The notes: generated by a model from the letters alone, not told the origin. Positions 1 to 64,000 are shown, numbered from the stretch's first letter. The stretch is DNA of 64,000 nt from Candidatus Omnitrophota bacterium (GCA_016939375.1 JAFGHF010000034.1:13950-77949), one strand, 5' to 3'. A program made the numbers and translations.

Positions 1-391
1 TTCCCGGCTTAAGATTCACCGATGTCTTCCAAGTACCGGTTTTGCTTTTTTTCATCGTAATGCCCTTTTCGCTCCAAGAATTAAAATCACCGGTGATATA
101 CACTTTCTTTGCTTCTGGCGCAGAAAGCTGAAAATCAACTTTCTTCTTTTTCGTTCCCTTTGTGGCCATTGTTGCCTCCTTTCTTGCAGCTTTAATGGCC
201 GGTGGTTGTATTAACTCATCTACTGTCACATTAAAGACCTTGGCGATCCTATCCAGCATCGAAGCCCTCAGTTCCCTCTTATTGGCCTCCCACATACAAA
301 TAGCCTGCCGGGAGACACCTAATAGCCTCGCTAGGTCCTCCTGTGTCAAATTGACCGTACTTCTTAATTCTCTTAATCTCTTTCCAACCAT
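1..391 (-). CDS. Partial transcriptional regulator: N-terminal XRE-family helix-turn-helix fused to a CBM48/glycogen-binding-like domain (C-terminus runs off the window start)
   Basis: My own minus-strand translation from the ATG at 391-389 gives MVGKRLRELRSTVNLTQEDLARLLGVSRQAICMWEANKRELRASMLDRIAKVFNVTVDELI..., a classic XRE HTH. This is followed by ...KKVYITGDFNSWSEKGITMKKSKTGTWKTSVNLKPG, which has the E-set/CBM48 pattern (VxxxGxFNxW ... GxW). The frame is still open at position 1 and the ORF is absent from the track because it is truncated. Confidence 0.5.
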   Translation of the reverse strand, partial: MVGKRLRELRSTVNLTQEDLARLLGVSRQAICMWEANKRELRASMLDRIAKVFNVTVDELIQPPAIKAARKEATMATKGTKKKKVDFQLSAPEAKKVYITGDFNSWSEKGITMKKSKTGTWKTSVNLKPG

Positions 392-520
392 ACGCTTTTA
401 TGCCACATTTTGTTAACTTACCTTTGTTTTAAGGAACTCAATTATGGCATACAATTTTGTCCTTGTCAATATAAATTTTTGGGTTTTTGTTGAATTCTAT
501 TGTGTACTTTTTATACACAA

Positions 521-558
521 AAAAGCCCCTTTTTATCTCGTCATAAAGGGGCTTTATG
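521..558 (-). terminator. Rho-independent terminator hairpin downstream of pfk (could act in both directions)
   Basis: Plus strand reads aaaaGCCCCTTTTtatctcgtcatAAAGGGGCtttat. This is a GC stem with a loop, followed on the minus strand by a U6 run, and it sits 60-95 nt past the pfk stop. Confidence 0.5.
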
Positions 559-615
559 GACTTGCTAACAAATCCCTTGGCTTGCTTTTAAGGGCCTATT
601 TACTCAAAAAATATT

Positions 616-1707
616 TTAATCTCCAAAACAAGTATTGATAGAGCGGCCGGCTTTAATTAAGGTATGATTAAGAGGAATAACCCTTGGGCCTTTGGCAACT
701 TCTCTCAAAGGTACAGGGACGAACTTGCCTCCTCTTATTCCCACCATACATCCGAATTTTTTCTGCTCAAAAAACTCTGCCGCCTTTGTACCTAATTGCG
801 TGGCCAGGATCCTGTCAAAAGGAGTAGGCGTACCTCCCCTTAAAAGATGCCCCATGACCACAGTACGCGTGGCCAGCCCTGTGATTTCCTCCAGTCTTTC
901 TTCCAAGGCAAAGCCGACTCCTCCTAAACGGGCCTGAATCGTACTTTCTTTTATTATCCTCTTTACCACTACATCTCGGCCTTTTTCTCGAGCACCTTCG
1001 GCAATCACGATAATGCTGAATTTTTTGCCTTTTTTATTTCTCCCTTTGACCACCCGGGCCACCTTTTCAATATCATAAGGGATTTCGGGGATTAAAATTA
1101 TATCTCCGCCCCCGGCCAATCCTGAATAAAGTGCTATCCATCCGGCGGTACGCCCCATGACTTCGACGATCATGATCCGGTGATGAGATTGAGCGGTGGT
1201 ATGGATTCTGTCTATTCCCTCTGTAGCGATATAGACCGCAGTGTCAAAACCGAAAGTGGTATCCGTACCGCGGATATCGTTATCAATGGTCTTAGGCACG
1301 CCCACTACGGGGACTGCGTCCCGGTAAAGCTTAGAGGCGATATGCAATGTACCGTCGCCACCTATACAAATGAGGCAATCTACCTTTAACCTTTTGATAT
1401 TGCGCAATGCCTTTTTAGAGACATCCCGGAACTCCAGCCTTTTGCCTACTTTTGTCGCGTAGCGATAGGGATTAGCTATATTGGAAGTACCTAATATTGT
1501 ACCGCCTAACGTAAGGATCCCCGATACGTCTTTATAGTTCAGGCGTCTATAGCGATTGTTGATCAACCCTTCATACCCGTCTTTAAAGCCGATCACCTCC
1601 GCACCCTGATCATTGATTATTTTTTTTGTCGCTGCCCGGATTACTGCGTTGAGCCCCGGACAATCTCCGCCTCCGGTAAGGATAGCTACTCTCATTTTTC
1701 TCTTCAT
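616..1707 (-). CDS. pfkA: 6-phosphofructokinase (PfkA family)
   Basis: N-terminal RVAILTGGGDCPGLNA, plus GGDGT, PKTIDNDI and MGR motifs; 363 aa. Confidence 0.9.
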   Translation of the reverse strand: MKRKMRVAILTGGGDCPGLNAVIRAATKKIINDQGAEVIGFKDGYEGLINNRYRRLNYKDVSGILTLGGTILGTSNIANPYRYATKVGKRLEFRDVSKKALRNIKRLKVDCLICIGGDGTLHIASKLYRDAVPVVGVPKTIDNDIRGTDTTFGFDTAVYIATEGIDRIHTTAQSHHRIMIVEVMGRTAGWIALYSGLAGGGDIILIPEIPYDIEKVARVVKGRNKKGKKFSIIVIAEGAREKGRDVVVKRIIKESTIQARLGGVGFALEERLEEITGLATRTVVMGHLLRGGTPTPFDRILATQLGTKAAEFFEQKKFGCMVGIRGGKFVPVPLREVAKGPRVIPLNHTLIKAGRSINTCFGD

Positions 1708-1733
1708 GACGACCGCCTTTTGAAATAAAAGAT

Positions 1734-4208
1734 TTAAATATTGATCTTATATTTTTTTTCGGAATGCAAATAATGCAATCTACCGCGGATTTCAACAGGC
1801 AATTTGAATGTTTTAGACTTTGATTTAATCATAGAGACAACCAGCTGTCTGCGCGTTATAGACAAAGAGACCAATTTTTTACGATAGCAAAATTTAAGCC
1901 TGATATTGCGCCAGTGCTTAGGCAGATCCGGATCAATGCTTAAGCCTTTGGAGGTCATTTCTAGGCCCGCAAAAGCTCTTAGTACGATATCGATCGAACC
2001 TCCCATTACTCCTATATGCACTCCCTCAGGGGTAGTCCCTCCTTGAGTATCATAAATATCCGACCTCAATACTTCTACGAACCAATGCCAGGCTTCCCTG
2101 GACCTGCCCAGAAGATGGGTTATATAACAATGCACGACCTTGCTTAATGTCGAACCATGCGATGTGCGTTTAATATAATATTTAAAGTTTTTCTTGAGCA
2201 TATTTTTAGTAAAGCCGTATCCCATCTTATGCAAAAGACTTTCTACTTCCTGTAGAGAAAAAAGGTAAAACATCATCAACACGTCTGCCTGCTTGGCTAC
2301 TTTGTAATCATCGGGAGATTTGCCTTCAGCCTTAAGGATCCTATCTATGCGCTGGATCTTGCCGTATTTCGCACTATAGGCCTGCCAATTCAGTTCCTTT
2401 AACTTGAAATATCCGGCAAATTGGCTTATTATTCCTTCGCGCGTGATGATTATTTTAATCTTACGGGCGATGTCTTCCCAAGAGGCAATTTCTTTTTGAC
2501 TTAATCTCGCCTTTTTTAAAATACGTTTTTTATATGTTGGGGGCAAAATCTGCATAATCTCCTGGGCCCTAAACAATATCCAAGCGATGAGGACATTGGT
2601 ATAAGCGTTGTCTTTTAATCCCGGCTTCTTTGCCTTGGGAAGCCGCTCATGGAACTCATCGGGCCCCATGATGCCATATGTGTGATACCTTTTGTCTTTT
2701 TCATCGTAGCTGACAAGGCTAGACCCAAACTGCGCGATAGACAATATGATTTCCGCCCCATAGCGCAGGAAAAAGTCAAAGTCACCGGTCCTATTCCAAT
2801 ATTCCCAAATATCATAGGCGATATCAAAAGAGATATGTCTTTGTATAGAACTGTAATCCGGGCCCCATTTATTGGATACCGGATTAAGATGTATGACCTG
2901 GGTCTCTTCCTCTCCGCTAGAGGCACTTTGCCAAGGAAACATCGCCCCTTTATACCCATGTTCTCTGGCGTATTTTCTGGCTTGGTCTAAACGCCTATAC
3001 CTATACATAAACAAAGCCCTCGATATCTCCGGATAATGTAGGTCGAAAAACGGCGTAACGTATATCCTGTCCCAGAATACGTGACCGCGATATGCCTCCC
3101 CATGTAATCCTCTTGCCGGCAGTCCTGCGTCAATATCAACGTTGTGCGGGGAAGCGGTCTGTAAAAGATGGAATGTATGCAAACGCAATACCTTCTGCGA
3201 AAATATATCTCCTTCTATTTGGATATCAAACCTATCCCATAACTTATGCCAAGCTTCTTTATGCGTCTTTAGCAGGGCTGCGAAAGTAGGCGCTTCTTTA
3301 GCAGAAACAATCGCGCTTTTAAGCGCATTGCGCACTCCTTTATCCCTGGAAGTGTAGATAGCGACAATCTTTTCTATTTCATAGCGTCTTCTCTTGTGTA
3401 TGTATATTTTAAATTCTTGATAAATTGCTTTTTTCTTTTTGGCAAGTATCATGACCGGGGGCTTTAGTTCCTTTCCTTGAGAAAAAATGCGCACCCTGGC
3501 CGCTTGGCAGATATCGATTTTGGAATGGCTTGTCTTCATGGAAAGATAGGAAATATTCTTTTTTAACATGCCTGAAAAATTGGTCTTTAGATGTTTAGAG
3601 TTTAACTTTCTATAGCGGGCTACACCTGTATTCTGTAGAGTCCCGTCCAAAGCAGACCTGATAGTTATCCAACCCTCATAGTTTTCGGGAACGATACTGT
3701 ATTTTATTGCTGCGCGATGAGGATCGACCATGTGTACTATTCTCTCTGTTTCAATAGTAGTCTTGCGGTCCTTTCTGTCCTGCAGAGAGACTTTTCTGTT
3801 CAAAGCTCCATTGCGCATATCTAGTTCTTTATGATAACAAAGGATATTGCTCGCCGATGGCACAAGCCAATGCTCTTTACCGATGCGGAAGGTCAAAAAT
3901 AACCAATTGGGACAGTTGACCATATCATCGTTAAATATGGTACGGCCGGCGATATGCGTAGGTGTCTTATTGTAAACTCCGGAGATGTAAGTGCCGGGGT
4001 AGTGCACCTTAGAAGCTATGGATTCAGTCGCCGCTCCCCTGGTCCCAAAATAGCCATTGCCCAGAGTACACAAAGCTTCTCTTAAGCTCTCGTCATTGGG
4101 TTCGAATTTCTTATATACCAGCTTCCAGGCCGAGCCTTTTTCTATCTTTCTTCTTATCTTTTTATGCCGTACCCTTGATAACATTTTCGAATAACCTCTT
4201 TGTTTCAT
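1734..4208 (-). CDS. Glycoside hydrolase family 65 disaccharide phosphorylase (trehalose/kojibiose/maltose phosphorylase-like)
   Basis: Shows the LGNGYFGTRG N-terminal signature and the YGIMGPDEFHE catalytic region typical of GH65. The track ORF extends to 4322 but overlaps the upstream gene by 160 nt. The start was therefore placed at internal Met 4208 (4184 is also possible), which is just before the conserved W..VY..F.P..E region. Confidence 0.8.
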   Translation of the reverse strand: MKQRGYSKMLSRVRHKKIRRKIEKGSAWKLVYKKFEPNDESLREALCTLGNGYFGTRGAATESIASKVHYPGTYISGVYNKTPTHIAGRTIFNDDMVNCPNWLFLTFRIGKEHWLVPSASNILCYHKELDMRNGALNRKVSLQDRKDRKTTIETERIVHMVDPHRAAIKYSIVPENYEGWITIRSALDGTLQNTGVARYRKLNSKHLKTNFSGMLKKNISYLSMKTSHSKIDICQAARVRIFSQGKELKPPVMILAKKKKAIYQEFKIYIHKRRRYEIEKIVAIYTSRDKGVRNALKSAIVSAKEAPTFAALLKTHKEAWHKLWDRFDIQIEGDIFSQKVLRLHTFHLLQTASPHNVDIDAGLPARGLHGEAYRGHVFWDRIYVTPFFDLHYPEISRALFMYRYRRLDQARKYAREHGYKGAMFPWQSASSGEEETQVIHLNPVSNKWGPDYSSIQRHISFDIAYDIWEYWNRTGDFDFFLRYGAEIILSIAQFGSSLVSYDEKDKRYHTYGIMGPDEFHERLPKAKKPGLKDNAYTNVLIAWILFRAQEIMQILPPTYKKRILKKARLSQKEIASWEDIARKIKIIITREGIISQFAGYFKLKELNWQAYSAKYGKIQRIDRILKAEGKSPDDYKVAKQADVLMMFYLFSLQEVESLLHKMGYGFTKNMLKKNFKYYIKRTSHGSTLSKVVHCYITHLLGRSREAWHWFVEVLRSDIYDTQGGTTPEGVHIGVMGGSIDIVLRAFAGLEMTSKGLSIDPDLPKHWRNIRLKFCYRKKLVSLSITRRQLVVSMIKSKSKTFKLPVEIRGRLHYLHSEKKYKINI

Positions 4209-5754
4209 CAGGTGAAGCGATCCAAAAGTCAGCTGCCGATTCTGTATTTTCCTGGGCAACCAAGACTCCTGTCCCCCTTGTGCGAACAGCCCTAAAAGCA
4301 TCTTCATCTGTGGTATCATCACCTATATATACTATACAGGTGTCAGACCAGGAGATCTTTAAAGCCTGGATAATCCATCTGACAGCTTTGCCCTTATCCC
4401 AGTCGATCTGAGGCATTATCTCAAACACTTTTTTACCGTTCATTAAACGTATGTCTTTATCTTCCTTGATAACACCTTTAATACATTCTTTGATCTCGGC
4501 AAGATATTTTTCCTGCACAAGACGATAATGGACAGCAACGCTGAACTTTTTATATTCTAACAATATCCCTTGTATATCCCCTAATTTTTGGGAGAGAGTT
4601 TTGGTGATCTCTTTTATTTTAGGAGTGAATTCTTTGGCCTTTGGCTGGATAATAGAAAAATCCGGTCCTGAAATGTCAAAGCCGTGGCTTCCCGCATAAA
4701 TCAACCCTGGGATATCCACAAGCTTCTGCACATCTTCTCTCATTCTCCCGCTGATCACCGCTACTGTATGCAGCTTTGATAGTTCAGTTATGACCTTGCG
4801 CATATCTTCTGACATCACAGCCAATTCCGGACGCTTCACAATAGGCGTTAAAGTGCCGTCATAATCTAAAAAGAAGGCTACTTTCTTGCCCTGCAAGAAG
4901 ACCTCTTTGCCTGTGCGTGAATAATAAGGATTTATGATTGTCGTCTCTGTTTCAACTTTTTCTGTTTTATCCCAGTTTTCAAACAGAGGTCTTGGCTTTC
5001 TATGGAACCACTGTTCGATCCTTTCGATGTCTATTTCGGATAAGTCCCCAACTACTATGTCTGCTCCGTTTTCTAGAAGCTGTACTTCGTTTTCTTCTCT
5101 GGCTACCCCTAAGACTAGTCCAAAGCCACCGTTTCTGCCGGCCTGGACACCCGAGGTAGCATCCTCCACGACCACCGAGCGTGCTGGTTCCGACCCGATG
5201 TTGCGAGAGGCCTTGACAAATATATCCCCTTCGGGCTTACCCTTAAGCCCTAACTCCGCGGAGACTAGACCATCGACCCTGGTCTCAAACAATTCTTCAA
5301 GACCCACGGCCTGCAGGATAACCTGACAACTTTTGGAGGAAGATGCAACTCCTACCCGCACTCCGGCTGCCTTGAGCTGCTTAATAAGCTCTACTGTAGA
5401 AGCATAGACCTCTGCCCCTTCTTTTTTGATAATATCCAAAAACATCTTGTTTTTTTTGTTGCCGATGCCGCAAGCGGTCTCTTCTTCCGGCCCATCCTGC
5501 GGGTCTCCGTATGGGATATGGATACCCCGAGACTCAAGAAAACTTCTTACACCCTCATATCTCGGCTTTCCATCGACATAGGGCAGGTAATCTCCCTCGT
5601 GCGTAAACTCACGAAACGGCTGGCCATCTCTTTTTTCGCGCATGCGCATATATTCATCAAACGTAGCCTTCCAGGATTTACCGTGCACCAGTGCTGTCTG
5701 CGTGATCACGCCATCCAAATCAAATATGACTGAATCGAACGAATATTTCTTCAT
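4162..5754 (-). CDS. Fusion protein: beta-phosphoglucomutase (HAD-IA) N-terminal half plus trehalose-6-phosphate phosphatase-like (OtsB/HAD-IIB) C-terminal half
   Basis: N-terminal VIFDLDGVITQT ... KGKPEGDIF ... VVEDATSGVQAG is the beta-PGM motif set. C-terminal VAFFLDYDGTLTPIV ... IYIGDDTTDEDAF matches the OtsB-type DYDGTL signature. Length 530 aa. Confidence 0.8.
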   Translation of the reverse strand: MKKYSFDSVIFDLDGVITQTALVHGKSWKATFDEYMRMREKRDGQPFREFTHEGDYLPYVDGKPRYEGVRSFLESRGIHIPYGDPQDGPEEETACGIGNKKNKMFLDIIKKEGAEVYASTVELIKQLKAAGVRVGVASSSKSCQVILQAVGLEELFETRVDGLVSAELGLKGKPEGDIFVKASRNIGSEPARSVVVEDATSGVQAGRNGGFGLVLGVAREENEVQLLENGADIVVGDLSEIDIERIEQWFHRKPRPLFENWDKTEKVETETTIINPYYSRTGKEVFLQGKKVAFFLDYDGTLTPIVKRPELAVMSEDMRKVITELSKLHTVAVISGRMREDVQKLVDIPGLIYAGSHGFDISGPDFSIIQPKAKEFTPKIKEITKTLSQKLGDIQGILLEYKKFSVAVHYRLVQEKYLAEIKECIKGVIKEDKDIRLMNGKKVFEIMPQIDWDKGKAVRWIIQALKISWSDTCIVYIGDDTTDEDAFRAVRTRGTGVLVAQENTESAADFWIASPDETKRLFENVIKGTA

Positions 5755-5779
5755 ATACCCTCATCACAGTTACAATCAA

Positions 5780-6391
5780 TTATTCCTTTCCGATTTTGAT
5801 TACTTTCACACTATCAAATATGCAGGTACCTTTTCCGGGCGTGCGCGGCTCGAACTGAAAACTCATGATCGGAAAATCCAGAATATCATTCTTCTGGGCG
5901 GTCTGCGGCTGCCAATCCGTGCGCACAAAAAATTTATTAAACGGGCAGGCTATCTCCCTCCAGCCCTCAAAATCATCGTTAAGTAAAAAACGCCATATCT
6001 CTCCGCCGGCGTCTTTGACATCCAAAGCGATCATAGCACCGCTTTTGGCTCCATACATAGACAGAGCAAGCGCCTGATATGCGTTCCAACGTACTTTCTG
6101 AGGTTTAAGCAACCAACGTGCGGCTCCTTTTACATCAAGATTATAACCGCGCGCACACCACATATATCCTTTTGGGTGAAGTTGATAAGTAAGCTTAATC
6201 GCTTGATCTCCGCATGTCTTCAACTGCTTCTCTGCGTAGATCTCTAAAGACGAATCGGCAGATGAGCCAAAATCCACTGTTTCACTATTTAACTCTCCCT
6301 CAAAACTATCGATCAAAACCTGATCGGGGACACTACAACCGGCACAGATCACAACAAAGGTTACTGCCCCGGCCAAAAATAATCTTTTCAT
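5780..6391 (-). CDS. Hypothetical lipoprotein (signal peptide plus Cys lipobox; possible beta-sandwich or carbohydrate-binding-like domain)
   Basis: MKRLFLAGAVTFVVICAGCSV is a lipoprotein signal peptide. The rest has no recognisable catalytic motif. The gene is tightly packed between ldcA and the beta-PGM fusion. Confidence 0.45.
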   Translation of the reverse strand: MKRLFLAGAVTFVVICAGCSVPDQVLIDSFEGELNSETVDFGSSADSSLEIYAEKQLKTCGDQAIKLTYQLHPKGYMWCARGYNLDVKGAARWLLKPQKVRWNAYQALALSMYGAKSGAMIALDVKDAGGEIWRFLLNDDFEGWREIACPFNKFFVRTDWQPQTAQKNDILDFPIMSFQFEPRTPGKGTCIFDSVKVIKIGKE

Positions 6392-6401
6392 ATTTCCTCC
6401 T

Positions 6402-7352
6402 TTATCTTTTTACTCCTGCCTCATTTATTACCAATTTCGGATAATCGGCATCGATCGTAACCGGGACTCCGAAAGGCAATGTCACGTCGATCTCTCCTTG
6501 CCCACGGTGTCCCGATGGAAACCCATATATTATGGGGAAATGTGCATCGTGGAGTATATCATTAAGTATATCCCTGATGGTATACCTTTTCCCGGAATAA
6601 TCAAGGCAGTCGATCATCCGGCCAAAGACTATTCCTTTTAATTTACGGAATTTACCGGAAAGCTTAAGATGCATAAGATAATTGTCGATGACTTCTAAAT
6701 CTTCGCCGATATCTTCAAGAAAAAGAATCTTGTTATCTGTGTCGATGTCGTAAGCCGTGCCCAATGCGCTTATAAATAAGGACATATTGCCGCCAACCAA
6801 TACACCTGTCGCCTTGCCGGGCCTTAGAGACCTTAATGAAGAAAAGTGCAGCTCCCCCAAAGCAATGGGCTGGGTGATCGCCTGCAATAAATAATCCAAT
6901 GTGATCGAGTTCATATTATCATGTATCTCATCCGATACCACCGGACCGTGAAACACTACCATATTTACGGTCTTATAGAGATAAGAAAGAAGGATCGTTA
7001 TATCGCTGTAACCGATAAATATCTTGGGGTTTCTTTTTATTATTTTTTTGTTCAGATAGGGAATGGTGCGTATGGAACCGTAGCCGGCTTTAGCGCAAAA
7101 GATTGCCTTTACCTCTTTATCGGCAAACATGCGGTTGATCTGCTGAGCCCTTTCCTTATCATAACCGGCCATAGACCAGTATTTACTGAAAATCGAGCGA
7201 TCAAATTTTACCTTAAAGCCCAATTTTCTTAGTTTGTCTATTCCCCTTTTGAAATTGCCGATATCAAATGACCAGGCTGGCGCTACGATACCTATCGTAT
7301 CGCCTTTTTTTAGACGCGCTGGTTTAGTCGCTTTTCTTCTACGCATCTTCAT
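6402..7352 (-). CDS. ldcA: LD-carboxypeptidase, peptidase S66 family (LdcA/MccF-like)
   Basis: GDTIGIVAPA ... IGYSDITIL ... FHGP motifs arranged as a Ser-His-Glu S66 triad; 316 aa. Confidence 0.75.
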   Translation of the reverse strand: MKMRRRKATKPARLKKGDTIGIVAPAWSFDIGNFKRGIDKLRKLGFKVKFDRSIFSKYWSMAGYDKERAQQINRMFADKEVKAIFCAKAGYGSIRTIPYLNKKIIKRNPKIFIGYSDITILLSYLYKTVNMVVFHGPVVSDEIHDNMNSITLDYLLQAITQPIALGELHFSSLRSLRPGKATGVLVGGNMSLFISALGTAYDIDTDNKILFLEDIGEDLEVIDNYLMHLKLSGKFRKLKGIVFGRMIDCLDYSGKRYTIRDILNDILHDAHFPIIYGFPSGHRGQGEIDVTLPFGVPVTIDADYPKLVINEAGVKR

Positions 7353-8325
7353 CGCGCACCTTGACCCGGGGAAACCATATTGCCCTGTAGCTTAAAGTAT
7401 ATTTGCCCTGGATATACTGCCAGGCCTTATCTATTATTCTCTCCGCGATATGCACTATTAGGTCGTCGGGGAGACCGTCTTTATGTTTAGACTGGGGGTA
7501 GACCGCGCATTGGTCATTCATATAGTCCACGACCAAAAACTTGCGGTTTCTCTTATTTATCGCTATCTCGCAGGAGAACCAGTCAATGCGTGTTATGCGT
7601 CCGATCTCCGAAGATATGCGTATCAGCGGAAGCAATTTATATTCATCTAGCTCTTTGAGCGTAACCTGGCGAAATATATTAGTATAAGGGTTCCACCAAC
7701 AGGGGATCACCTCGCCGAATAAATTATAGACTCTAAACCAGGCCGGCTTGCCTGCCAATTTCAAAGGCTCCACAAATTCCTGTAATAAAAAGTTGTCTCC
7801 TATGTCAAATCTACGCGCCTTAGCTATTTCTTTAAGCGTCTGTCTTTTGTTGATTATTTTAACTCCTTTTTGCCCATAGCCCATTGCCGGCTTGATTACA
7901 AAGGGAAACCGCAGTTTCTTTTTTTCTTGATGCGACAGCCTTCTAGTAGGCTCCCAATTCCTGATCACTATAGTATAAGGTACGGGGACCTTGGCCCGCA
8001 ATAGGTCAAAGTGGGTGATTGATTTATCCGCGGCCTCTTTGACATCATCGGGATCGGCTACTATCCGCGTCCCTGCATCCTTCAAGCTATAGGCAAGCCT
8101 GGTAAATTTGTCTGCAGGGTCATAGGTCTCTGAAGCCATGTCTAGATAGAATTTAACGATCAACCTGCCTTTTTTGACCGCATTGATCAGTTTTTTTAGT
8201 TTTCTCGGGCCGATAAAAACAAAGCTCAGCTTACGCGCCCTACACTCTGCTTTTAAGGCATTAATAAAAAGCTCTCGCTTGACATGCTCTTCGGGCCAAC
8301 CTATGGCAAAATCAAATTTATCCAT
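7339..8325 (-). CDS. ATP-grasp domain protein (RimK/glutathione-synthetase-like ligase)
   Basis: FVIKPAMGYGQKGV phosphate-binding loop and LLQEFVEP are ATP-grasp hallmarks. It overlaps ldcA by 14 nt, which suggests translational coupling. Confidence 0.6.
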   Translation of the reverse strand: MDKFDFAIGWPEEHVKRELFINALKAECRARKLSFVFIGPRKLKKLINAVKKGRLIVKFYLDMASETYDPADKFTRLAYSLKDAGTRIVADPDDVKEAADKSITHFDLLRAKVPVPYTIVIRNWEPTRRLSHQEKKKLRFPFVIKPAMGYGQKGVKIINKRQTLKEIAKARRFDIGDNFLLQEFVEPLKLAGKPAWFRVYNLFGEVIPCWWNPYTNIFRQVTLKELDEYKLLPLIRISSEIGRITRIDWFSCEIAINKRNRKFLVVDYMNDQCAVYPQSKHKDGLPDDLIVHIAERIIDKAWQYIQGKYTLSYRAIWFPRVKVRDEDA

Positions 8326-8368
8326 ACGCCTTTTACCTCCTGATAAGATAAATATATTAAGAGGTCTT

Positions 8369-9817
8369 TTACTTTATAGCGGTTTCGGCTTGCTTATCTT
8401 TCTTTATAGAATTACATTTTTCCGGACATTCGCCTGTCCAGCAATATAGACACAACTTTTTCTTTGGCAGGCCGATAGCATCGACCATATCGCCTACCTT
8501 CTGATATCTTAAACTGCTCACTTCTAGATCTTTAGTGATCCATTCTACCATCCGCTTGTATTCATCCGTGCTCTCATCCAAGTATTTGGAGACATCCTCT
8601 ATGTCCCGTCCCTCTAGGCTACGGATAGCTTTGCGGGCCGCCAATTCATTGATGCTACGCGTAGATAGGTTAAATTTACAGGGAAACATTAACGGCGGAC
8701 AAGCGGGCCTGATATGTATCTGGCGGGCCCCGGCATCCCATAGTTTCTTGACAGTGAAATTTTTAAGCTGGGTACCTCTGACAATTGAATCTTCGCAGAC
8801 GACTATCCTATTTCCATCGATTATCTCTTTAATAGGGATAAGCTTTAATTTGGCTATTAAATCACGGGACTCCTGCGAGGGCGGGGTGTAACTGCGGCCA
8901 TATCCCGGCGTATATTTTACCAGGGGCCGCTTAAACGGTTTTGCTGACTCTATGGCATAACCTAAGGCATGGCCGGTCCCGGAATCAGGCACACCGGAAA
9001 CAATATCCACCTCTATATCTCTGTCGCGCTTGGCCAAAAGCCTGCCACATCTTTCCCTTACCTGTTCGACATTTATCCCTTCATAGCTGGAAGCTGGAAA
9101 ACCGGTATATATCCAAAGAAAAGCACAGATTTGTTCGGTGTCTTGAGCTTGTTTCTTCTGCACCAGCCCACCTTCATTGATCAATACTATTTCTCCGGGC
9201 TGAAGATACCTTTCGACCTCAAGCCCGAGGTTGGGAAAGGCGCTTGTCTCCGAAGTCACCGCCCATTCATTCTGCCGCCTTCCTATAACCAGGGGAGTAT
9301 AGCCTAATCTATCGCGGGCGGCATAGACCCCGTCTTTGCTCAATAATAAAAGCGAACAAGAGCCGACTATATCTTCAAACATCCTCTCTATGCCGTCGAT
9401 TATGTTTTCGCCCTGACTGATTAATTTAGCCGCTAATTCCGTGGTATTGACCGTGCCCTTGCTTACTTCGCTGAAAGAAATCCCTTTATTTAAGAGTCGT
9501 TCTGCCAATTCCTCGGCATTTTCTATTAGTCCGTTTGTGACAATGCAAAAGGGGCCAAACTTGGACTGCAGATAAATAGGCTGTTCATCAAAGGCGCTGA
9601 TTGCCCCGATGCCTTTTGTGCCTTTCATTCTTTTATAATCTTCGTAGAACTTGGATTTAAACTGGCTTTGACTGATGCTATGTATCTGGCGCACAAAATC
9701 ATCTCCTAAAACAGCCATCCCGCCGTACTCAGTACCTAGATGTGAATGGTAGTCGGTGCCAAAAAACAGTACTTCCGTACAGTCTTTTTCTGATACCGCG
9801 CCAAAGATCCCGCTCAT
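8369..9817 (-). CDS. Amidophosphoribosyltransferase-like protein (PurF family) with Ser in place of the N-terminal nucleophile Cys
   Basis: Full PurF architecture is present: Ntn glutaminase domain (MSGIFG..., YTGFPAS), PRTase motif IVVCEDSIVRGTQL, VSGVPDSG, and C-terminal Cys ligands (PACPP..FPC, CLYCWTGEC) like those of [4Fe-4S] PurF. Residue 2 is encoded by AGC (Ser) rather than TGC (Cys). A strong GGGGAGGAAAAG SD precedes the ATG. Confidence 0.75.
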   Translation of the reverse strand: MSGIFGAVSEKDCTEVLFFGTDYHSHLGTEYGGMAVLGDDFVRQIHSISQSQFKSKFYEDYKRMKGTKGIGAISAFDEQPIYLQSKFGPFCIVTNGLIENAEELAERLLNKGISFSEVSKGTVNTTELAAKLISQGENIIDGIERMFEDIVGSCSLLLLSKDGVYAARDRLGYTPLVIGRRQNEWAVTSETSAFPNLGLEVERYLQPGEIVLINEGGLVQKKQAQDTEQICAFLWIYTGFPASSYEGINVEQVRERCGRLLAKRDRDIEVDIVSGVPDSGTGHALGYAIESAKPFKRPLVKYTPGYGRSYTPPSQESRDLIAKLKLIPIKEIIDGNRIVVCEDSIVRGTQLKNFTVKKLWDAGARQIHIRPACPPLMFPCKFNLSTRSINELAARKAIRSLEGRDIEDVSKYLDESTDEYKRMVEWITKDLEVSSLRYQKVGDMVDAIGLPKKKLCLYCWTGECPEKCNSIKKDKQAETAIK

Positions 9818-9857
9818 CTTTTCCTCCCCTAATTTATTAAGTTTTACGACTTAAACT

Positions 9858-11219
9858 TTACAAACTCAATAATGCCCTGGCAATTTCAAAGTAGATGATT
9901 AAGGCTGTTATGTCGACAACTGTTGAAATAAAAGGTCCTGCCGCAACTGCCGGATCGACTTTGAGTTTTTTCAATAGTAACGGCAGAAAGGCACCGCTTA
10001 ATGTAGCCATCACGATAGTAGCAGCTAAAGCAAGTCCTACGGCAAGACTGACAAATGGGTTTTTCTGCAGCAACAACGCTCTGCCCACCCCTAAAATTCC
10101 CAGCAAACTGCCTAGAACCAAACCTAGGCTTATTTCCCTACGCATAACTTTAAGCACTTGATTAAGATGTATGTCTCCCGTGGCCAATCCTCTTATGATA
10201 GTGGTGCTGGATTGAGTACCTGCGTTACCGGCCGTATTAAGAAGCATGGGGATGAAGTATGAGAGTGCCACCACCGCCTCTAAGGCAAAACCATAATGTT
10301 TTAATATTTGTCCGGAAAATTGCACAGCCGCAAGCAAAATTATCAACCAGACTATACGCCGTCGGACAAGAGTCAGAAAGCCGGTATCGAAATAGGGGTC
10401 TTCCGGAGCCAACATAGCCGCCATTTTGTAGAAGTCTTCTGTATTTTCGTCCCGGACTACATCGAGAATATCATCGACTGTCACTATGCCTACCAACTTT
10501 TTATCTTTGTCTATTACCGGTAAGGCCAATAGATTATATTTACGTACTGTGCGGGCCACTTCTTCCTGATCCTGATATGCCTGGGCTTTTATTACTTTAC
10601 GGTTCATTATCTTTTTTATCGGCGCAGTCGGATCAGACAAAAATATGTCCTTAAGTGAAACAAAACCTATCAGTTTCTCCTGCTGATCGGTCACATAAGT
10701 ATAGTATATTGTTTCTTTCTTGGGGGCCGCCAGCTTGATGATCTCCGAAGCCTCGGCTACAGTCAATTCAGGGGTCAAAGAGATGTATTCGGTAGTCATA
10801 ATACTGCCGGCAGAATTAGGCGGGTATTTTAGAAGTTTCTCGACATCTTTACGCTCAGACTCGCTCATCAAGTTGAGAAATTTATTGGCTACTTCGTCTG
10901 GCAGGCTGCTAAGCAGGTCTGCCCGCTCGTCAGAAGACATCTCATTGAGAAGGTACGTCGATAATTCCTTTTCCAAGCTGTGCAAAAGCTCGAACTGCTC
11001 ATATTCGTCCAGTTCGTCAAAGATTTCGATCACCTGTTTTTTATCCAGGCGACTTATCAAGGCAACCTGTTCTTTTATATCCAAATCAAAAATGGTATCG
11101 GCGATATCAGCGGGATGCATTTCCTTTACCGCTTCCTGCAACTCTTCCTTCTTATTCAGCTTGAGAAGCTCTCTGATTTCAGGCGTCATGATTGATGCAG
11201 GTCTCATATGTATCACCAC
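9858..11219 (-). CDS. mgtE: Magnesium transporter MgtE
   Basis: MgtE N-domain, tandem CBS pair and C-terminal TM domain with the conserved GNAGTQSS...ATGD region; 453 aa. Confidence 0.9.
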   Translation of the reverse strand: MVIHMRPASIMTPEIRELLKLNKKEELQEAVKEMHPADIADTIFDLDIKEQVALISRLDKKQVIEIFDELDEYEQFELLHSLEKELSTYLLNEMSSDERADLLSSLPDEVANKFLNLMSESERKDVEKLLKYPPNSAGSIMTTEYISLTPELTVAEASEIIKLAAPKKETIYYTYVTDQQEKLIGFVSLKDIFLSDPTAPIKKIMNRKVIKAQAYQDQEEVARTVRKYNLLALPVIDKDKKLVGIVTVDDILDVVRDENTEDFYKMAAMLAPEDPYFDTGFLTLVRRRIVWLIILLAAVQFSGQILKHYGFALEAVVALSYFIPMLLNTAGNAGTQSSTTIIRGLATGDIHLNQVLKVMRREISLGLVLGSLLGILGVGRALLLQKNPFVSLAVGLALAATIVMATLSGAFLPLLLKKLKVDPAVAAGPFISTVVDITALIIYFEIARALLSL

Positions 11220-11220
11220 C

Positions 11221-11973
11221 TTATAATATTAAAAAACTTAAAGCTAGCGCTAGGATCAAGCAGTAGTATCCAAAGAAATGCAACTTTGCTTTGCGAATGG
11301 CTAAAAGCAAAATTTTCAGAGCCAATAGACCGCTCAAAAAAGAAGTAAAAAAGGCAAAAGACATATATTTAAGTTCGCATAGCGCAAGATTAGAAAAACA
11401 TCCTAATTCTAGAAAAAGCGCTCCCAAAACGGCCAATATCGAAGCTAAAAAGGAAAACTTAAACGCTGTCTCGCGTTCCACGTTGCGCAATAAAAGGGTA
11501 GAAATAGTAAGCCCGGAACGGGAAAGTCCGGGAATTACGCAAATCCCTTGTACCAGGCCAAAGCATACTGCATCCGCAGGCTTTAGATGGGTAAGCTTTC
11601 TGCCATCAAGCGCATGCCTTTTCGTAAATATCAGTACTATCCCTGTTATCGCTAAGGGCAAAGATACGTATTTAGCCGACAAAAACAGGCTTTCAAAAAA
11701 ACCTTTGCCTAGAATCGCGACTAAAGCGGTCGAAAAAGTGGCCAACAGCACTAAAAAGATTATTTTTTTGTTTAAAAAACTTTTTATATCGCGATATAAA
11801 AAGACGATTATCGCCAGCAAAGTGCCCAGATGCAATACAATATCCAATATAAGCTGATTGTCCTGGATATCTAGAAGTTCCTGAAATATGACCAAATGAG
11901 CGGAACTGCTTACCGGCAAAAATTCGGTCAATCCCTGAATCAGCCCTAAAAATATATATTTAATTACCAGCAT
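11221..11973 (-). CDS. uppP: Undecaprenyl-diphosphatase
   Basis: GLIQGLTEFLPVSSSAHL BacA/UppP signature and PGLSRSG motif; 250 aa polytopic membrane protein. Confidence 0.9.
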   Translation of the reverse strand: MLVIKYIFLGLIQGLTEFLPVSSSAHLVIFQELLDIQDNQLILDIVLHLGTLLAIIVFLYRDIKSFLNKKIIFLVLLATFSTALVAILGKGFFESLFLSAKYVSLPLAITGIVLIFTKRHALDGRKLTHLKPADAVCFGLVQGICVIPGLSRSGLTISTLLLRNVERETAFKFSFLASILAVLGALFLELGCFSNLALCELKYMSFAFFTSFLSGLLALKILLLAIRKAKLHFFGYYCLILALALSFLIL

Positions 11974-12877
11974 TTTCTATGACGATGTCTTTTACATATA
12001 AAGTGCTTTGGGCGGGATTCTGCACTGTGGAGAAGCCAAATTCAAGCCCTATATGCACAACGCTGGAGAGGTCTATTTTTGATTGATGTTCTATCGGTCT
12101 TATTACTACTTGCTGCCAATCGTCCAAGAGACCCTCCTCCCTCATTATCACCAATTGCGGCTCATAATCCTTAGCGAATTTATCGCGGAATGTCAACTCT
12201 AGTTTCTCTCCCCCTTCTTTGCCTTTTAGCGTAAGCACTATTTGCTTTTTTCGTAAATCCAGAGGGCTGGCGAAATCCATACCCATACATGACCAGGTAC
12301 GAAAACTGCCGTTGACCAACTTCAGCGACTCATCTTCCTGTGAATGCACACAGGCTCCATAAAAGCCCAATTTCTTTACCAGCTGCGGGTCTTGTTTGCC
12401 TTCTCTTATTATCGAGCCTTTTTCGGGCTGTTTTGGTGCAGAAAGTGAAGTCAGCTTGGCCTGTGCTTGAAAATCATCGGGCACAAGCGCGCAATATCTC
12501 TTAAGATGTTTTTGGGCCTTCTTCGCATCTCCATTACTTAAACTTATTTCTGACAAAAGATAATGCGGCTCTGGCACATCCGGATATTCCTTGGTAAATT
12601 GCAAAAATATATCTTCGGCCTGCTCATAATCACCCCTTTGATAATCGACAATGGCCTTGAGATAACTAAACCTGGGTTCATCCGGATATTGAGCGATCAA
12701 TTCCTGCAAAAGCACAGAGGCCTCCTGATACATCTCTGTCTCAAAGTAGATCTGCAGCTTTTCTAGCTTTTCATCTACCTGCGATTCGTATTCCCAGGTC
12801 ACATCAAAACAGTAGCCGTTAAACGCCGCTAAAACAAGCATGGCCATTAAAATAACAATTTGTTTTGCTCTGTCCAT
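11960..12877 (-). CDS. Secreted TPR-repeat protein with an uncharacterised C-terminal domain
   Basis: Signal-peptide-like MDRAKQIVILMAMLVLAAF followed by TPR-like repeats (YQEASVLLQELIAQYPDEP..., YEQAEDIFLQFTKEYPD...). The track start at 12925 overlaps the upstream gene by 79 nt, so the start was moved to the internal Met. Confidence 0.45.
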   Translation of the reverse strand: MDRAKQIVILMAMLVLAAFNGYCFDVTWEYESQVDEKLEKLQIYFETEMYQEASVLLQELIAQYPDEPRFSYLKAIVDYQRGDYEQAEDIFLQFTKEYPDVPEPHYLLSEISLSNGDAKKAQKHLKRYCALVPDDFQAQAKLTSLSAPKQPEKGSIIREGKQDPQLVKKLGFYGACVHSQEDESLKLVNGSFRTWSCMGMDFASPLDLRKKQIVLTLKGKEGGEKLELTFRDKFAKDYEPQLVIMREEGLLDDWQQVVIRPIEHQSKIDLSSVVHIGLEFGFSTVQNPAQSTLYVKDIVIENAGN

Positions 12878-13878
12878 TTGATTAACCTCCTTGTCCCTTC
12901 CTGTATAGGTATTTCTGGTTGCCAATTAAGTTTTTCTTTTAGTTTGTCTATATTTGATATGTATACCTTTTGGTCTAACGGCCTCCAATTAGAAAAGTTT
13001 ACTTTTGTCGTAGAATTCAACTCCTTGTCTAAAAACTTCAAAAAGTCAAGTAGTGAAATGCAATTATTAGGGCCTCCTCCTATATTAAATACAGCGTGTT
13101 TTAGATCGCTTTTGATGAAAGCGTCAAATGCATAGATCAGATCCTCGACATACAGAAGATCCCTCACCTGCTTGCCGTCTCCATAAATAGTTATCGGCTT
13201 CTTAAGCAGACTGGCCACAACAAACCAGGCCACCCAACCTTGGTCTTCAAAACCAAATTGCCTTGTGCCGTATATACAGCTCATCCGAAATACGGCTGTG
13301 CGCATCCCGTATACTCTGGCATATTCTTGGGTGTAAAGGTCTCCCACATACTTACTCGCGCCATAGGGGGTATGCCCGGTATGATCTATGGGAACAGCCT
13401 CATCAATATCGCTTATATCTTTATACCTGTATTGCGAGGCGTTCTCCTCTAAACCATACCTGTCTACATTTTCGCCGTATACTTTATTGGTTGAGCAATA
13501 GATAAATGTGGCCCCGGGAGAATGTTTCCTTAACGCCTCTAATACGTTTAAGGTCCCATAGGCGTTGATAGCGAAATCTTCCCTGGGGATTCTGGAAGAA
13601 GAAGGCACGCCCGGTTGAGCAGCAGCGTGGATCACCACGTCTACGCCTTTAACGACTTTTGCTACGTCTTCTTCATCCCTAATATCCCCGATGACCCTGT
13701 TGATATTTTCATATTGCTTTAGATAATCCCAATTATAGCCCACGCATTTCTTCGTAGACCCAAAAAGTTTGGGACGGATCAAGTTGTCAAAGGCAATAAC
13801 ATCCGCTTTTTGACGGGCATAATATTCGGCTGCATGGCTGCCCACCAGACCTGCGCCACCGGTGACCAAAACCCTCAT
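12847..13878 (-). CDS. NAD-dependent epimerase/dehydratase (extended SDR, sugar-nucleotide epimerase family)
   Basis: MRVLVTGGAGLVGSH Rossmann motif and a YxxxK region (YGASKYVGD); 343 aa. Confidence 0.8.
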   Translation of the reverse strand: MRVLVTGGAGLVGSHAAEYYARQKADVIAFDNLIRPKLFGSTKKCVGYNWDYLKQYENINRVIGDIRDEEDVAKVVKGVDVVIHAAAQPGVPSSSRIPREDFAINAYGTLNVLEALRKHSPGATFIYCSTNKVYGENVDRYGLEENASQYRYKDISDIDEAVPIDHTGHTPYGASKYVGDLYTQEYARVYGMRTAVFRMSCIYGTRQFGFEDQGWVAWFVVASLLKKPITIYGDGKQVRDLLYVEDLIYAFDAFIKSDLKHAVFNIGGGPNNCISLLDFLKFLDKELNSTTKVNFSNWRPLDQKVYISNIDKLKEKLNWQPEIPIQEGTRRLIKWTEQNKLLF

Positions 13879-13881
13879 GGC

Positions 13882-14853
13882 CTACAACTCCCCTACTATC
13901 TCATCAAGCAGGTCTTTGAAGGTGACTATACCTACTTGATTTTTATCTGCGTCCACTAAAACCGCTATCTGCTTTCTCTCAAGCTGTAGAGAAAAAAACA
14001 CTTTATCGATGGGGCTCTCCCAAAATATATAAAGCACGGGGCGCAAACAGTCTAACAACCTCTTACATTTATCCTGTTCGTAAAGGGCATCAAAGACATT
14101 GGCAAAACCTATGATATTTTCCTTCTTACCTTTATATACGGGGATGCGGGAAAAACCTTTTTCTCTGGAGAGCTCTTTCAGGCGTTTTGGACTATCCTGA
14201 GCCTCGATACTGATTACATCTTTTATGGGCACCATAATCTCTTTTACTTTCTTGCTACCGAACTCAAATATCCTATGGATGATCGCCCGTTCATGCGGCT
14301 TGATCTCATCGTCTTTTTTGCTTTCCCTGATCAACAACTTTAACTCTTCACGAGTAACGAAAAGGCTCTTTTTGGCTTCTTGCTTTCCCCGAAAAGGCAA
14401 AAGCATGATCCTGGCAATATAAGTGACCGCTATCGCCACAGGCCAAAAGAGAACACTGAAAAAACGCAGCATTTTGGCTGTCCGTAAAGTGATCCGGTCA
14501 GCATAATATCTAAACACTGCCTTAGGTATCGCTTCGCCAAAAATCAAGATAATCGGCGTCATGACTAAAGTAGTCAACCAGACGTATTGCTTGCCCAAAG
14601 TATCGGCGACCAGGGCCGTAAATAAAGCCGAAGATATGACTACGGAAAGGTTGGTACCCACCAAGGTCGTGCTCAATAGCCTATCCGGAAAACGTAATAG
14701 GCGTTTTATTAATACGGCACTGGGCACATTACTCTGGGCCAACTGTTCCAACTTTATGCGGTTTACCGAAATCACACCCATCTCCGAGCCAGAGAAGAAA
14801 GCCTCTAATAAAACAAATATGCCGGCTGTAAACAAAAGCCAAAAGATGCTCAT
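13882..14853 (-). CDS. CNNM-family transporter (DUF21 transmembrane domain plus CBS pair)
   Basis: N-terminal 4-TM DUF21 (EAFFSGSEMGVISVNRIKLEQL) followed by a CBS pair; no C-terminal CorC_HlyC domain. Confidence 0.7.
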   Translation of the reverse strand: MSIFWLLFTAGIFVLLEAFFSGSEMGVISVNRIKLEQLAQSNVPSAVLIKRLLRFPDRLLSTTLVGTNLSVVISSALFTALVADTLGKQYVWLTTLVMTPIILIFGEAIPKAVFRYYADRITLRTAKMLRFFSVLFWPVAIAVTYIARIMLLPFRGKQEAKKSLFVTREELKLLIRESKKDDEIKPHERAIIHRIFEFGSKKVKEIMVPIKDVISIEAQDSPKRLKELSREKGFSRIPVYKGKKENIIGFANVFDALYEQDKCKRLLDCLRPVLYIFWESPIDKVFFSLQLERKQIAVLVDADKNQVGIVTFKDLLDEIVGEL

Positions 14854-16130
14854 GAGGGCTTAGCCTTTTTTTCTTGTGTTGAGTGATGTTTATAATGGTG
14901 TTTTTCGTGTGTCATTGTGATCTTGCGTATTCTACGTTTACGTACATCATCTACCGTAAAAAGATAGTTCCTATGCCTTATGCTTTCTCCTGATTTAGGG
15001 ATTCTGCCAAAAAGATGGCCAATCAGACCGGCTACTGTCTGTACATCTTCGACCTTGAAATGGGTATGCAATTCTTCATTTAAATCGTGCAGGGAAGTCT
15101 TGCCGCTTACCGAAACTGAGTTCTCATCGATTCTGACGATAAGCTTCTCTTCTGTATCGTATTCATCCTGGATTTCGCCTACGATTTCCTCCAGTATGTC
15201 CTCGATGGTAACCAAGCCTGAGGTACCGCCGTATTCGTCTGTTACTATAGCAATATACGATCTTTTGCTTTGAAACTCCAACAATACTTCTTCTATCTTC
15301 TTGGTATCGGGGACAAAAAGAATCGGCTTGACTAATTTTTGCCAATCCGGACAAGGAGCAAGCAGATATTCTTTAGCGTAGACAATCCCCAAGATATTGT
15401 CTATAGTCTCTTTATATACCGGCAGTTTAGAATGGCGGTTGGATTTAAGGATCCGCTCAAGCTGCTGGGCATCTTCATTGAAATCGACACCGATTATGTC
15501 TACGCGCGGAGTCATGACCTCATTAACAGACCTTTCTGCGAAGTCGAAAACATTAGAGATCATCTGCTCTTCTTCTTTGCTCACTACCCCCTCTTTCTCT
15601 CCGATGGAAAGCAATCCTCTGACCTCTTCTTCGGTCAGGAACGGTTCCTTTAAATATTGGCGGCCGATAATGCGCTGAGAGAAGAAATCGGCAATCTTCG
15701 CCCATAACCAACGCAGGGGAAATATTAATTTGGCAAAAAGTTGTAAATAGCGTGCGATAAAGCAAGAAAAGTCTTCTGCGTGGGTAATGGCAAAAGTCTT
15801 AGGAGTGACCTCTCCAAATATTAAAAGCAAGGCAGTAGTAAAACCGACTGCGATACCCAATGCCTTTTGGCCGCTAATACGTATGGCTGTTTCAGTTACC
15901 AAGGCACTAGCAGAGACATTGACCAACATATTCCCGGTAAGAATAGTATTGAGGGTTCTGCGGGGCGAGCTCAATAGATTTTCGATTACAGCGCACTGCC
16001 CCGGCTGGATTTTTTTGAGCCTACGCAACTGCATTTTTGACAAAGAAAAAAGAGCCGTCTCGCTGGCAGAAAAAATCCCTGAAAGGACAAGCAACATTAC
16101 AAAACCTATAATATGCCAGGTCAAAACCAA
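14850..16130 (-). CDS. HlyC/CorC family transporter (DUF21-CBS-CorC_HlyC)
   Basis: GIFSASETALFSLSKMQLRRL DUF21, CBS pair and C-terminal CorC_HlyC-like domain, ending in a His/Lys-rich tail (HEKHHYKHH). Confidence 0.8.
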   Translation of the reverse strand: MVLTWHIIGFVMLLVLSGIFSASETALFSLSKMQLRRLKKIQPGQCAVIENLLSSPRRTLNTILTGNMLVNVSASALVTETAIRISGQKALGIAVGFTTALLLIFGEVTPKTFAITHAEDFSCFIARYLQLFAKLIFPLRWLWAKIADFFSQRIIGRQYLKEPFLTEEEVRGLLSIGEKEGVVSKEEEQMISNVFDFAERSVNEVMTPRVDIIGVDFNEDAQQLERILKSNRHSKLPVYKETIDNILGIVYAKEYLLAPCPDWQKLVKPILFVPDTKKIEEVLLEFQSKRSYIAIVTDEYGGTSGLVTIEDILEEIVGEIQDEYDTEEKLIVRIDENSVSVSGKTSLHDLNEELHTHFKVEDVQTVAGLIGHLFGRIPKSGESIRHRNYLFTVDDVRKRRIRKITMTHEKHHYKHHSTQEKKAKPS

Positions 16131-16184
16131 TTAAGTCACCCTTTGACTTTAGTTAGAATGGCTTATTTTAAACGGATATCAAAC

Positions 16185-16913
16185 TTAGATTACCCCTGCC
16201 GCTTTTCTTAGAGCGCGCAACTCCTTAGCTGTAAGCCTACGCCAATTGCCGGTTTTCAGCTGGCCTAACTTCAAAGGACCAAAAGCCACCCTCTCTATAC
16301 TCAAAACAGGGTGCCTGATCATGGCAAACATCTTTTTTATCTGCCGCTTGCGTCCTTCGGTCAGCCGGATTTCTAATCCGGAAAAAGATTTTTCATCAGC
16401 AATAAGGTCGATCTTGCAAGGAAAGGTCTTTTTTCCTTCCAAAACTACGCCATTTTCCAACTTCTTAAGTGCCTTGGGCGAAATACTCCCCCGCACACAG
16501 ACCCGATAGACCTTTTTAATCCCAAACTTGGGGTGGGATAAACGATAGGCTACTTCACCATCGTTGGTTAAAATTATTAATCCTGTAGTATCTTTATCTA
16601 ACCTGCCTATTGGATAAATACGCAGGCTATTGCAACCGATTAAATCGATTACCTTGCGGCTGGCATATTTATCACGGACAGTAGCTACTACATCTTTAGG
16701 TTTGTTTAGTAAAAAATATACTTTCTTTTGTATGCAAGTGCTTTTATTATCAAGGGTTATATTGTCTTTGCCTATCTCTACTCGCTGCCCCGGCTTTAAG
16801 ATTATCTTACCGTCTACTTTTACTCTTCCGGATTTAATAATCTCTACCGCGGATCTCCGTGAGGCAAAACCTGATCTTGCCAAAGCAACCTGTAAGCGTA
16901 CTTTTTGTCCCAT
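16185..16913 (-). CDS. rluB: Pseudouridine synthase, RsuA/RluB family
   Basis: S4 domain at the N-terminus and catalytic GRLDKDTTGLIILTNDGE motif; 242 aa. Confidence 0.85.
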   Translation of the reverse strand: MGQKVRLQVALARSGFASRRSAVEIIKSGRVKVDGKIILKPGQRVEIGKDNITLDNKSTCIQKKVYFLLNKPKDVVATVRDKYASRKVIDLIGCNSLRIYPIGRLDKDTTGLIILTNDGEVAYRLSHPKFGIKKVYRVCVRGSISPKALKKLENGVVLEGKKTFPCKIDLIADEKSFSGLEIRLTEGRKRQIKKMFAMIRHPVLSIERVAFGPLKLGQLKTGNWRRLTAKELRALRKAAGVI

Positions 16914-17047
16914 TTTAGCCCTAATATCCTACCACAAAGGCCCCCTTTTTGCAAGTGAAATGCAGATTAAGGCCTTTGAGCCTAATACCCGCTGCTTTTG
17001 TCAATTGCTTGACAGGGACCAGAGAAGGTGGTATATTGTTATGCACT

Positions 17048-17809
17048 GTGTTCAGGCTTTGGACAAAAAATTTTATAAATCTAATTTACCCTTTATCTTG
17101 TATAATTTGTAAGATAAAACTGCATCCTTTAAGCGAAAAGCCGTTGTGCGAGAACTGCTGGAATAAAATTGAGTTAACAACGCCTCCTTTTTGCAGGATT
17201 TGCGGAAAAAGCCTCTCTGCCCCGCAAAAACACGGACAGGCAGACAGGCCTGCGAAAACTCAAAATCAAGCCTTTGTATGCAGCAGTTGTCAAAAGTCCT
17301 CATATTTTTTCAAAACATCGCATTCTGTCTGCAGTTACGATGGTATAATTAAAGATTGCATCCATTTGTTTAAGTATAAAGGCAAGCTATCATTGGCCAA
17401 GCCTTTAAGTTTATTCCTGATCGGGTTTGCAAATAAGTTTTTAGATATGGAAAAAGTAGATATGGTCATGCCCGTGCCTTTATGCAGACAGAAAATCCGA
17501 CAAAGGCAGTTTAACCAAGCTTTATTATTAGCCAAACCCCTGGCTTGTGCCTTTGCAACACAAATCGATAACAAGACTTTAGTCAAAGTCAATTCTGGTC
17601 CGGCCCAGGTCTCATTAAGCAAGGCGGAAAGGCTCAATAACGTAAAAGGGGCATTCAGGGTCAAGGGCAGAAGATCAATCAAAGACAAAAGTATTTTGCT
17701 GGTAGACGACGTCTTTACCACTGGCGCGACAGCAAATGAATGTGCTAAAATATTGAAAGAGGCAGGCGCAAGTTCAGTACAAGTATTGACGCTGGCCAGG
17801 AGTAATTGA
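17048..17809 (+). CDS. comF: ComF family protein (phosphoribosyltransferase-domain competence protein ComFC-like)
   Basis: Two CxxC pairs (CIICK...CENCW, CRICGK...CSSCQ) and the C-terminal PRTase motif ILLVDDVFTTGAT. The track ORF starts at ATG 16949, but the first 30 codons look non-coding. GTG 17048 is a plausible true start; this is uncertain. Confidence 0.65.
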   Translation: MFRLWTKNFINLIYPLSCIICKIKLHPLSEKPLCENCWNKIELTTPPFCRICGKSLSAPQKHGQADRPAKTQNQAFVCSSCQKSSYFFKTSHSVCSYDGIIKDCIHLFKYKGKLSLAKPLSLFLIGFANKFLDMEKVDMVMPVPLCRQKIRQRQFNQALLLAKPLACAFATQIDNKTLVKVNSGPAQVSLSKAERLNNVKGAFRVKGRRSIKDKSILLVDDVFTTGATANECAKILKEAGASSVQVLTLARSN

Positions 17810-17831
17810 TATTAAAAGACGTAACATATTT

Positions 17832-17948
17832 TAGGTTAATATAGGTTAATAAATAATAGGAGAAATAAGGGTTAATAACGGTTAACAGAGGTTGCGAAAG
17901 GCAACCTATATTAACCGACACTGCTAATACATGGCATTGTTAACCTAC
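17832..17948. repeat. Copy A of the GGTTAAY-repeat/hairpin intergenic element family (3 copies in this window)
   Basis: Contains GGTTAAT/GGTTAAC heptamers (17834, 17844, 17870, 17880) and the hairpin AGGTTGC-gaaag-GCAACCT (17888-17907). Positions 17852-17881 are 30/30 identical to the reverse complement of 24647-24676, and the 3' arm is about 85% identical to RC(24575-24620). Confidence 0.7.
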
Positions 17949-17968
17949 GATAAGCTAGGTATTACAAA

Positions 17969-19060
17969 ATGAGAATATTAAGGACGTATCTTTTAAAAGA
18001 ACTGTTTTGGCCGTTTATTCTATCTCTGTCTATTCTGGTCTTCATAATGCTTATGGGCAATTTAGTAAACATTGTCAATATGGTAATCAACAAGGGCGTA
18101 AGCTTTGCCTTGATGAGCCAGCTCATAATCTTGCTTCTTCCTAATATCCTTTCCTATGCCCTGCCCCTGGCTATACTTAGCTCTACGCTCTTGACTATCG
18201 GGCGTCTGGCCGCTGACAATGAGATTATCGCTATCCGGGCAAGCGGCATCAACCTCTATAAGCTATGTTTTCCGATAATCATAATCGGATTGATCCTAAG
18301 CCTTGCCTCCATCCCTCTCAACGACAGGATTAAACCACAAGCTTTATACGCGACCAGAAAGATCGTCAAGCAGATCGGCGTAAAAAGCCCTACAGCCCTT
18401 TTGGAAGCCGGCACGTTTATCAGGTCGTTTAAAAACTATATTATTTTTATCTACGGGATCCACCAAAACAAACTAACCAATATAAGGATATATCAACCGC
18501 AGGAGGGAAAGCCAACCCGCACCATTATCGCCAACAGCGGGGAATTCTTACCTATCCCGGAACAAGACATTATAAGGCTTAAATTAATAAACGGCACAAG
18601 CGACGAACCTAATCTCAAAGACCCCAACACGTTCTACAAGCTCAATTTTCAGAAGTACTATCTCACTTTGGATATCTCTGGGGGCGAACAAAACCTGCAA
18701 AAAAAGCTCAAAGACATGAGCATCCGCGAATTGCGCAAGAAGATGGACGAGCTCAAAAAAGAGAAAATCGAGGATACCACTCCCATAATCACGGAAATAA
18801 ATAAAAAGCTTTCCTTTTCTTTCGCAAATCTGGCGTTTGTCTTAGTAGGGCTTCCGTTGGCGATTTGGACCAGAAGGCGAGAAAAATTTGTAGGCATCGG
18901 ATTGAGCATAGGCTTATTTGTTGCCTATTATGTCCTTTTCCTAGCCGGAGAGGTCCTTTCCATTAAAAAGTTTATCCTGCCTGGTCTGGGAGTCTGGCTG
19001 GCAGATATTGTATTAGCCGTAGTAGGGCTTATCCTTATCTTCCAGACGATGAAACGTTAA
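17969..19060 (+). CDS. lptF: LPS export ABC permease, LptF/LptG (YjgP/YjgQ) family
   Basis: 363 aa, six TM segments with a periplasmic beta-jellyroll insert; N-terminus MRILRTYLLKELFWPF is typical of YjgP/YjgQ. Confidence 0.75.
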   Translation: MRILRTYLLKELFWPFILSLSILVFIMLMGNLVNIVNMVINKGVSFALMSQLIILLLPNILSYALPLAILSSTLLTIGRLAADNEIIAIRASGINLYKLCFPIIIIGLILSLASIPLNDRIKPQALYATRKIVKQIGVKSPTALLEAGTFIRSFKNYIIFIYGIHQNKLTNIRIYQPQEGKPTRTIIANSGEFLPIPEQDIIRLKLINGTSDEPNLKDPNTFYKLNFQKYYLTLDISGGEQNLQKKLKDMSIRELRKKMDELKKEKIEDTTPIITEINKKLSFSFANLAFVLVGLPLAIWTRRREKFVGIGLSIGLFVAYYVLFLAGEVLSIKKFILPGLGVWLADIVLAVVGLILIFQTMKR

Positions 19061-19072
19061 AGGCTTTAAAGC

Positions 19073-20164
19073 ATGAAAATAATCGACCGTTATATCACAA
19101 GAGAGTTTCTTATTCCTTTCTTTTATTGCCTGGCCATCTTCATTTCACTTTATATTGTTATCGACTTGGTCAGCCGCCTGGAGGATATCCTCAAAAACCA
19201 TGTAGAGATCCCAATATTGCTTCAATATTATCTGGCATTCCTGCCTATAATCTTTGTACGTACCGCACCCATAGCGGTACTCTTATCCACGCTCTATGTG
19301 TTAGGTAATCTAAGCAAATACAATGAGGTTACGGCCCTTAAGGCAAGCGGCCTAAACATCTGGAGACTGGCATTGCCTTTCTTTTATCTGGGCTTAATAA
19401 TTAGCATTGTTACATTGGCCATCAACGATAAGCTGCTTCCCCAGGCCAATATGGTCTCCACTACAGTCAAAGAAGAATATCTTGACAAGGAAAAGGAAGA
19501 CACCAGCAATAAAGTAGTGACTGATATCGCCCTCTATGGCACTCATAACCGCCTTATCCATGTGCGTAAATTCATCGTCAATGAGAACCTGCTCAAGGAG
19601 ATCACCATCTTAGAGCAGGATGAAAATGAACGCGTTACCGCAAAAATCCAAGCCAAAGAAGCAAGATGGATAAAAGACAAGTGGGTACTTTTTGATTGCA
19701 TTATATACAACTTCGAAGTACCCGGTCAAGTGACCGAGGAACCTAACTTTTTTAAGAAAATGATCCTGGATATAGAAGAAAAACCAAAGGATTTCCTGCG
19801 CCGGGAATCTTCGGCTGAATTCATGAGTTATCGTAAGTTAAAGGGGTATATTCAGAGGCTTTCCGGAAGCGGGGCCAAGATCGTACAAAAATTACTGGTG
19901 GACCTGCACCACAAGGTATCTTTTGCCTTTGTCAGCCTGGTAGTCATATTTTTGGGTATACCTTTTGCGCTTTCTGCACAAGGTACAGGCAAAGTCGCCA
20001 GCATCGGACTGGCTGTGGTAATATGTTTTTTCTATTATGCCGTGGAAGCCTTAAGCCTTGCTCTGGGCAAGCGCGGCACCCTGCCGCCTTTCCTCTCCGC
20101 CTGGTTTGCCAATATTCTCTTCGGCACAGTGGCCATCATGCTCATGCGCCGCACTCCCAAATAA
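19073..20164 (+). CDS. lptG: LPS export ABC permease, LptF/LptG family (second paralog)
   Basis: 363 aa; MKIIDRYITREFLIPF N-terminus; tandem with the preceding paralog as in lptFG operons. Confidence 0.75.
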   Translation: MKIIDRYITREFLIPFFYCLAIFISLYIVIDLVSRLEDILKNHVEIPILLQYYLAFLPIIFVRTAPIAVLLSTLYVLGNLSKYNEVTALKASGLNIWRLALPFFYLGLIISIVTLAINDKLLPQANMVSTTVKEEYLDKEKEDTSNKVVTDIALYGTHNRLIHVRKFIVNENLLKEITILEQDENERVTAKIQAKEARWIKDKWVLFDCIIYNFEVPGQVTEEPNFFKKMILDIEEKPKDFLRRESSAEFMSYRKLKGYIQRLSGSGAKIVQKLLVDLHHKVSFAFVSLVVIFLGIPFALSAQGTGKVASIGLAVVICFFYYAVEALSLALGKRGTLPPFLSAWFANILFGTVAIMLMRRTPK

Positions 20165-20171
20165 GGAAATA

Positions 20172-21566
20172 TTAAGACTTGGCTAAGGCCTCTGGGATGG
20201 GTTGTTTGATCCTGACGGGGTTGACGTATCTGTTCACCAATGCCTGGGTCTCGGAGGCATTGAGTTTTTTGAACAGAAAAGTAAACTTTTCTTCCAATTC
20301 TTGACCTATGGCGTCGCGTGTATCCTGAGAGAGGTCCATCAACTCTTTTTTGAAGGGGCCGAAACCCTTCTTGCGCGTCTTGTAGATAAACTGCTCATCG
20401 GACATCCCTTCTTTCTTGTCCGCCTGGCAATTTTCTTTAAGCCAACTGTAGATCTTCTCCTTTAAGTCTTTAGGCAGATGCTTGCTTTCATAAATGATAT
20501 TCTGAAAGCCTGTGGCTAAATGCACCTCCGCTGTCTCGGTCTGGGGAAAATGATGGAAAGCATCGTCCGGTAAAGTAGAAGCCCCATGCTGGACTGTTCC
20601 GCTTATGCCATAATCTCGGCGAGCGATTTCTGATATTGTCCTTAATGCATCGAAGTCCAGACTGACCTCAGCGATGCTGCCGTCGGCCAAAACCACTCCT
20701 CCGTGGGCAGTGCCGGTCTGGATGCTTATCTTGCTGATGCCTTTTACACCTTTTACATAATGATCCAATTGTTTCTTATAGCCCTGCATAAAGGCCTTAA
20801 ACTCTTCCGGCGTGGTATTCTTCCCTCCCACTTCACCGATTTCCCCGCCTACGGATATAGTGATCCCCTGCGGCTCTTTCTGCCTAATAAAGGCGGTCAA
20901 TTTAGCTGCCACATCGTAATTGTTATACTGCTGTTCATCTATACTGGGCTTACTTAGATCTACCAGGGTCGAACTGTCAATATCTATATTATAAAATCCG
21001 GCGGCAATGGCCTCGGAGATCAACTGCCTTGCGCCTTCAACTTCCTTTTCCGGGTCCTGACTGAAGTTCTTCGCTTTAAGCTGAAAGTGGTCACCTTGGA
21101 TAAAAAGCGGCCCCTTAAATCCCTCTTTGATCGCCGCAGCCAAACAAACCGCCGTATATTCTTTGGGCCTTTGAAAAGTATAGCTCATTTCTGACTTTGC
21201 GATCTCAAAAATATAAGCCAATGACTTACATTTAATGGCTGTCCTTACCAAAGCTCTGGCCACGTCATATGTCAAACCCCTGATATTGACCGCGGCAGTA
21301 GTGATCTTACTGTACTTAGCCTGGCCCTTTGCCTCATAAAGTCCCTGTATAGAGGAAGGCAACACCTCTAACTCCGCGGCCAGCTCCCAGATAACCCAAA
21401 AACAACTGTCTTTTATTTCCTGGCTTTGGTTTAGGCAAAGATTATAGACAAGATCATCGATTATCTTTTTGACCTTGGCCCTGTCCTCCACTAGCACGCC
21501 TTCTTTGGAAATCTTTATCGCACTTCTGGTATTTTCTTTCAGCTCATTTACGTCTTTGTAAAGCAT
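20172..21566 (-). CDS. Class II (zinc-dependent) fructose-bisphosphate aldolase family protein with an N-terminal extension
   Basis: FIQGDHFQ (DH zinc ligand), ISVGGEIGEVGG (compare E.coli FbaA ELGCTGGEEDG), ISIQTGTAHGGV (compare GNVHGVYK) and VQHGAST; 464 aa. Confidence 0.65.
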   Translation of the reverse strand: MLYKDVNELKENTRSAIKISKEGVLVEDRAKVKKIIDDLVYNLCLNQSQEIKDSCFWVIWELAAELEVLPSSIQGLYEAKGQAKYSKITTAAVNIRGLTYDVARALVRTAIKCKSLAYIFEIAKSEMSYTFQRPKEYTAVCLAAAIKEGFKGPLFIQGDHFQLKAKNFSQDPEKEVEGARQLISEAIAAGFYNIDIDSSTLVDLSKPSIDEQQYNNYDVAAKLTAFIRQKEPQGITISVGGEIGEVGGKNTTPEEFKAFMQGYKKQLDHYVKGVKGISKISIQTGTAHGGVVLADGSIAEVSLDFDALRTISEIARRDYGISGTVQHGASTLPDDAFHHFPQTETAEVHLATGFQNIIYESKHLPKDLKEKIYSWLKENCQADKKEGMSDEQFIYKTRKKGFGPFKKELMDLSQDTRDAIGQELEEKFTFLFKKLNASETQALVNRYVNPVRIKQPIPEALAKS

Positions 21567-21593
21567 TTTTTGCTTCTCCTCTCTAAGTGGCTT

Positions 21594-22958
21594 CTATCTC
21601 TTCAGGGCTATTTCTAACGCCTGATTGACTGTTTCCACGCCTAGTAGATCAATATCACCTTTGATCTTGATGTCCTTTAGATTATTTTTAGAGATGATGC
21701 AACGCTTGAAACCAAGCCTTTGGGCCTCCTTGATCCTGGATTCGGCAAATGTCACTGCCCTCACCTCTGCGCTTAGGCCTATTTCCCCTAAGACGATATT
21801 CTCCGGATCTACCGGGACCTCCTTTAGGCTTGAGGCAACAGCTACCGCGATCGCTAGGTCTATGGCCGGCTCCTGGATCTTGACTCCTCCAGCGACATTG
21901 ACAAAAATATCTTGATTGACCAAACCCAGGCCTACCCTTTTTTCTAAGACTGCTATTAAAAGGGAGATGCGGTTATAATCCAGCCCCGAAGACCATCTGC
22001 GGGGCATGGCCAAGTTGGAATTACTGACCAAGGCCTGGATTTCTACTAAAAGAGGGCGTGTCCCTTCAATGCAAGGCACTACCACCGAGCCAGCCGCTTG
22101 CTTTGGTCGCTGGGACAGAAAAAGCTGTGAAGGGTTTTCTACCTCCTCTAAACCATATCCAGTCATCTGAAATACGCCTATTTCATTTGTAGAGCCAAAC
22201 CTGTTCTTTACCGCCCTTAAAATCCTAAAAGAAATATGCCTTTGCCCTTCGAAATAAAGTACTGTATCGACCATGTGCTCTAAAACACGCGGTCCGGCTA
22301 ACGAACCCTCTTTGGTGACATGGCCCACTAAAAATATGGGGATATTAGTGGCTTTGGCTAAAGCGATGAGCATCCCCGAGCATTCTCGCACCTGGCTTAC
22401 ACTACCGGCGCTTGAGGAAAGCTCAGGGTTATATAAAACCTGGATAGAATCGATTACGACGCAGGAGGGTTTGTATTTTTTGATATATTCCGCGATTAAG
22501 ACGACATTGGTCTCACTTACTATATATAGATTTTTGGGGATTTTGCCTAAGCGATCAGCTCTTAATTTTGTCTGGCGCATTGATTCTTCGCCGCTGACAT
22601 AAAGCACTATGCCTTGGTTCTCGCTCAATTTAGCCGAGGCCTGAAGAAGAAGCGTGGATTTGCCGATGCCCGGTTCACCACCTACCAAGATGACTGAACC
22701 GGCGACTATTCCTCCTCCTAAAATCCTATCTAATTCCTTTATCTGCGTAGGCTCTCTTAGCTGCTTAGAGATCTCGATCTCTGAAAGCGAACGAGGTTTT
22801 TCTCCCGAAGAAAGATTATACCGCGATGGTTCCTCTTGTGCGGTTTGCACTTCTTCGACCAAGGTATTCCAGTTCTCGCAATCAGGACAGCGACCTAACC
22901 ATTTAGCCGACTGGTAGCCACATTGCTGACATATAAAAACGGTCTTTAACTTGGGCAT
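21594..22958 (-). CDS. radA: DNA repair protein RadA/Sms
   Basis: N-terminal C4 zinc finger (CQQCGY...CPDCENW), Walker A GEPGIGKSTLL, KNRFG motif and C-terminal Lon-like domain; 454 aa. Confidence 0.95.
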   Translation of the reverse strand: MPKLKTVFICQQCGYQSAKWLGRCPDCENWNTLVEEVQTAQEEPSRYNLSSGEKPRSLSEIEISKQLREPTQIKELDRILGGGIVAGSVILVGGEPGIGKSTLLLQASAKLSENQGIVLYVSGEESMRQTKLRADRLGKIPKNLYIVSETNVVLIAEYIKKYKPSCVVIDSIQVLYNPELSSSAGSVSQVRECSGMLIALAKATNIPIFLVGHVTKEGSLAGPRVLEHMVDTVLYFEGQRHISFRILRAVKNRFGSTNEIGVFQMTGYGLEEVENPSQLFLSQRPKQAAGSVVVPCIEGTRPLLVEIQALVSNSNLAMPRRWSSGLDYNRISLLIAVLEKRVGLGLVNQDIFVNVAGGVKIQEPAIDLAIAVAVASSLKEVPVDPENIVLGEIGLSAEVRAVTFAESRIKEAQRLGFKRCIISKNNLKDIKIKGDIDLLGVETVNQALEIALKR

Positions 22959-22967
22959 TGTATTTCT

Positions 22968-23747
22968 TTAGAAGTTCTGCGTTGGCTCTATCTCTTCTCT
23001 TTGTATTTCTTTTTCTTCTTTTTCTCTTTTTTGAATATCTGATTTAGTCGGTTTAAGCCAATGTCCAAGCTTGCCTTCTCCGCGCTCCAGGCGGCCGGTT
23101 ATAACCTTTACATTTTCAGCAGTAGCGCGGATATCTTCTATGGCTTCTTTAATCTTGGTTTTGGCCTCTTCATCCAAAGTCTCGTCTAAATTCCCGGTAA
23201 AACTGTTGGCATTGCTTACCGCTTGTTTAAAGTCAGTTCTCATCTTTTCATCCAGCAAATCGCTTGCGCAGTCGAGGAGGTTTTCAAATTTAGCGGCCAC
23301 GCTGCGCACTATTTCCATAACAGTATCGGTAGAGGCGGGGTCACGACCGACCAACATATCTCCTTCTTCTAAAAGGTTGTCATAGTCATCACCGGGGACT
23401 ATCTCTAAATACGTATCACCTATCAACCCTAGCATGCTGACAAAGGCATCGGAATCGCCAGGGAGCTTAAAGCCCTCCTCCAGCCAGATTGAAAGCATTG
23501 CTTTGGCCCGACCGCTTTCGCGATCATAGACCATCTTCACTTCTTTTACTTCACCCGCCTCTATGCCTGCGATCCTGACAGGTGCTCCGATGTCGATACC
23601 GCTGGCAAAGTCAAAGCACACTTGTATAAAATAGCCCGGGCGCAAGATATAGACTTCGCTAATAGAAAATACAGCCAATGTCAATATTATCAATCCGATA
23701 AAAGCAAAAATTCCTACCTTTAGTTCCAAATTAAATTTGCCTGCCAT
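22968..23747 (-). CDS. mlaD: MlaD-like MCE-domain protein (phospholipid transport substrate-binding component)
   Basis: N-terminal TM followed by an MCE domain (VCFDFASGIDIGAPVRIAGIEAGEV); gene order mlaE-mlaF-mlaD. Confidence 0.8.
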   Translation of the reverse strand: MAGKFNLELKVGIFAFIGLIILTLAVFSISEVYILRPGYFIQVCFDFASGIDIGAPVRIAGIEAGEVKEVKMVYDRESGRAKAMLSIWLEEGFKLPGDSDAFVSMLGLIGDTYLEIVPGDDYDNLLEEGDMLVGRDPASTDTVMEIVRSVAAKFENLLDCASDLLDEKMRTDFKQAVSNANSFTGNLDETLDEEAKTKIKEAIEDIRATAENVKVITGRLERGEGKLGHWLKPTKSDIQKREKEEKEIQREEIEPTQNF

Positions 23748-23797
23748 ATTTTCCTCCTTTTTCAGGATAGGGCGGTTCTATGTATTTTACACACTCT

Positions 23798-24541
23798 TTA
23801 ATCGGTAATAGGACCACGGGCTGCGCCAGTAATAAACTGTCTGACATAAGGGTCTTTTGTATCCTTGATCTCCTGCGGGCTTCCACTCTCTATAATCCGG
23901 CCGTCGTAAAGCATGGAAATCCTATCAGCTATTTTATAGGCACTGACCATATCGTGCGTTACCGCTATCGAGGTAACCTCCAACTTGTCATGAAGTTGGC
24001 GGATCAATGTATTGATGGCATCGGCCATAATCGGGTCAATACCCGTTGTCGGTTCATCATATAAAATAATATCGGGGCGGGCGCAGATCGCTCGGGCAAG
24101 GCCCACCCTCTTTTTCATCCCGCCGCTCAGCTCTGAAGGAGCAAGCTCTTCTATCCCCCTAAGCCCCACTAACTCCAGGCTTTCTCTGACTCTTTTTCTA
24201 ATTGTGATCTCATCCGAATCAGTGTGTTCGCGCAACACGAACCCAACATTCTCTCCCACGCTAAGGGAATCAAAAAGTGCGGCGCCCTGAAAAAGAAGCC
24301 CCATCCTTAATCGCAGACGGTCGATCTCCTTCTCATTGAGCCTGGTGATATCCTGATTGTCAATGATCACCTGTCCGGAGTCCGGTTTTAAAATACCGAC
24401 GATATGTTTTAAAAGGACGCTTTTACCGCAACCAGAACGGCCAATTATGACCTGGGTCTGCCCCTTCTTGATCAACAGATTAAGTTTTTTTAAGACCTCG
24501 TGGCCATTAAATGTTTTGCATAGATTAATTATCTCTATCAT
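23798..24541 (-). CDS. mlaF: Phospholipid ABC transporter ATP-binding protein MlaF
   Basis: Walker A GRSGCGKS, signature LSGGMKKRV, Walker B ILYDEP. The track start (24568) decodes as TTG lying inside repeat element B. The first ATG (24541) aligns with the E.coli MlaF N-terminus and is used here. Confidence 0.85.
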   Translation of the reverse strand: MIEIINLCKTFNGHEVLKKLNLLIKKGQTQVIIGRSGCGKSVLLKHIVGILKPDSGQVIIDNQDITRLNEKEIDRLRLRMGLLFQGAALFDSLSVGENVGFVLREHTDSDEITIRKRVRESLELVGLRGIEELAPSELSGGMKKRVGLARAICARPDIILYDEPTTGIDPIMADAINTLIRQLHDKLEVTSIAVTHDMVSAYKIADRISMLYDGRIIESGSPQEIKDTKDPYVRQFITGAARGPITD

Positions 24542-24557
24542 CTCTTTGTTATTTTTG

Positions 24558-24693
24558 TAGGTTAACAATGGTTAACATAGGTTAACAATACCATGCATTA
24601 GCAGCGTTGGTTAATATAGGTTGCTGTTTTTGTAACCTTTTTTAACCGTTATTAACCCTTATTTCTCCTATTATTTCTTAACTTATATTAACC
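24558..24693. repeat. Copy B (inverted orientation) of the GGTTAAY-repeat/hairpin element, inserted between mlaE and mlaF
   Basis: GGTTAAC at 24560, 24570, 24580 (exact 10-bp phasing) and GGTTAAT at 24609. Hairpin GGTTGC-tgttttt-GTAACC at 24619-24637 (G-U wobble relative to copy A). Its reverse complement aligns across about 100 bp with copy A. Confidence 0.7.
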
Positions 24694-24707
24694 TGCATTT
24701 TTTATTA

Positions 24708-25484
24708 TCACACAAAGTAAAAAAATGCGGTGAACAGACAGTCAGCGGCAATGATCAATACAAATGAAATTACGACGGCTAAGGTGGTCGCTTTGCCTAC
24801 TCCTTCGGCGCCACCTCTGGCATTAAGGCCCTCAAAGCAAGAAACAGTACAGATGACTGCGGCAAATATCAAGGATTTAAAAAGACCGCTAAAAATGTCT
24901 TTTAGGGTTAAGACTTCGAAAGTCGAATTAATAAACATGCTGGAAGTAATACCTAGTTTCCAAATGGCCACAATATAGCCGCCTACAATGCCGATAAAAT
25001 TTGCATATATAGTCAAAATAGGGACCATGGTCATCAAAGCCAAAAATCGGGGGACTACCAGGTAATGGATCGGGTCAGAAGCCATGGTCTGGAGGGCATC
25101 GACTTGCTCCGTGACCTTCATCGTGCCTAACTCAGCGCTGATAGAAGCACCGGCCCGGCCGGCTATTATCAGCGCGGTAAAAACAGGGCCCATCTCCCTA
25201 CACATGGCAATTGACACTAGATGAGCGATAAATCTCTCGGCCCCTAACTTTTGCAGCTGGTAGGCGCTCTGAAAGACCAAGACTATTCCCGTAAACAAAG
25301 AAATCAGAGTGACAATAAACAAACTATCTACTCCGATCTTGCTCATCTGGGCAAAGACCTGCCTACGCTTAAAAGGAGGCCTAAATACACCCAGCGTGGC
25401 CTTAGTCCCCAAAAGCACAATACCGCCTGTATAATAAAGAGCATCTAAAAACTTTTTTCCCAGCCTGTTTAGATAAGCCTTCAT
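24708..25484 (-). CDS. mlaE: Phospholipid ABC transporter permease MlaE
   Basis: 258 aa, 5-6 TM, conserved MlaE/Ttg2B regions (RQVFAQMSKIGVDSL, ALIIAGRAGAS). Confidence 0.85.
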   Translation of the reverse strand: MKAYLNRLGKKFLDALYYTGGIVLLGTKATLGVFRPPFKRRQVFAQMSKIGVDSLFIVTLISLFTGIVLVFQSAYQLQKLGAERFIAHLVSIAMCREMGPVFTALIIAGRAGASISAELGTMKVTEQVDALQTMASDPIHYLVVPRFLALMTMVPILTIYANFIGIVGGYIVAIWKLGITSSMFINSTFEVLTLKDIFSGLFKSLIFAAVICTVSCFEGLNARGGAEGVGKATTLAVVISFVLIIAADCLFTAFFYFV

Positions 25485-25505
25485 TATCTATCTTCCTCTT
25501 TTTAT

Positions 25506-26969
25506 TTAAAACTTGAACCTGCGCTCTACCCCCAAGATGCCTTCGTCTTTCCTTAAACGGAGCTTGATAGTCTTATCTCCGAAAATCTTGTATTCTAACC
25601 CCAGTTCATTTGTATATACATCTTCCAATCCCATACTGTGTTCGTCAATAAATGTATCGAAGGTGACCTTAACATCCTCGGCGATGTTCTTGGACATATG
25701 TACAGTATTATAGTGATCGTCCCGAGTTATATCCCAGCCCTTCCAAAATATTCCTTTGTCCGCTGAGAAGTTCAACTCAAAGCTATTGATGTTAGAAAAG
25801 TCTATTTCCCCATCCATGATGAAAGATTCGTCTTCACGACTGACCCGCGAATCGACGATAAAGATCTTAGGATATTGGCCTTCGAGATTAATATCGGCAC
25901 TGATAAAATCCAATTCGCCAAAATTCCCGTTCTTGGACTCCAAATACCCCTCAAGCTTAAGGGTATCTAAGGGCCCCGTCATCTTGATCAGGCCATTGAC
26001 CAGGCCGGAAAAATCCGGGCGCTCGGGATACGTCAGCTTGGCCATCAATTCATGGGGTGCGGCCTGAAAAAAGTTCAAAGACAGGTCCGCTGAGAAAGGT
26101 TTTTCTAGCTCCACAATGCCGCGCAGATCATACTCTTCCCCTATAGCACAGGTCAAGATACGCAACTGCTTATCTATGATCTCAAACGAGGAGTTTAGCT
26201 CGGAGAAAGGGCGGTTATTGAGTACCGTGCCGTATGTCTTGAGGGTGCCGGATATCTTTTCCTTTGCTTTATCCACCCCGAGCTTTTTGGTAATAGATAA
26301 AGTAGCGTTGGTAAGTATATCAAAGTTTTTCGCTTTTAAGTGGTTGAGGTTGAGGGTAACCAACAATTTTTCAGAGGTCAACTCTCCGTACATATTTAAC
26401 GCATCTTGAGGATTATCCTTTAACACCGCCTTAATATCCTGAAAGTAAAGGCCGTCACTATTTAAGAAAAGTCTGCCTTCAAGGTCTGTAAGCAAAGGTG
26501 CTTCTTTATCAAATAAGACTGTACCTTTTTCTAAGATGAACACAAAGTCCCTAGAGATAAATTTGGGTATTGTGTCTTGAGGAGCAGATTTCAAGCCAGA
26601 TTGCATCTTTTCTCTGGGTTGACCAGAAAGCCTGAGCGTAGGAGAGATAAGCCTCAATATAGGCACGTCCTCGGGCTCGGAAAATAAAAGCTCCTTTAAG
26701 CTATAGTCGATACGGGCCTGGTCTACCGTGATATCAAAGTTAAATCCGGAATCACCGCTGAAGCTGATCTTTAGTTTTTCCACTACTACTCCGCTTAAAA
26801 TGGCTGGCTTGATCTTTCCGATAGAAAGCTCGCAATGAAGGCTCTTGGCCAGGCTTTCCTCAATTAGTGTCTTTACCTTTTGAAAGAATAGCTCCTTTCG
26901 AATATAGACAAAGACGAACATAGCAGAAAGCAAAAGAAACGCAATAAATGTTTTTCGCCCTCTACGCAA
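25506..26969 (-). CDS. Hypothetical membrane-anchored protein (possible AsmA-like periplasmic lipid-transfer protein)
   Basis: Single N-terminal TM (FIAFLLLSAMFVFVYI) then a 460-aa soluble region. Overlaps the clpC stop by 8 nt and lies immediately upstream of mlaE. The family assignment is an inference from context only. Confidence 0.4.
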   Translation of the reverse strand: MRRGRKTFIAFLLLSAMFVFVYIRKELFFQKVKTLIEESLAKSLHCELSIGKIKPAILSGVVVEKLKISFSGDSGFNFDITVDQARIDYSLKELLFSEPEDVPILRLISPTLRLSGQPREKMQSGLKSAPQDTIPKFISRDFVFILEKGTVLFDKEAPLLTDLEGRLFLNSDGLYFQDIKAVLKDNPQDALNMYGELTSEKLLVTLNLNHLKAKNFDILTNATLSITKKLGVDKAKEKISGTLKTYGTVLNNRPFSELNSSFEIIDKQLRILTCAIGEEYDLRGIVELEKPFSADLSLNFFQAAPHELMAKLTYPERPDFSGLVNGLIKMTGPLDTLKLEGYLESKNGNFGELDFISADINLEGQYPKIFIVDSRVSREDESFIMDGEIDFSNINSFELNFSADKGIFWKGWDITRDDHYNTVHMSKNIAEDVKVTFDTFIDEHSMGLEDVYTNELGLEYKIFGDKTIKLRLRKDEGILGVERRFKF

Positions 26970-29397
26970 AGATAAGCTCCTCTTTTTTGCGAGTGACTAC
27001 AATTTTTTTGGACTGTTTAGGTTTATTTTTGATTATTTCTTCAGAAAGAGGATCTTCCAAAAACCTTTGGATCGTGCGTTTTAGAGGACGGGCACCGAAA
27101 ACAGGATTGAAGCCTTTTTCAATAAGAAATTCCTTTGCTTCCTTTGACAGCTCCAAGGTAAGCTGTTTATCGGCCAGCCTTTTCTGCACTTCCCCTATTT
27201 CGATCTCTACTATTTTAAACAAATCGTCCTTGGTTAATGGACGAAAGACATTTATATCGTCGATGCGGTTTAAGAATTCCGGCTTGAAAGTCCGCCTTAC
27301 CTCGTCAAGAAGTTTCTTTTTCATTTCACTGAAGGTAACTTCCTCCTGCTGAGACTTAAAGCCGAGCGAACCTTGCTTCCTAAGCATCTCCGCTCCGATG
27401 TTGGAAGTCATGATCAAAATGGTATTGCGGAAGTCTACCTTTCTGCCAAAACTGTCGGTAAGCCTTCCGTCTTCTAAGACCTGCAGGAGAATATTGAAGA
27501 CATCGGGATGGGCCTTCTCTATCTCATCCAAAAGCACTACCGAGTATGGCCTGCGCCTTACTTTCTCGGTCAACTGCCCCCCTTCCTCATAACCCACATA
27601 TCCCGGAGGGGCACCGACCAACCGAGAGACATTAAACTTCTCCATATATTCCGACATATCAAGCTGTATAAGGGCATCCTCATCGCCAAACATAAATTCT
27701 GCCAAGGCCCTGGCCAAAAGCGTCTTGCCTACTCCTGTTGGTCCCAGGAAGACAAAAGAACCTATTGGCCTGCGCGGGTCTTTGATGCCGGCTCGGGAAC
27801 GTCTCACTGCACGGGCGATAGCAGCAATAGCTTCGTCTTGACCGATCACCCTTTTGTGCATTTCTTCTTCCATTTTTAAAAGTTTCTCTGATTCCTTCTG
27901 TTCTAATTTGGAAACAGGCACCCCAGTCCATTTGGAAACGATCTGGGCAATATCCTCTTCTCCTACAGTAGGTATCACTTCTATCTTTTTCTTATTCCAA
28001 CTTACTTTTACTTTGCCTAATTCTTGTTTGGCCTCCCTCTCTTGATCTCTAAAATGGGCGGCTTTCTCAAAATCCTGGCTTTTTATTGCCGCCTCTTTTT
28101 CTTTCCTGATATCTTCTATCTTTTTCTCTAACTCCTTTAGATCCGGAGGTACGGTAAGCGCCGAAAGCCTGGCCCTTGCTCCGGCTTCATCCATTAAGTC
28201 TACCGCTTTATCGGGAAGATAACGCCCGGTTATATAACGGTCGGAAAGCTTGGCCGCTTCTTCCAGCGCTTCATCAGTAAACTTCACTTTGTGATGGGCT
28301 TCATATTTATCCCTTAGTCCTTTCAATATATCTATGGTCTCTTTCACCGTTGGAGGCTCAACCATGATGGTCTGAAACCTACGTTCCAAAGCCGCGTCTT
28401 TCTCGATATATTTGCGGTATTCGTCCAGAGTAGTGGCCCCGATACATTGGGCCTCTCCGCGAGAAAGGGCTGGTTTTAAGATATTGGATGCGTCTATAGC
28501 GCCTTCCGCCCCCCCGGCCCCGACCAAGGTATGCAACTCATCAATAAACATGACGATGTTCTCGGATTTCTTGATCTCGTCCATGATCGCCTTGATGCGT
28601 TCCTCAAACTGGCCACGGTACTTAGTACCCGCTACCATCAAGGCCAAATCTATAATAACTATACGTTTATCCTGTAGCACTTCAGGAACGTTGCCTGCTA
28701 CTATTTGCTGGGCCAGGCCTTCGACAATAGCTGTCTTGCCTACTCCTGCTTCACCTAAAAGCACAGGGTTATTCTTGGTGCGCCGACTCAAAATCTGGAT
28801 CACCCTCTCGATTTCATTTTGTCGGCCAATGACCGGGTCGAGTTTTCCTTCGTTTGCCAAGTGGGTCAGGTCTCTACCGAACGCATCGAGCGCCGGGGTC
28901 TTGCTTTTAGCCTTAGGTCCTGGTGCATTAGAAACAGCCGGTCCACTTTGCCCGGGGATACCTTGACCCAAAAGCTCCATTATCTCATGCCTGACTTTAT
29001 TTAAGTCTAAGCCTAGGCCCAAAAGTACTTGGGCGGCAACTCCTTCGCCTTCGCGCAATAGACCCAAGAGCAGATGTTCAGTGCCGATATAATTATGGCC
29101 CAGGCTCCTAGCTTCTTCCATCGACAGTTCGATTACGCGTTTGGCCCGGGGGGTAAAAGGAATATCTCCGGAGACAGAAGAAGCAGGCCCTGGTTGGACC
29201 AATTTTTCTATTTCCAGCCTTATCTTGTCTAAACCCAAACCCATATTCTGTAATACCGCGCTAGCCACTCCTTCTCCTTCGCGAATCAAGCCCAGGAGGA
29301 TATGCTCAGTGCCGATATAATCGTGATTAAAACGCTTGGCTTCTTCCTTAGCCAAAATAATTACTTTTCTGGCTCGCTCAGTAAAACGATTAAACAT
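26962..29397 (-). CDS. clpC: ATP-dependent Clp protease ATP-binding subunit ClpC
   Basis: Starts [20 protein letters not shown] (Clp_N repeat x2), two AAA+ modules ([16 protein letters not shown]), a UVR-like middle segment and sensor motifs. The track extends to 29661, but the canonical ClpC N-terminus begins at ATG 29397. Confidence 0.9.
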
Positions 29398-29399
29398 AT

Positions 29400-30464
29400 T
29401 TATTTGTCCTCCATATCTTTTGCCAGTTCTTTCCTGATGAATTCTGCCCTTTTTACATCTCGTTCTTGGGCGGAAAATGTCTTTCCTTCTAGCTTTTGCA
29501 GATGTGCCGGTTGAATATAGATGAAGATCTTGTTTATCGTCTGGATGTCCAGACCTTTCAGGATACCCATATCTACCCCTAAACGCACGGAAGAAAATAG
29601 ATCTACGGCTTCTTTGCTGGTAATAATATGGGCGTTTTTCAAAGTAGCGAATGCCCGCCAAATGCGGTCTTCAATCCGGGAGCGGTCCTGTTCAAAGAGC
29701 GCCCGCCTTGCGTTTTGTTCATGTCCTATTACCTGTTTAATGATCCGGTTAATATTATCCAGCAGGTCTTCTTCCGAATGCCCTAAAGTAACCTGATTAG
29801 AGATTTGAAAAAAGTTGCCACTGGCCTCGGTGCCTTCACCGTAAAAGCCCCTTGCCGTTAAGCTTAACTTGGTAATAGCCTGCAGGACCTTATTGATCTG
29901 TTTTGACATGACCAATGCCGGCAAATGCAACATTACCGAGGCACGCAAGCCTGTACCTGTATTGGTGGGACAGGCGGTTAAATAACCCCAATCTTCAGAA
30001 TAGGCAAAATCCAGCTTTTTCTCAAAGTCCTTATCTATCCTTTTAATAATCTGCCAAGCCTCATCCAGATTAAAACCGGATTGCATCACCTGCGTCCTTA
30101 AGTGGTCCTCCTCGTTGATCATGATGCTTAAAATCTCTTGGTCCCCGACTATTACGGCCTTGTGGTTGGCCCGCAGGGCGTGCTCTTTAGAAATAAGGTG
30201 GCGTTCGATAAGGAACTGTTTATCCAGGTTGTTTAAATCAGCCATATACAGGAAAAGCGCGTTTTTGGTGTAACTGCTCGAGCTGACCGCATCCTTGACC
30301 TTCATCAGCACTTCTTCTTTCTTTTTCGTGTCCGCCCAATGCGAAAAAGGGATCCCCTTTAAATTCCTGGCCAACCTTACACGGCTGGAAATGACAATAT
30401 TAGAATAGGGGCCAGAACACTTTAACCATTCACAAGTCTGCTTAATCAGATCATTTAACCTCAT
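29400..30464 (-). CDS. mcsB: Protein arginine kinase McsB
   Basis: ATP:guanido phosphotransferase fold, active-site CPTNTGTGLRASV; 354 aa; stop is 2 nt from the clpC start. Confidence 0.85.
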   Translation of the reverse strand: MRLNDLIKQTCEWLKCSGPYSNIVISSRVRLARNLKGIPFSHWADTKKKEEVLMKVKDAVSSSSYTKNALFLYMADLNNLDKQFLIERHLISKEHALRANHKAVIVGDQEILSIMINEEDHLRTQVMQSGFNLDEAWQIIKRIDKDFEKKLDFAYSEDWGYLTACPTNTGTGLRASVMLHLPALVMSKQINKVLQAITKLSLTARGFYGEGTEASGNFFQISNQVTLGHSEEDLLDNINRIIKQVIGHEQNARRALFEQDRSRIEDRIWRAFATLKNAHIITSKEAVDLFSSVRLGVDMGILKGLDIQTINKIFIYIQPAHLQKLEGKTFSAQERDVKRAEFIRKELAKDMEDK

Positions 30465-30482
30465 TAACTGCTCCCATATTGA

Positions 30483-30983
30483 TTATTTTTTCTTTTTGGA
30501 CTCTAGCGCTCTGATTTTATCTCTCAGGCGCGCAGCTTCTTCAAATTCCTCCATTTTAATCGCTCTCTGCAACTTTGATTTTAACACTTCTATTTCCGAT
30601 TGTTGTTTTTTTGTCTCTTTTTCTTTCTTTAGCGGCGCGCATCCTAAATGCTGGGTAGAGCCGTGGATCCTTTTCAGCAATACGCCCAGGCTGTCTTTAA
30701 AAGCTTCATAACATTCACTGCAACCCAATCTGCCTATGCGCCGGAAATCTTCATAGCTCAAACTACAGTTAGGGCATTTTGTTTCGGTCTTGCCTACAAC
30801 CTCAAACTGCTGCCCCAGGTCGGCCAAGCCAGCTAAAAGGTCGGCCAAGCCAAAATGTTGTTCCATCTGCGCTCCTTTTTGTCGCGCGCATTCCTCGCAT
30901 AAATGCAATTCCGTGATCTGGTTATCAATAATCTCGGTCAAATGGACCGTTGCCTCATTTTTGTGGCATATATTGCATAACAT
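30483..30983 (-). CDS. mcsA: McsA, activator of protein arginine kinase (zinc fingers plus UVR domain)
   Basis: Four CxxC pairs (CNICH...CEEC; CPNC...CSEC) and a C-terminal UvrB/C motif (AIKMEEFEEAARLRDKIRAL). Its start overlaps the ilvE stop (TAATG). Confidence 0.8.
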   Translation of the reverse strand: MLCNICHKNEATVHLTEIIDNQITELHLCEECARQKGAQMEQHFGLADLLAGLADLGQQFEVVGKTETKCPNCSLSYEDFRRIGRLGCSECYEAFKDSLGVLLKRIHGSTQHLGCAPLKKEKETKKQQSEIEVLKSKLQRAIKMEEFEEAARLRDKIRALESKKKK

Positions 30984-31858
30984 TAATATTGTGCTCCTTC
31001 CGTCTTGGTTAACTTACGGAATTCTTTAATTAGCATGAGGGTCGTCTCACCGGGCTTGCCTTTACCGATAACCCTGCCATCGACCTTGACCACCGGAATT
31101 ATTTCCGCTGCCGTGCCGGTCAAAAATACCTCATCGGAAATATATACTTCGTGTCGGGTAATTACATGTTCGTGGGTAGCGATTCGTTTTTTCTTGGCGA
31201 TATCCAAAACGCTATCACGAGTAATCCCGCGCAAAGTGCCCATACATTGAGGCGGAGTATAAAGCTCCCCTTTCTTGACTATAAAGATATTGTCTCCGGT
31301 GCATTCGGCGACATAGCCCAAGGAGTCAAGCATAATTGCTTCTTGGTAGCCAGAATTTATTGCTTCGATCTTAGCCAAGATGTTATTCAAATAATTCAAA
31401 GACTTTATCTGAGGGTTGAGGGCCTCGGGAAGGTTTCTCACCGTGGGCACAGTAATGATCTCCAATCCTTCACGATAGAGCTTCTCTGGATAAAGCACGA
31501 TCTTATCTGTGATGATAATCACATTGGCGTTTCCTTTGCACTTGCGCGGATCCAAGCCCAGATCTCCCGGCCCACGGGTAACCACTACCCTGATGTAAGC
31601 ATCTTTGAGTTTGTTGGCTTTGAGCGTAGAAAGGATCGCTGCTGCCATCTGCTTGTGGGTAAGCGGGATATCCAGCATAATCGATTTAGCCGATTCAAAA
31701 AGCCTGGTCACATGCTCATCAAGCTTAAATACCCTGCGGTTATAAGAACGGATTCCTTCAAACACTCCATCTCCGTATAAGAGCCCGTGGTCAAACACGG
31801 AGACCTTGGCATCCTTTTTTTCATAAAGCTTACCGTTGATATAGACCTTCAAGCCCAT
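30983..31858 (-). CDS. ilvE: Branched-chain amino acid aminotransferase (fold-type IV aminotransferase)
   Basis: FDHGLLYGDGVFEGIR, catalytic Lys region and EAIMLD...ECTGDNIFIV; 291 aa. D-amino-acid aminotransferase cannot be excluded. Confidence 0.75.
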   Translation of the reverse strand: MGLKVYINGKLYEKKDAKVSVFDHGLLYGDGVFEGIRSYNRRVFKLDEHVTRLFESAKSIMLDIPLTHKQMAAAILSTLKANKLKDAYIRVVVTRGPGDLGLDPRKCKGNANVIIITDKIVLYPEKLYREGLEIITVPTVRNLPEALNPQIKSLNYLNNILAKIEAINSGYQEAIMLDSLGYVAECTGDNIFIVKKGELYTPPQCMGTLRGITRDSVLDIAKKKRIATHEHVITRHEVYISDEVFLTGTAAEIIPVVKVDGRVIGKGKPGETTLMLIKEFRKLTKTEGAQY

Positions 31859-31883
31859 TTTTTTCTCCTTGCAATAGCTTTCC

Positions 31884-31990
31884 TTGGTTAATATAGGTTA
31901 ACATTGGTTAACACAGGTTAACATAAGTTGCCTTACGTCCCTTGGCAACCTCTATTAATAACCAACGCGTTTAACAAAAAAATTGTTAAC
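31884..31990. repeat. Copy C of the GGTTAAY-repeat/hairpin element (between lolD stop and ilvE start)
   Basis: GGTTAAT at 31886 then GGTTAAC at 31896, 31906, 31916 (10-bp phasing). Hairpin GTTGCC-ttacgtcccttg-GGCAAC at 31928-31949, followed by CTCTATTAATAACCAACG, which is homologous to CTATATTAACCGACA in copy A. Confidence 0.65.
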
Positions 31991-31996
31991 ATACAA

Positions 31997-32725
31997 TCAA
32001 ATGATTTTTCCGTCTCTAATGTTGATAATGCGGTCGGCCATCTTGGCAATGCTTTTTTCGTGACTGACGATTATCAAAGTCTTTCTCTTGTGCTGATTGA
32101 GTTCATACAAAAGCCCGGCGATCTGCTCGCCTCGCTGCGAATCAAGGTTACCCGTAGGCTCATCGCAAAATATCAAATCCGGGTCATTGATCAAAGTCCT
32201 GGCGATGGCTACTCTCTGCTGCTCTCCTCCGGAGAGTTGGCCCGGCTTATGACTAATTCTCGCTTCTAATCCTACCGCCGTCAATAGTTCAACGGCTTTC
32301 TCTCTTGCCTGCTTAAGCCCCATTCTATTGATCAGGGCCGGAAGCATTACATTTTCCAGCGCGCTAAATTCGGATAAAAGATGATAAAACTGGAACACGA
32401 AGCCTATTTTTTTATTTCTGATCTGAGCCCTTTGCCTCTCGGGAATGCGATAAAGGTCTCTGCCTTCAAAGATGACTTTTCCTTTTGACGGCTCGTCTAA
32501 GCCACCCAAGAGGTGAAGTAAAGTGGACTTCCCCGCTCCCGAAGGGCCTATCACGCACAATATCTCGCCTTTTCTTATCTCAAGGCTGATGCCTTTAAGC
32601 ACTTCTAGGCTTATTTTACCATCTTTATAAAATTTGTAAAGGTTCTCCGCCTTGAGCACAAAACCGCTTTCTATATCGTTAGAACAACTGCTACTCTTGA
32701 CAATCGTGCTTGTACTAACCATCAT
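31997..32725 (-). CDS. lolD: Lipoprotein-releasing system ATP-binding protein LolD
   Basis: Walker [10 protein letters not shown], signature [13 protein letters not shown], Walker [12 protein letters not shown]; sits directly downstream of a MacB/LolC-type permease. Confidence 0.8.
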
Positions 32726-33903
32726 TCATAACGTAAGGTTTCGGCCGGATTAAGCTTAGCTGCCTGCCGGGCCGGATAGACTGTAGCCAAAAGGCTGATC
32801 GCCAAGGCGCTACCGACAATGATTATCGAGTCGATTATGCGCATTTCCACAGGTAGGCTGTCGATATAATAAATATCGCGCGGTAGGTGTATAAACTGGT
32901 ATGTATCCAAAAGATGACAAAGTAAAATTCCTCCGCCTGCGCCCAAAACTGTCCCCAAAACACCGATGGTCAGGCCTTCCAGGGTAAATACTTTTTTGAT
33001 TGCCCTGTTATTCGCGCCGATGGCCTTTAAAATCCCTATGTCTTTGGTCTTTTCCATTACCATCATAATCAACGTCCCGGCAATATTAAAACAGGCCACT
33101 ACTACGATCAACGCCACAATGACAAACATTGCGGTCTTCTCTAACTTTAGAGCGCCAAAAAGGTTACTATTTAAACTGATCCAGTCTCTTACCCAATAAG
33201 GATATCCTAGTGTTTCTTGGATATTTTTACGTACCGCTTTAGCCTGGTAGAGATTATCTAAACGCACTCCCACTCCCGCTACCTTGCCCTCAAGGTTATA
33301 AATCTTTTGCGCATCATTGATGTTGACCAAAACAAGGTTTAGGTCATATTCATACATGCCGGAAGTAAAGATCCCGGCCACCTGGAATTTATACTCCTTT
33401 GCCTTATACGAGGAAACAATAGAAATCTCATCGCCTACGCTTATATAAAAACGTTTGGCCAGTTCCGAACCGATAATGATCTGCCCATCTTTTAAATCAA
33501 GGCTACCATCTTTGAGATATTTTTCCAGATTAGTGACTTTTCTTTCACGCCGGGGATCGATGCCCCTAAGCAACACGCCTGTGACCTCCTTATCGGATTT
33601 AAATAAAGCCTGTCCGTTAATAAAAGCGGATGCCCCTACAACGTGTTGAGCAGAGTCTAGCATCGCATATAGCTCTTGCAAATTATCTATTCCCTCTTGC
33701 CTTTCAATAAGGATATGCGGATTAATGCTGACTATTTTCTCGCGCAACTCTTTATCGAAACCATTCATAACGGCGATGACTACTATAAGGGCCATTACGC
33801 CTAAGGCTATACCCAAGATAGAGATCAGGCTAATCAGAGAGATGAACTTTTCTTTACGCTTTGCCACAAGATAACGCCAACTGACAAAACTTTCCCAGCT
33901 CAT
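32722..33903 (-). CDS. lolE: Lipoprotein-releasing system permease LolC/LolE (FtsX/MacB family)
   Basis: 393 aa with the MacB periplasmic domain between TM1 and TM2 and a C-terminal FtsX domain; 4-nt overlap with lolD. Confidence 0.8.
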   Translation of the reverse strand: MSWESFVSWRYLVAKRKEKFISLISLISILGIALGVMALIVVIAVMNGFDKELREKIVSINPHILIERQEGIDNLQELYAMLDSAQHVVGASAFINGQALFKSDKEVTGVLLRGIDPRRERKVTNLEKYLKDGSLDLKDGQIIIGSELAKRFYISVGDEISIVSSYKAKEYKFQVAGIFTSGMYEYDLNLVLVNINDAQKIYNLEGKVAGVGVRLDNLYQAKAVRKNIQETLGYPYWVRDWISLNSNLFGALKLEKTAMFVIVALIVVVACFNIAGTLIMMVMEKTKDIGILKAIGANNRAIKKVFTLEGLTIGVLGTVLGAGGGILLCHLLDTYQFIHLPRDIYYIDSLPVEMRIIDSIIIVGSALAISLLATVYPARQAAKLNPAETLRYE

Positions 33904-34020
33904 AATATTTCCTTTTTTTGCTTTACGCTGCTGACGGCCGTATAGCTATCATTGGCACCAGTTTCCTTAAGGCCTACATATATTTCCGGAAACAGGTACT
34001 CAAGGCAATGGCTTTAGTTG
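33904..34020. repeat. Copy R1 of the palindrome-string junction element (between lysS stop and lolE start)
   Basis: Contains CTGACGGCCGTATAGCTAT plus CCTTAAGG, TTTCCGGAAA and GGTACTCAAGG. The perfect palindromes are ACGGCCGT, ATAGCTAT, CCTTAAGG and TTTCCGGAAA. About 80% identical to 37960-38062. Confidence 0.7.
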
Positions 34021-35421
34021 GGGAAATAAAATCACTTCCCTGATAGACGGTGAATCGGTGAATATCATAACCAACCTGTCGATGCCGATCCCTAATCCTC
34101 CTGCTGGAGGCATCCCGTATTCTAAGGCGGTCAGAAAATCCTCATCCAACTTTTGTTTCTCGTCTTTATTGGCCAACTGTCCGGAAAACCGCTTTCTCTG
34201 TTCTTGAGGGTCATTGAGCTCTGAATAAGCATTGGCCACCTCCAGGCCGCCGATAAACAGCTCAAACCTTTCTGTCAATAACGGGTTATCTTTCTTTGTC
34301 TTGGCCAAAGGACATAATTCCGCGTATAAGTCGGTTACGAAAACAGGGTGTCGACCTGCCTGGGGTTCGATCAAATCAGCGATAATATTCAAAAGCTGTG
34401 AACGGCTAAGCTTTCCCTGCTCCAATTTGACGCCTTTTTTCTTCAAGCTGGCTATCCAGGTCTTCTCATCCTGATGGGGATGGATGCCAAAGTTCTCCTC
34501 CATCAATTTGTGGAAGGACACTGTCTGCCATTTATCTAAGTCGATGGTCTTGCCCTGATATTCAATCTTTGTTTTTCCCAGGATCTCCTGGGCCAAAAAG
34601 GTAATCAGCTCCTGCGTCAGCTTCATCACATCGCCGCAATCGGCATAGGCTGTATATACCTCGAGCATGGTAAATTCCGGATTATGCCTGGTAGAGATAC
34701 CTTCATTGCGAAATGAACGGTTTACTTCATAGACCCGGTCAAATCCCCCTACTAAAAGGCGCTTTAAAAAGAGCTCTGGGGCAATCCTCAAAAACAAATC
34801 GGTGTCCAGGGCCTGATGATGTGTCTTAAAAGGCTCCCCGGTGGCGCCACCGGCTAATTGATGCAACATGGGGGTCTCTACCTCAAGATAACCCCGCTCA
34901 TCCAGAAATCCGCGGATCTTGGTAATCATCCGGCTGCGGGCAATAAATGTCTGGCGGACCTTTTCGTTGACCAAAAGGTCCAAATAGCGCCTACGGAACC
35001 TGATCTCCACATCTTTTAAACCGTGCCATTTTTCCGGCAAGGGGCGCAATGATTTTGCCAAAAGAACGAATTTAAATACTTCCAATGTGGGCTCTCCCGT
35101 GCGCGTTTTAAAAAGCCGTCCTTGAAGGCCCATGATATCGCCGATATCTATATTATTGACAAAAAAATCGAAATTTTCTTTGCCTACCGCATCGAGCTTA
35201 AGGTAAAACTGTAATTTGCCGTCCCGGTCTTGCAGGTCACCGAAAACGCTCTTGCCATGACTGCGCAAGGCCATGACCCTACCTGCTATACGCACCTCTT
35301 TGCCATCTTGAAAATCGTCCAAAAGCCCTTTGATATATACAAAATCCCTGAAATGGCGGGCAAAAGGTTCGGCTCCGCATTGTATTATATTCTCTAATTT
35401 TTTCAGTCTTATCTCATCCAT
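34000..35421 (-). CDS. lysS: Lysine--tRNA ligase (class II)
   Basis: OB anticodon-binding domain followed by class II motifs 1-3 (FRNEGISTRHNPEFTMLE, GGLGIGIDRLVM); 473 aa. Its last 5 codons and its stop lie inside repeat R1. Confidence 0.95.
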   Translation of the reverse strand: MDEIRLKKLENIIQCGAEPFARHFRDFVYIKGLLDDFQDGKEVRIAGRVMALRSHGKSVFGDLQDRDGKLQFYLKLDAVGKENFDFFVNNIDIGDIMGLQGRLFKTRTGEPTLEVFKFVLLAKSLRPLPEKWHGLKDVEIRFRRRYLDLLVNEKVRQTFIARSRMITKIRGFLDERGYLEVETPMLHQLAGGATGEPFKTHHQALDTDLFLRIAPELFLKRLLVGGFDRVYEVNRSFRNEGISTRHNPEFTMLEVYTAYADCGDVMKLTQELITFLAQEILGKTKIEYQGKTIDLDKWQTVSFHKLMEENFGIHPHQDEKTWIASLKKKGVKLEQGKLSRSQLLNIIADLIEPQAGRHPVFVTDLYAELCPLAKTKKDNPLLTERFELFIGGLEVANAYSELNDPQEQRKRFSGQLANKDEKQKLDEDFLTALEYGMPPAGGLGIGIDRLVMIFTDSPSIREVILFPQLKPLP

Positions 35422-35468
35422 TTTGTGCCTACTTTAGGTTACAATAGCCCATTATATTATGGCTCATT

Positions 35469-35498
35469 ATTATATCCTAAAGGGGCTTTGCTTGTCAA
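35469..35498 (-). promoter_or_regulatory. Putative sigma70 promoter for lysS
   Basis: Minus strand reads TTGACA (35498-35493), an 18-nt spacer, then TATAAT (35474-35469), about 45 nt upstream of the lysS ATG. Confidence 0.4.
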
Positions 35499-35530
35499 CC
35501 TATTCGTATTTGGGGAAAAATCCGGGTTTT

Positions 35531-37315
35531 TTAGGGGTCTTGACTATTTCTGATTTGGTATTGGTAGAGTTTAAGCCTCTTGGAAAGGCTGGAAGTGTCA
35601 AAGCCTAATTCATTGGCCTTATTACAGTATTCTAACGCTAATGAATACTTATTGTTACGAAAGTAAGCCACTGCCAGGTTATAGTAAGCAGGGGCATAGC
35701 TAGGGTCTGCCGCAAGCGCCTTTTCATAGAAAGTTATGGCTTGCTCTATATCTTCGATATCTATATAAGCCAAAGCAAGATTATTATATATCTCTGCATG
35801 CGGATAACCCAGGGCAAGCGCTTTTTTGTATAATTCTATAGCGCTTGCGCTTTCCCCTTGCGCCTTGTAAATATTGGCCATGTTGTTGTAGGCCTGGGTA
35901 TAAGCCGGCTCTAACTCTATCGCCCGTTTGTAATAATCAACTGCTTTCTTTGGCTCACCCAGCGCCTGATATGCGACTCCAAGGTTATTATATAATTCCG
36001 CAAGATGCGGTTGTAATCTTAGAGCTTCTTTATATTGCTCGATTGCTTTTTCATGTTCTCCCCGACCAAAATATAAAAGTCCTAAGTTATTATGCGCTCC
36101 TGCACTATCAGGGACATATTTCAAGGTCCTTTTGTAGAAAGTCAGGGGATCCTGCCAATAACTATTCTGCGCAAAGGTAAGGCATGAATAAAAGCAGATT
36201 AATATAACCGCAAAGACACACCCTGCTCTTTTTTGTCTCTTGACCTCGACCGACCATGATAGAAACCGCGCCGCGATAAGGCACATACCCATTAATGGCA
36301 TATAAAGCCAGTGTTCGGCCATATAGGCATTGAGCGGATAGAGATTGGATTGCGCAAGAAGGGTTATAAGGAACCAGCCGATGGCAAAGAGAATTAAGTT
36401 GTCGTGCTTTTTCTTCCAAGCGACTAAAAATAAAAAAACTACTATGGCCATCCCCAACAAAGCCTGGGGATGAGAGAAAGAAAACAGCCTATTGCCATAT
36501 TCCGCATGTAGATTAACAGGCGCCAGCATAATTCTGAGGTAATTAGCCATGGCAACAAAAAATCCGGGGATCCTCTGTAACAGGGTGGTAGGATAAGCTA
36601 TATTGTAAAGAAGGGGCTTAAGTATAGTCATCCTTAGCGCGACATAGAAGCAAGCAATGACAACTATAGGCAGAAATTTTGGCAACTCACATCTCTTCTT
36701 AAAACTGTAATGGTAGAACAACAACAACAAAGGCAAAATAAGGCTGTTTTCCTTGGCCAAGAGAGCTAAAACATAGCTAAAAAGACAAAGCATATAAACA
36801 CTGATTTTTCCTGAGTGCATATTTTTAAGATAAAGAACAAAACAAAGCAACATAAAAAATGCGGCCAAGGGATCGGCCCTTCCGGAGATATAGGCGACTG
36901 CTTGCGTGTTAGGAGGAAAAACTACAAAAATAAGGGCGGTCAATAAAGCGAGCAATCTCTGTCCAAAAATAATAGCTACTAGCCAATAAAGCGAGATAGC
37001 TACCAAAATATGCAAGACGACGTTGCTCAGATGGTAGCCCATTGGATTTAGGCCCCCAAAGGAATAATCTATCATGTAAGTGAGCATCTGCAGCGGGCGG
37101 TAGGAATTCCACTTCTTGCCTGAGCCGGCCACAATGTCCTTGCTAAAGATACCCGATAGATTACGCCAGTCCTTTATGTAGACATTGTCCTTGACTAGAT
37201 GTAAATCATCGGCGATAAACTCTCCGTTTAAAGAACTGCTATACACAAGAAAGCCCAATATGGCTATCAAGGCTATATCTATGGATATAGTTAGTATTTT
37301 ACTTTTATTTTTCAT
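35531..37315 (-). CDS. Membrane protein with a PMT/TMTC-like multi-TM N-domain and C-terminal TPR repeats (putative glycosyltransferase-like)
   Basis: About 370 aa of polytopic membrane domain (DDLHLV...YRPL, as in PMT_2/DUF1420-type proteins), then at least 6 TPR repeats (NNLGLLYFGRGEHEKAIEQYKEALRLQP...). Confidence 0.55.
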   Translation of the reverse strand: MKNKSKILTISIDIALIAILGFLVYSSSLNGEFIADDLHLVKDNVYIKDWRNLSGIFSKDIVAGSGKKWNSYRPLQMLTYMIDYSFGGLNPMGYHLSNVVLHILVAISLYWLVAIIFGQRLLALLTALIFVVFPPNTQAVAYISGRADPLAAFFMLLCFVLYLKNMHSGKISVYMLCLFSYVLALLAKENSLILPLLLLFYHYSFKKRCELPKFLPIVVIACFYVALRMTILKPLLYNIAYPTTLLQRIPGFFVAMANYLRIMLAPVNLHAEYGNRLFSFSHPQALLGMAIVVFLFLVAWKKKHDNLILFAIGWFLITLLAQSNLYPLNAYMAEHWLYMPLMGMCLIAARFLSWSVEVKRQKRAGCVFAVILICFYSCLTFAQNSYWQDPLTFYKRTLKYVPDSAGAHNNLGLLYFGRGEHEKAIEQYKEALRLQPHLAELYNNLGVAYQALGEPKKAVDYYKRAIELEPAYTQAYNNMANIYKAQGESASAIELYKKALALGYPHAEIYNNLALAYIDIEDIEQAITFYEKALAADPSYAPAYYNLAVAYFRNNKYSLALEYCNKANELGFDTSSLSKRLKLYQYQIRNSQDP

Positions 37316-37352
37316 GTTTTAAATTGTGGGGCGGCATAAAAAACTCTGCGGC

Positions 37353-37946
37353 TTAATCTAGCATCTTGGCTATAGCCAGCATTATAGTGATGGAATTATG
37401 CTCATCTATTTTGGCGCTGTCTTTTTTATTTTGGGGCTTGGGAAAATATAACGGCTTGCCGATACGTATAGTTATGGGAGTGAATTTTATTTTATCGCGC
37501 CAACGGGGAAGGGCATAAAAGGCCCCTTGAATGGCTACCGGGACCACAGGTACGCCCGTCCTTCTGGCTAAGGCCGCTGCCCCCGGCCTTCCCGGGCCCA
37601 GGTTACCCGTCCAGGTACGCCTGCCCTCAGGAAAAACACCAAGCACTCCGCCGGCCCTGAGCGTACGAAAGGCATCTTTGGGTAAGTTATTCTCTACGCG
37701 GATAAAGCGCATATGTTTTAGAAACCATGTTCTTTTCGGCTGGTCGTAAAATTCATATACGATCAGCCAGCGTATATAACGTGGGATCGAGGCAATCATC
37801 AAGAAAGGATCCAGAGAACTGGAGTGGTTGGGCGCAAGTATATAGCCTCCCTTTTTAGGCAGGTTCTTAAGGCCCTCTACCTTTAGACGAAAAAGCATCT
37901 TAGCAAAAGGCTTAAATAGAATCTTGATTAACCAATATAAGAGCAT
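37353..37946 (-). CDS. plsC: 1-acyl-sn-glycerol-3-phosphate acyltransferase (lysophospholipid acyltransferase family)
   Basis: NHSSSLDP (HX4D variant) and FPEGRRT motifs; 197 aa. Confidence 0.75.
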   Translation of the reverse strand: MLLYWLIKILFKPFAKMLFRLKVEGLKNLPKKGGYILAPNHSSSLDPFLMIASIPRYIRWLIVYEFYDQPKRTWFLKHMRFIRVENNLPKDAFRTLRAGGVLGVFPEGRRTWTGNLGPGRPGAAALARRTGVPVVPVAIQGAFYALPRWRDKIKFTPITIRIGKPLYFPKPQNKKDSAKIDEHNSITIMLAIAKMLD

Positions 37947-38062
37947 AAGGTCTATGCTGTCCTTTTTTGGTTGTTGGTGTTGACGGCCGTTTAGCTATTA
38001 TTGGTACTTAGTTTCCTTAAGGTCTACATATATTTCCGGAAACCGGTACTCAAGGCTGTGGT
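37947..38062. repeat. Copy R2 of the palindrome-string junction element (between lnt stop region and plsC start)
   Basis: Reads TTGGTTGTTGGTGTTGACGGCCGTTTAGCTATTATTGGTACTTAGTTTCCTTAAGGTCTACATATATTTCCGGAAACCGGTACTCAAGGCTGTGGTT. The palindromes are ACGGCCGT, TAGCTA, CCTTAAGG, TTTCCGGAAA and ACCGGT. GGTACT occurs twice as a direct repeat, and copy R3 corresponds to a deletion between the two. Confidence 0.7.
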
Positions 38063-39538
38063 TGTTGCCAGTAGGGTTATAGCAATGCAGAAGTAGACAA
38101 AGATGTCCCCATGTTTAGTGTAAAAACTGGGCATGGAGCCTATCTTTAAGTCTTCGCTGGCCCAGCCTTCGGTTACTATATCCCGGCCCAGATAATCATC
38201 GACTCTTTTTAAAATCCTGCCCCGGGGATCTATGAAACAAGAAACACCCGTATTTGCGCTGCGGACTACGCTGACCCTGTTTTCTACTGCGCGAAATATC
38301 GAAGACTGTAAATGCTGATAAGGCTCTGCGGAGGAGCCAAACCAGGCATCGTTAGTCATATTTACCGCTAAGTTCGCCCCGCGCGAAACAAAAATGCGTA
38401 CCAGATCTGAAAACACGTCTTCAAAACAAATAAGGGCATTACATCTTACGCCGGGGACAACGCCAAATATCGTATACTCATCTCCCCGGCTAAAATTCCC
38501 GATCAAACCGGCAAAAGAAAAACGAGAGAAAAACTCAGGCCAGGGTATAAACTCCCCGAATGGGACCAGGCGCAGCTTATCATAACGCTGGAGGATCTCT
38601 CCGGAAGATAATAACGTGGCGCTGTTATGGATCTTTGAGCCCTCTGCCTCATGGGGCGTACCAAGCAAAAGATAGGACGGAGCAATGCTCTTAGATAAAG
38701 AACTAATTTCTTCTAAGAGCTCGGGTTCGCTTTCCAGAAACCCCGGCACCGAAGTCTCCGGCCAGATGATAATGTCCGGCTTATTAAAAGCGGCCTCTTT
38801 TGTCAAACGGCGATACTTGGCCAAAATAGATTCCCGAAAACGCGGATCCCACTTTTGCACCTGCGGGATATTACCTTGTATAACCGCGACTTTGACGCTT
38901 TGACCTTCTATCGGATGAAACAGCTTAAAATATCCATAAGCCAATGAAAAAAGCACGGGCAAGAAAGCGCAGAGTACAAAGATTGATCTTGCAAACCTTT
39001 TTTCAGTTCTCTGTCCTTTGTTTTCCAAAACAAGGCTTACTGTCTGATAAATCCCGACATTGACTAAGACAATCAAAAATGATACGCCATATGCCCCGGT
39101 GATATCGCTGATCTGGATAATCGGTAAAACTAAATATTGGGAATAGGCTAAAAGCGCCCAATTAAATCCCAGAATTGGCAGATGGCCGCGCACAAATTCC
39201 AAAACGACCCAGGCCGCAGGAATAAAAACAAGATTAAGCAGTCTAAATCTTTTGAATGCAAAAATAAATATACCAAAGGCTGCAAAATAAAACGCCAAAT
39301 AACACATAAGTACCACAAAGCCCAAGGTACTTACATAATTTATCCAATATAATGTGAGAGAGAAAAAAACTAAGCCTACAAGATAAGAGAGCAAAAAAGC
39401 GGACCGGGGATTTTTCTGTCTTTTAAGCGCAAAGAGCCAAGGGACAAGGGCAAACCAGGCAAAGATTGCAATACCGGGTTTAGGAAAGGCCAGGGTCAGG
39501 AAAATAGCGGATAAGATTGGTAAAAACAATATCATCAT
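38024..39538 (-). CDS. lnt: Apolipoprotein N-acyltransferase
   Basis: Multi-TM N-domain plus CN-hydrolase domain (VIQGNIPQ, IIWPETSVP, ICFEDVF catalytic Cys). The last about 13 codons are encoded by repeat R2. Confidence 0.85.
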   Translation of the reverse strand: MMILFLPILSAIFLTLAFPKPGIAIFAWFALVPWLFALKRQKNPRSAFLLSYLVGLVFFSLTLYWINYVSTLGFVVLMCYLAFYFAAFGIFIFAFKRFRLLNLVFIPAAWVVLEFVRGHLPILGFNWALLAYSQYLVLPIIQISDITGAYGVSFLIVLVNVGIYQTVSLVLENKGQRTEKRFARSIFVLCAFLPVLFSLAYGYFKLFHPIEGQSVKVAVIQGNIPQVQKWDPRFRESILAKYRRLTKEAAFNKPDIIIWPETSVPGFLESEPELLEEISSLSKSIAPSYLLLGTPHEAEGSKIHNSATLLSSGEILQRYDKLRLVPFGEFIPWPEFFSRFSFAGLIGNFSRGDEYTIFGVVPGVRCNALICFEDVFSDLVRIFVSRGANLAVNMTNDAWFGSSAEPYQHLQSSIFRAVENRVSVVRSANTGVSCFIDPRGRILKRVDDYLGRDIVTEGWASEDLKIGSMPSFYTKHGDIFVYFCIAITLLATTTALSTGFRKYM

Positions 39539-42500
39539 TCAGCTTCTCTTCCGCAACATTTTTTATATTTCTTCCCGCTGCCACAAGGACAAGGCTCATT
39601 GCGACCAATCTTGCGGCCTTCTCTTTTGAAAGTTTGCGGGGACTTTTCCTCTTGCGGGCCAGGAGCTGTTTTGGCTGGCTTCTGCTTTGCCACACCACGC
39701 CCTTGCCCGGCAGGACGGGGCAGATCTTGAATCCTGGCGCTTTCAGGATGGACCAGCCGCTGGGGAGTTTGAGCAAAGACCGTGGAAGCCTTTTCTTCCT
39801 TAAGCGGCTGTGCCCTGAAGACAACTTCCAAAGTCTCATTTTTGATGCTCTCAGTCATCTGCCTAAACATATCGTAACCTTCGCGCTGGTATTCGACTAA
39901 AGGGACGTGGCCGGCATACCCGCGCAGACCGATCCCTTCGCGCAGATGATCCATGCTGTATAAATGGTCTTTCCACTTGGCGTCGATCACCTGCAGTAAT
40001 ACGATCTGGGCAAAGCGCTGTAGATGCTCAGAGCCTACTTGAGCCTCTTTCTGCTCATAGGCCTGCTGCATCTTTGCCCTAATCTCTTGACTAAGCTGCT
40101 CTAAAGAAGAAATCTCCTCTAATCCTTCGACATTTAATAGGAATTTTGATCTAAGATGGCTTTTTAACCCTCTAATATTCCACTCCTGCGAATCTACATT
40201 TTCGTTGGCATAAAGCCCGACGATAGAGTCCGCCGTTTCTTCAATCATCTCTAATATATGTTCCTTAAGACTATTGCTGTTTAAGACCAGCCGTCTTTCG
40301 TCATATATCGCCTCTCGTTGGGTGTTCATAACATTGTCGTATTCCAAAAGTTGTTTTCTGATATCAAAATTGTGCTGCTCCACCCTCTTCTGGGCGGTCT
40401 CAATGCTCCTGGTAATCAGTGGGTGCTCGATGGGAATAGATTCCTCCCACTTCATAAAATCCATGATCTTGGAGATCTTATCCGAAGCAAAGATGCGCAT
40501 CAAATCGTCTTCCAAAGACAAATAAAATTGGGAGCTTCCCGGCGCTCCATGCCGTCCGGAGCGCCCACGTAGCTGATTGTCTATGCGTCGGGATTCATGG
40601 CGCTCGGTGCCTAAAACCTGCAGACCCCCCAAAGATACGATCTGCTCTCTCTCTTTGACATAGACTTCCATTTTCTCAGAAAGGATACCGATTTTCTCAC
40701 GGCTTTCGCTGGACAACGAAGAGAAATCTTTTATCTTGGTCAGGTCTCTGGACATGATCTCTTCTCTGGAAAGCAGGTTTATCCTGCGCAGGTCCTGTTC
40801 AATCACCTGAAACTCCTCTTGAGACCTCTTTATGTCCTCTAAAATCCTGTATTTTTTTATTTCCCCTATTACAGAATAGATTATATTTTCAAATCGGTTT
40901 TGCAACGTATCTTTGAGCATGTCTATTTGCTTTTTTGCCTCTCCCAGTTTGCGAGAATATGCTATCGGCCTCCACTTGCCCAGGACATTTTTTTTGATCT
41001 CTTGTAAACTGATGCCCCGGGAATCAAAATGTTCTCTGCCTAACCTTTCTATCCTATCCACAAGTTCCCAGAATTCCTTGCTTTGTTTAGTCAGATTTAA
41101 GAAAAATTCTTCGTTTGATTTAAAATCCCCTTCGATCCTTCCTAACTGTTGCTCTATTGTTTTAAGCTTTTCGCTGAGTCTATTCATTTCATCGCTAGAG
41201 ATCGTTTCATTGCTTGTTTGCTCTTTTTGATCTTCTTGCTTCCCCCCGCTGAGGAGCTCGATTTCTTTTGCCAGCTGGTCTTCCCTTTCCGCTATCAGCT
41301 CAACGGCCTCTTTCAGTTGCGGCTGCACCGTTTGACAAAACTCTACGAACCCCTTGATATTCTGTTGCATGCCAGCATAAAGCGTCTGCAAATAATCCAC
41401 CTTGTTTTTGCATCTTCCTACGATCTTATCTACGCCTTTCAATCTCTCTTGGTCAATATCTACCACAGAAAATATCTCTGCCAGGTTTTTTTGTTCTGCT
41501 ATAAGAATTTCTTTCAATTTAACGATGCTTTCCAAAGATGCCGCGAAAAGGGCCGAATAGTCTGCGTCGAAATTAAGCAGAAAGCTGCTGACGCTTTCCG
41601 CTTGTTTATCTACAAAATTACGATAGACCTTATCGTGTAAACTCGTCACGGCCAATAATCTGTTTAGCAGGTCATCGAACCTGTCTTCCGGTTGTTTTAG
41701 GCTGCTGATAGTCTTAGAGACTATTTTAAGCGAAGCTTCACAAATGATGTTTGCCAGGACAGCGTCTTTAAGCCTGGGGGGGTCGCCTCCCAGTTTGATG
41801 TCTGTCCCCCTGCCGGCCATATTGGTGGCCACAGTCACCCTGCCCTCTCTTCCCGCCTCAGAGATTATCCTTGCTTCCCTTGCTTCATCCTCGGCATTCA
41901 AAATCTCATGCTCTATGTCTCTCTCCGAAAGCAGCCGGCTTAGTTTCTTATTTTTCTCTACAGAAGTAGTGCCTACCAATACAGGCAAACCCTTTTTATG
42001 GTATTCGGCTACTTTATTGCATATGGCATTGAATTTTTCTTTCTCGGTCTTATATATGACATCGGGCGAGTCGTCACGGATAGTGGGTTTATAGGTCGGT
42101 ATACAAACCACGTCTAAATTATAAATATGGTAAAATTCCTGGGCCTCGGTAGCGACAGTGCCGCTCATGCCGGAAAGTTTCTCATACATACGAAAGTAGT
42201 TCTGAAATGTAATCGTGGCCAGGGTCTGGTTTTCCCTCTCGATCTTTACCCCTTCTTTAGCCTCTATTGCCTGATGCAACCCATCGCTCCAACGCCTCCC
42301 CGGCATAAGCCTTCCGGTAAACTCATCAATAATGACTACCTGGCCATGCTCGACTATGTAATCCACATCTCGCTCAAAAAGATTGTGCGCGCGCAGTGAT
42401 TGTTGGGTCAAGTGCTTTAAGGGCATGGTCTCGATCGTGCTTAAGTTATCGACGCCCCAAATGTGGGCAGCCTTTTTCTCCCCTTCATCGGTAAGAAATA

Positions 42501-43449
42501 CTAAATGTTCTTTCTCTTTAACAATGAAATCTACTCCCACGGTCAAATCGATCTCTTTATATTTGGCCTCGATCTCCTCTTTGTCGGTGATCTTTTTACC
42601 TTTTAACCTGCGGGCCACCTTATCCGCCTGATAATATTTGTCTGTGGCCTCTTCGGCAGGTCCGGAGATTATCAAAGGCGTACGCGCCTCGTCTACCAGT
42701 ATGCTGTCTACTTCATCGACTATGGCAAAATGGAACTCTCTCTGCACCATATCGGCCTTTCTGAACTTCATGTTGTCGCGCAGATAGTCAAAACCAAATT
42801 CGTTATTGGTCCCGTAAGTAATATCGCTGGCATACGCGGCCTGCCTTTCTCTGTCTCTCATATCGTGCTGGATCACCCCCACAGAAAGGCCTAAGGCCTC
42901 ATAGACCGGCCCCATCCAGTCACGATCACGCTTGGCCAGGTAGTCATTGACCGTGACTATATGTACACCCCTACCGCTAAGGGCATTTAAATATGCCGGA
43001 AGCGTGGCTACGAGCGTCTTTCCTTCTCCATTGGCCATCTCGGCGATTATCCCATAATGAAGTGTAAGCCCACCGATAAGCTGGACATCGTGATGGCGCA
43101 GGCCTATCGTGCGCCGGGCCGCTTCGCGCACCAGGGCAAAAGCATCAGGCAGGATATCTTCCAGGGCCTTATTGCGGATATCCCTGATCTTTGCTTTGAC
43201 GTTCTGTTTTTCCTTGGGATCGGTCATCTCGCTAAGCTGCTCTTCTAAAGCCTCTAAGGGCTCGCTAAGGTCTTTGCTTTTCTCTTCGATGCGCTTTCTA
43301 AATTCTTCTGTTTTATCGCGCAATTGCTCATCAGACAAAGCAGACATCTCCCCCTCAAGCATGTTAATCCGGTCGAGGACCGGCTTAAAGCGCCTGATAA
43401 TGCGCTCGCTCTGCGAACCACTGATCTTATTAAGCAAAAACTTAAACAT
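39535..43449 (-). CDS. secA: Preprotein translocase ATPase SecA, with a 370-400 aa coiled-coil insertion in NBD2
   Basis: Has the canonical SecA N-terminus, DEAD motifs, the C-terminal zinc finger CPCGSGKKYKKCCG, and an AAAGGAG SD 7 nt before the ATG. Motif V MAGRGTDIKLGG and GGLQVLGTERHESRRIDNQLRGRSGRHG lie about 420 aa apart, versus about 50 aa in E.coli. Total length is 1304 aa versus about 900. Confidence 0.95.
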   Translation of the reverse strand: MFKFLLNKISGSQSERIIRRFKPVLDRINMLEGEMSALSDEQLRDKTEEFRKRIEEKSKDLSEPLEALEEQLSEMTDPKEKQNVKAKIRDIRNKALEDILPDAFALVREAARRTIGLRHHDVQLIGGLTLHYGIIAEMANGEGKTLVATLPAYLNALSGRGVHIVTVNDYLAKRDRDWMGPVYEALGLSVGVIQHDMRDRERQAAYASDITYGTNNEFGFDYLRDNMKFRKADMVQREFHFAIVDEVDSILVDEARTPLIISGPAEEATDKYYQADKVARRLKGKKITDKEEIEAKYKEIDLTVGVDFIVKEKEHLVFLTDEGEKKAAHIWGVDNLSTIETMPLKHLTQQSLRAHNLFERDVDYIVEHGQVVIIDEFTGRLMPGRRWSDGLHQAIEAKEGVKIERENQTLATITFQNYFRMYEKLSGMSGTVATEAQEFYHIYNLDVVCIPTYKPTIRDDSPDVIYKTEKEKFNAICNKVAEYHKKGLPVLVGTTSVEKNKKLSRLLSERDIEHEILNAEDEAREARIISEAGREGRVTVATNMAGRGTDIKLGGDPPRLKDAVLANIICEASLKIVSKTISSLKQPEDRFDDLLNRLLAVTSLHDKVYRNFVDKQAESVSSFLLNFDADYSALFAASLESIVKLKEILIAEQKNLAEIFSVVDIDQERLKGVDKIVGRCKNKVDYLQTLYAGMQQNIKGFVEFCQTVQPQLKEAVELIAEREDQLAKEIELLSGGKQEDQKEQTSNETISSDEMNRLSEKLKTIEQQLGRIEGDFKSNEEFFLNLTKQSKEFWELVDRIERLGREHFDSRGISLQEIKKNVLGKWRPIAYSRKLGEAKKQIDMLKDTLQNRFENIIYSVIGEIKKYRILEDIKRSQEEFQVIEQDLRRINLLSREEIMSRDLTKIKDFSSLSSESREKIGILSEKMEVYVKEREQIVSLGGLQVLGTERHESRRIDNQLRGRSGRHGAPGSSQFYLSLEDDLMRIFASDKISKIMDFMKWEESIPIEHPLITRSIETAQKRVEQHNFDIRKQLLEYDNVMNTQREAIYDERRLVLNSNSLKEHILEMIEETADSIVGLYANENVDSQEWNIRGLKSHLRSKFLLNVEGLEEISSLEQLSQEIRAKMQQAYEQKEAQVGSEHLQRFAQIVLLQVIDAKWKDHLYSMDHLREGIGLRGYAGHVPLVEYQREGYDMFRQMTESIKNETLEVVFRAQPLKEEKASTVFAQTPQRLVHPESARIQDLPRPAGQGRGVAKQKPAKTAPGPQEEKSPQTFKREGRKIGRNEPCPCGSGKKYKKCCGREAE

Positions 43450-43469
43450 TTGACTCCTTTAATTCATTA

Positions 43470-43512
43470 AAAATATTAAAAAGCTGATGAAGGGGTCGCC
43501 AACCCCGAATCA
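43470..43512 (-). terminator. Putative intrinsic terminator after the ABC/DUF4340 operon, immediately upstream of the secA RBS
   Basis: Minus strand reads GAUUCGGGGUUGGCGACCCCUUCAUC (imperfect stem with GGGG/CCCC core) followed by CUUUUUAAUAUUUUUAAU. Confidence 0.4.
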
Positions 43513-43589
43513 GCCTTATAATAGAATACTACAATGAAGGGGAAAATGCAAGACAGTTATGGGAAGGGGCAAATAGACGAGAAGTGAGG

Positions 43590-44996
43590 CTATTCTTTTT
43601 CTGCCTCAGCCGGTTCTTGGGCTACTGGTTCCTGGGCCGGTTCCTTTCCTAAATCAAGCTCATCGAGCTTATCGAAAAGACTGTTAAAGACATCCTCGCT
43701 TATCTCAAAAAGCACTGGTTTTCCTTGCACTTGGCCAATATAGCTTTTCTCCTCTGCCTCTTGCTTAATATCGGCAAGCAACACCGAGACTTGGTCATCT
43801 TGTTTGATCTCTAGAGAATAGCTTGGTTCCTTTAGGCTAGTACCATACTCTTCTGTCAAAAGCATCCGCATCGGCCGAAACTGTTCTATTTTGTCTATGT
43901 AAGCTGTGTTTTTCTCTATCAGGGCCTTGTCCAGAACAGTCTCTTCTCCCTGCTTGTCGACAATTAATGACTGCAGTTTATCTTTATCTATCCTTAAGGG
44001 GTTGCCGATGAAAAATCTGCTTATATCAACATCGATTTTGTCCACATTATATCTGCGCAGCTCAAAGACATGGCCTTGAGAGTTTTCAAAATACCTGTCT
44101 TCGCTATCTTCCCTAATCTGCTTGCCTAGTTTCAATTCTATGATCTTTTCATCAGCACCAAGAGAGATGACCAGATAAGGCTGATCAAAGCCGTAGTCCT
44201 GAGCTTGGGGTTCCAATACCTTTGCGGCCCGGATATCATTTATACCCTTTAGAAAATCCTTTATCTTTTTGGCATCTAAATCAAATATCGGCTCTTCTGG
44301 CTGCGCTGCCCAATATTTCAAGTCTTTTCCCTGATCAAGTTCCTTTTTTACATCGGCAACGATGATCTCTCCTTCATCCTGGCGGCGCTTTATCTTGAGC
44401 GAATTTATTGATTCCACATCAATATTAGTTACGCTTAAATCCATCCATTGCTCGGCATTGAATTTTGCCTCTTGCGGGTCGCCATATATGCCCATCCAAG
44501 CAAGCACGTCTTTGTTCACCAGATATACGTTAGATGAATCGCCTTTCCTTAAAAACGAGGCGCCGAAACCGGGCCTTTTGCTGCCGATATAAAAAATCTT
44601 CTGGGGCTTGCCTTCCTTATCAAACATGCTTATAGAAAAAGCCTTTTCTTCGGAAATGCCAAAGTCAGATAATAATTCCGCAGAGCTTGAACGCAATTCA
44701 CCCTGCAGCTGCGAAATATCATTTATCAATTTTTCTATTTGGTCGTTTTTGGCCCTTATATCCCACTTCTCAGGGATTCGCCAAAACCCATCTTCTCCTT
44801 TTTCAAACCTTAAAATATCATCATCTCTGGATTTCTTTAATTCCAGAGTATAGATATCTTCCGGCTGCAATGAGATCTTAAGGCTTTCATATTCGACTGT
44901 CTCTATTTCCGGCTTAAATAATGTCTGTTTGATAAATAGCACCCCTAAAAGGACCAGCAATATTATGCCCAAAAATATAATATGTTTGATCTTCAT
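43590..44996 (-). CDS. DUF4340-like membrane-anchored protein (accessory protein of gliding-type ABC transporters)
   Basis: N-terminal TM (IIFLGIILLVLLGVLFI) with the remainder periplasmic, and an acidic PEPA tail. Sits directly downstream of a GldF/GldG-type permease, as DUF4340 proteins usually do. Confidence 0.5.
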   Translation of the reverse strand: MKIKHIIFLGIILLVLLGVLFIKQTLFKPEIETVEYESLKISLQPEDIYTLELKKSRDDDILRFEKGEDGFWRIPEKWDIRAKNDQIEKLINDISQLQGELRSSSAELLSDFGISEEKAFSISMFDKEGKPQKIFYIGSKRPGFGASFLRKGDSSNVYLVNKDVLAWMGIYGDPQEAKFNAEQWMDLSVTNIDVESINSLKIKRRQDEGEIIVADVKKELDQGKDLKYWAAQPEEPIFDLDAKKIKDFLKGINDIRAAKVLEPQAQDYGFDQPYLVISLGADEKIIELKLGKQIREDSEDRYFENSQGHVFELRRYNVDKIDVDISRFFIGNPLRIDKDKLQSLIVDKQGEETVLDKALIEKNTAYIDKIEQFRPMRMLLTEEYGTSLKEPSYSLEIKQDDQVSVLLADIKQEAEEKSYIGQVQGKPVLFEISEDVFNSLFDKLDELDLGKEPAQEPVAQEPAEAEKE

Positions 44997-45000
44997 CGCC

Positions 45001-47466
45001 TTATACCGTCTTTAAATATACCCATTTGGAGCGTTTTCTAATAAAGATCCTCAAGCTGCCGATAGCCGAAAGTACGACAGGGACCAAAAATGTCGTAGCC
45101 AATCTCCAACCTGCCTTTGCCGCGGCAGAGACTTTTTTTAAACTACGGTCTATGGGCTGCTTACTTCTGACATGGACTAAATCCTCTCCTAACGTAAGTG
45201 CATCGATCGAATTTAAGAAGAAAAGGACTTGCCCTCCTTTATCAAAAAGATCCCGATTAAAAGTCTGCGCGCAGCCGATAAGGATCAATTTTCCGGATTG
45301 AGGCTCTAGTTCAATTTCTTCTTCGGGTTGCTCATAGCTTTCTTCGCCCTCCTCTTCCTCCGGAGGCCACTGCGGTACTTCTTTTCCTTTAAAGGCATCG
45401 GGAAATTGCCCCTGCAGCATCACCGCCAAGGGAAAGACATCGCGCTTTTGGGCTGCAGGCATATCGAGGTCAGCTTTATTAAGATTGCCGCTGTGAAATT
45501 TTACCTTCCAAGCATCGGCGCTTGATGTAAGCAAAGTCTTGGCGTCTAGATTCAACTCTTTGAGCTTTTTTTCCTCAAGATTAAGGGCGGTGCCCCAAAG
45601 ATAAAACACAATCGGCAGCCTGGAAGTTATCGAGATATCTTTGTTCATCTGTTCTGAACCGATTATTATCTGGATGGGCAGCTTGACCGGAGAACTAACA
45701 GAAAATATACCTAATAGCTTCTCACCGGTCAGCGAGACTACGTCACACTGGCTGTCCATCAGAAAGTCTTCGTCTACCGTCACACCCCAGTTCTGCAGCA
45801 ATTGATTTATCTGCGGCCTTTTGTCTATTGCACTCACCTGCAATCCCTTGGGGCCTAAGGTCCTATACTGAAAGTCATAGTTCTGCACCGCCAGAAATAC
45901 AGAACCACCGTTGACCAAAAAGTTGTTTATTTCAAATCTCTGTCGTTCATTGAGCTTCTCCGGCTCCAAAACGACCAAAGTATCCACGTCTTCAGGTATA
46001 GACTCATCTTCCGTAAGCTTGATTCTTGAGACCCGATAACCCTCATACTCAAGCAGCTTAGGCACTAGTTCATATTCATCATCTATATATTTTTCGGCGA
46101 TACCCTGGCCCAACTGCTGCAGTATTTGTTTCATCTGCGGGTCGACCACCCTTTCTACATATGGAGCAACCAAAGCTACATGCGGCATACGCTCAAGAGT
46201 CATCTTATATATTTTGGAAATGACGATGTATTCTAAATCGGGCAAATTTTGATTGATTATCTGGGGAATAATCTCCTCTGGCTTCTCTTTATAGGCCAGG
46301 GAAAGGGAAGAATATATCAATTTTACGCCAACCTCATCGGCTTCAACGCTCCTTACCTGGAAAGGCCTTATCCCCTTCTCTCCTATCGACTTCTCCAGGG
46401 TGTCTTCATCTTCTTTTTCTACATTTGCCGCTTCCATATGAAAAACCTTATAATTGAATTTGCCCTTTGCTGCCACCTGAAATTCATCAAGCTTATCTCG
46501 GATATCGCGTTCGATAGTCTTCATCCCTGTAGGCATTTTATCGGCCGGAGAGATGAATAGCTTAGCGGTGACCGGTGCCTTTAACTTTTGTAAGATCTTG
46601 ATGCTGGCCGGGGAAACTGTATATATCTTGTCCTGGGTAAAATCATAGCGGCCGATAGGTATGTCGGAAAAGACAAAATTGGCCAGGATAAAAATGCCCA
46701 GGCTGATCAGGCAGGTAGCGGTAAATATAGTCCTTGCCTTGGGCCTTAGTCTGGTCTCAAGCCAAAAACCATTGAGCAGCAAAAAGATGACTGTGCCGAT
46801 GAGGAAGTAAAGCACATCCCGGCTGTCCATCACCCCTTTTTGAAAAGCGGCAAAATGATGAGCCAGGCCCAAAGAGCTTTTCAAAAAAGAGCCTAATCCA
46901 GGCATCCAGCCGTCTATCGAGCCGGCGGTAAAATCGGTACCTAAAAGGAAAAAGACAAAGCAGGCCATCATCGCTAAAATCAAAGAGACGATCTGGTCTT
47001 TGCAAAAGCCGGAGACCAAAATGCCCAAGGCCAAGAAGAAACTCCCTAAAAAAACAGCTCCGATATATTGGCAGATTATCGCTCCCACATCCGGTTGTCC
47101 TAAAAATATAAGCATTAGGGGTACGGGGATGGTAGAGATAAGGGCAGCGACATAAAATATCAAGCTGGCAAAAAACTTACCCAAGACGAGCTCATGCGTC
47201 TTTACCGGAAAGGTCAGTAAAAGCTCCAGGGTATTTCCTTTTCTGTCTTCCGCCCAAAGCCTCATCGTCACCGCAGGCAGGAAAACGCATAGGATCACCG
47301 GCAGGGAATAGAAAAATCTTCTCATGTCAGCGATTGAGATCAAGAAAAAGTCAGTCATAAACAGGCCTACTGATATGAGCAGAAACACTATGATGAAAAT
47401 ATAGGCGATTGCTGAATTGAAATATGCCCTGAGCTCTCTTTTCAAAATAGTAAGGATGTTTCTCAT
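45001..47466 (-). CDS. Fused ABC-2 permease (GldF-like) and ABC-transporter auxiliary component (GldG-like)
   Basis: N-terminal about 240 aa is a 6-TM ABC-2 permease. The remaining about 580 aa is a large periplasmic domain with a C-terminal TM, the ABC_transp_aux/GldG architecture; 821 aa. Confidence 0.6.
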   Translation of the reverse strand: MRNILTILKRELRAYFNSAIAYIFIIVFLLISVGLFMTDFFLISIADMRRFFYSLPVILCVFLPAVTMRLWAEDRKGNTLELLLTFPVKTHELVLGKFFASLIFYVAALISTIPVPLMLIFLGQPDVGAIICQYIGAVFLGSFFLALGILVSGFCKDQIVSLILAMMACFVFFLLGTDFTAGSIDGWMPGLGSFLKSSLGLAHHFAAFQKGVMDSRDVLYFLIGTVIFLLLNGFWLETRLRPKARTIFTATCLISLGIFILANFVFSDIPIGRYDFTQDKIYTVSPASIKILQKLKAPVTAKLFISPADKMPTGMKTIERDIRDKLDEFQVAAKGKFNYKVFHMEAANVEKEDEDTLEKSIGEKGIRPFQVRSVEADEVGVKLIYSSLSLAYKEKPEEIIPQIINQNLPDLEYIVISKIYKMTLERMPHVALVAPYVERVVDPQMKQILQQLGQGIAEKYIDDEYELVPKLLEYEGYRVSRIKLTEDESIPEDVDTLVVLEPEKLNERQRFEINNFLVNGGSVFLAVQNYDFQYRTLGPKGLQVSAIDKRPQINQLLQNWGVTVDEDFLMDSQCDVVSLTGEKLLGIFSVSSPVKLPIQIIIGSEQMNKDISITSRLPIVFYLWGTALNLEEKKLKELNLDAKTLLTSSADAWKVKFHSGNLNKADLDMPAAQKRDVFPLAVMLQGQFPDAFKGKEVPQWPPEEEEGEESYEQPEEEIELEPQSGKLILIGCAQTFNRDLFDKGGQVLFFLNSIDALTLGEDLVHVRSKQPIDRSLKKVSAAAKAGWRLATTFLVPVVLSAIGSLRIFIRKRSKWVYLKTV

Positions 47467-47471
47467 TGTAC

Positions 47472-48422
47472 TTATCTTCTATCTTTCTTTTGATCTCTGC
47501 TTAAGAGCCAGATAAAAGCCTCTTCTAAGCTGGCTTGTTCTCTTTTAAGCTCTCTGATGCTCCAACCTTTTTTGTCAATTACCTCATTTAATCTTGAGAC
47601 CAATGGTTTTCCCGTATCAGCGCTGACAAAAAACTTAATATAATTCCCTTCCGAGCCGACAAAGCGCAGCTCATCGACCACCTCTTCGTTCTCTAATGTA
47701 GAGCGCACATCGTTTTCGTCTGCTTTTACCACTAGCGTTAGCTTCTCACCCTTGGTCGCCATCTGCGTGATCTCATGGCGAGTACCTTCAGCGATCATGC
47801 GCCCATTGTTCAATATAACTATCCTATCGGCTAAGGCCTCTACCTCCTGTAATATATGCGTGGAAAATATCACGGTCTTATCTTGAGCCAGCCTATGCAT
47901 AAGCTCCCTAATACCGATTATCTGTAAAGGGTCTAAACCGGTCATCGGCTCATCAAGGATCAATACTTGTGGGTCATGGATAAGGGCTTGAGCAAGACCT
48001 GCTCTTTGTCTAAAGCCCTTTGATATTTCCGAAATAGTATGTTTCCAAATAGGACCTAGGCCGCAATTTTCTTTTACCCAGCGCAGCCTTTGCCTTAGCT
48101 GCTCTCCGCCAAGCCCCCTGGCGCTGCCGATAAATATAAGGTATTCATCGACAAGCATATCATCATATAAAGGGACGGTTTCGGGCATATAGCCGATAAG
48201 CCTCCTTGCGGCAAGGGGTTCCTCTGTGACATCGTGTCCATCGATGGTGGCTGTGCCTTTGCTGGGATAGAGATAACTTGTCAATATGCGCATCAACGTG
48301 GTTTTTCCAGCTCCATTAGGGCCTAAAAGCCCGAGGATCTTGCCTTTTTCGGCCACAAAAGAGACCTCATCCAGGGCTTTTGTATTGCCGTAGTTCATGC
48401 CCACAGACTTGACTTCTATCAA
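47472..48422 (-). CDS. ABC transporter ATP-binding protein (GldA/CcmA-like)
   Basis: Walker A GPNGAGKTT, signature ISKGFRQRAGLAQAL, Walker B LILDEPMTGLD; 316 aa. Confidence 0.85.
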   Translation of the reverse strand: MIEVKSVGMNYGNTKALDEVSFVAEKGKILGLLGPNGAGKTTLMRILTSYLYPSKGTATIDGHDVTEEPLAARRLIGYMPETVPLYDDMLVDEYLIFIGSARGLGGEQLRQRLRWVKENCGLGPIWKHTISEISKGFRQRAGLAQALIHDPQVLILDEPMTGLDPLQIIGIRELMHRLAQDKTVIFSTHILQEVEALADRIVILNNGRMIAEGTRHEITQMATKGEKLTLVVKADENDVRSTLENEEVVDELRFVGSEGNYIKFFVSADTGKPLVSRLNEVIDKKGWSIRELKREQASLEEAFIWLLSRDQKKDRR

Positions 48423-48579
48423 TGTAAACTCCTCAAATTTTCGAAGAAAATTTGATACTGAAGCAGCGTTAAAAAATGTGAGCGAGTAGCGAGCATTTTA
48501 GCTGCTGAAGTATCTACAATTTTTTAAATTCCCCTGTTTAAAATTTTAACAAATAATTTCTCTTTGTCAAGACCCTATT

Positions 48580-49681
48580 TTACCTCTCTTTTACCTTCCA
48601 TTTAAGATAGGCTTGGATAAAACCGTCTATATCCCCGTCCAACACCGCAGTCACGTTGCCTTTCTCGAAATTAGTACGGTGGTCTTTGGTCATTGTGTAA
48701 GGGCAGAGTACATAAGAACGGATCTGGCTGCCCCAAGCAATATCCTGCTTTTGGGCGTAGCCGGCTTCCAACTTCTTGCGCTGTTCTTCCTTTTCTTTTT
48801 CGTGCAGACGGGCACGCAATATCTTCATTGCCGAGGCCTTATTCTTATGTTGCGAGCGTTCGTTTTGACATTGTACTATAATGCCACTGGGGATGTGGGT
48901 TATCCTTACTGCCGAATCAGTTACGTTGACGTGTTGGCCTCCGGCCCCGGAAGAACGATAGGTATCTATCTTCAGGTCTTCGGGCCTTATCTCCACTTTG
49001 ATATCCTCGGTAATCTCAGCTATGACATCAACGGAGGCAAAAGATGTATGCCGTCGCTTGTTTGCGTCAAAGGGAGATATACGTACAAGCCTGTGCACAC
49101 CGATTTCTGACTTCAGGTATCCGTATGCATATTCTCCTCTTATTATAAAGGTGATGTTTTTTGTCCCTGCTTCTTCACCGGGTAGAAAATCCAGGGTCTG
49201 CGTCGAAAAACCCCTGCGCTCTGCCCAACGCAGATACATCCGAGTAAGCATAGAGACCCAATCACAGGCCTCTGTGCCTCCGGCTCCGGAGTGAATGCTG
49301 ATAATGGCGTTGTTGGGGTCTTCTTCTTCGCTAAGCAAGGTGGCCAGTTCAAGGGAATCAAGCTGCCTTTTAAGGCGGGCTAAATCGTTTTGCAGATGTT
49401 CTATGGATTTACTATCGTGCTCATCTACTATTTCTATCAACTCTTTTAATTCACTATATTTTTCCTGGGCTCCCAACCAAGGCTGGGAAGCCGACTTTGC
49501 AGATTTTAATTGCTGGATCAATGTCTGCGCTTTTTTATTATCCTTCCAAAAGTCCGGACGCGACATCTCTGTTTCAATCTCGCTGATGCGTTTGCGCTTG
49601 CCTTCTATGTCAAAGATAACCTCGTAGTTGCACCAACCTCTTCTCCATACCCTCTATCTGCGCCTTCAACTCCTCCAACAT
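48580..49681 (-). CDS. prfB: Peptide chain release factor 2, translated via a programmed +1 ribosomal frameshift (join 49681..49613 with 49611..48580; nt 49612 skipped)
   Basis: Downstream frame has SPF and GGQ motifs (RISPFDANKRRHTSF; SGAGGQHVN). Upstream, an AAGGAG SD and ATG at 49681 encode MLEELKAQIEGMEKRLVQLRGYL in frame 0, ending in CGAGGTTATCTTTGAC. This is the canonical internal-SD plus CUU UGA C shift site. The +1 frame continues DIEGKRKRISEIETEMSRPDFW... Confidence 0.9.
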
Positions 49682-49717
49682 ATTTAACTCCTTCTAAAAT
49701 AAAAATTAAAATTTTTT

Positions 49718-49785
49718 GTTAATTTTGAATTTTGCGTTTTGGTTTTGAATTTTTGGTTTTGAATTTTTCATTTCGTTGTATTATA
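49718..49785. repeat. Short tandem repeat upstream of the prfB start codon
   Basis: ttttgaattttgcg ttttggttttgaatttt tggttttgaatttttcattt, i.e. about 3 copies of a 15-16 nt AT-rich unit (TGGTTTTGAATTTTT). Confidence 0.5.
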
Positions 49786-49790
49786 CCAAT

Positions 49791-50066
49791 CTATCTTTTC
49801 TTAGTCAATTCCTTCTCTAAATCCAAGATCGCCTTCTTGATGTCTGAGCCCAATGAATACCCGCCAATCTGGCCCGAAGACTTGATCACACGGTGACAAG
49901 GCACTATGAATAAATCGTGGTTTTTCTTAAGTGCCGTGCCTACCGCCCTATACCCGTTGGGAGAGCCCGCTTTTTTTGCCACCCATTTATAGCTACGCGT
50001 CTGGCCAAAAGGAATCTGGCATACGGCTTGGAAAACTTTTATTTGAAAAGGCGTATTTTTCAGCAT
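49791..50066 (-). CDS. ogt: Methylated-DNA--protein-cysteine methyltransferase, DNA-binding/active-site domain only (Ogt/MGMT C-terminal domain)
   Basis: PCHRV active-site motif (IVPCHRVIKSSGQIGGY); 91 aa, with no N-terminal domain. Confidence 0.75.
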   Translation of the reverse strand: MLKNTPFQIKVFQAVCQIPFGQTRSYKWVAKKAGSPNGYRAVGTALKKNHDLFIVPCHRVIKSSGQIGGYSLGSDIKKAILDLEKELTKKR

Positions 50067-50133
50067 ATATTTCCTTCTTTTGGTTGTTGGTGTTGACGGC
50101 CGTATAGCTATTACAGGTACTCAAGGCTGTGGT
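50067..50133. repeat. Copy R3 (short form) of the palindrome-string junction element (between uvrC stop and ogt start)
   Basis: TTGGTTGTTGGTGTTGACGGCCGTATAGCTATTACAGGTACTCAAGGCTGTGGTT, with a 23/23 match to R2 at its 5' arm. The uvrC stop TGA is the TCA of GGTACTCA (50121-50123). Confidence 0.7.
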
Positions 50134-51560
50134 TTTCTAAGATGCTTAATAATATTTCCCGCAGTCTTTTTATCGATTCCTTCTACTGCGAGCAGATCCT
50201 CCAAGCTTGCTTGCCGCAATGCCAGAATAGATTTAAAATGTTTAAGCAAAATGCGTTTTCTTTTGGGGCCCACCCCGGGAATATTGTCTAATTCTGAGAT
50301 GCGCATGCTTTTTCCTCTTAAAGCCCTGTGGTATGAAATAGCGAAGCGGTGAGCTTCATCGCGTATCTTCTGCAAAAGATGCAAGGCCTTAGATTCATGC
50401 GGCAGACGTACTGCTTTGCCGCCGGGAGAAAAAATCGTCTCTAAGCGCTTGGCCAAGGAGACCACCGGGATCGCTGTCAAGCCCAGCTTATCCAGCTCTC
50501 TGCGGGCAGAAGACCATTGTCCTTTGCCTCCGTCCACCAAAACCAAGTCCGGAAGCGGCAAGACCGTTGCCTGCGGCTCTCTACGATACCTTCTATGTAC
50601 CACTTCTCTAATCATGGCGTAATCATCCACGCCTTTTACCGTCTTTATTCTGAACCTGCGGTAGGTATTTTTATCCGCTAGCCCCTCTACGAAACTGACC
50701 ATGGAGCCGCACAGACCCACTCCTGAAATCTCTGATATATCAAAGGCCTCTATGCGATAAGGCATCTTCTTAAGCTGCAAGGCCTCTTTTAGCTGAAAGA
50801 TATCATCTTTACGGTCGATCTCTTTAGTCTGAAAGACTATTTCATTTAAAGAGTTGATTCTGTCCCTTAACGAAGCCGCTTCTTCGAATTGCTCGTCCCT
50901 TGAAGCCTGATGCATCCTCTGCTTGAGCTCTCTGAAGAGCTCATTATATCTGCCTTGAAGAAAAAGCCCTAATTGTTTTATCGTCCTGCGATACTCAGTG
51001 ACATCGACATCACGCACGCACATGCCTGGGCAAAGCCTTAGCTGCAGGTAAAGACAAGGCTTCTGGGGAAGGTTTTTACAGCTTCTAAAGGGGAATATCT
51101 CCCTGATGCTCCTCAAGGCTTCTTTCAGCTGTCGAGCACTTATATAAGGGCCGTAGTACTTAGCGGTTTTTTCTTTCTTTCCTCTGCCAATTAAAATATA
51201 GGGATATTGCTGATTTTCAACGACCTTTATATAAGGATAGCTTTTATCATCTTTTAAAGCAGCGTTATAATATGGTTTATATTTTTTAATCAACGAGTTT
51301 TCCAAAAGCAACGCCTGGGCCGGCGATGAGGTCTGGATATATTCGATATCGCGGAGGCGAGAAAGCAACGCCTGGACCTTATCCGTAGGTGGCTTCTGAT
51401 AATATGAACCTACCCGCTTACGCAAAGAAGAGGCCTTGCCCACGTAAAGGATGACTCCCCTCTGGTCTTTCATTAAATACACTCCGGGAGCATCGGGAAA
51501 GGCTTTTACCCTGTTAGAAAGTCTCTTTCTAGCAGGGCTTACTTTCTTTTTAATATCCAT
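50121..51560 (-). CDS. uvrC: Excinuclease ABC subunit C (compact form)
   Basis: GIY-YIG N-domain (GVYLMKDQRGVILYVGKA), UvrBC motif (EEAASLRDRINSL), RNaseH-like endonuclease region (IEAFDISE) and C-terminal HhH; 479 aa. Confidence 0.8.
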   Translation of the reverse strand: MDIKKKVSPARKRLSNRVKAFPDAPGVYLMKDQRGVILYVGKASSLRKRVGSYYQKPPTDKVQALLSRLRDIEYIQTSSPAQALLLENSLIKKYKPYYNAALKDDKSYPYIKVVENQQYPYILIGRGKKEKTAKYYGPYISARQLKEALRSIREIFPFRSCKNLPQKPCLYLQLRLCPGMCVRDVDVTEYRRTIKQLGLFLQGRYNELFRELKQRMHQASRDEQFEEAASLRDRINSLNEIVFQTKEIDRKDDIFQLKEALQLKKMPYRIEAFDISEISGVGLCGSMVSFVEGLADKNTYRRFRIKTVKGVDDYAMIREVVHRRYRREPQATVLPLPDLVLVDGGKGQWSSARRELDKLGLTAIPVVSLAKRLETIFSPGGKAVRLPHESKALHLLQKIRDEAHRFAISYHRALRGKSMRISELDNIPGVGPKRKRILLKHFKSILALRQASLEDLLAVEGIDKKTAGNIIKHLRKPQP

Positions 51561-53098
51561 CCTAGAAATATTTCAGACTCCTCTTTTGCGAAAATCTTTA
51601 AAAATACACTGTAGATAAAGATGCCCGCAATAATCGTCAATCCCAGCTTTACCGCCAACAAGAAATTGTTCTGCATCAGGAATCCGGTGCGATAGAAGAT
51701 TATCCACAGTCCGCTACCCATGGCAGCGGCAGCTATAGTGACTCTTGCTAATGCCGACCACAACTGCACTAAGTGCCCTATCTTCTTGCTCAAAATCACG
51801 GCGAGTATGGCAAAGTTTATGCTCGCAGCAATAGCGGTAGCCAAGGCCAAGCCTGATGCCTTTAAGGGCCACATCAAAATAAGATTCAATACAATATTGA
51901 TTAATAATGCGATGCCCGCTATTTTCACAGGCGTCAGAGTATCCTTAAAGGCATAGAAACAGCTGGCCAGCACCTTAACGCCAGCGTAACCAGTCAACCC
52001 TAGACAATAGAAAAACAACACCGCAGAAGTAATCTCTGTGGAATAGCTGGTAAAACTGCCCCTCTGGAATAGTACGCTGACAATAGGCCTGGATAAAACC
52101 ATAATCCCTACCGTGGCCGGTATCATGATCGTAAAGACACTGCGCAAAGAAAAATGCACTGTCTTTTTTAAACTGTCGAGATCCCCTTGCGCTACCATTC
52201 CAGACATAGTAGGAATGGCTACCTGAGCCAAAGCCAAACCAAACAAAGCTAGAGGAAACTGGACTAAGCGATTTGAATAATAAAGAGCGGCTACCGCTCC
52301 CTGACCTACTATCCAGGACAAAGAGCCCAGGATGGTATCTACAAAAATATTGATCTGATAGACCGCGATGCCTAATGTCCGGGGCAAAAACAACGTCCCT
52401 ATTTCTTTTATCTTGGGATGCATAAAACGGAAATTACGCTTTTTGAATAGTCCCTTCTGGGCCAAAATAGGGATTTGGATTATTATTTGCAAAAGGCCTC
52501 CGGCCAAGACCCCTATAGCCAACCCATCGACTGGTTCTTTTAGGCGCGGGCATAAAATTAGGGCACTAGCTATTAAGCTTATGTTGAGCATGCAGGGGGC
52601 TAACGCCGACCAGACAAAATTTTTAAGAGAATTGAGCACTGCCATGGCATAGGCGGATAAAGCGGCCAAAAGAAGATAAGGGAATAAAAGGCGGGCGAGC
52701 CTTATGCTTAAATATAATTTTTGCGGGTCTTTGATAAAGCCGGGAGCAATAGCCTTAACGATATAAGGCATAAAAAGCTCTCCCAGCAAAGTCAGGGCAG
52801 CCAATAATATCAGCAGCAGATTTAAAAGACAAGTGGCCACATGCCAGAATTCTTCTTTTTTGCCTTCCTGGTCAAGGCGCGAAAGCACAGGCACTACCGC
52901 GCTGTTCGTACCGCCTTCCCCGAACAAACTGCGAAAAAGATTGGGTATCCTAAATGCGACCACAAAGGCCTGGGCGCGCATGCCGGTGCCAAAGAATTTG
53001 GCTATTATTACATCCCTGACAAAGCCGAGTATGCGGCTGGCTAGCGTAGCCAGGCCGATCAGTCTTGTAGAGCGGATCAAAAACTTGTTTTCGCTCAT
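51539..53098 (-). CDS. murJ: Lipid II flippase MurJ (MviN)
   Basis: Conserved RILGFVRDVIIAKFFG...AFRIPNLFRSLFGEGG N-terminus and 14 TM. The track start (53122) decodes as GTG. ATG 53098 (MSENKFLIRS) aligns with the E.coli MurJ N-terminus. Confidence 0.85.
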   Translation of the reverse strand: MSENKFLIRSTRLIGLATLASRILGFVRDVIIAKFFGTGMRAQAFVVAFRIPNLFRSLFGEGGTNSAVVPVLSRLDQEGKKEEFWHVATCLLNLLLILLAALTLLGELFMPYIVKAIAPGFIKDPQKLYLSIRLARLLFPYLLLAALSAYAMAVLNSLKNFVWSALAPCMLNISLIASALILCPRLKEPVDGLAIGVLAGGLLQIIIQIPILAQKGLFKKRNFRFMHPKIKEIGTLFLPRTLGIAVYQINIFVDTILGSLSWIVGQGAVAALYYSNRLVQFPLALFGLALAQVAIPTMSGMVAQGDLDSLKKTVHFSLRSVFTIMIPATVGIMVLSRPIVSVLFQRGSFTSYSTEITSAVLFFYCLGLTGYAGVKVLASCFYAFKDTLTPVKIAGIALLINIVLNLILMWPLKASGLALATAIAASINFAILAVILSKKIGHLVQLWSALARVTIAAAAMGSGLWIIFYRTGFLMQNNFLLAVKLGLTIIAGIFIYSVFLKIFAKEESEIFLGWILKRK

Positions 53099-53116
53099 GC
53101 TCGACACCTTCATTGA

Positions 53117-53152
53117 CCCCACATTGTGGGGTCGCTATCAGTGTCAACACTG
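53117..53152. promoter_or_regulatory. Two perfect palindromes in the murJ/rpsT divergent region (candidate operator sites)
   Basis: CCCCACATTGTGGGG at 53117-53131 (6-bp arms) and CAGTGTCAACACTG at 53139-53152 (a perfect 14-bp palindrome). Confidence 0.35.
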
Positions 53153-53188
53153 AGTATATCCTAATCAGTAACAGGATATACGAATGTG

Positions 53189-53217
53189 TTGACAAATATC
53201 TCCCAATATGATATAAA
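53189..53217 (+). promoter_or_regulatory. Sigma70-type promoter for rpsT
   Basis: TTGACA (53189-53194), a 17-nt spacer, then TATAAA (53212-53217), then an AAAAGGAG SD 7 nt before the ATG at 53247. Confidence 0.5.
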
Positions 53218-53246
53218 AGCACAAAGTTAAAGAAAAGGAGCTAAAC

Positions 53247-53507
53247 ATGCCAATAAAAAAATCAGCTTTAAAAGAACTGCGCAAGTCAAAAAAAAGGCAT
53301 CTACATAATATAAGCATAAGCTCTGAGCTCAAGACGCTGAATAAGAAGTTTATTAGCCTTGTAGATGCTAAAAAGATTGAGCAGGCAAAAGAAATTCTTT
53401 GCCGATTATCCGCTAAGTTGGACAGCGCGGCAAATAAGAAAATAATCCATAAGAAAAAAGCCTCGCGCAAAAAATCCCGTCTAGCGCGTAAGTTAAGAGC
53501 AAGCTAA
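53247..53507 (+). CDS. rpsT: 30S ribosomal protein S20
   Basis: 86 aa, basic; MPIKKSALKELRKSKKRHLHN...KKASRKKSRLARKL is typical of S20. Confidence 0.9.
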   Translation: MPIKKSALKELRKSKKRHLHNISISSELKTLNKKFISLVDAKKIEQAKEILCRLSAKLDSAANKKIIHKKKASRKKSRLARKLRAS

Positions 53508-54379
53508 GACTGAAGGCTCAACATCTCTGCCATCAGGAGCTCTAAAGCAATCCGCTGGCTCTTTAGCCCTGTCTTGATCTCCCTATCGGTCCTCTCCAAA
53601 GCACGTAAAAATAGTCTGCGGCAAGAAGCGTTTATTCTGTTCCTTGGCGATAATATTTCATGGGCCAAGGCCCCTAAGATCTGGGTGGGCCTTACGCCGT
53701 CCTTCAGTAGGCTATCCAAGATCTGGAATGTCCTTTCCTTGCGCCGGTCGTTTACGGCCTGAAAAAGTTCAAAGGCATCGGTTTCTATATTACGGCCCAC
53801 CATCTGTTCTACGTCCTGGGATGTAATAGTGTCTCTTTGTCCTATGAACAATACTATGTTTTTCAAAGCGTTAGAGATAAGCTCCAAATTCTCACCCAGT
53901 CTATTTACTAACAACAAACGCGCTTTATACTCGATCTTCTTGCCCATCGACTTCACTTGTGCGCTGATCCAGGGAAAGATTTGGTTTTCTGTGAGCTGAT
54001 TACAGGTGATAATCCGGAGGTGTTTTCGGATCTCTCCCGGAAAAAGATCGCCAGGGTCCTTCTTGTCTGTCTCCAGGACCAATATGGTGTGCTGATAGGG
54101 AGCTTTGATATAGGAAAGCATCAACTTCCTATCGGCAGAGCTAAAATTTTCCACCTGGCGCACTATCACTACCCTTTTTTTGCCTAAAAGCGGTGCGTTA
54201 TAAGCGCATTCCAAGATCTTCTCCCCTGAGGCTGAACCGGGATAAAAGATGTTGAGGTTAAATTCTTGGGAGGTTTTTTCCAGAAAACGGGCCTTGATCC
54301 TGGCCAGATGTTCTTCTTTTAGGAATTGTTCGCTTCCGGTAAGCAAATATATAGATGGGTTATTATTCAGCACAATCAA
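53504..54379 (-). CDS. holA: DNA polymerase III delta subunit
   Basis: IYLLTGSEQFLKEE N-terminus; 291 aa; conserved lptE-holA synteny. Confidence 0.7.
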   Translation of the reverse strand: MIVLNNNPSIYLLTGSEQFLKEEHLARIKARFLEKTSQEFNLNIFYPGSASGEKILECAYNAPLLGKKRVVIVRQVENFSSADRKLMLSYIKAPYQHTILVLETDKKDPGDLFPGEIRKHLRIITCNQLTENQIFPWISAQVKSMGKKIEYKARLLLVNRLGENLELISNALKNIVLFIGQRDTITSQDVEQMVGRNIETDAFELFQAVNDRRKERTFQILDSLLKDGVRPTQILGALAHEILSPRNRINASCRRLFLRALERTDREIKTGLKSQRIALELLMAEMLSLQS

Positions 54380-54395
54380 CCAAAGATTACAATCC

Positions 54396-54953
54396 TCACC
54401 ATCCCTCGATGGTGTGGTTTACAATACGCCTTGCCAAATCAGTGATTGCGATCGAAACCGCAGAGTCCTCAGAGCCGGCATATGTCCCTTCGAGGTTGTA
54501 AGAAGAATCACCGATCACCCTGGGGTCTTCCCACATTATCTTATTATGTTTTTTATCCTCAAGGATAACGGCACAGACCACGCTCACTCTATATTCTTCG
54601 ACTGTCTCATTATCCGCCCCATAGCGCAGCGGCTGCCTAAGATAATCGATTAAATCACCGCTTAAGACCAAATCCGCGTTCTCCTGCTCCACTACCTTGA
54701 GGTGGCCGTCGTTTATGAACCTCTCGATTACCGCCCTGGTTATGTCTACCTCCAATTGCGCGCGATAGGTTCGAAAACGGTATGCGTCATGGGCGAGCTC
54801 TTCAGTCAGCTGTATCTTGTTGCGAAAGGGGCCGATATAAATTGTCTGTAGGTCGCTGGGTAAGAGCGAGCCTGTGGTATAGCCACATCCGCAAATACTA
54901 ACGCTGATCAACAACAGAAACAGCAACAAAAAATTTCTCATCTTAAGTCTCAC
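54396..54953 (-). CDS. lptE: LPS-assembly lipoprotein LptE-like
   Basis: Signal peptide with Cys (LLLISVSICGCGY); 185 aa; position immediately upstream of holA as in the E.coli leuS-lptE-holA arrangement. The sequence-level match to LptE is weak, so the call rests mainly on synteny. Confidence 0.5.
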   Translation of the reverse strand: MRLKMRNFLLLFLLLISVSICGCGYTTGSLLPSDLQTIYIGPFRNKIQLTEELAHDAYRFRTYRAQLEVDITRAVIERFINDGHLKVVEQENADLVLSGDLIDYLRQPLRYGADNETVEEYRVSVVCAVILEDKKHNKIMWEDPRVIGDSSYNLEGTYAGSEDSAVSIAITDLARRIVNHTIEGW

Positions 54954-55912
54954 TATTCTTCATTTTGTTTGCGAATCACTTGCAGTCTCTCCAGAGCCCG
55001 TGCCGCCAATTCGCTATCAGGATACTTACTTAAAATCTCCTCGTAGTATATCACGGCACTTTCCAGGTTGCCCTGTTTCTCATAAAACTGGGCGATATCA
55101 AAACTTTTCTGCGCCTTTTGGTCTTCTAGCGTGCTAATAAAATGCCTGGCTTCCTTTTCCATGTGACTGTCAGGATATCTTTTCACAAAATCCTTAAATT
55201 CTTTGATTGCCTTATCGGTGTCCTCTTCATTATATTCCGGTCCCGTCGAAGAATTGGCGGCACAGATGGCTATTTGGTATTTAGCATCATCGATCAACTG
55301 ACTTTTTGGGTAACTTTCGATTATCTTCTTGAAGGCCAAAGCAGCATTAATATAATCCTGTGTATCCATATAGCACTGGCCTAACTTAAATTGGGCGATA
55401 TCGGCGTACTCGCCATAAGGGGCGTTTTCTACGACTTGGGCAAATATTTCAATTGCCTTGCTTTTTGCAGGCAAAATAGACATGCCTAAGATCTTGGCCT
55501 TCTGCCCCGTATAAAACAAATTTGCGATCTGGTATTCCCGTTCAATTATTTCATCTACCCTTTCGGTATAAGGATATCTATCGATCACCAGCTGATAGTT
55601 CGTATAGGCCCTGTAATATTCGGCTATGTTCTCATAGCAAAGGCCCATATAATATTGGGACTCACTGGCCAATTTGGAAAGAGGGTAGTTCTTAATTAAC
55701 TTTTCGAACTCTCCGGCCGCCTTTTTATAGTCGCCCTCGTTAAAAAACCCCATAGCCCAATCAAATTGCTTTTGTGGAGTTTCTTTAACAGCGTATTTGG
55801 GATTAATGAACTTGCCTGTATCGGGCGTCCAAATCCAATATGCCTGGCAATATCCCCCAAGGCATTGTGCAATCAACAGAACTATGGAAATTGTAAATAT
55901 TTTTCTCATCAT
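54953..55912 (-). CDS. bamD: Outer membrane protein assembly factor BamD-like TPR lipoprotein
   Basis: Signal peptide then TPR repeats with the BamD-like pattern (SQYYMGLCYEN..., DIAQFKLGQCYMDTQDY..., DDAKYQIAICA...); 319 aa. Confidence 0.6.
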   Translation of the reverse strand: MMRKIFTISIVLLIAQCLGGYCQAYWIWTPDTGKFINPKYAVKETPQKQFDWAMGFFNEGDYKKAAGEFEKLIKNYPLSKLASESQYYMGLCYENIAEYYRAYTNYQLVIDRYPYTERVDEIIEREYQIANLFYTGQKAKILGMSILPAKSKAIEIFAQVVENAPYGEYADIAQFKLGQCYMDTQDYINAALAFKKIIESYPKSQLIDDAKYQIAICAANSSTGPEYNEEDTDKAIKEFKDFVKRYPDSHMEKEARHFISTLEDQKAQKSFDIAQFYEKQGNLESAVIYYEEILSKYPDSELAARALERLQVIRKQNEE

Positions 55913-55920
55913 AGCAGCTT

Positions 55921-56307
55921 CTATGTCCTCTGGCAGGCAATAAACTCGCTTATCTGGCCCATATCATCTGGGTCGAGTCCAGTAAACTCTATACCTACTT
56001 CATACTGGTCGCCATAAGCGGTCTTACTTATCCAGGCCACCCGACCAGTACTTCTTACTGGCCTGGCCCCCATAGTCAAAGGTATCTCTGCGGCCAATCT
56101 CAGGTTTAAAGGTAAAAACTCAAAAATTGTCATCCGCGCACCGCCAACGCTGATATCTCTCATCAGGCTACCCTTAAACTCTTTACCATGGGTCTCTATC
56201 TTCTTATAACGCATAGGGTTACTAAAGTTAAAGCGGTGATGTCGTCTTCTCTCTTCCAAGGCATCATTTTCCATCTCGGCGTCTCCCTTTTTTAAGCCCG
56301 TAGCCAT
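55921..56307 (-). CDS. PilZ domain protein (c-di-GMP receptor)
   Basis: RRHHRFNF (RxxxR) and DISVGGARM (DxSxxG) motifs; 128 aa. Confidence 0.7.
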   Translation of the reverse strand: MATGLKKGDAEMENDALEERRRHHRFNFSNPMRYKKIETHGKEFKGSLMRDISVGGARMTIFEFLPLNLRLAAEIPLTMGARPVRSTGRVAWISKTAYGDQYEVGIEFTGLDPDDMGQISEFIACQRT

Positions 56308-56347
56308 TAATTTTACTCTCTCTCTACCTTGCCTGTCAAGAATGATT

Positions 56348-56950
56348 TCAGAAGTTTAATTGCAGCGAAAATTCAAATGTATCGGCATCGAAATCATGCA
56401 CCCTGTCTATATGTTTCCAGCCGAAGGGGACAGTCAACCAGTCATTGATATTCCAATCGATAGTCGCTCCGCATGTGTTGAAAGTAGCCTGGCCCCTGGT
56501 AAAATCGTAGGTATATTCGTCAAAGAGGTGCAAAGTCAATACATCCTCGAAAAGCCACCAGTTCAAAGGCGGCGTAATCACAAAACGCGACTCCCATTCG
56601 GTGGTCTCCTCCAACAACTCCACAGGATAGTTCTCCTCCTGCTGCCAAACATGCTGAAAAGAGGCGCCATAATAAAAAATATCATTGAAAAAGGACGTAC
56701 CGATCTCTGCACCTGCTTCCCTGCGCCACCAATCTTCGCTATCAATATTATGTTGATACTCAAAGAACGGCAAAATATTGAAGGTCCTTTCTATGGGGGT
56801 AAGCTCATAATCTATAGTAAAGGCCGCGCGGCTTAAGTATAGGCTATCATCGTTATCGCTGGCAGCGATCCTTGCGGTATGTATATTTGTAAAACCAAAA
56901 TCTTTGATCTCTGCAAAGGCAAAAGCGGACAAAGAAAATATACCGATCAT
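56348..56950 (-). CDS. Putative outer-membrane beta-barrel protein (the true start may be a non-ATG codon at 56977)
   Basis: Ends in ...FEFSLQLNF, i.e. a C-terminal Phe with alternating aromatic/hydrophobic pattern. The N-terminal MIGIFSLSAFAFA|E is the h-region of a signal peptide lacking an n-region. The in-frame upstream codons encode KIFRKIFIFG and are preceded by AAGGAGG. Confidence 0.45.
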   Translation of the reverse strand: MIGIFSLSAFAFAEIKDFGFTNIHTARIAASDNDDSLYLSRAAFTIDYELTPIERTFNILPFFEYQHNIDSEDWWRREAGAEIGTSFFNDIFYYGASFQHVWQQEENYPVELLEETTEWESRFVITPPLNWWLFEDVLTLHLFDEYTYDFTRGQATFNTCGATIDWNINDWLTVPFGWKHIDRVHDFDADTFEFSLQLNF

Positions 56951-57013
56951 ACCAAAAATAAAAATCTTGCGAAAAATTTTACACCTCCTTAGTATTTTTT
57001 GTTAATGACCAAC

Positions 57014-58336
57014 TTAGTGGTAGGGATAAAATATAAAGAAAAGCAAAGAAAGTATTCCCAAAATCCATAAACCAGGGTGGATGTCCTTTGTCTTGCCAGC
57101 AACTATCTTGACAAAAGGATAAAGCACAAACCCAGCTGTAATGCCGACGCCGATATTAAAAGTAAAGCTCATCAATACTATAACGCTAAAAGCAGGGATA
57201 AGTTCAGTATAATCATGGAAATTTATCTTTTTAATAGGCTCGAGCATCAACAGCCCTACGATGATCAATGCCGGTCCGTAAGCCACCGCTGGCACAGCGG
57301 TAAAAAGGGGGGTAAACAAAAGCGCTAGCAAAAACAGGGCCGAACAGATTAATGCAGTCAGGCCTGACTTGCCGCCTGCCTCGATGCCCGCAGCTGACTC
57401 AATAAAAGTGCCTGTGGTTGTTGTCCCTGACAAGGAACCGAATATAGTACCTAGGGCATCGCAAAGCATAGGTTTCTCGATCTCCGGAAGGTTGCCTTCT
57501 TCATCCAAGAAACCTGCCCGCGCGGAGACGCCGATCAAGGTACCCATGGTATCCAAAAAGTCCATTAAAAACACTGTCAGGATTACGGCAAAAAATCCCC
57601 AGGTAAATGCCCCGGCAATATCTAGCTTAAGACAAATCTCATTCCACCAACCGGAAAAATTCGGCAGCGAAACCAATCTTTCAGGCACTGGCGCAATCCC
57701 TAAAGGAAAAGAAAGCAAGGTAGTAGCTAATATGCCAAAAAGAATGGCACCTTTTACCTTCTTCAGCATCAAAAAGGCGATCAACAGAAAACCGAACACA
57801 GCCAACATAACAGGCGCGGTATTGATCTGACCGACTTTCAAAGGGGCATCGGGCGTACCCACCTTTATCAACCCGCTTACAGTCAAACCCACGAATGTCA
57901 GAAATAACCCGATACCGACAGCAAAGCTATATTTCAAAGATTGCGGTATCGCCTGGGCCATCCAGCTTCTCAGCCTCAAGACCGTCAGCAGGGTAAATAA
58001 AACCCCTCCGATGAATATCGCCCCTAAGGCGGTCTGCCAGCTGTAACCCAAAGTCTTAACCACGGTATAGGCTATAAAGGCATTTTCCCCCATGTAAGGA
58101 GCTATGGCAAAGGGGCGTTTGGCATAAATGCCCATAAGTAAGGTACCAAAGGCTGCCGATAAGATGGTAGCGATCATAGAAGGACCTTTGGGGATACCGG
58201 CAGCGGCTAAGATTGCCGGGTTTACTACAATGATATAAGCTACGGTAACAAAAGTGGTCAGTCCAGCTATGATCTCAGTGCGGATATCGGTATTTAGTTC
58301 CTTTAGCTTAAAGAAATCAACTAAAATGTTACCCAA
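57014..58336 (-). CDS. NCS2 family purine permease (AzgA/PbuG-like adenine/guanine/hypoxanthine transporter)
   Basis: 440 aa, about 13 TM, conserved AzgA-type N-terminus (EIIAGLTTFVTVAYIIVVNPAIL) and ...ESAAGI... region. Confidence 0.85.
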   Translation of the reverse strand: MGNILVDFFKLKELNTDIRTEIIAGLTTFVTVAYIIVVNPAILAAAGIPKGPSMIATILSAAFGTLLMGIYAKRPFAIAPYMGENAFIAYTVVKTLGYSWQTALGAIFIGGVLFTLLTVLRLRSWMAQAIPQSLKYSFAVGIGLFLTFVGLTVSGLIKVGTPDAPLKVGQINTAPVMLAVFGFLLIAFLMLKKVKGAILFGILATTLLSFPLGIAPVPERLVSLPNFSGWWNEICLKLDIAGAFTWGFFAVILTVFLMDFLDTMGTLIGVSARAGFLDEEGNLPEIEKPMLCDALGTIFGSLSGTTTTGTFIESAAGIEAGGKSGLTALICSALFLLALLFTPLFTAVPAVAYGPALIIVGLLMLEPIKKINFHDYTELIPAFSVIVLMSFTFNIGVGITAGFVLYPFVKIVAGKTKDIHPGLWILGILSLLFFIFYPYH

Positions 58337-58919
58337 AGATCTCTCCGGCCCTCTTAGCCATTTTTGAATAAATAAAAGAAGCTGCGGATAATTTTAAGAC
58401 TGCCCCGGGAAGAAAAGGCCAAAACCCCAACATCAAGGTCTCACGCAAACCCAGTTTAAAAAGTATTTCCAACCATAGGCATCCCCAGACATAGATTACC
58501 GCTAACCCCAAAGACATGACCATAAAAATACGAGCAAAGCTCAAGACCTTGGTCCTAGACATAAAATGGCCAATAAGCCAGCTGCCAAAGACAAACCCGA
58601 AGAGATATCCGCCCGTAGGTCCAGAGATAGCGAGTAGACCCGAAGCGGCGTTAGAAAAAATAGGTAGACCTAAAATACCCAATGCTAAGTAGCCCAACTG
58701 ACTGAACGTACCCCAGCTTCTGCCTAAGAAGGCCGCAGCCAAAAGCACAAAAAAAGTCTGCAGGGTTATAGGCACAGGGGTAAAAGGTAAAGGTATACGT
58801 ACAAAAGCGCCCAAGGCGGTCAGGACAATAAAGGAAATAAGCCCGATCAGCTTAGACAAATTCTTATCGACAATAAAGTCCTTTATTAAAATTTCCTTTG
58901 TGATCTCTAATGTCCTCAT
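58329..58919 (-). CDS. bioY: Biotin transporter BioY (ECF S-component)
   Basis: 196 aa, 6 TM, conserved TLQTFFVLLA...GPTGGYLFGF region. Confidence 0.8.
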   Translation of the reverse strand: MRTLEITKEILIKDFIVDKNLSKLIGLISFIVLTALGAFVRIPLPFTPVPITLQTFFVLLAAAFLGRSWGTFSQLGYLALGILGLPIFSNAASGLLAISGPTGGYLFGFVFGSWLIGHFMSRTKVLSFARIFMVMSLGLAVIYVWGCLWLEILFKLGLRETLMLGFWPFLPGAVLKLSAASFIYSKMAKRAGEIFG

Positions 58920-58937
58920 CTTCTCCTCTTTTTACAG

Positions 58938-61900
58938 CTATCTTTTTCCCTCTAGTGCTACTGCCTCTTCAAAACAAGCAATAGCCTCTGAAAAAAGCCC
59001 ATGCTGAAGATATGCCTCTCCTTTTTCATAAAGCAATTTTATTTTTTGCAATTTTTCTTCGTCTTTGCGCTTGGCCAGAAATTCCTCACGTTCCATCTGG
59101 GCCATAGCTTGATCGATTTTGCGCAGATACTCATGCGCTTTTGCATTACTCGCATCCAAGGCTAAGGCCTGATTAAACTTTTCCTTGGCTCTCTGATACG
59201 CATTTTGCTTATAATAGAAAATGCCGTCTGTCAAATAGATCTCTATTTTCTCTTTTTGCCTGTGCTGCTCTTCCTGGGCTAAGCGTTGTCCTTGATATTC
59301 TCCTAGCTCTTCTTGATCAGCCCGTTTTCTGGCCAAGAACTGTTCGTCTTTCCTTCTAGCGACTTCTGCCTCTATCTGACGCAGATATTTCAAGGCGTCT
59401 TTATTGTAGTAATCTAAGTCTAAGACCTTATTGAATTTGTCTTTTGCTTTGGAATAAGCCCCCTGTTTGTAATAAAACTCCCCGGCGGAAATAAGCATTC
59501 TTATCTCTTCCTTATTCTGGCGCTCTTTTTCTTCTTGCTTGCGTTCTTCTTCATTGCGCTTGGCCAGGAATTCCTCACGTTCCTTTCTGGCAATCTCCTC
59601 CTCTATCTTGCTTAAGTATTTAAAAGCGGTTTTATTTGCATAATCCAAAGCCAATGCCTGGTTAAAAGATTCCTTGGCTTCTTCGTAATGTTTCTGCTCG
59701 TAATAATATCTGCCTTGCTCCAGATACTTATCTATGTTTTCCTGAAGTTTCCGCTCTTTTTGCTCAAGCAGGCCTTCTTTTTCCTGCGCATGTCCTTCAG
59801 CGATCTCCACCTCACCGCGGGCCCTGGCTAGGCGTTGTTCACGTTCTTCTTTAAGCACCTCTTCTTTGATCTTATGCAAATATTTCAGCGCTTCCTTATT
59901 GGCGTAGTCCAAAGCCAAAACTTGGTCAAAAACCTCCTTGGCTTTGCGATATTCATTTTCTTGATAATATATCTTTGCTTCGGAGAGATACATCTCGATT
60001 CTCTCCTGGCGCAGTTTCTCTTTTTCCTTTTTAAGCCGCTCTTGCTCTTTCTGCTGGGCCAAAAATTTCTCGCGCTCTATCTTAGCGATAGCCTCTTCTA
60101 TTTTTGTTAAGTATTTCAACGCTTGCTTGTCGGAATAATCTAAAGCCAATACATGTTTAAAGGCCTCTTCGGCGCTTAAATAATCCTTCTGTGCATAATA
60201 TGATTTTCCTTGAGCAAGATAGATATTGATTTCTTCCTCGAGCTTCTCTTGCTGTCCTTTTGCAATATCCCGTCTTTCATCTCTCTTAGTCCTTTCTTTT
60301 TCTATGACCTTGTCTTCTCGCTTTTGCCAAGGCCAGAAAGACTGTTTCTTTTTGTCTTTCTCAAAAGCGATCTCTGCGGTCTTAGCGGCAGCAGCTTGCT
60401 CAAAATCACTGAGCAGTTCTTGCTCTTTCTCGGACATAGCCTGCTCTATCCTATCAAGGTATCCCTGAGCTTCTTTGTTGCTCTGGTCTAAGACTATGAT
60501 CTCTTCAAATTTTTCTTTGGCTTTCTCATATTTCTTCTGTTTATAATAGGCCTTTCCCAGGTCAAAATACATCCTTATCTTGTCTTTTCGCTCACGCTCT
60601 TGCTCTTTAGCCCGGAGTCTTTCTTCCTTGAGCTGGCGTTCTTCTTCTTGGCGTTTGGCTGCAAGCTGCTGACTTTCCCTTTTGGTAATTGCCTTATCAA
60701 CCTTGCGCAAATATTTAAGCGCTTTTTTGTTGACACTATCCAAAGCCAATACCTGATTGAAAGATTCCTTTGCTTCTTCGTAGTGTTTCTGCTTGTAGTA
60801 CAATTTACCTTGATAAAGGTGGTTATCTATCTGTGCTTTTAGTTGGCGCTGCTCTTCTTTGGCCAGCTGTTTTTCTTCACGGCTTTTGCGTTGTGCCTCT
60901 TCGGCCTTGCGTATGGGACGTTCAAACTTCTCATCTAAAAACTCATCGCGCTCTGTCTTTTTCTCCATCCTTAATCTGGCCAGCTCTTCTTTGTAGCCTA
61001 AGGCGGGTAAGATTACTTTTGCACCTTTATCTGCCTGCTCCTTCTTCTCGCTCGGGGTATACGCACCCATTTTGACCAAATATCTGTGTGCGGCCTTATT
61101 ATTCTTATCCACGGCCAGTACGTTTTCAAACTCCTCTTGAGCTTTTTCGTATGCCTTATGCTTATAATAAAACTTGGCCTGCTCCAGATAAATCTCGATT
61201 TTTCCTTTTTTGAGCAGTTTTTCTTCTTTATATTTTTCCCTTGCGGACTTTTTCTCTTCTCTAAATTGCACTAGGTTTTCTTCATAGTCCTGGCGCACCT
61301 GCTGGATATGTTCTTTTTCACCGATCCTGGCAGGGGTCTCTACCGGCATCTGCTGGGAATCATATATCCCCATCTTGACCAGATAGTTGCGGGCCTCTCT
61401 ATTTGTGCTATCTAACGCTAATACTTGCTCAAACTCCCGCTGGGCCTGCTCATATGCCTCATCTTTATAATAGAATTTACCTTCGCCCAGCAAAATCTTT
61501 ATTTTTCCTTTAAGCATGCGCTGCTTTTCAGCAGCAAGCTTTTTCTCCAGGCGTTCCTGGACGGCTTGTTCTTTACGCAACCTCTCTTCAGCCTGCTGCA
61601 AGGCTTCATCCCTCTCCCGGGCCTTGTACTCTACCTCGCGGCGCTGTACCAACATTTCCTTTCGTTTTTTCTTGGCTATTATCTTTTCTATCTTACGCAG
61701 ATATTTGGACGCTTTTCTATTCGTATCCTCTATAGCCAATACTTTTTCAAACTGCTCCTGGGCCTGCTCAAATCTTTTTTCCTTGTAATAGTGGAGACCT
61801 TCCCCCATATGGAACTTGACGGCCTCTTTTTGCTTTTCTTCTTTCTCGGCCTTGATCTTTCTCTCCAGCCGCCGCCTGGCTTCTTCCAGCTTACGCCTTT

Positions 61901-62783
61901 TTTCTTCGGCTTCTTTCTCAGCCTTACGCTGGGTTTCCTCCTGCCTACGCGCAATGCGTTTCTGCTCTTCCAACAAACGCTCTTCTTCCCGGCGTCTGGC
62001 AAGAAGACGCTCTCTTTTTTCCTCTGCTATGTCCTTTTCAATCTTGTGCAGATATTTACGCGCTTCTTTGTTTTTGTAATCCAGTTGCAGGGCCTTGTCG
62101 AACTCCTCCTTGGCTTGTAAATATGCCTTTTCTTTGTAATAATATTTACCCTCGGAGAGGAAAAAGTTTATTTTCTCTTGTAGCTCTTTTTCCCTCTCGG
62201 CCTTTATTCTTTTCTCCAGGCGCTGTATCGCCTCTTCCTGTTCGCGCTCTTTCTCCTCGATTCTTCTCTCAGCCTCAAGTTGAGATTTTTCTTTCTGAGA
62301 CAGCAACTTTGCCTTTTCTACCTCTAATCTTTCCTTCTCTCTTAGCAATTGCTCTCTCTGTTGTGTTAATTTTTCGCGACGGGTGACTAATTCCGGATGA
62401 GCTTCTAATTCGTGTTTCTCCATGAAGTCCAAGACTTCACTGGCCTCTTGCAGTTGGTTCTTCTCGAATACTTTTTTCACCCGTCCGGGAAATGTCTTTT
62501 CATATTTTTCTAATTCCTTCTGCACAAGCTTGAGGTACCACTTAGCCCCTTGATGGTTCGGCTGCAATTCTAGCACCTTTTCAAACTGCTCCTGGGCCTG
62601 GCTATACTCTCCCTTGCGAAAATAAATCCGGGCCTGGTCATAGTGGGCTTTGACATTTGTCTCGGGAGGCTGATAACTCTTTTTAAAAACCCACCAGGCC
62701 TCAGAACTTTGACAAAGACTGAAAGTCAAAACAGCGGCAAAGAGTAGCAAAAAGCCAATTTTGGGCCAAGGACTACGTTTCAT
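58938..62783 (-). CDS. Giant secreted or membrane-anchored repeat protein: about 14 tandem units of a single TPR-like motif plus a charged coiled-coil spacer
   Basis: N-terminal signal/TM (IGFLLLFAAVLTFSLC). After that come repeats of approximately G.YYYKQKHYEEAKE.FNQVLALD..NK.ALKYLRKIE followed by 40-50 aa of E/K/R-rich helix. The C-terminal unit is YEKGEAYLQHGLFSEAIACFEEAVALEGKR; 1281 aa. Confidence 0.7.
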   Translation of the reverse strand: MKRSPWPKIGFLLLFAAVLTFSLCQSSEAWWVFKKSYQPPETNVKAHYDQARIYFRKGEYSQAQEQFEKVLELQPNHQGAKWYLKLVQKELEKYEKTFPGRVKKVFEKNQLQEASEVLDFMEKHELEAHPELVTRREKLTQQREQLLREKERLEVEKAKLLSQKEKSQLEAERRIEEKEREQEEAIQRLEKRIKAEREKELQEKINFFLSEGKYYYKEKAYLQAKEEFDKALQLDYKNKEARKYLHKIEKDIAEEKRERLLARRREEERLLEEQKRIARRQEETQRKAEKEAEEKRRKLEEARRRLERKIKAEKEEKQKEAVKFHMGEGLHYYKEKRFEQAQEQFEKVLAIEDTNRKASKYLRKIEKIIAKKKRKEMLVQRREVEYKARERDEALQQAEERLRKEQAVQERLEKKLAAEKQRMLKGKIKILLGEGKFYYKDEAYEQAQREFEQVLALDSTNREARNYLVKMGIYDSQQMPVETPARIGEKEHIQQVRQDYEENLVQFREEKKSAREKYKEEKLLKKGKIEIYLEQAKFYYKHKAYEKAQEEFENVLAVDKNNKAAHRYLVKMGAYTPSEKKEQADKGAKVILPALGYKEELARLRMEKKTERDEFLDEKFERPIRKAEEAQRKSREEKQLAKEEQRQLKAQIDNHLYQGKLYYKQKHYEEAKESFNQVLALDSVNKKALKYLRKVDKAITKRESQQLAAKRQEEERQLKEERLRAKEQERERKDKIRMYFDLGKAYYKQKKYEKAKEKFEEIIVLDQSNKEAQGYLDRIEQAMSEKEQELLSDFEQAAAAKTAEIAFEKDKKKQSFWPWQKREDKVIEKERTKRDERRDIAKGQQEKLEEEINIYLAQGKSYYAQKDYLSAEEAFKHVLALDYSDKQALKYLTKIEEAIAKIEREKFLAQQKEQERLKKEKEKLRQERIEMYLSEAKIYYQENEYRKAKEVFDQVLALDYANKEALKYLHKIKEEVLKEEREQRLARARGEVEIAEGHAQEKEGLLEQKERKLQENIDKYLEQGRYYYEQKHYEEAKESFNQALALDYANKTAFKYLSKIEEEIARKEREEFLAKRNEEERKQEEKERQNKEEIRMLISAGEFYYKQGAYSKAKDKFNKVLDLDYYNKDALKYLRQIEAEVARRKDEQFLARKRADQEELGEYQGQRLAQEEQHRQKEKIEIYLTDGIFYYKQNAYQRAKEKFNQALALDASNAKAHEYLRKIDQAMAQMEREEFLAKRKDEEKLQKIKLLYEKGEAYLQHGLFSEAIACFEEAVALEGKR

Positions 62784-62786
62784 CTT

Positions 62787-63491
62787 TTAATGTTCTCCGC
62801 CTAACTCGATTACTTTATCAAAACAGTTCATCGCTTCAGAGTAAAGCCCCTGTTGCAAATAGGCCTTACCTTGCTCATAAAGGTCTATGATCTCTTGTAG
62901 GTCTTTTTGTTCCTTCTGTTGCTCTATCAGCCTGACTGTTGTACCATTCAGAAGCTGTGTAGCCGGCTGCGTTTCTTGATTTGTCGGTATCTGTAGTTGC
63001 GCTTGTTTTTTCTCTTGTGCCAGGACTGTATTTCTGGCACGCTGTTCAATAAGATTTAAGGCATCGCTTATTTCTTCGGTTCTTTTCTCTTGCTCTTTTC
63101 TCTTATCGGCCAATTTTTCTTTTTTTAGCTTCTCGATTTTACCCTGGAAAGTATGCTCATATTTATCCTGTTCCTTGTCGGCGATTTTGAGATACCAACG
63201 GGCACCTTGGTGTCTGGGCTGCAATTGCAATACCTCCCTAAAGTCGTTAGCGGCTTTCTCATATTCTCCATTACGAAAGTACTCTCTACCCCTATCGTAA
63301 TGTATTTTGGCCAATTCTCGCGCTACCTCAGGAGGATATTGTTCAGCCCATATATATCCTAATAGTGGGCCTAAAGCAAACCAAACAGCCAAAAATAATA
63401 TTATGACCAGCAAAAAGTTGTTTCTCATTATTTGCCAAGGCCTTCTGACAAGCTTCAATGGATAAAATTTTCCTTTTTTTGATAATATCAC
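62787..63491 (-). CDS. Small paralog of the giant repeat protein (N- and C-terminal units only)
   Basis: Signal/TM, then IHYDRGREYFRNGEYEKAANDFREVLQLQPRHQGARWYLK (compare ARIYFRKGEYSQAQEQFEKVLELQPNHQGAKWYLK in the giant), a coiled coil, and a C-terminal YEQGKAYLQQGLYSEAMNCFDKVIELGGEH (compare the giant's C-terminus). Confidence 0.6.
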   Translation of the reverse strand: MILSKKGKFYPLKLVRRPWQIMRNNFLLVIILFLAVWFALGPLLGYIWAEQYPPEVARELAKIHYDRGREYFRNGEYEKAANDFREVLQLQPRHQGARWYLKIADKEQDKYEHTFQGKIEKLKKEKLADKRKEQEKRTEEISDALNLIEQRARNTVLAQEKKQAQLQIPTNQETQPATQLLNGTTVRLIEQQKEQKDLQEIIDLYEQGKAYLQQGLYSEAMNCFDKVIELGGEH

Positions 63492-63636
63492 CTCTATATC
63501 TCTTGTGTCAAGTGTTTTATAGCGGTCAAGTATTTATGGGCTGGTAAGCTATGACATGTGTAAAGATGAGAATAATGACTGTAAGAGAAAGTGGATAAAC
63601 GAGTTGGGTAAGATGTGTGCATCTGCGGGCTAAAAA

Positions 63637-64000
63637 TTACCTTCTGACTGTATCGTTGATTTTTATGGATGTCCCCCTCGCTTCTTTAATATCGCAGGCG
63701 GCGATATTCTTACGTGTCTCGATCACCTCTACTTTTCCGATCCTCATCTCATTGCGGTATACATCGAAGCTCATCCCTTTCTCCAGGCCATCGTCGCCAC
63801 CTAAGTTGATCACCACAAACTCATGTTTATTATTTACCGTAATAACCCTGCCCTCGGGTATTATATCTTCTGCTACCGAAGGCACTTCTATCTCTGCCCC
63901 TTGGGGCTCTTCGACCTCGACCAACCTGGACCTGGTTAATCTCGGCAAAAAAAGTTCTTGTTTGCTCTCAGAAACGGCAAGGGGCTCTTCTGCTTTTACT
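63637..64000 (-). CDS. Partial hypothetical protein (N-terminus beyond the window end)
   Basis: The track M at 63948 decodes as TTG. The frame stays open upstream to position 64000 (...VKAEEPLAVSESKQELFLPRLTRSR...). The C-terminal region GRVITVNNKHEFVVINLGGDDGLEKGMSFDVYR..IGKVEVIE has a small beta-barrel-like pattern with no confident family assignment. Confidence 0.35.
   Translation of the reverse strand, partial: VKAEEPLAVSESKQELFLPRLTRSRLVEVEEPQGAEIEVPSVAEDIIPEGRVITVNNKHEFVVINLGGDDGLEKGMSFDVYRNEMRIGKVEVIETRKNIAACDIKEARGTSIKINDTVRR

What the first reader, a model, noticed from the sequence alone, without database searches (positions are those of the whole stretch)
58938..63491. Tandem paralogs: a 1281-aa protein built by roughly 14-fold amplification of a (TPR-like unit plus charged coiled-coil) module, next to a 234-aa one-module version
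The small protein (62787-63491) has a signal/TM, one N-terminal TPR-like unit (EYFRNGEYEKAANDFREVLQLQPRHQGARWYLK), a charged helix and a C-terminal capping unit (YEQGKAYLQQGLYSEAMNCFDKVIELGGEH). The giant neighbour has the same N-terminal and C-terminal caps. Between them it carries about 14 copies of G.YYYKQKHYEEAKE.FNQVLALD..NK.ALKYLRKIE, each followed by 40-50 aa of ERK-rich helix. This is a clean example of domain-repeat expansion producing a rod- or spring-like periplasmic or surface protein. It sits beside PilZ (c-di-GMP), an OMP and BamD. I know of no characterised homolog.
Basis: seen in the sequence. Interest (0 to 1): 0.55.

Follow-up and report, generated by a model that had tools for sequence, protein, structure and literature searches.

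The report
Stand-alone TPR-spacer arm of PilQ secretins
Two neighbouring genes of an uncultured Omnitrophota bacterium encode exported, all-helical proteins made of single TPR "knuckles" spaced by long charged helices. In related genomes the same cassette forms the N-terminal part of a type IV pilus outer-membrane channel, but here it stands alone, so its function is inferred, not known.

Summary
The large ORF (58938-62783, minus strand, 1281 aa) has 13 TPR units: an N-terminal cap, 11 internal units (not about 14) and a C-terminal cap. Units lie 68-161 aa apart and are joined by charged helices. The small ORF shares both caps but has only a degenerate middle unit, and probably starts at ATG 63428 (213 aa). 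Repeat copies are 35-72% identical in protein and 52-77% in DNA, so the array is old and not an assembly artefact.

The window comes from a Candidatus Omnitrophota MAG. About 18 sequence clusters carry the same caps, with lengths from 166 to 2820 aa. In all six loci where the downstream genes are visible, the family member sits in one syntenic slot, upstream of a small OMP-like protein, PilZ, BamD and LptE.

Where PilM/N/O/P-like genes lie upstream (three loci), the cassette is fused in the two complete proteins to a PilQ/GspD-type secretin. The third is cut by its contig end. Where a membrane-anchored coiled-coil protein lies upstream, as here, every complete member ends at the C-cap with no secretin.

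AlphaFold2 predicts long unbroken helices (43-65 aa) alternating with 14-aa hairpin helices.

Best reading: a Sec-exported periplasmic scaffold or tether with conserved docking ends and a spacer of evolvable length, homologous to the TPR arm of PVC-type PilQ. It is a new variant of a known kind; the function is unproven.

The parts
63482..63511 (-). Sigma-70-like promoter (TTGACA, 18 nt, TG-TATTAT) in front of the small gene
   Evidence: It matches 11 of 12 positions and has an extended -10 TG. It overlaps the GTG at 63491, so it favours the ATG at 63428 as the start. This is a consensus match only.
62787..63428 (-). Small paralog, 213 aa (the ORF is open back to GTG 63491, 234 aa): signal peptide or anchor, N-cap TPR, long helix, disordered stretch, C-cap TPR
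   Evidence: The AF2 model (pLDDT 69) has helices 18-49, 54-73, 77-90, 95-165, 184-213 and 217-232 in 234-aa numbering.
63183..63302 (-). N-cap TPR of the small protein (HYDRGREYFRNGEYEKAANDFREVLQLQPRHQGARWYLK)
   Evidence: Pfam TPR_1/TPR_2 match at residues 61-94. The family motif is invariant at H, Y, R, G-E-Y, A, V-L, P, H-Q-G-A and W-Y.
62790..62882 (-). C-cap TPR of the small protein (LYEQGKAYLQQGLYSEAMNCFDKVIELGGEH)
   Evidence: The C-cap profile scores 84 bits.
58938..62783 (-). Large paralog, 1281 aa. It starts 3 nt after the stop codon of the small gene.
   Evidence: It is identical to P0001, which NCBI names 'tetratricopeptide repeat protein', from a Candidatus Omnitrophica MAG contig of 94,459 bp.
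62700..62783 (-). Predicted Sec signal peptide of the large protein (MKRSPWPKIGFLLLFAAVLTFSLCQSSEA / WW)
   Evidence: Read from the sequence: a basic n-region, a 15-aa hydrophobic core and an S-E-A motif, with no canonical lipobox. No signal-peptide predictor was run. The homologous N-terminus precedes an outer-membrane secretin in P0005 and P0006.
62526..62645 (-). N-cap TPR of the large protein (aa 47-86)
   Evidence: The N-cap profile scores 115 bits.
59118..62162 (-). Array of 11 internal modules (aa 208-1222). Each is one TPR, a conserved capping-helix motif (IExxIAxxEREEFLA) and a variable charged helix.
   Evidence: AF2 of aa 641-1281 gives pLDDT 82, with long helices of 43-65 aa alternating with 14-aa helices.
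58941..59033 (-). C-cap TPR of the large protein (aa 1251-1281, LYEKGEAYLQHGLFSEAIACFEEAVALEGKR)
   Evidence: The C-cap profile scores 73 bits.
63637..64000 (-). 3' end of the upstream conserved gene, cut off by the end of the window. It is the C-terminal small beta-domain of a membrane-anchored coiled-coil protein (311-404 aa in relatives).
   Evidence: There is no in-frame stop up to base 64000. It is 52-61% identical to the C-termini of L004_311, L002_404 and L003_392. Alignment A5 shows an invariant NIAACD motif.
58329..58919 (-). BioY, the next gene downstream. It also follows the secretin-fused homolog in L010.
56348..56950 (-). Conserved 200-aa OMP-like protein of the syntenic block, with no Pfam or NCBIfam family. 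It has a signal peptide and ends in ...SLQLNF.
   Evidence: It is 53-58% identical to L001_208 and L002_209. No family was found.
55921..56307 (-). Single-domain PilZ protein of the syntenic block
   Evidence: Pfam PilZ E=4.4e-13. It is 47-53% identical to the PilZ genes of L001 and L002.
54396..55912 (-). BamD (54953-55912) and LptE (54396-54953), the outer-membrane biogenesis genes that close the conserved block
   Evidence: The same order occurs in L001, L002 and L008/L009.

Best explanation
The two genes are co-oriented, probably co-transcribed paralogs. They belong to a small family restricted to Omnitrophota, which I call capped TPR-spacer proteins.

Each protein has a Sec signal peptide, a conserved N-terminal cap TPR (RELAxIHYxRARxYYRxGEYxxAxxEFxxVLxLxPxHQGAxWYLK) and a conserved C-terminal cap TPR (LYExGKxYLxxGLYSEAIxCFExVIELxG). 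Between the caps lies a variable number of modules, each a single TPR hairpin followed by a long, highly charged helix.

Shown:
- The repeats are real and old.
- The family occupies one syntenic slot next to a small OMP-like gene, PilZ, BamD and LptE.
- In relatives whose slot is preceded by PilM/N/O/P-like genes, the whole cassette is the N-terminal part of a PilQ/GspD-type secretin.
- Here, and in four other lineages, it is a separate protein ending at the C-cap.

Inferred: after export the protein sits in the periplasm as an elongated, semi-rigid chain. Each long helix runs from one TPR knuckle into helix A of the next, and its free middle behaves like an ER/K single alpha-helix. The two conserved caps are the docking ends, and the middle is a spacer or multivalent scaffold whose length evolves freely (about 0 to about 24 modules).

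Most likely it works as a periplasmic tether or scaffold attached to outer-membrane machinery. The partner could be a secretin encoded elsewhere, the adjacent OMP-like protein, or the upstream membrane-anchored coiled-coil protein. In this respect it resembles the TPR arm of PVC-type PilQ (Akkermansia Amuc_1098).
For: Repeats: 13 TPR_2 stretches, E=3e-50. Units are 35-72% identical, and self-similarity is far above shuffles.

Paralogy: the caps are shared at E=3e-24 and E=1e-11. In an N-cap tree the window's large protein groups with the large protein of L004, and the small with the small, so the duplication predates that split. The same small-plus-large tandem occurs in L004.

Family: members with the N-cap have lengths of 166, 172, 186, 203, 213, 227, 229, 300, 322, 389, 707, 1281 and 2820 aa, plus fragments. 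All complete ones also carry the C-cap.

Synteny: L001 has T2SSF, pseudopilins, PilMN, PilO-like and PilP-like genes, then the fusion, an OMP-like gene, PilZ, BamD, LptE, HolA, S20, MurJ, UvrC, RF and SecA. The window has the same downstream order. L010 and L012 have the same upstream pilus genes. L002, L003/L007, L004 and L008/L009 instead have the membrane-anchored coiled-coil protein upstream, and none of their complete members has a secretin domain.

Structure: AF2 of aa 641-1281 gives mean pLDDT 82, with helices of 43-65 aa alternating with 14-aa helices. The free helix middles are 8-21% hydrophobic.

The same module type is inserted in AMIN-containing PilQ proteins (P0011, P0012; precomputed Pfam) and lies C-terminal to a secretin fragment in P0014.

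The best NCBIfam hit of the large protein is the Amuc_1098 type IV pilus outer-membrane family. Amuc_1098 has N-terminal TPRs and is localised to the outer membrane (PMC4960237).
Against: - No secretin, pilus or type II secretion gene lies anywhere in the 64-kb window. The closest ortholog's upstream region (L004) has none either. A pilus-related role in this genome is therefore inference from homologs only.
- The 17-fold range in length (166-2820 aa) is hard to reconcile with a ruler that spans a periplasm of fixed width.
- The signal peptide and periplasmic location are read from the sequence and from the fused homologs, not predicted by a dedicated tool or measured.
- The AF2 global arrangement is unreliable (pTM 0.25), and long charged helices are a typical default output.
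- A single TPR with one capping helix may not be stable alone, so the real fold could depend on oligomerisation.
- The Amuc_1098 match scores 121 bits against a cut-off of 750, and involves generic TPR similarity.
Confidence: 0.5

Rival explanations
1. It is an independent envelope structural element, unrelated to pili. The upstream membrane-anchored coiled-coil/beta-domain protein, the TPR-spacer protein or proteins and the downstream 200-aa OMP-like barrel would form a link or lattice between the inner and outer membranes, possibly regulated by c-di-GMP through PilZ. The secretin fusions would then be a secondary capture of this module.
For: In five lineages without secretin fusion, the coiled-coil protein lies upstream wherever that side is visible. 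The OMP-like and PilZ genes lie downstream in the four whose downstream side is visible (L004's contig ends inside the gene). No pilus genes occur in the window. The block also contains BamD and LptE.
Against: No interaction has been tested. The OMP-like gene and PilZ also accompany the secretin-fused form in L001, so they are not specific to the stand-alone form. The direction of evolution, fusion or fission, is unresolved.
Confidence: 0.25
2. It is a pilotin- or chaperone-like assembly factor. The TPR knuckles would bind unfolded or monomeric outer-membrane proteins, secretins or BAM substrates, as PilF/PilW/Tgl or BamD do, with multivalency provided by the array.
For: There are weak TPR-level matches to PilW (60.6 bits), YbgF, BamD and Tgl. 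The authors of the Akkermansia study describe the TPR part of PilQ as pilotin-like (PMC4960237). BamD is a neighbour.
Against: All of those matches are far below the family cut-offs. There is no lipobox. Isolated TPRs cannot form the multi-repeat groove that pilotins and BamD use. An enormous spacer content is not needed by a chaperone.
Confidence: 0.12
3. It is a decaying relic of a PilQ gene that lost its secretin half, with no remaining function.
For: Fused and unfused forms share one syntenic slot. The middle unit of the small protein is degenerate.
Against: Open frames of 3.8 kb here and 8.5 kb in L007 are intact. The array stays collinear with an ortholog at only 37% identity. The caps are strongly conserved across about 18 clusters. 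A good promoter is present. L007 shows ongoing internal duplication.
Confidence: 0.05
4. It is a secreted or surface-exposed fibre or adhesin used for host or prey contact.
For: Omnitrophota are thought to be host-dependent and encode many giant surface proteins (PMC10066038; 10.64898/2026.06.07.730766). The protein is long, repetitive and has a signal peptide.
Against: No adhesin, Ig, lectin, dockerin, autotransporter or sorting domain is present. The homologous cassette lies on the periplasmic side of a secretin in P0005 and P0006. No dedicated secretion genes are adjacent.
Confidence: 0.06
5. The repeat array is an assembly artefact.
For: None beyond the general risk that repeats pose in MAG assemblies.
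Against: Copies share at most 77% DNA identity and no long exact repeats. An independent assembly (L004) has a collinear ortholog.
Confidence: 0.02

Closest known systems
N-terminal TPR arm of PVC-type PilQ secretins (Akkermansia muciniphila Amuc_1098 family, NF042912; Omnitrophota fusions P0005 and P0006)
   Same: Signal peptide followed by spaced TPR units and charged helices. P0005 and P0006 have the same N-cap and C-cap and occupy the same syntenic slot. NF042912 is the top NCBIfam hit. The N-terminal half of Amuc_1098 carries TPRs, and the protein is in the outer membrane (PMC4960237).
   Different: The window's proteins end at the C-cap. They have no STN/N0, Secretin_N or Secretin domain, and no pilus genes are nearby. 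The NF042912 score is 121 bits against a cut-off of 750. They have many more modules than the three TPRs reported for Amuc_1098.
Canonical TPR domain proteins (Pfam clan TPR; for example consensus CTPR proteins, O-GlcNAc transferase, P58IPK)
   Same: Each unit is a bona fide 34-residue TPR, with G8, Y11, A20 and F24 kept. TPR_1 and TPR_2 score far above their cut-offs. Foldseek finds only TPR proteins.
   Different: The TPRs are never adjacent. Each is separated from the next by 28-121 residues of helix, so no superhelical groove can form within one chain. TM-scores to solved TPR proteins are 0.12 or less.
AMIN/TPR/STN and AMIN/TolA-like charged-helix architectures of periplasmic transport proteins (de Souza et al. 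2008, PMC2572700)
   Same: TPRs and long charged helices are attached to secretin-type N-terminal modules. P0011 and P0012 show the same kind of TPR plus E/R/K-helix module between AMIN domains of a PilQ.
   Different: The window proteins have no AMIN or STN domain. The caps are specific to the Omnitrophota family.
ER/K single alpha-helix (SAH) spacers and TolA domain II (comparison from general knowledge)
   Same: Long helices dominated by E, R, K and Q, with few hydrophobic residues (8-21% in the free middles). The role would be a semi-rigid spacer.
   Different: Several linkers contain amphipathic stretches, prolines, glycines or disordered breaks. SAH behaviour was not tested. Periodic interruption by TPR knuckles is not a feature of known SAH proteins.
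CpoB/YbgF and the pilotins PilF/PilW/Tgl (periplasmic TPR proteins)
   Same: Exported TPR proteins that act on envelope machines. CpoB also combines a helical oligomerisation region with TPRs.
   Different: Scores are far below cut-offs: YbgF 56 against 90, PilW 61 against 154, and Tgl 19 against 225 for the small protein. There is no lipobox, and the TPRs are not contiguous.

Membership tests
TPR repeat (Pfam TPR_1 / TPR_2) | 34-residue helix-turn-helix motif scoring above the gathering threshold | tested here: met
   Large protein: TPR_2 164.6 bits against 27, 13 stretches; TPR_1 124.8 bits. Small protein: TPR_2 56.1 bits.
TPR repeat (Pfam TPR_1 / TPR_2) | Three or more directly adjacent repeats stacking into a superhelix with a ligand groove | tested here: not met
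   Unit starts are 68-161 aa apart. AF2 shows each hairpin flanked by 43-65-aa helices. TM-scores to solved TPR arrays are 0.12 or less.
Omnitrophota capped TPR-spacer family (defined here) | N-terminal signal peptide followed by the N-cap motif (HY..AR..YR.GEY..A...F..VL.L.P.HQGA.WYL) | tested here: met
   The N-cap profile scores 115 bits (large) and 120 bits (small) at residues 36 and 33. Invariant columns are listed.
Omnitrophota capped TPR-spacer family (defined here) | C-cap motif (LYE.GK.YL..GLYSEA..CFE.VIEL.G) at or near the C-terminus of the cassette | tested here: met
   The C-cap profile scores 73 bits (large, aa 1240) and 84 bits (small).
Omnitrophota capped TPR-spacer family (defined here) | Syntenic slot upstream of the OMP-like gene, PilZ, BamD, LptE and HolA | tested here: met
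   The window compared with L001, L002 and L008/L009. In the window BioY and a permease are inserted; BioY also follows the gene in L010.
PilQ/GspD secretins, including the Amuc_1098 family (NF042912) | C-terminal Secretin domain (PF00263) | tested here: not met
   No Secretin hit in either protein at E<=1. P0005 and P0006 have it at E=4e-39 and 1e-39.
PilQ/GspD secretins, including the Amuc_1098 family (NF042912) | Periplasmic N0/STN and Secretin_N ring domains | tested here: not met
   Absent from both proteins.
PilQ/GspD secretins, including the Amuc_1098 family (NF042912) | Whole-protein score above the NCBIfam cut-off (750 bits) | tested here: not met
   121.5 bits. The best stretch covers profile positions 152-197 only, in the TPR part.
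PilQ/GspD secretins, including the Amuc_1098 family (NF042912) | Adjacent pilM/N/O/P or gsp assembly genes | tested here: not met
   None in the window. The upstream gene is the coiled-coil/beta-domain protein. The rest of the genome could not be examined.
Type IV pilus pilotins PilF/PilW/Tgl | Lipoprotein signal (lipobox with Cys) and a score above the family cut-off | tested here: not met
   The large protein has ...TFSLC, which is not [LVI][ASTVI][GAS]C. The small protein has no Cys in its N-terminus (read from the sequence). TIGR02521 scores 60.6 against 154; Tgl scores 18.6 against 225.
CpoB/YbgF (Tol-Pal) | TIGR02795 above its cut-off | tested here: not met
   56.3 bits against 90.1, with no stretch passing on its own.
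ER/K single alpha-helix (SAH) domains | Long helix stable as a monomer, rich in E/K/R with i,i+4 salt bridges and no hydrophobic seam | tested here: inconclusive
   Free middles are 64-79% E/R/K/D/Q and 8-21% hydrophobic. Linkers overall are 50% E/R/K, with 0.17 i,i+4 opposite-charge pairs per residue. Monomeric stability cannot be tested with these tools.

The most novel reading that the evidence does not exclude
The capped TPR-spacer proteins, together with the upstream membrane-anchored coiled-coil/beta-domain protein and the downstream small OMP-like barrel, would form a previously unrecognised periplasmic structural system of Omnitrophota. It would be a length-tunable tether or lattice of single-TPR knuckles joined by single alpha-helices. 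It could be either covalently fused to PilQ or free-standing, and its module number (about 0 to 24) would set a physical property of the envelope of these ultra-small cells.
Probability: 0.15. Interest if true: 0.7.

Novelty: new variant of a known kind. Interest (0 to 1): 0.42.

Why it matters
Secretins are usually described as having compact N-terminal ring domains plus optional AMIN domains. Here a long modular helical arm is found either fused to PilQ or as a separate gene in the same chromosomal slot. Its conserved ends and a middle that varies from almost nothing to about 24 modules make it a natural experiment in spacer length.

If the arm really tethers outer-membrane machines in Omnitrophota, it would bear on three questions: how these nano-sized, probably host-dependent bacteria organise their envelope and pili; how PVC-type PilQ (for example the abundant Akkermansia Amuc_1098) uses its TPR region; and whether periplasmic ER/K-type single helices exist.

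As it stands, this is a well-defined uncharacterised family with a testable structural hypothesis, not a demonstrated new mechanism.

Tried and rejected
- Exact-sequence look-ups of the window's own proteins (P0001, P0015) found no record, so the window could not be extended past base 64000.
- The third word-index homolog search, using the 74-column N-cap alignment, returned nothing and was wasted.
- The exhaustive representative search with the same profile returned 20,441 hits, mostly generic TPR proteins. Family members had to be picked out by requiring a full-length N-cap at the N-terminus plus a C-cap.
- Scans of GTDB genomes and JGI metagenomes with the pattern P[ERN]HQGAxWY gave only 3 and 2 loci, which is too few for statistics.
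- The first alignment for structure prediction (A2) used overlapping self-fragments that aligned to themselves. It was discarded in favour of A4.
- Foldseek against the PDB gave only generic TPR arrays with TM 0.12 or less. The afdb50 library was unavailable.
- The beta-domain of the upstream gene could not be assigned. FlgT_C scored E=0.016, below threshold. A PDB profile search gave only a proteasome Rpt1 OB region at E=1.9.
- The literature searches run here, and term look-ups in two Omnitrophota papers, found no description of this family.
- Rejected: a recent tandem expansion or hypervariable repeat (DNA identity 52-77%, collinear ortholog); a lipoprotein pilotin (no lipobox); a coiled-coil dimer as the default reading of the linkers (too few hydrophobic residues in the free helix middles).


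Full report
**1. What is in the sequence**

Two ORFs lie head to tail on the minus strand: 62787-63491 (234 aa from a GTG) and 58938-62783 (1281 aa). Three bases separate them.

Pfam finds only TPR families. The large protein has 13 separate TPR_2 stretches (E=3e-50) and the small one has two.

Anchoring on the conserved A...F..VL.L motif gives 13 units in the large protein:
- an N-terminal cap at aa 47;
- 11 internal units at aa 208, 325, 431, 532, 655, 739, 855, 932, 1020, 1097 and 1183;
- a C-terminal cap at aa 1251.

The internal units are 35-72% identical in protein and 52-77% in DNA. The caps are only 19-38% identical to the internal units.

Self-similarity is far above chance. The best 25-aa diagonal window scores 115, against 48.5 +/- 4.6 in shuffles.

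TRF finds no DNA tandem array, and direct DNA repeats are only 60-73% identical. The array is therefore old, and collapse during assembly is not a concern.

A 247-nt repeat family spaced 489-600 nt, together with the higher identities among units 655, 855, 1020 and 1183, shows that part of the array grew by duplicating two-module blocks.

**2. The small protein**

It shares the N-cap region (E=3e-24) and the C-cap (E=1e-11) with the large protein. Between its caps it has a long helix and a disordered stretch (AF2, pLDDT 69).

Alignment with homologs P0016 and P0017 shows that their intact internal TPR corresponds to a degenerate remnant in the window's protein.

A near-consensus promoter (TTGACA, 18 nt, TG-TATTAT) at 63511-63482 overlaps the GTG. 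ATG 63428 (213 aa, the NCBI call) is therefore the likely start.

**3. Organism and family**

Both proteins are identical to entries from a Candidatus Omnitrophica MAG contig of 94,459 bp, where they are annotated only as 'tetratricopeptide repeat protein'.

A profile of the N-cap, searched against 1.84 billion representatives, hit 20,441 TPR proteins. Only about 18 clusters have the full N-cap directly after a signal peptide. All complete members also have the C-cap. Their lengths are 166, 172, 186, 203, 213, 227, 229, 300, 322, 389, 707, 1281 and 2820 aa, plus fragments.

The 2820-aa member (L007, from a single-cell genome) has about 24 units between the same two caps and contains near-identical internal duplications. 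Constant ends with a middle that varies about 17-fold in length are the family's signature.

The window's array is collinear with its closest ortholog, P0002 (37% identity over 837 columns, 523 bits, against 353 bits or less for shifted alignments). That ortholog is also preceded by a 227-aa small paralog. An N-cap tree groups large with large and small with small. Both the duplication into two genes and much of the amplification therefore predate the split of these lineages.

**4. The key lead: secretin fusions in the same chromosomal slot**

P0005 (1906 aa) and P0006 (1632 aa) have the same signal peptide, N-cap, modules and C-cap. [quoted passage not shown] Both match the full length of the PilQ model TIGR02515 at 181-188 bits, below its 284-bit cut-off; GspD scores slightly higher.

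The locus of P0005 (L001) reads, in order:
- T2SSF, pseudopilins, PilM/N, a PilO/Amuc_1100-like gene and a PilP-like gene;
- the fusion protein;
- a 96-aa gene and a 208-aa OMP-like gene;
- PilZ, BamD, LptE, HolA, S20, MurJ, UvrC, RF and SecA.

The window has the same downstream order. Its OMP-like and PilZ proteins are 53% identical to those of L001. In L010 the fusion is followed by BioY, as in the window. L012 again has PilMN, PilO and PilP-like genes before a family member, which is cut off by the contig end.

The other loci differ. L002 (707 aa), L003/L007 (2820 aa), L004 (227 aa plus a large fragment of 829 aa or more) and L008/L009 (322 aa) lack the pilus genes. None of the complete proteins there carries a secretin domain; the two cut by contig ends (P0003 in L003, P0002 in L004) cannot be judged. 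Each locus has, directly upstream, a 311-404-aa protein with a membrane anchor, a coiled coil and a small C-terminal beta-domain. In three of the four loci this is preceded by a PilZ-ROK fusion.

The window's partial ORF at 63637-64000 is the C-terminus of that protein. It is 52-61% identical to these relatives and has no in-frame stop up to the window's end.

No secretin or pilus gene occurs anywhere in the window.

The pattern so far:

| Upstream genes | Distinct loci | Secretin domain |
|---|---|---|
| PilM/N/O/P-like genes | 3 | present in the 2 complete proteins; the third is cut by the contig end |
| Coiled-coil/beta-domain protein | 5 (window included) | absent from every complete protein |

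**5. Wider relatives**

The same kind of module (one TPR plus an E/R/K-rich helix) is inserted between AMIN domains of PilQ-type secretins (P0011, P0012). It also follows a secretin fragment in P0014.

The best NCBIfam match of the large protein is NF042912, the 'Amuc_1098 family type IV pilus outer membrane protein'. It scores 121 bits against a cut-off of 750 and matches only the TPR part.

Amuc_1098 is the most abundant outer-membrane protein of Akkermansia muciniphila. It has N-terminal TPRs and a C-terminal secretin domain, and antibodies against its N-terminal half label the outer membrane (PMC4960237). AMIN/TPR/STN and AMIN/TolA-like charged-helix architectures were noted in 2008 (PMC2572700).

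Term look-ups in two Omnitrophota papers (PMC10066038; 10.64898/2026.06.07.730766) found no mention of this family. They do report that type IVa pili are common in the phylum.

**6. Structure**

AF2 on aa 641-1281 (mean pLDDT 82, pTM 0.25) predicts a strict alternation:
- a long helix of 43-65 residues, which starts as the capping helix of one TPR and ends as helix A of the next;
- a turn;
- a 14-residue helix B;
- a turn;
- the next long helix.

Three longer linkers have low-confidence stretches (pLDDT below 50); two of these are modelled as short breaks in the helix.

Each knuckle is thus a three-helix junction. The free middle of each long helix (11-33 residues, about 1.6-5 nm) is 64-79% E/R/K/D/Q and only 8-21% hydrophobic. 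That composition resembles an ER/K single alpha-helix more than a coiled-coil core, although some linkers are more amphipathic.

Foldseek against the PDB returns only contiguous TPR arrays, at TM 0.12 or less. No solved structure shares the spaced arrangement. The global shape of the model is not reliable.

**7. Location**

The large protein begins MKRSPWPK-IGFLLLFAAVLTFSL-CQSSEA/WW. This has a basic n-region, a hydrophobic core and an AxA-like site, and no lipobox. All family members have a comparable N-terminus.

In P0005 and P0006 this N-terminus is the only export signal of an outer-membrane secretin, so there the cassette must cross the inner membrane and lie in the periplasm. The same location is inferred here. 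No dedicated predictor was run and nothing was measured.

**8. Mechanism**

Shown:
- an old, real array of modules between conserved caps;
- homology to the N-terminal arm of PilQ-type secretins;
- a conserved syntenic slot in an outer-membrane biogenesis neighbourhood;
- a predicted architecture of long helices and knuckles.

Inferred: the protein is a periplasmic, elongated, semi-rigid chain whose conserved caps are docking sites, and whose middle is a spacer or multivalent scaffold of evolvable length. In fused relatives the C-cap end is covalently tied to the secretin. In the stand-alone form it would dock non-covalently to a secretin encoded elsewhere, to the adjacent OMP-like barrel, or to the upstream membrane-anchored coiled-coil protein.

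The 17-fold range in length argues against a simple ruler spanning the periplasm. It fits better with an in-plane tether, a corral or a multivalent scaffold.

I give this combined reading a confidence of 0.5. The structural and evolutionary half is well supported. The functional half is not.

**9. Rivals**

| Rival reading | Confidence |
|---|---|
| Autonomous envelope structure formed with the conserved neighbours, unrelated to pili | 0.25 |
| Pilotin- or chaperone-like factor | 0.12 |
| Surface fibre or adhesin | 0.06 |
| Functionless relic of PilQ | 0.05 |
| Assembly artefact | 0.02 |

Intact long ORFs, conserved caps, collinearity at 37% identity and a good promoter argue against the relic and artefact readings.

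**10. Verdict**

The interpretation (module amplification giving a rod-like exported protein) is partly supported. It misses two points: the cassette is the detachable TPR arm of PVC/Omnitrophota PilQ-type secretins, and the amplification is ancient.

This is a new variant of a known kind (TPR-bearing periplasmic accessory of secretins) with an unusual architecture of single TPRs spaced by long helices. Interest is moderate (0.42). The finding gives a clear, testable hypothesis but no evidence of a new mechanism.

Noticed in passing
window 39535-43449 (-): SecA is 1304 aa, about 340 aa longer than the SecA genes called at the same syntenic position in relatives (956-967 aa in L001, L002, L008). 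SecA_SW starts only at residue 1006, and the best P-loop_SecA stretch ends at 567, so a large insertion lies between them. A 2026 preprint lists SecA-domain proteins among the long-protein clusters of Omnitrophota.
   Followed up: no
window 63637-64000 (-), continuing beyond the window: This conserved upstream gene encodes a membrane anchor, a coiled coil and a small C-terminal beta-domain with an invariant NIAACD motif. It belongs to no Pfam or NCBIfam family. The only hints are FlgT_C (E=0.016) and a proteasome Rpt1 OB region (E=1.9). It accompanies every family member that lacks a secretin.
   Followed up: partly
window 56348-56950 (-): This 200-aa protein has a signal peptide and ends in ...SLQLNF, like an outer-membrane barrel. 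It is 53-58% identical to genes at the same position in L001 and L002, but has no Pfam or NCBIfam family.
   Followed up: partly
L002 2552-4054, L003 7153-8703, L008 6996-8570: A 500-524-aa fusion of a PilZ domain with a ROK-family sugar kinase or regulator lies two genes upstream of the secretin-less family members. Whether the window's genome has it cannot be seen.
   Followed up: no
P0019, P0022, P0024, P0025, P0027 (representative search): This is a sister group of 2000-2900-aa exported proteins. They share an N-terminus FEREQD..(11-12 aa)..LMLHFMQGK.FFK (with minor variants) and have isolated TPRs spaced about 60-100 aa apart (longer gaps also occur). One comes from a 'PVC group bacterium (ex Bugula neritina AB1)'. 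Spaced-TPR giants are therefore wider than the capped family.
   Followed up: partly
L007 9800-18262: The 2820-aa family member contains near-identical internal blocks, for example aa about 1147-1400 against 1472-1720, and about 1889-1960 against 2160-2230. Amplification is recent in that lineage, unlike in the window.
   Followed up: partly
window 35531-37315 (-): This second TPR protein (594 aa) has a conventional, contiguous TPR array at residues about 400-570. It is a useful contrast to the spaced units of the finding.
   Followed up: no
window 17969-25484 and 38024-39538: The window is dense in envelope-biogenesis genes: LptF and LptG, MlaD/MlaE with an ABC ATPase, and Lnt, in addition to BamD, LptE, MurJ and UppP (BacA).
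   Followed up: no
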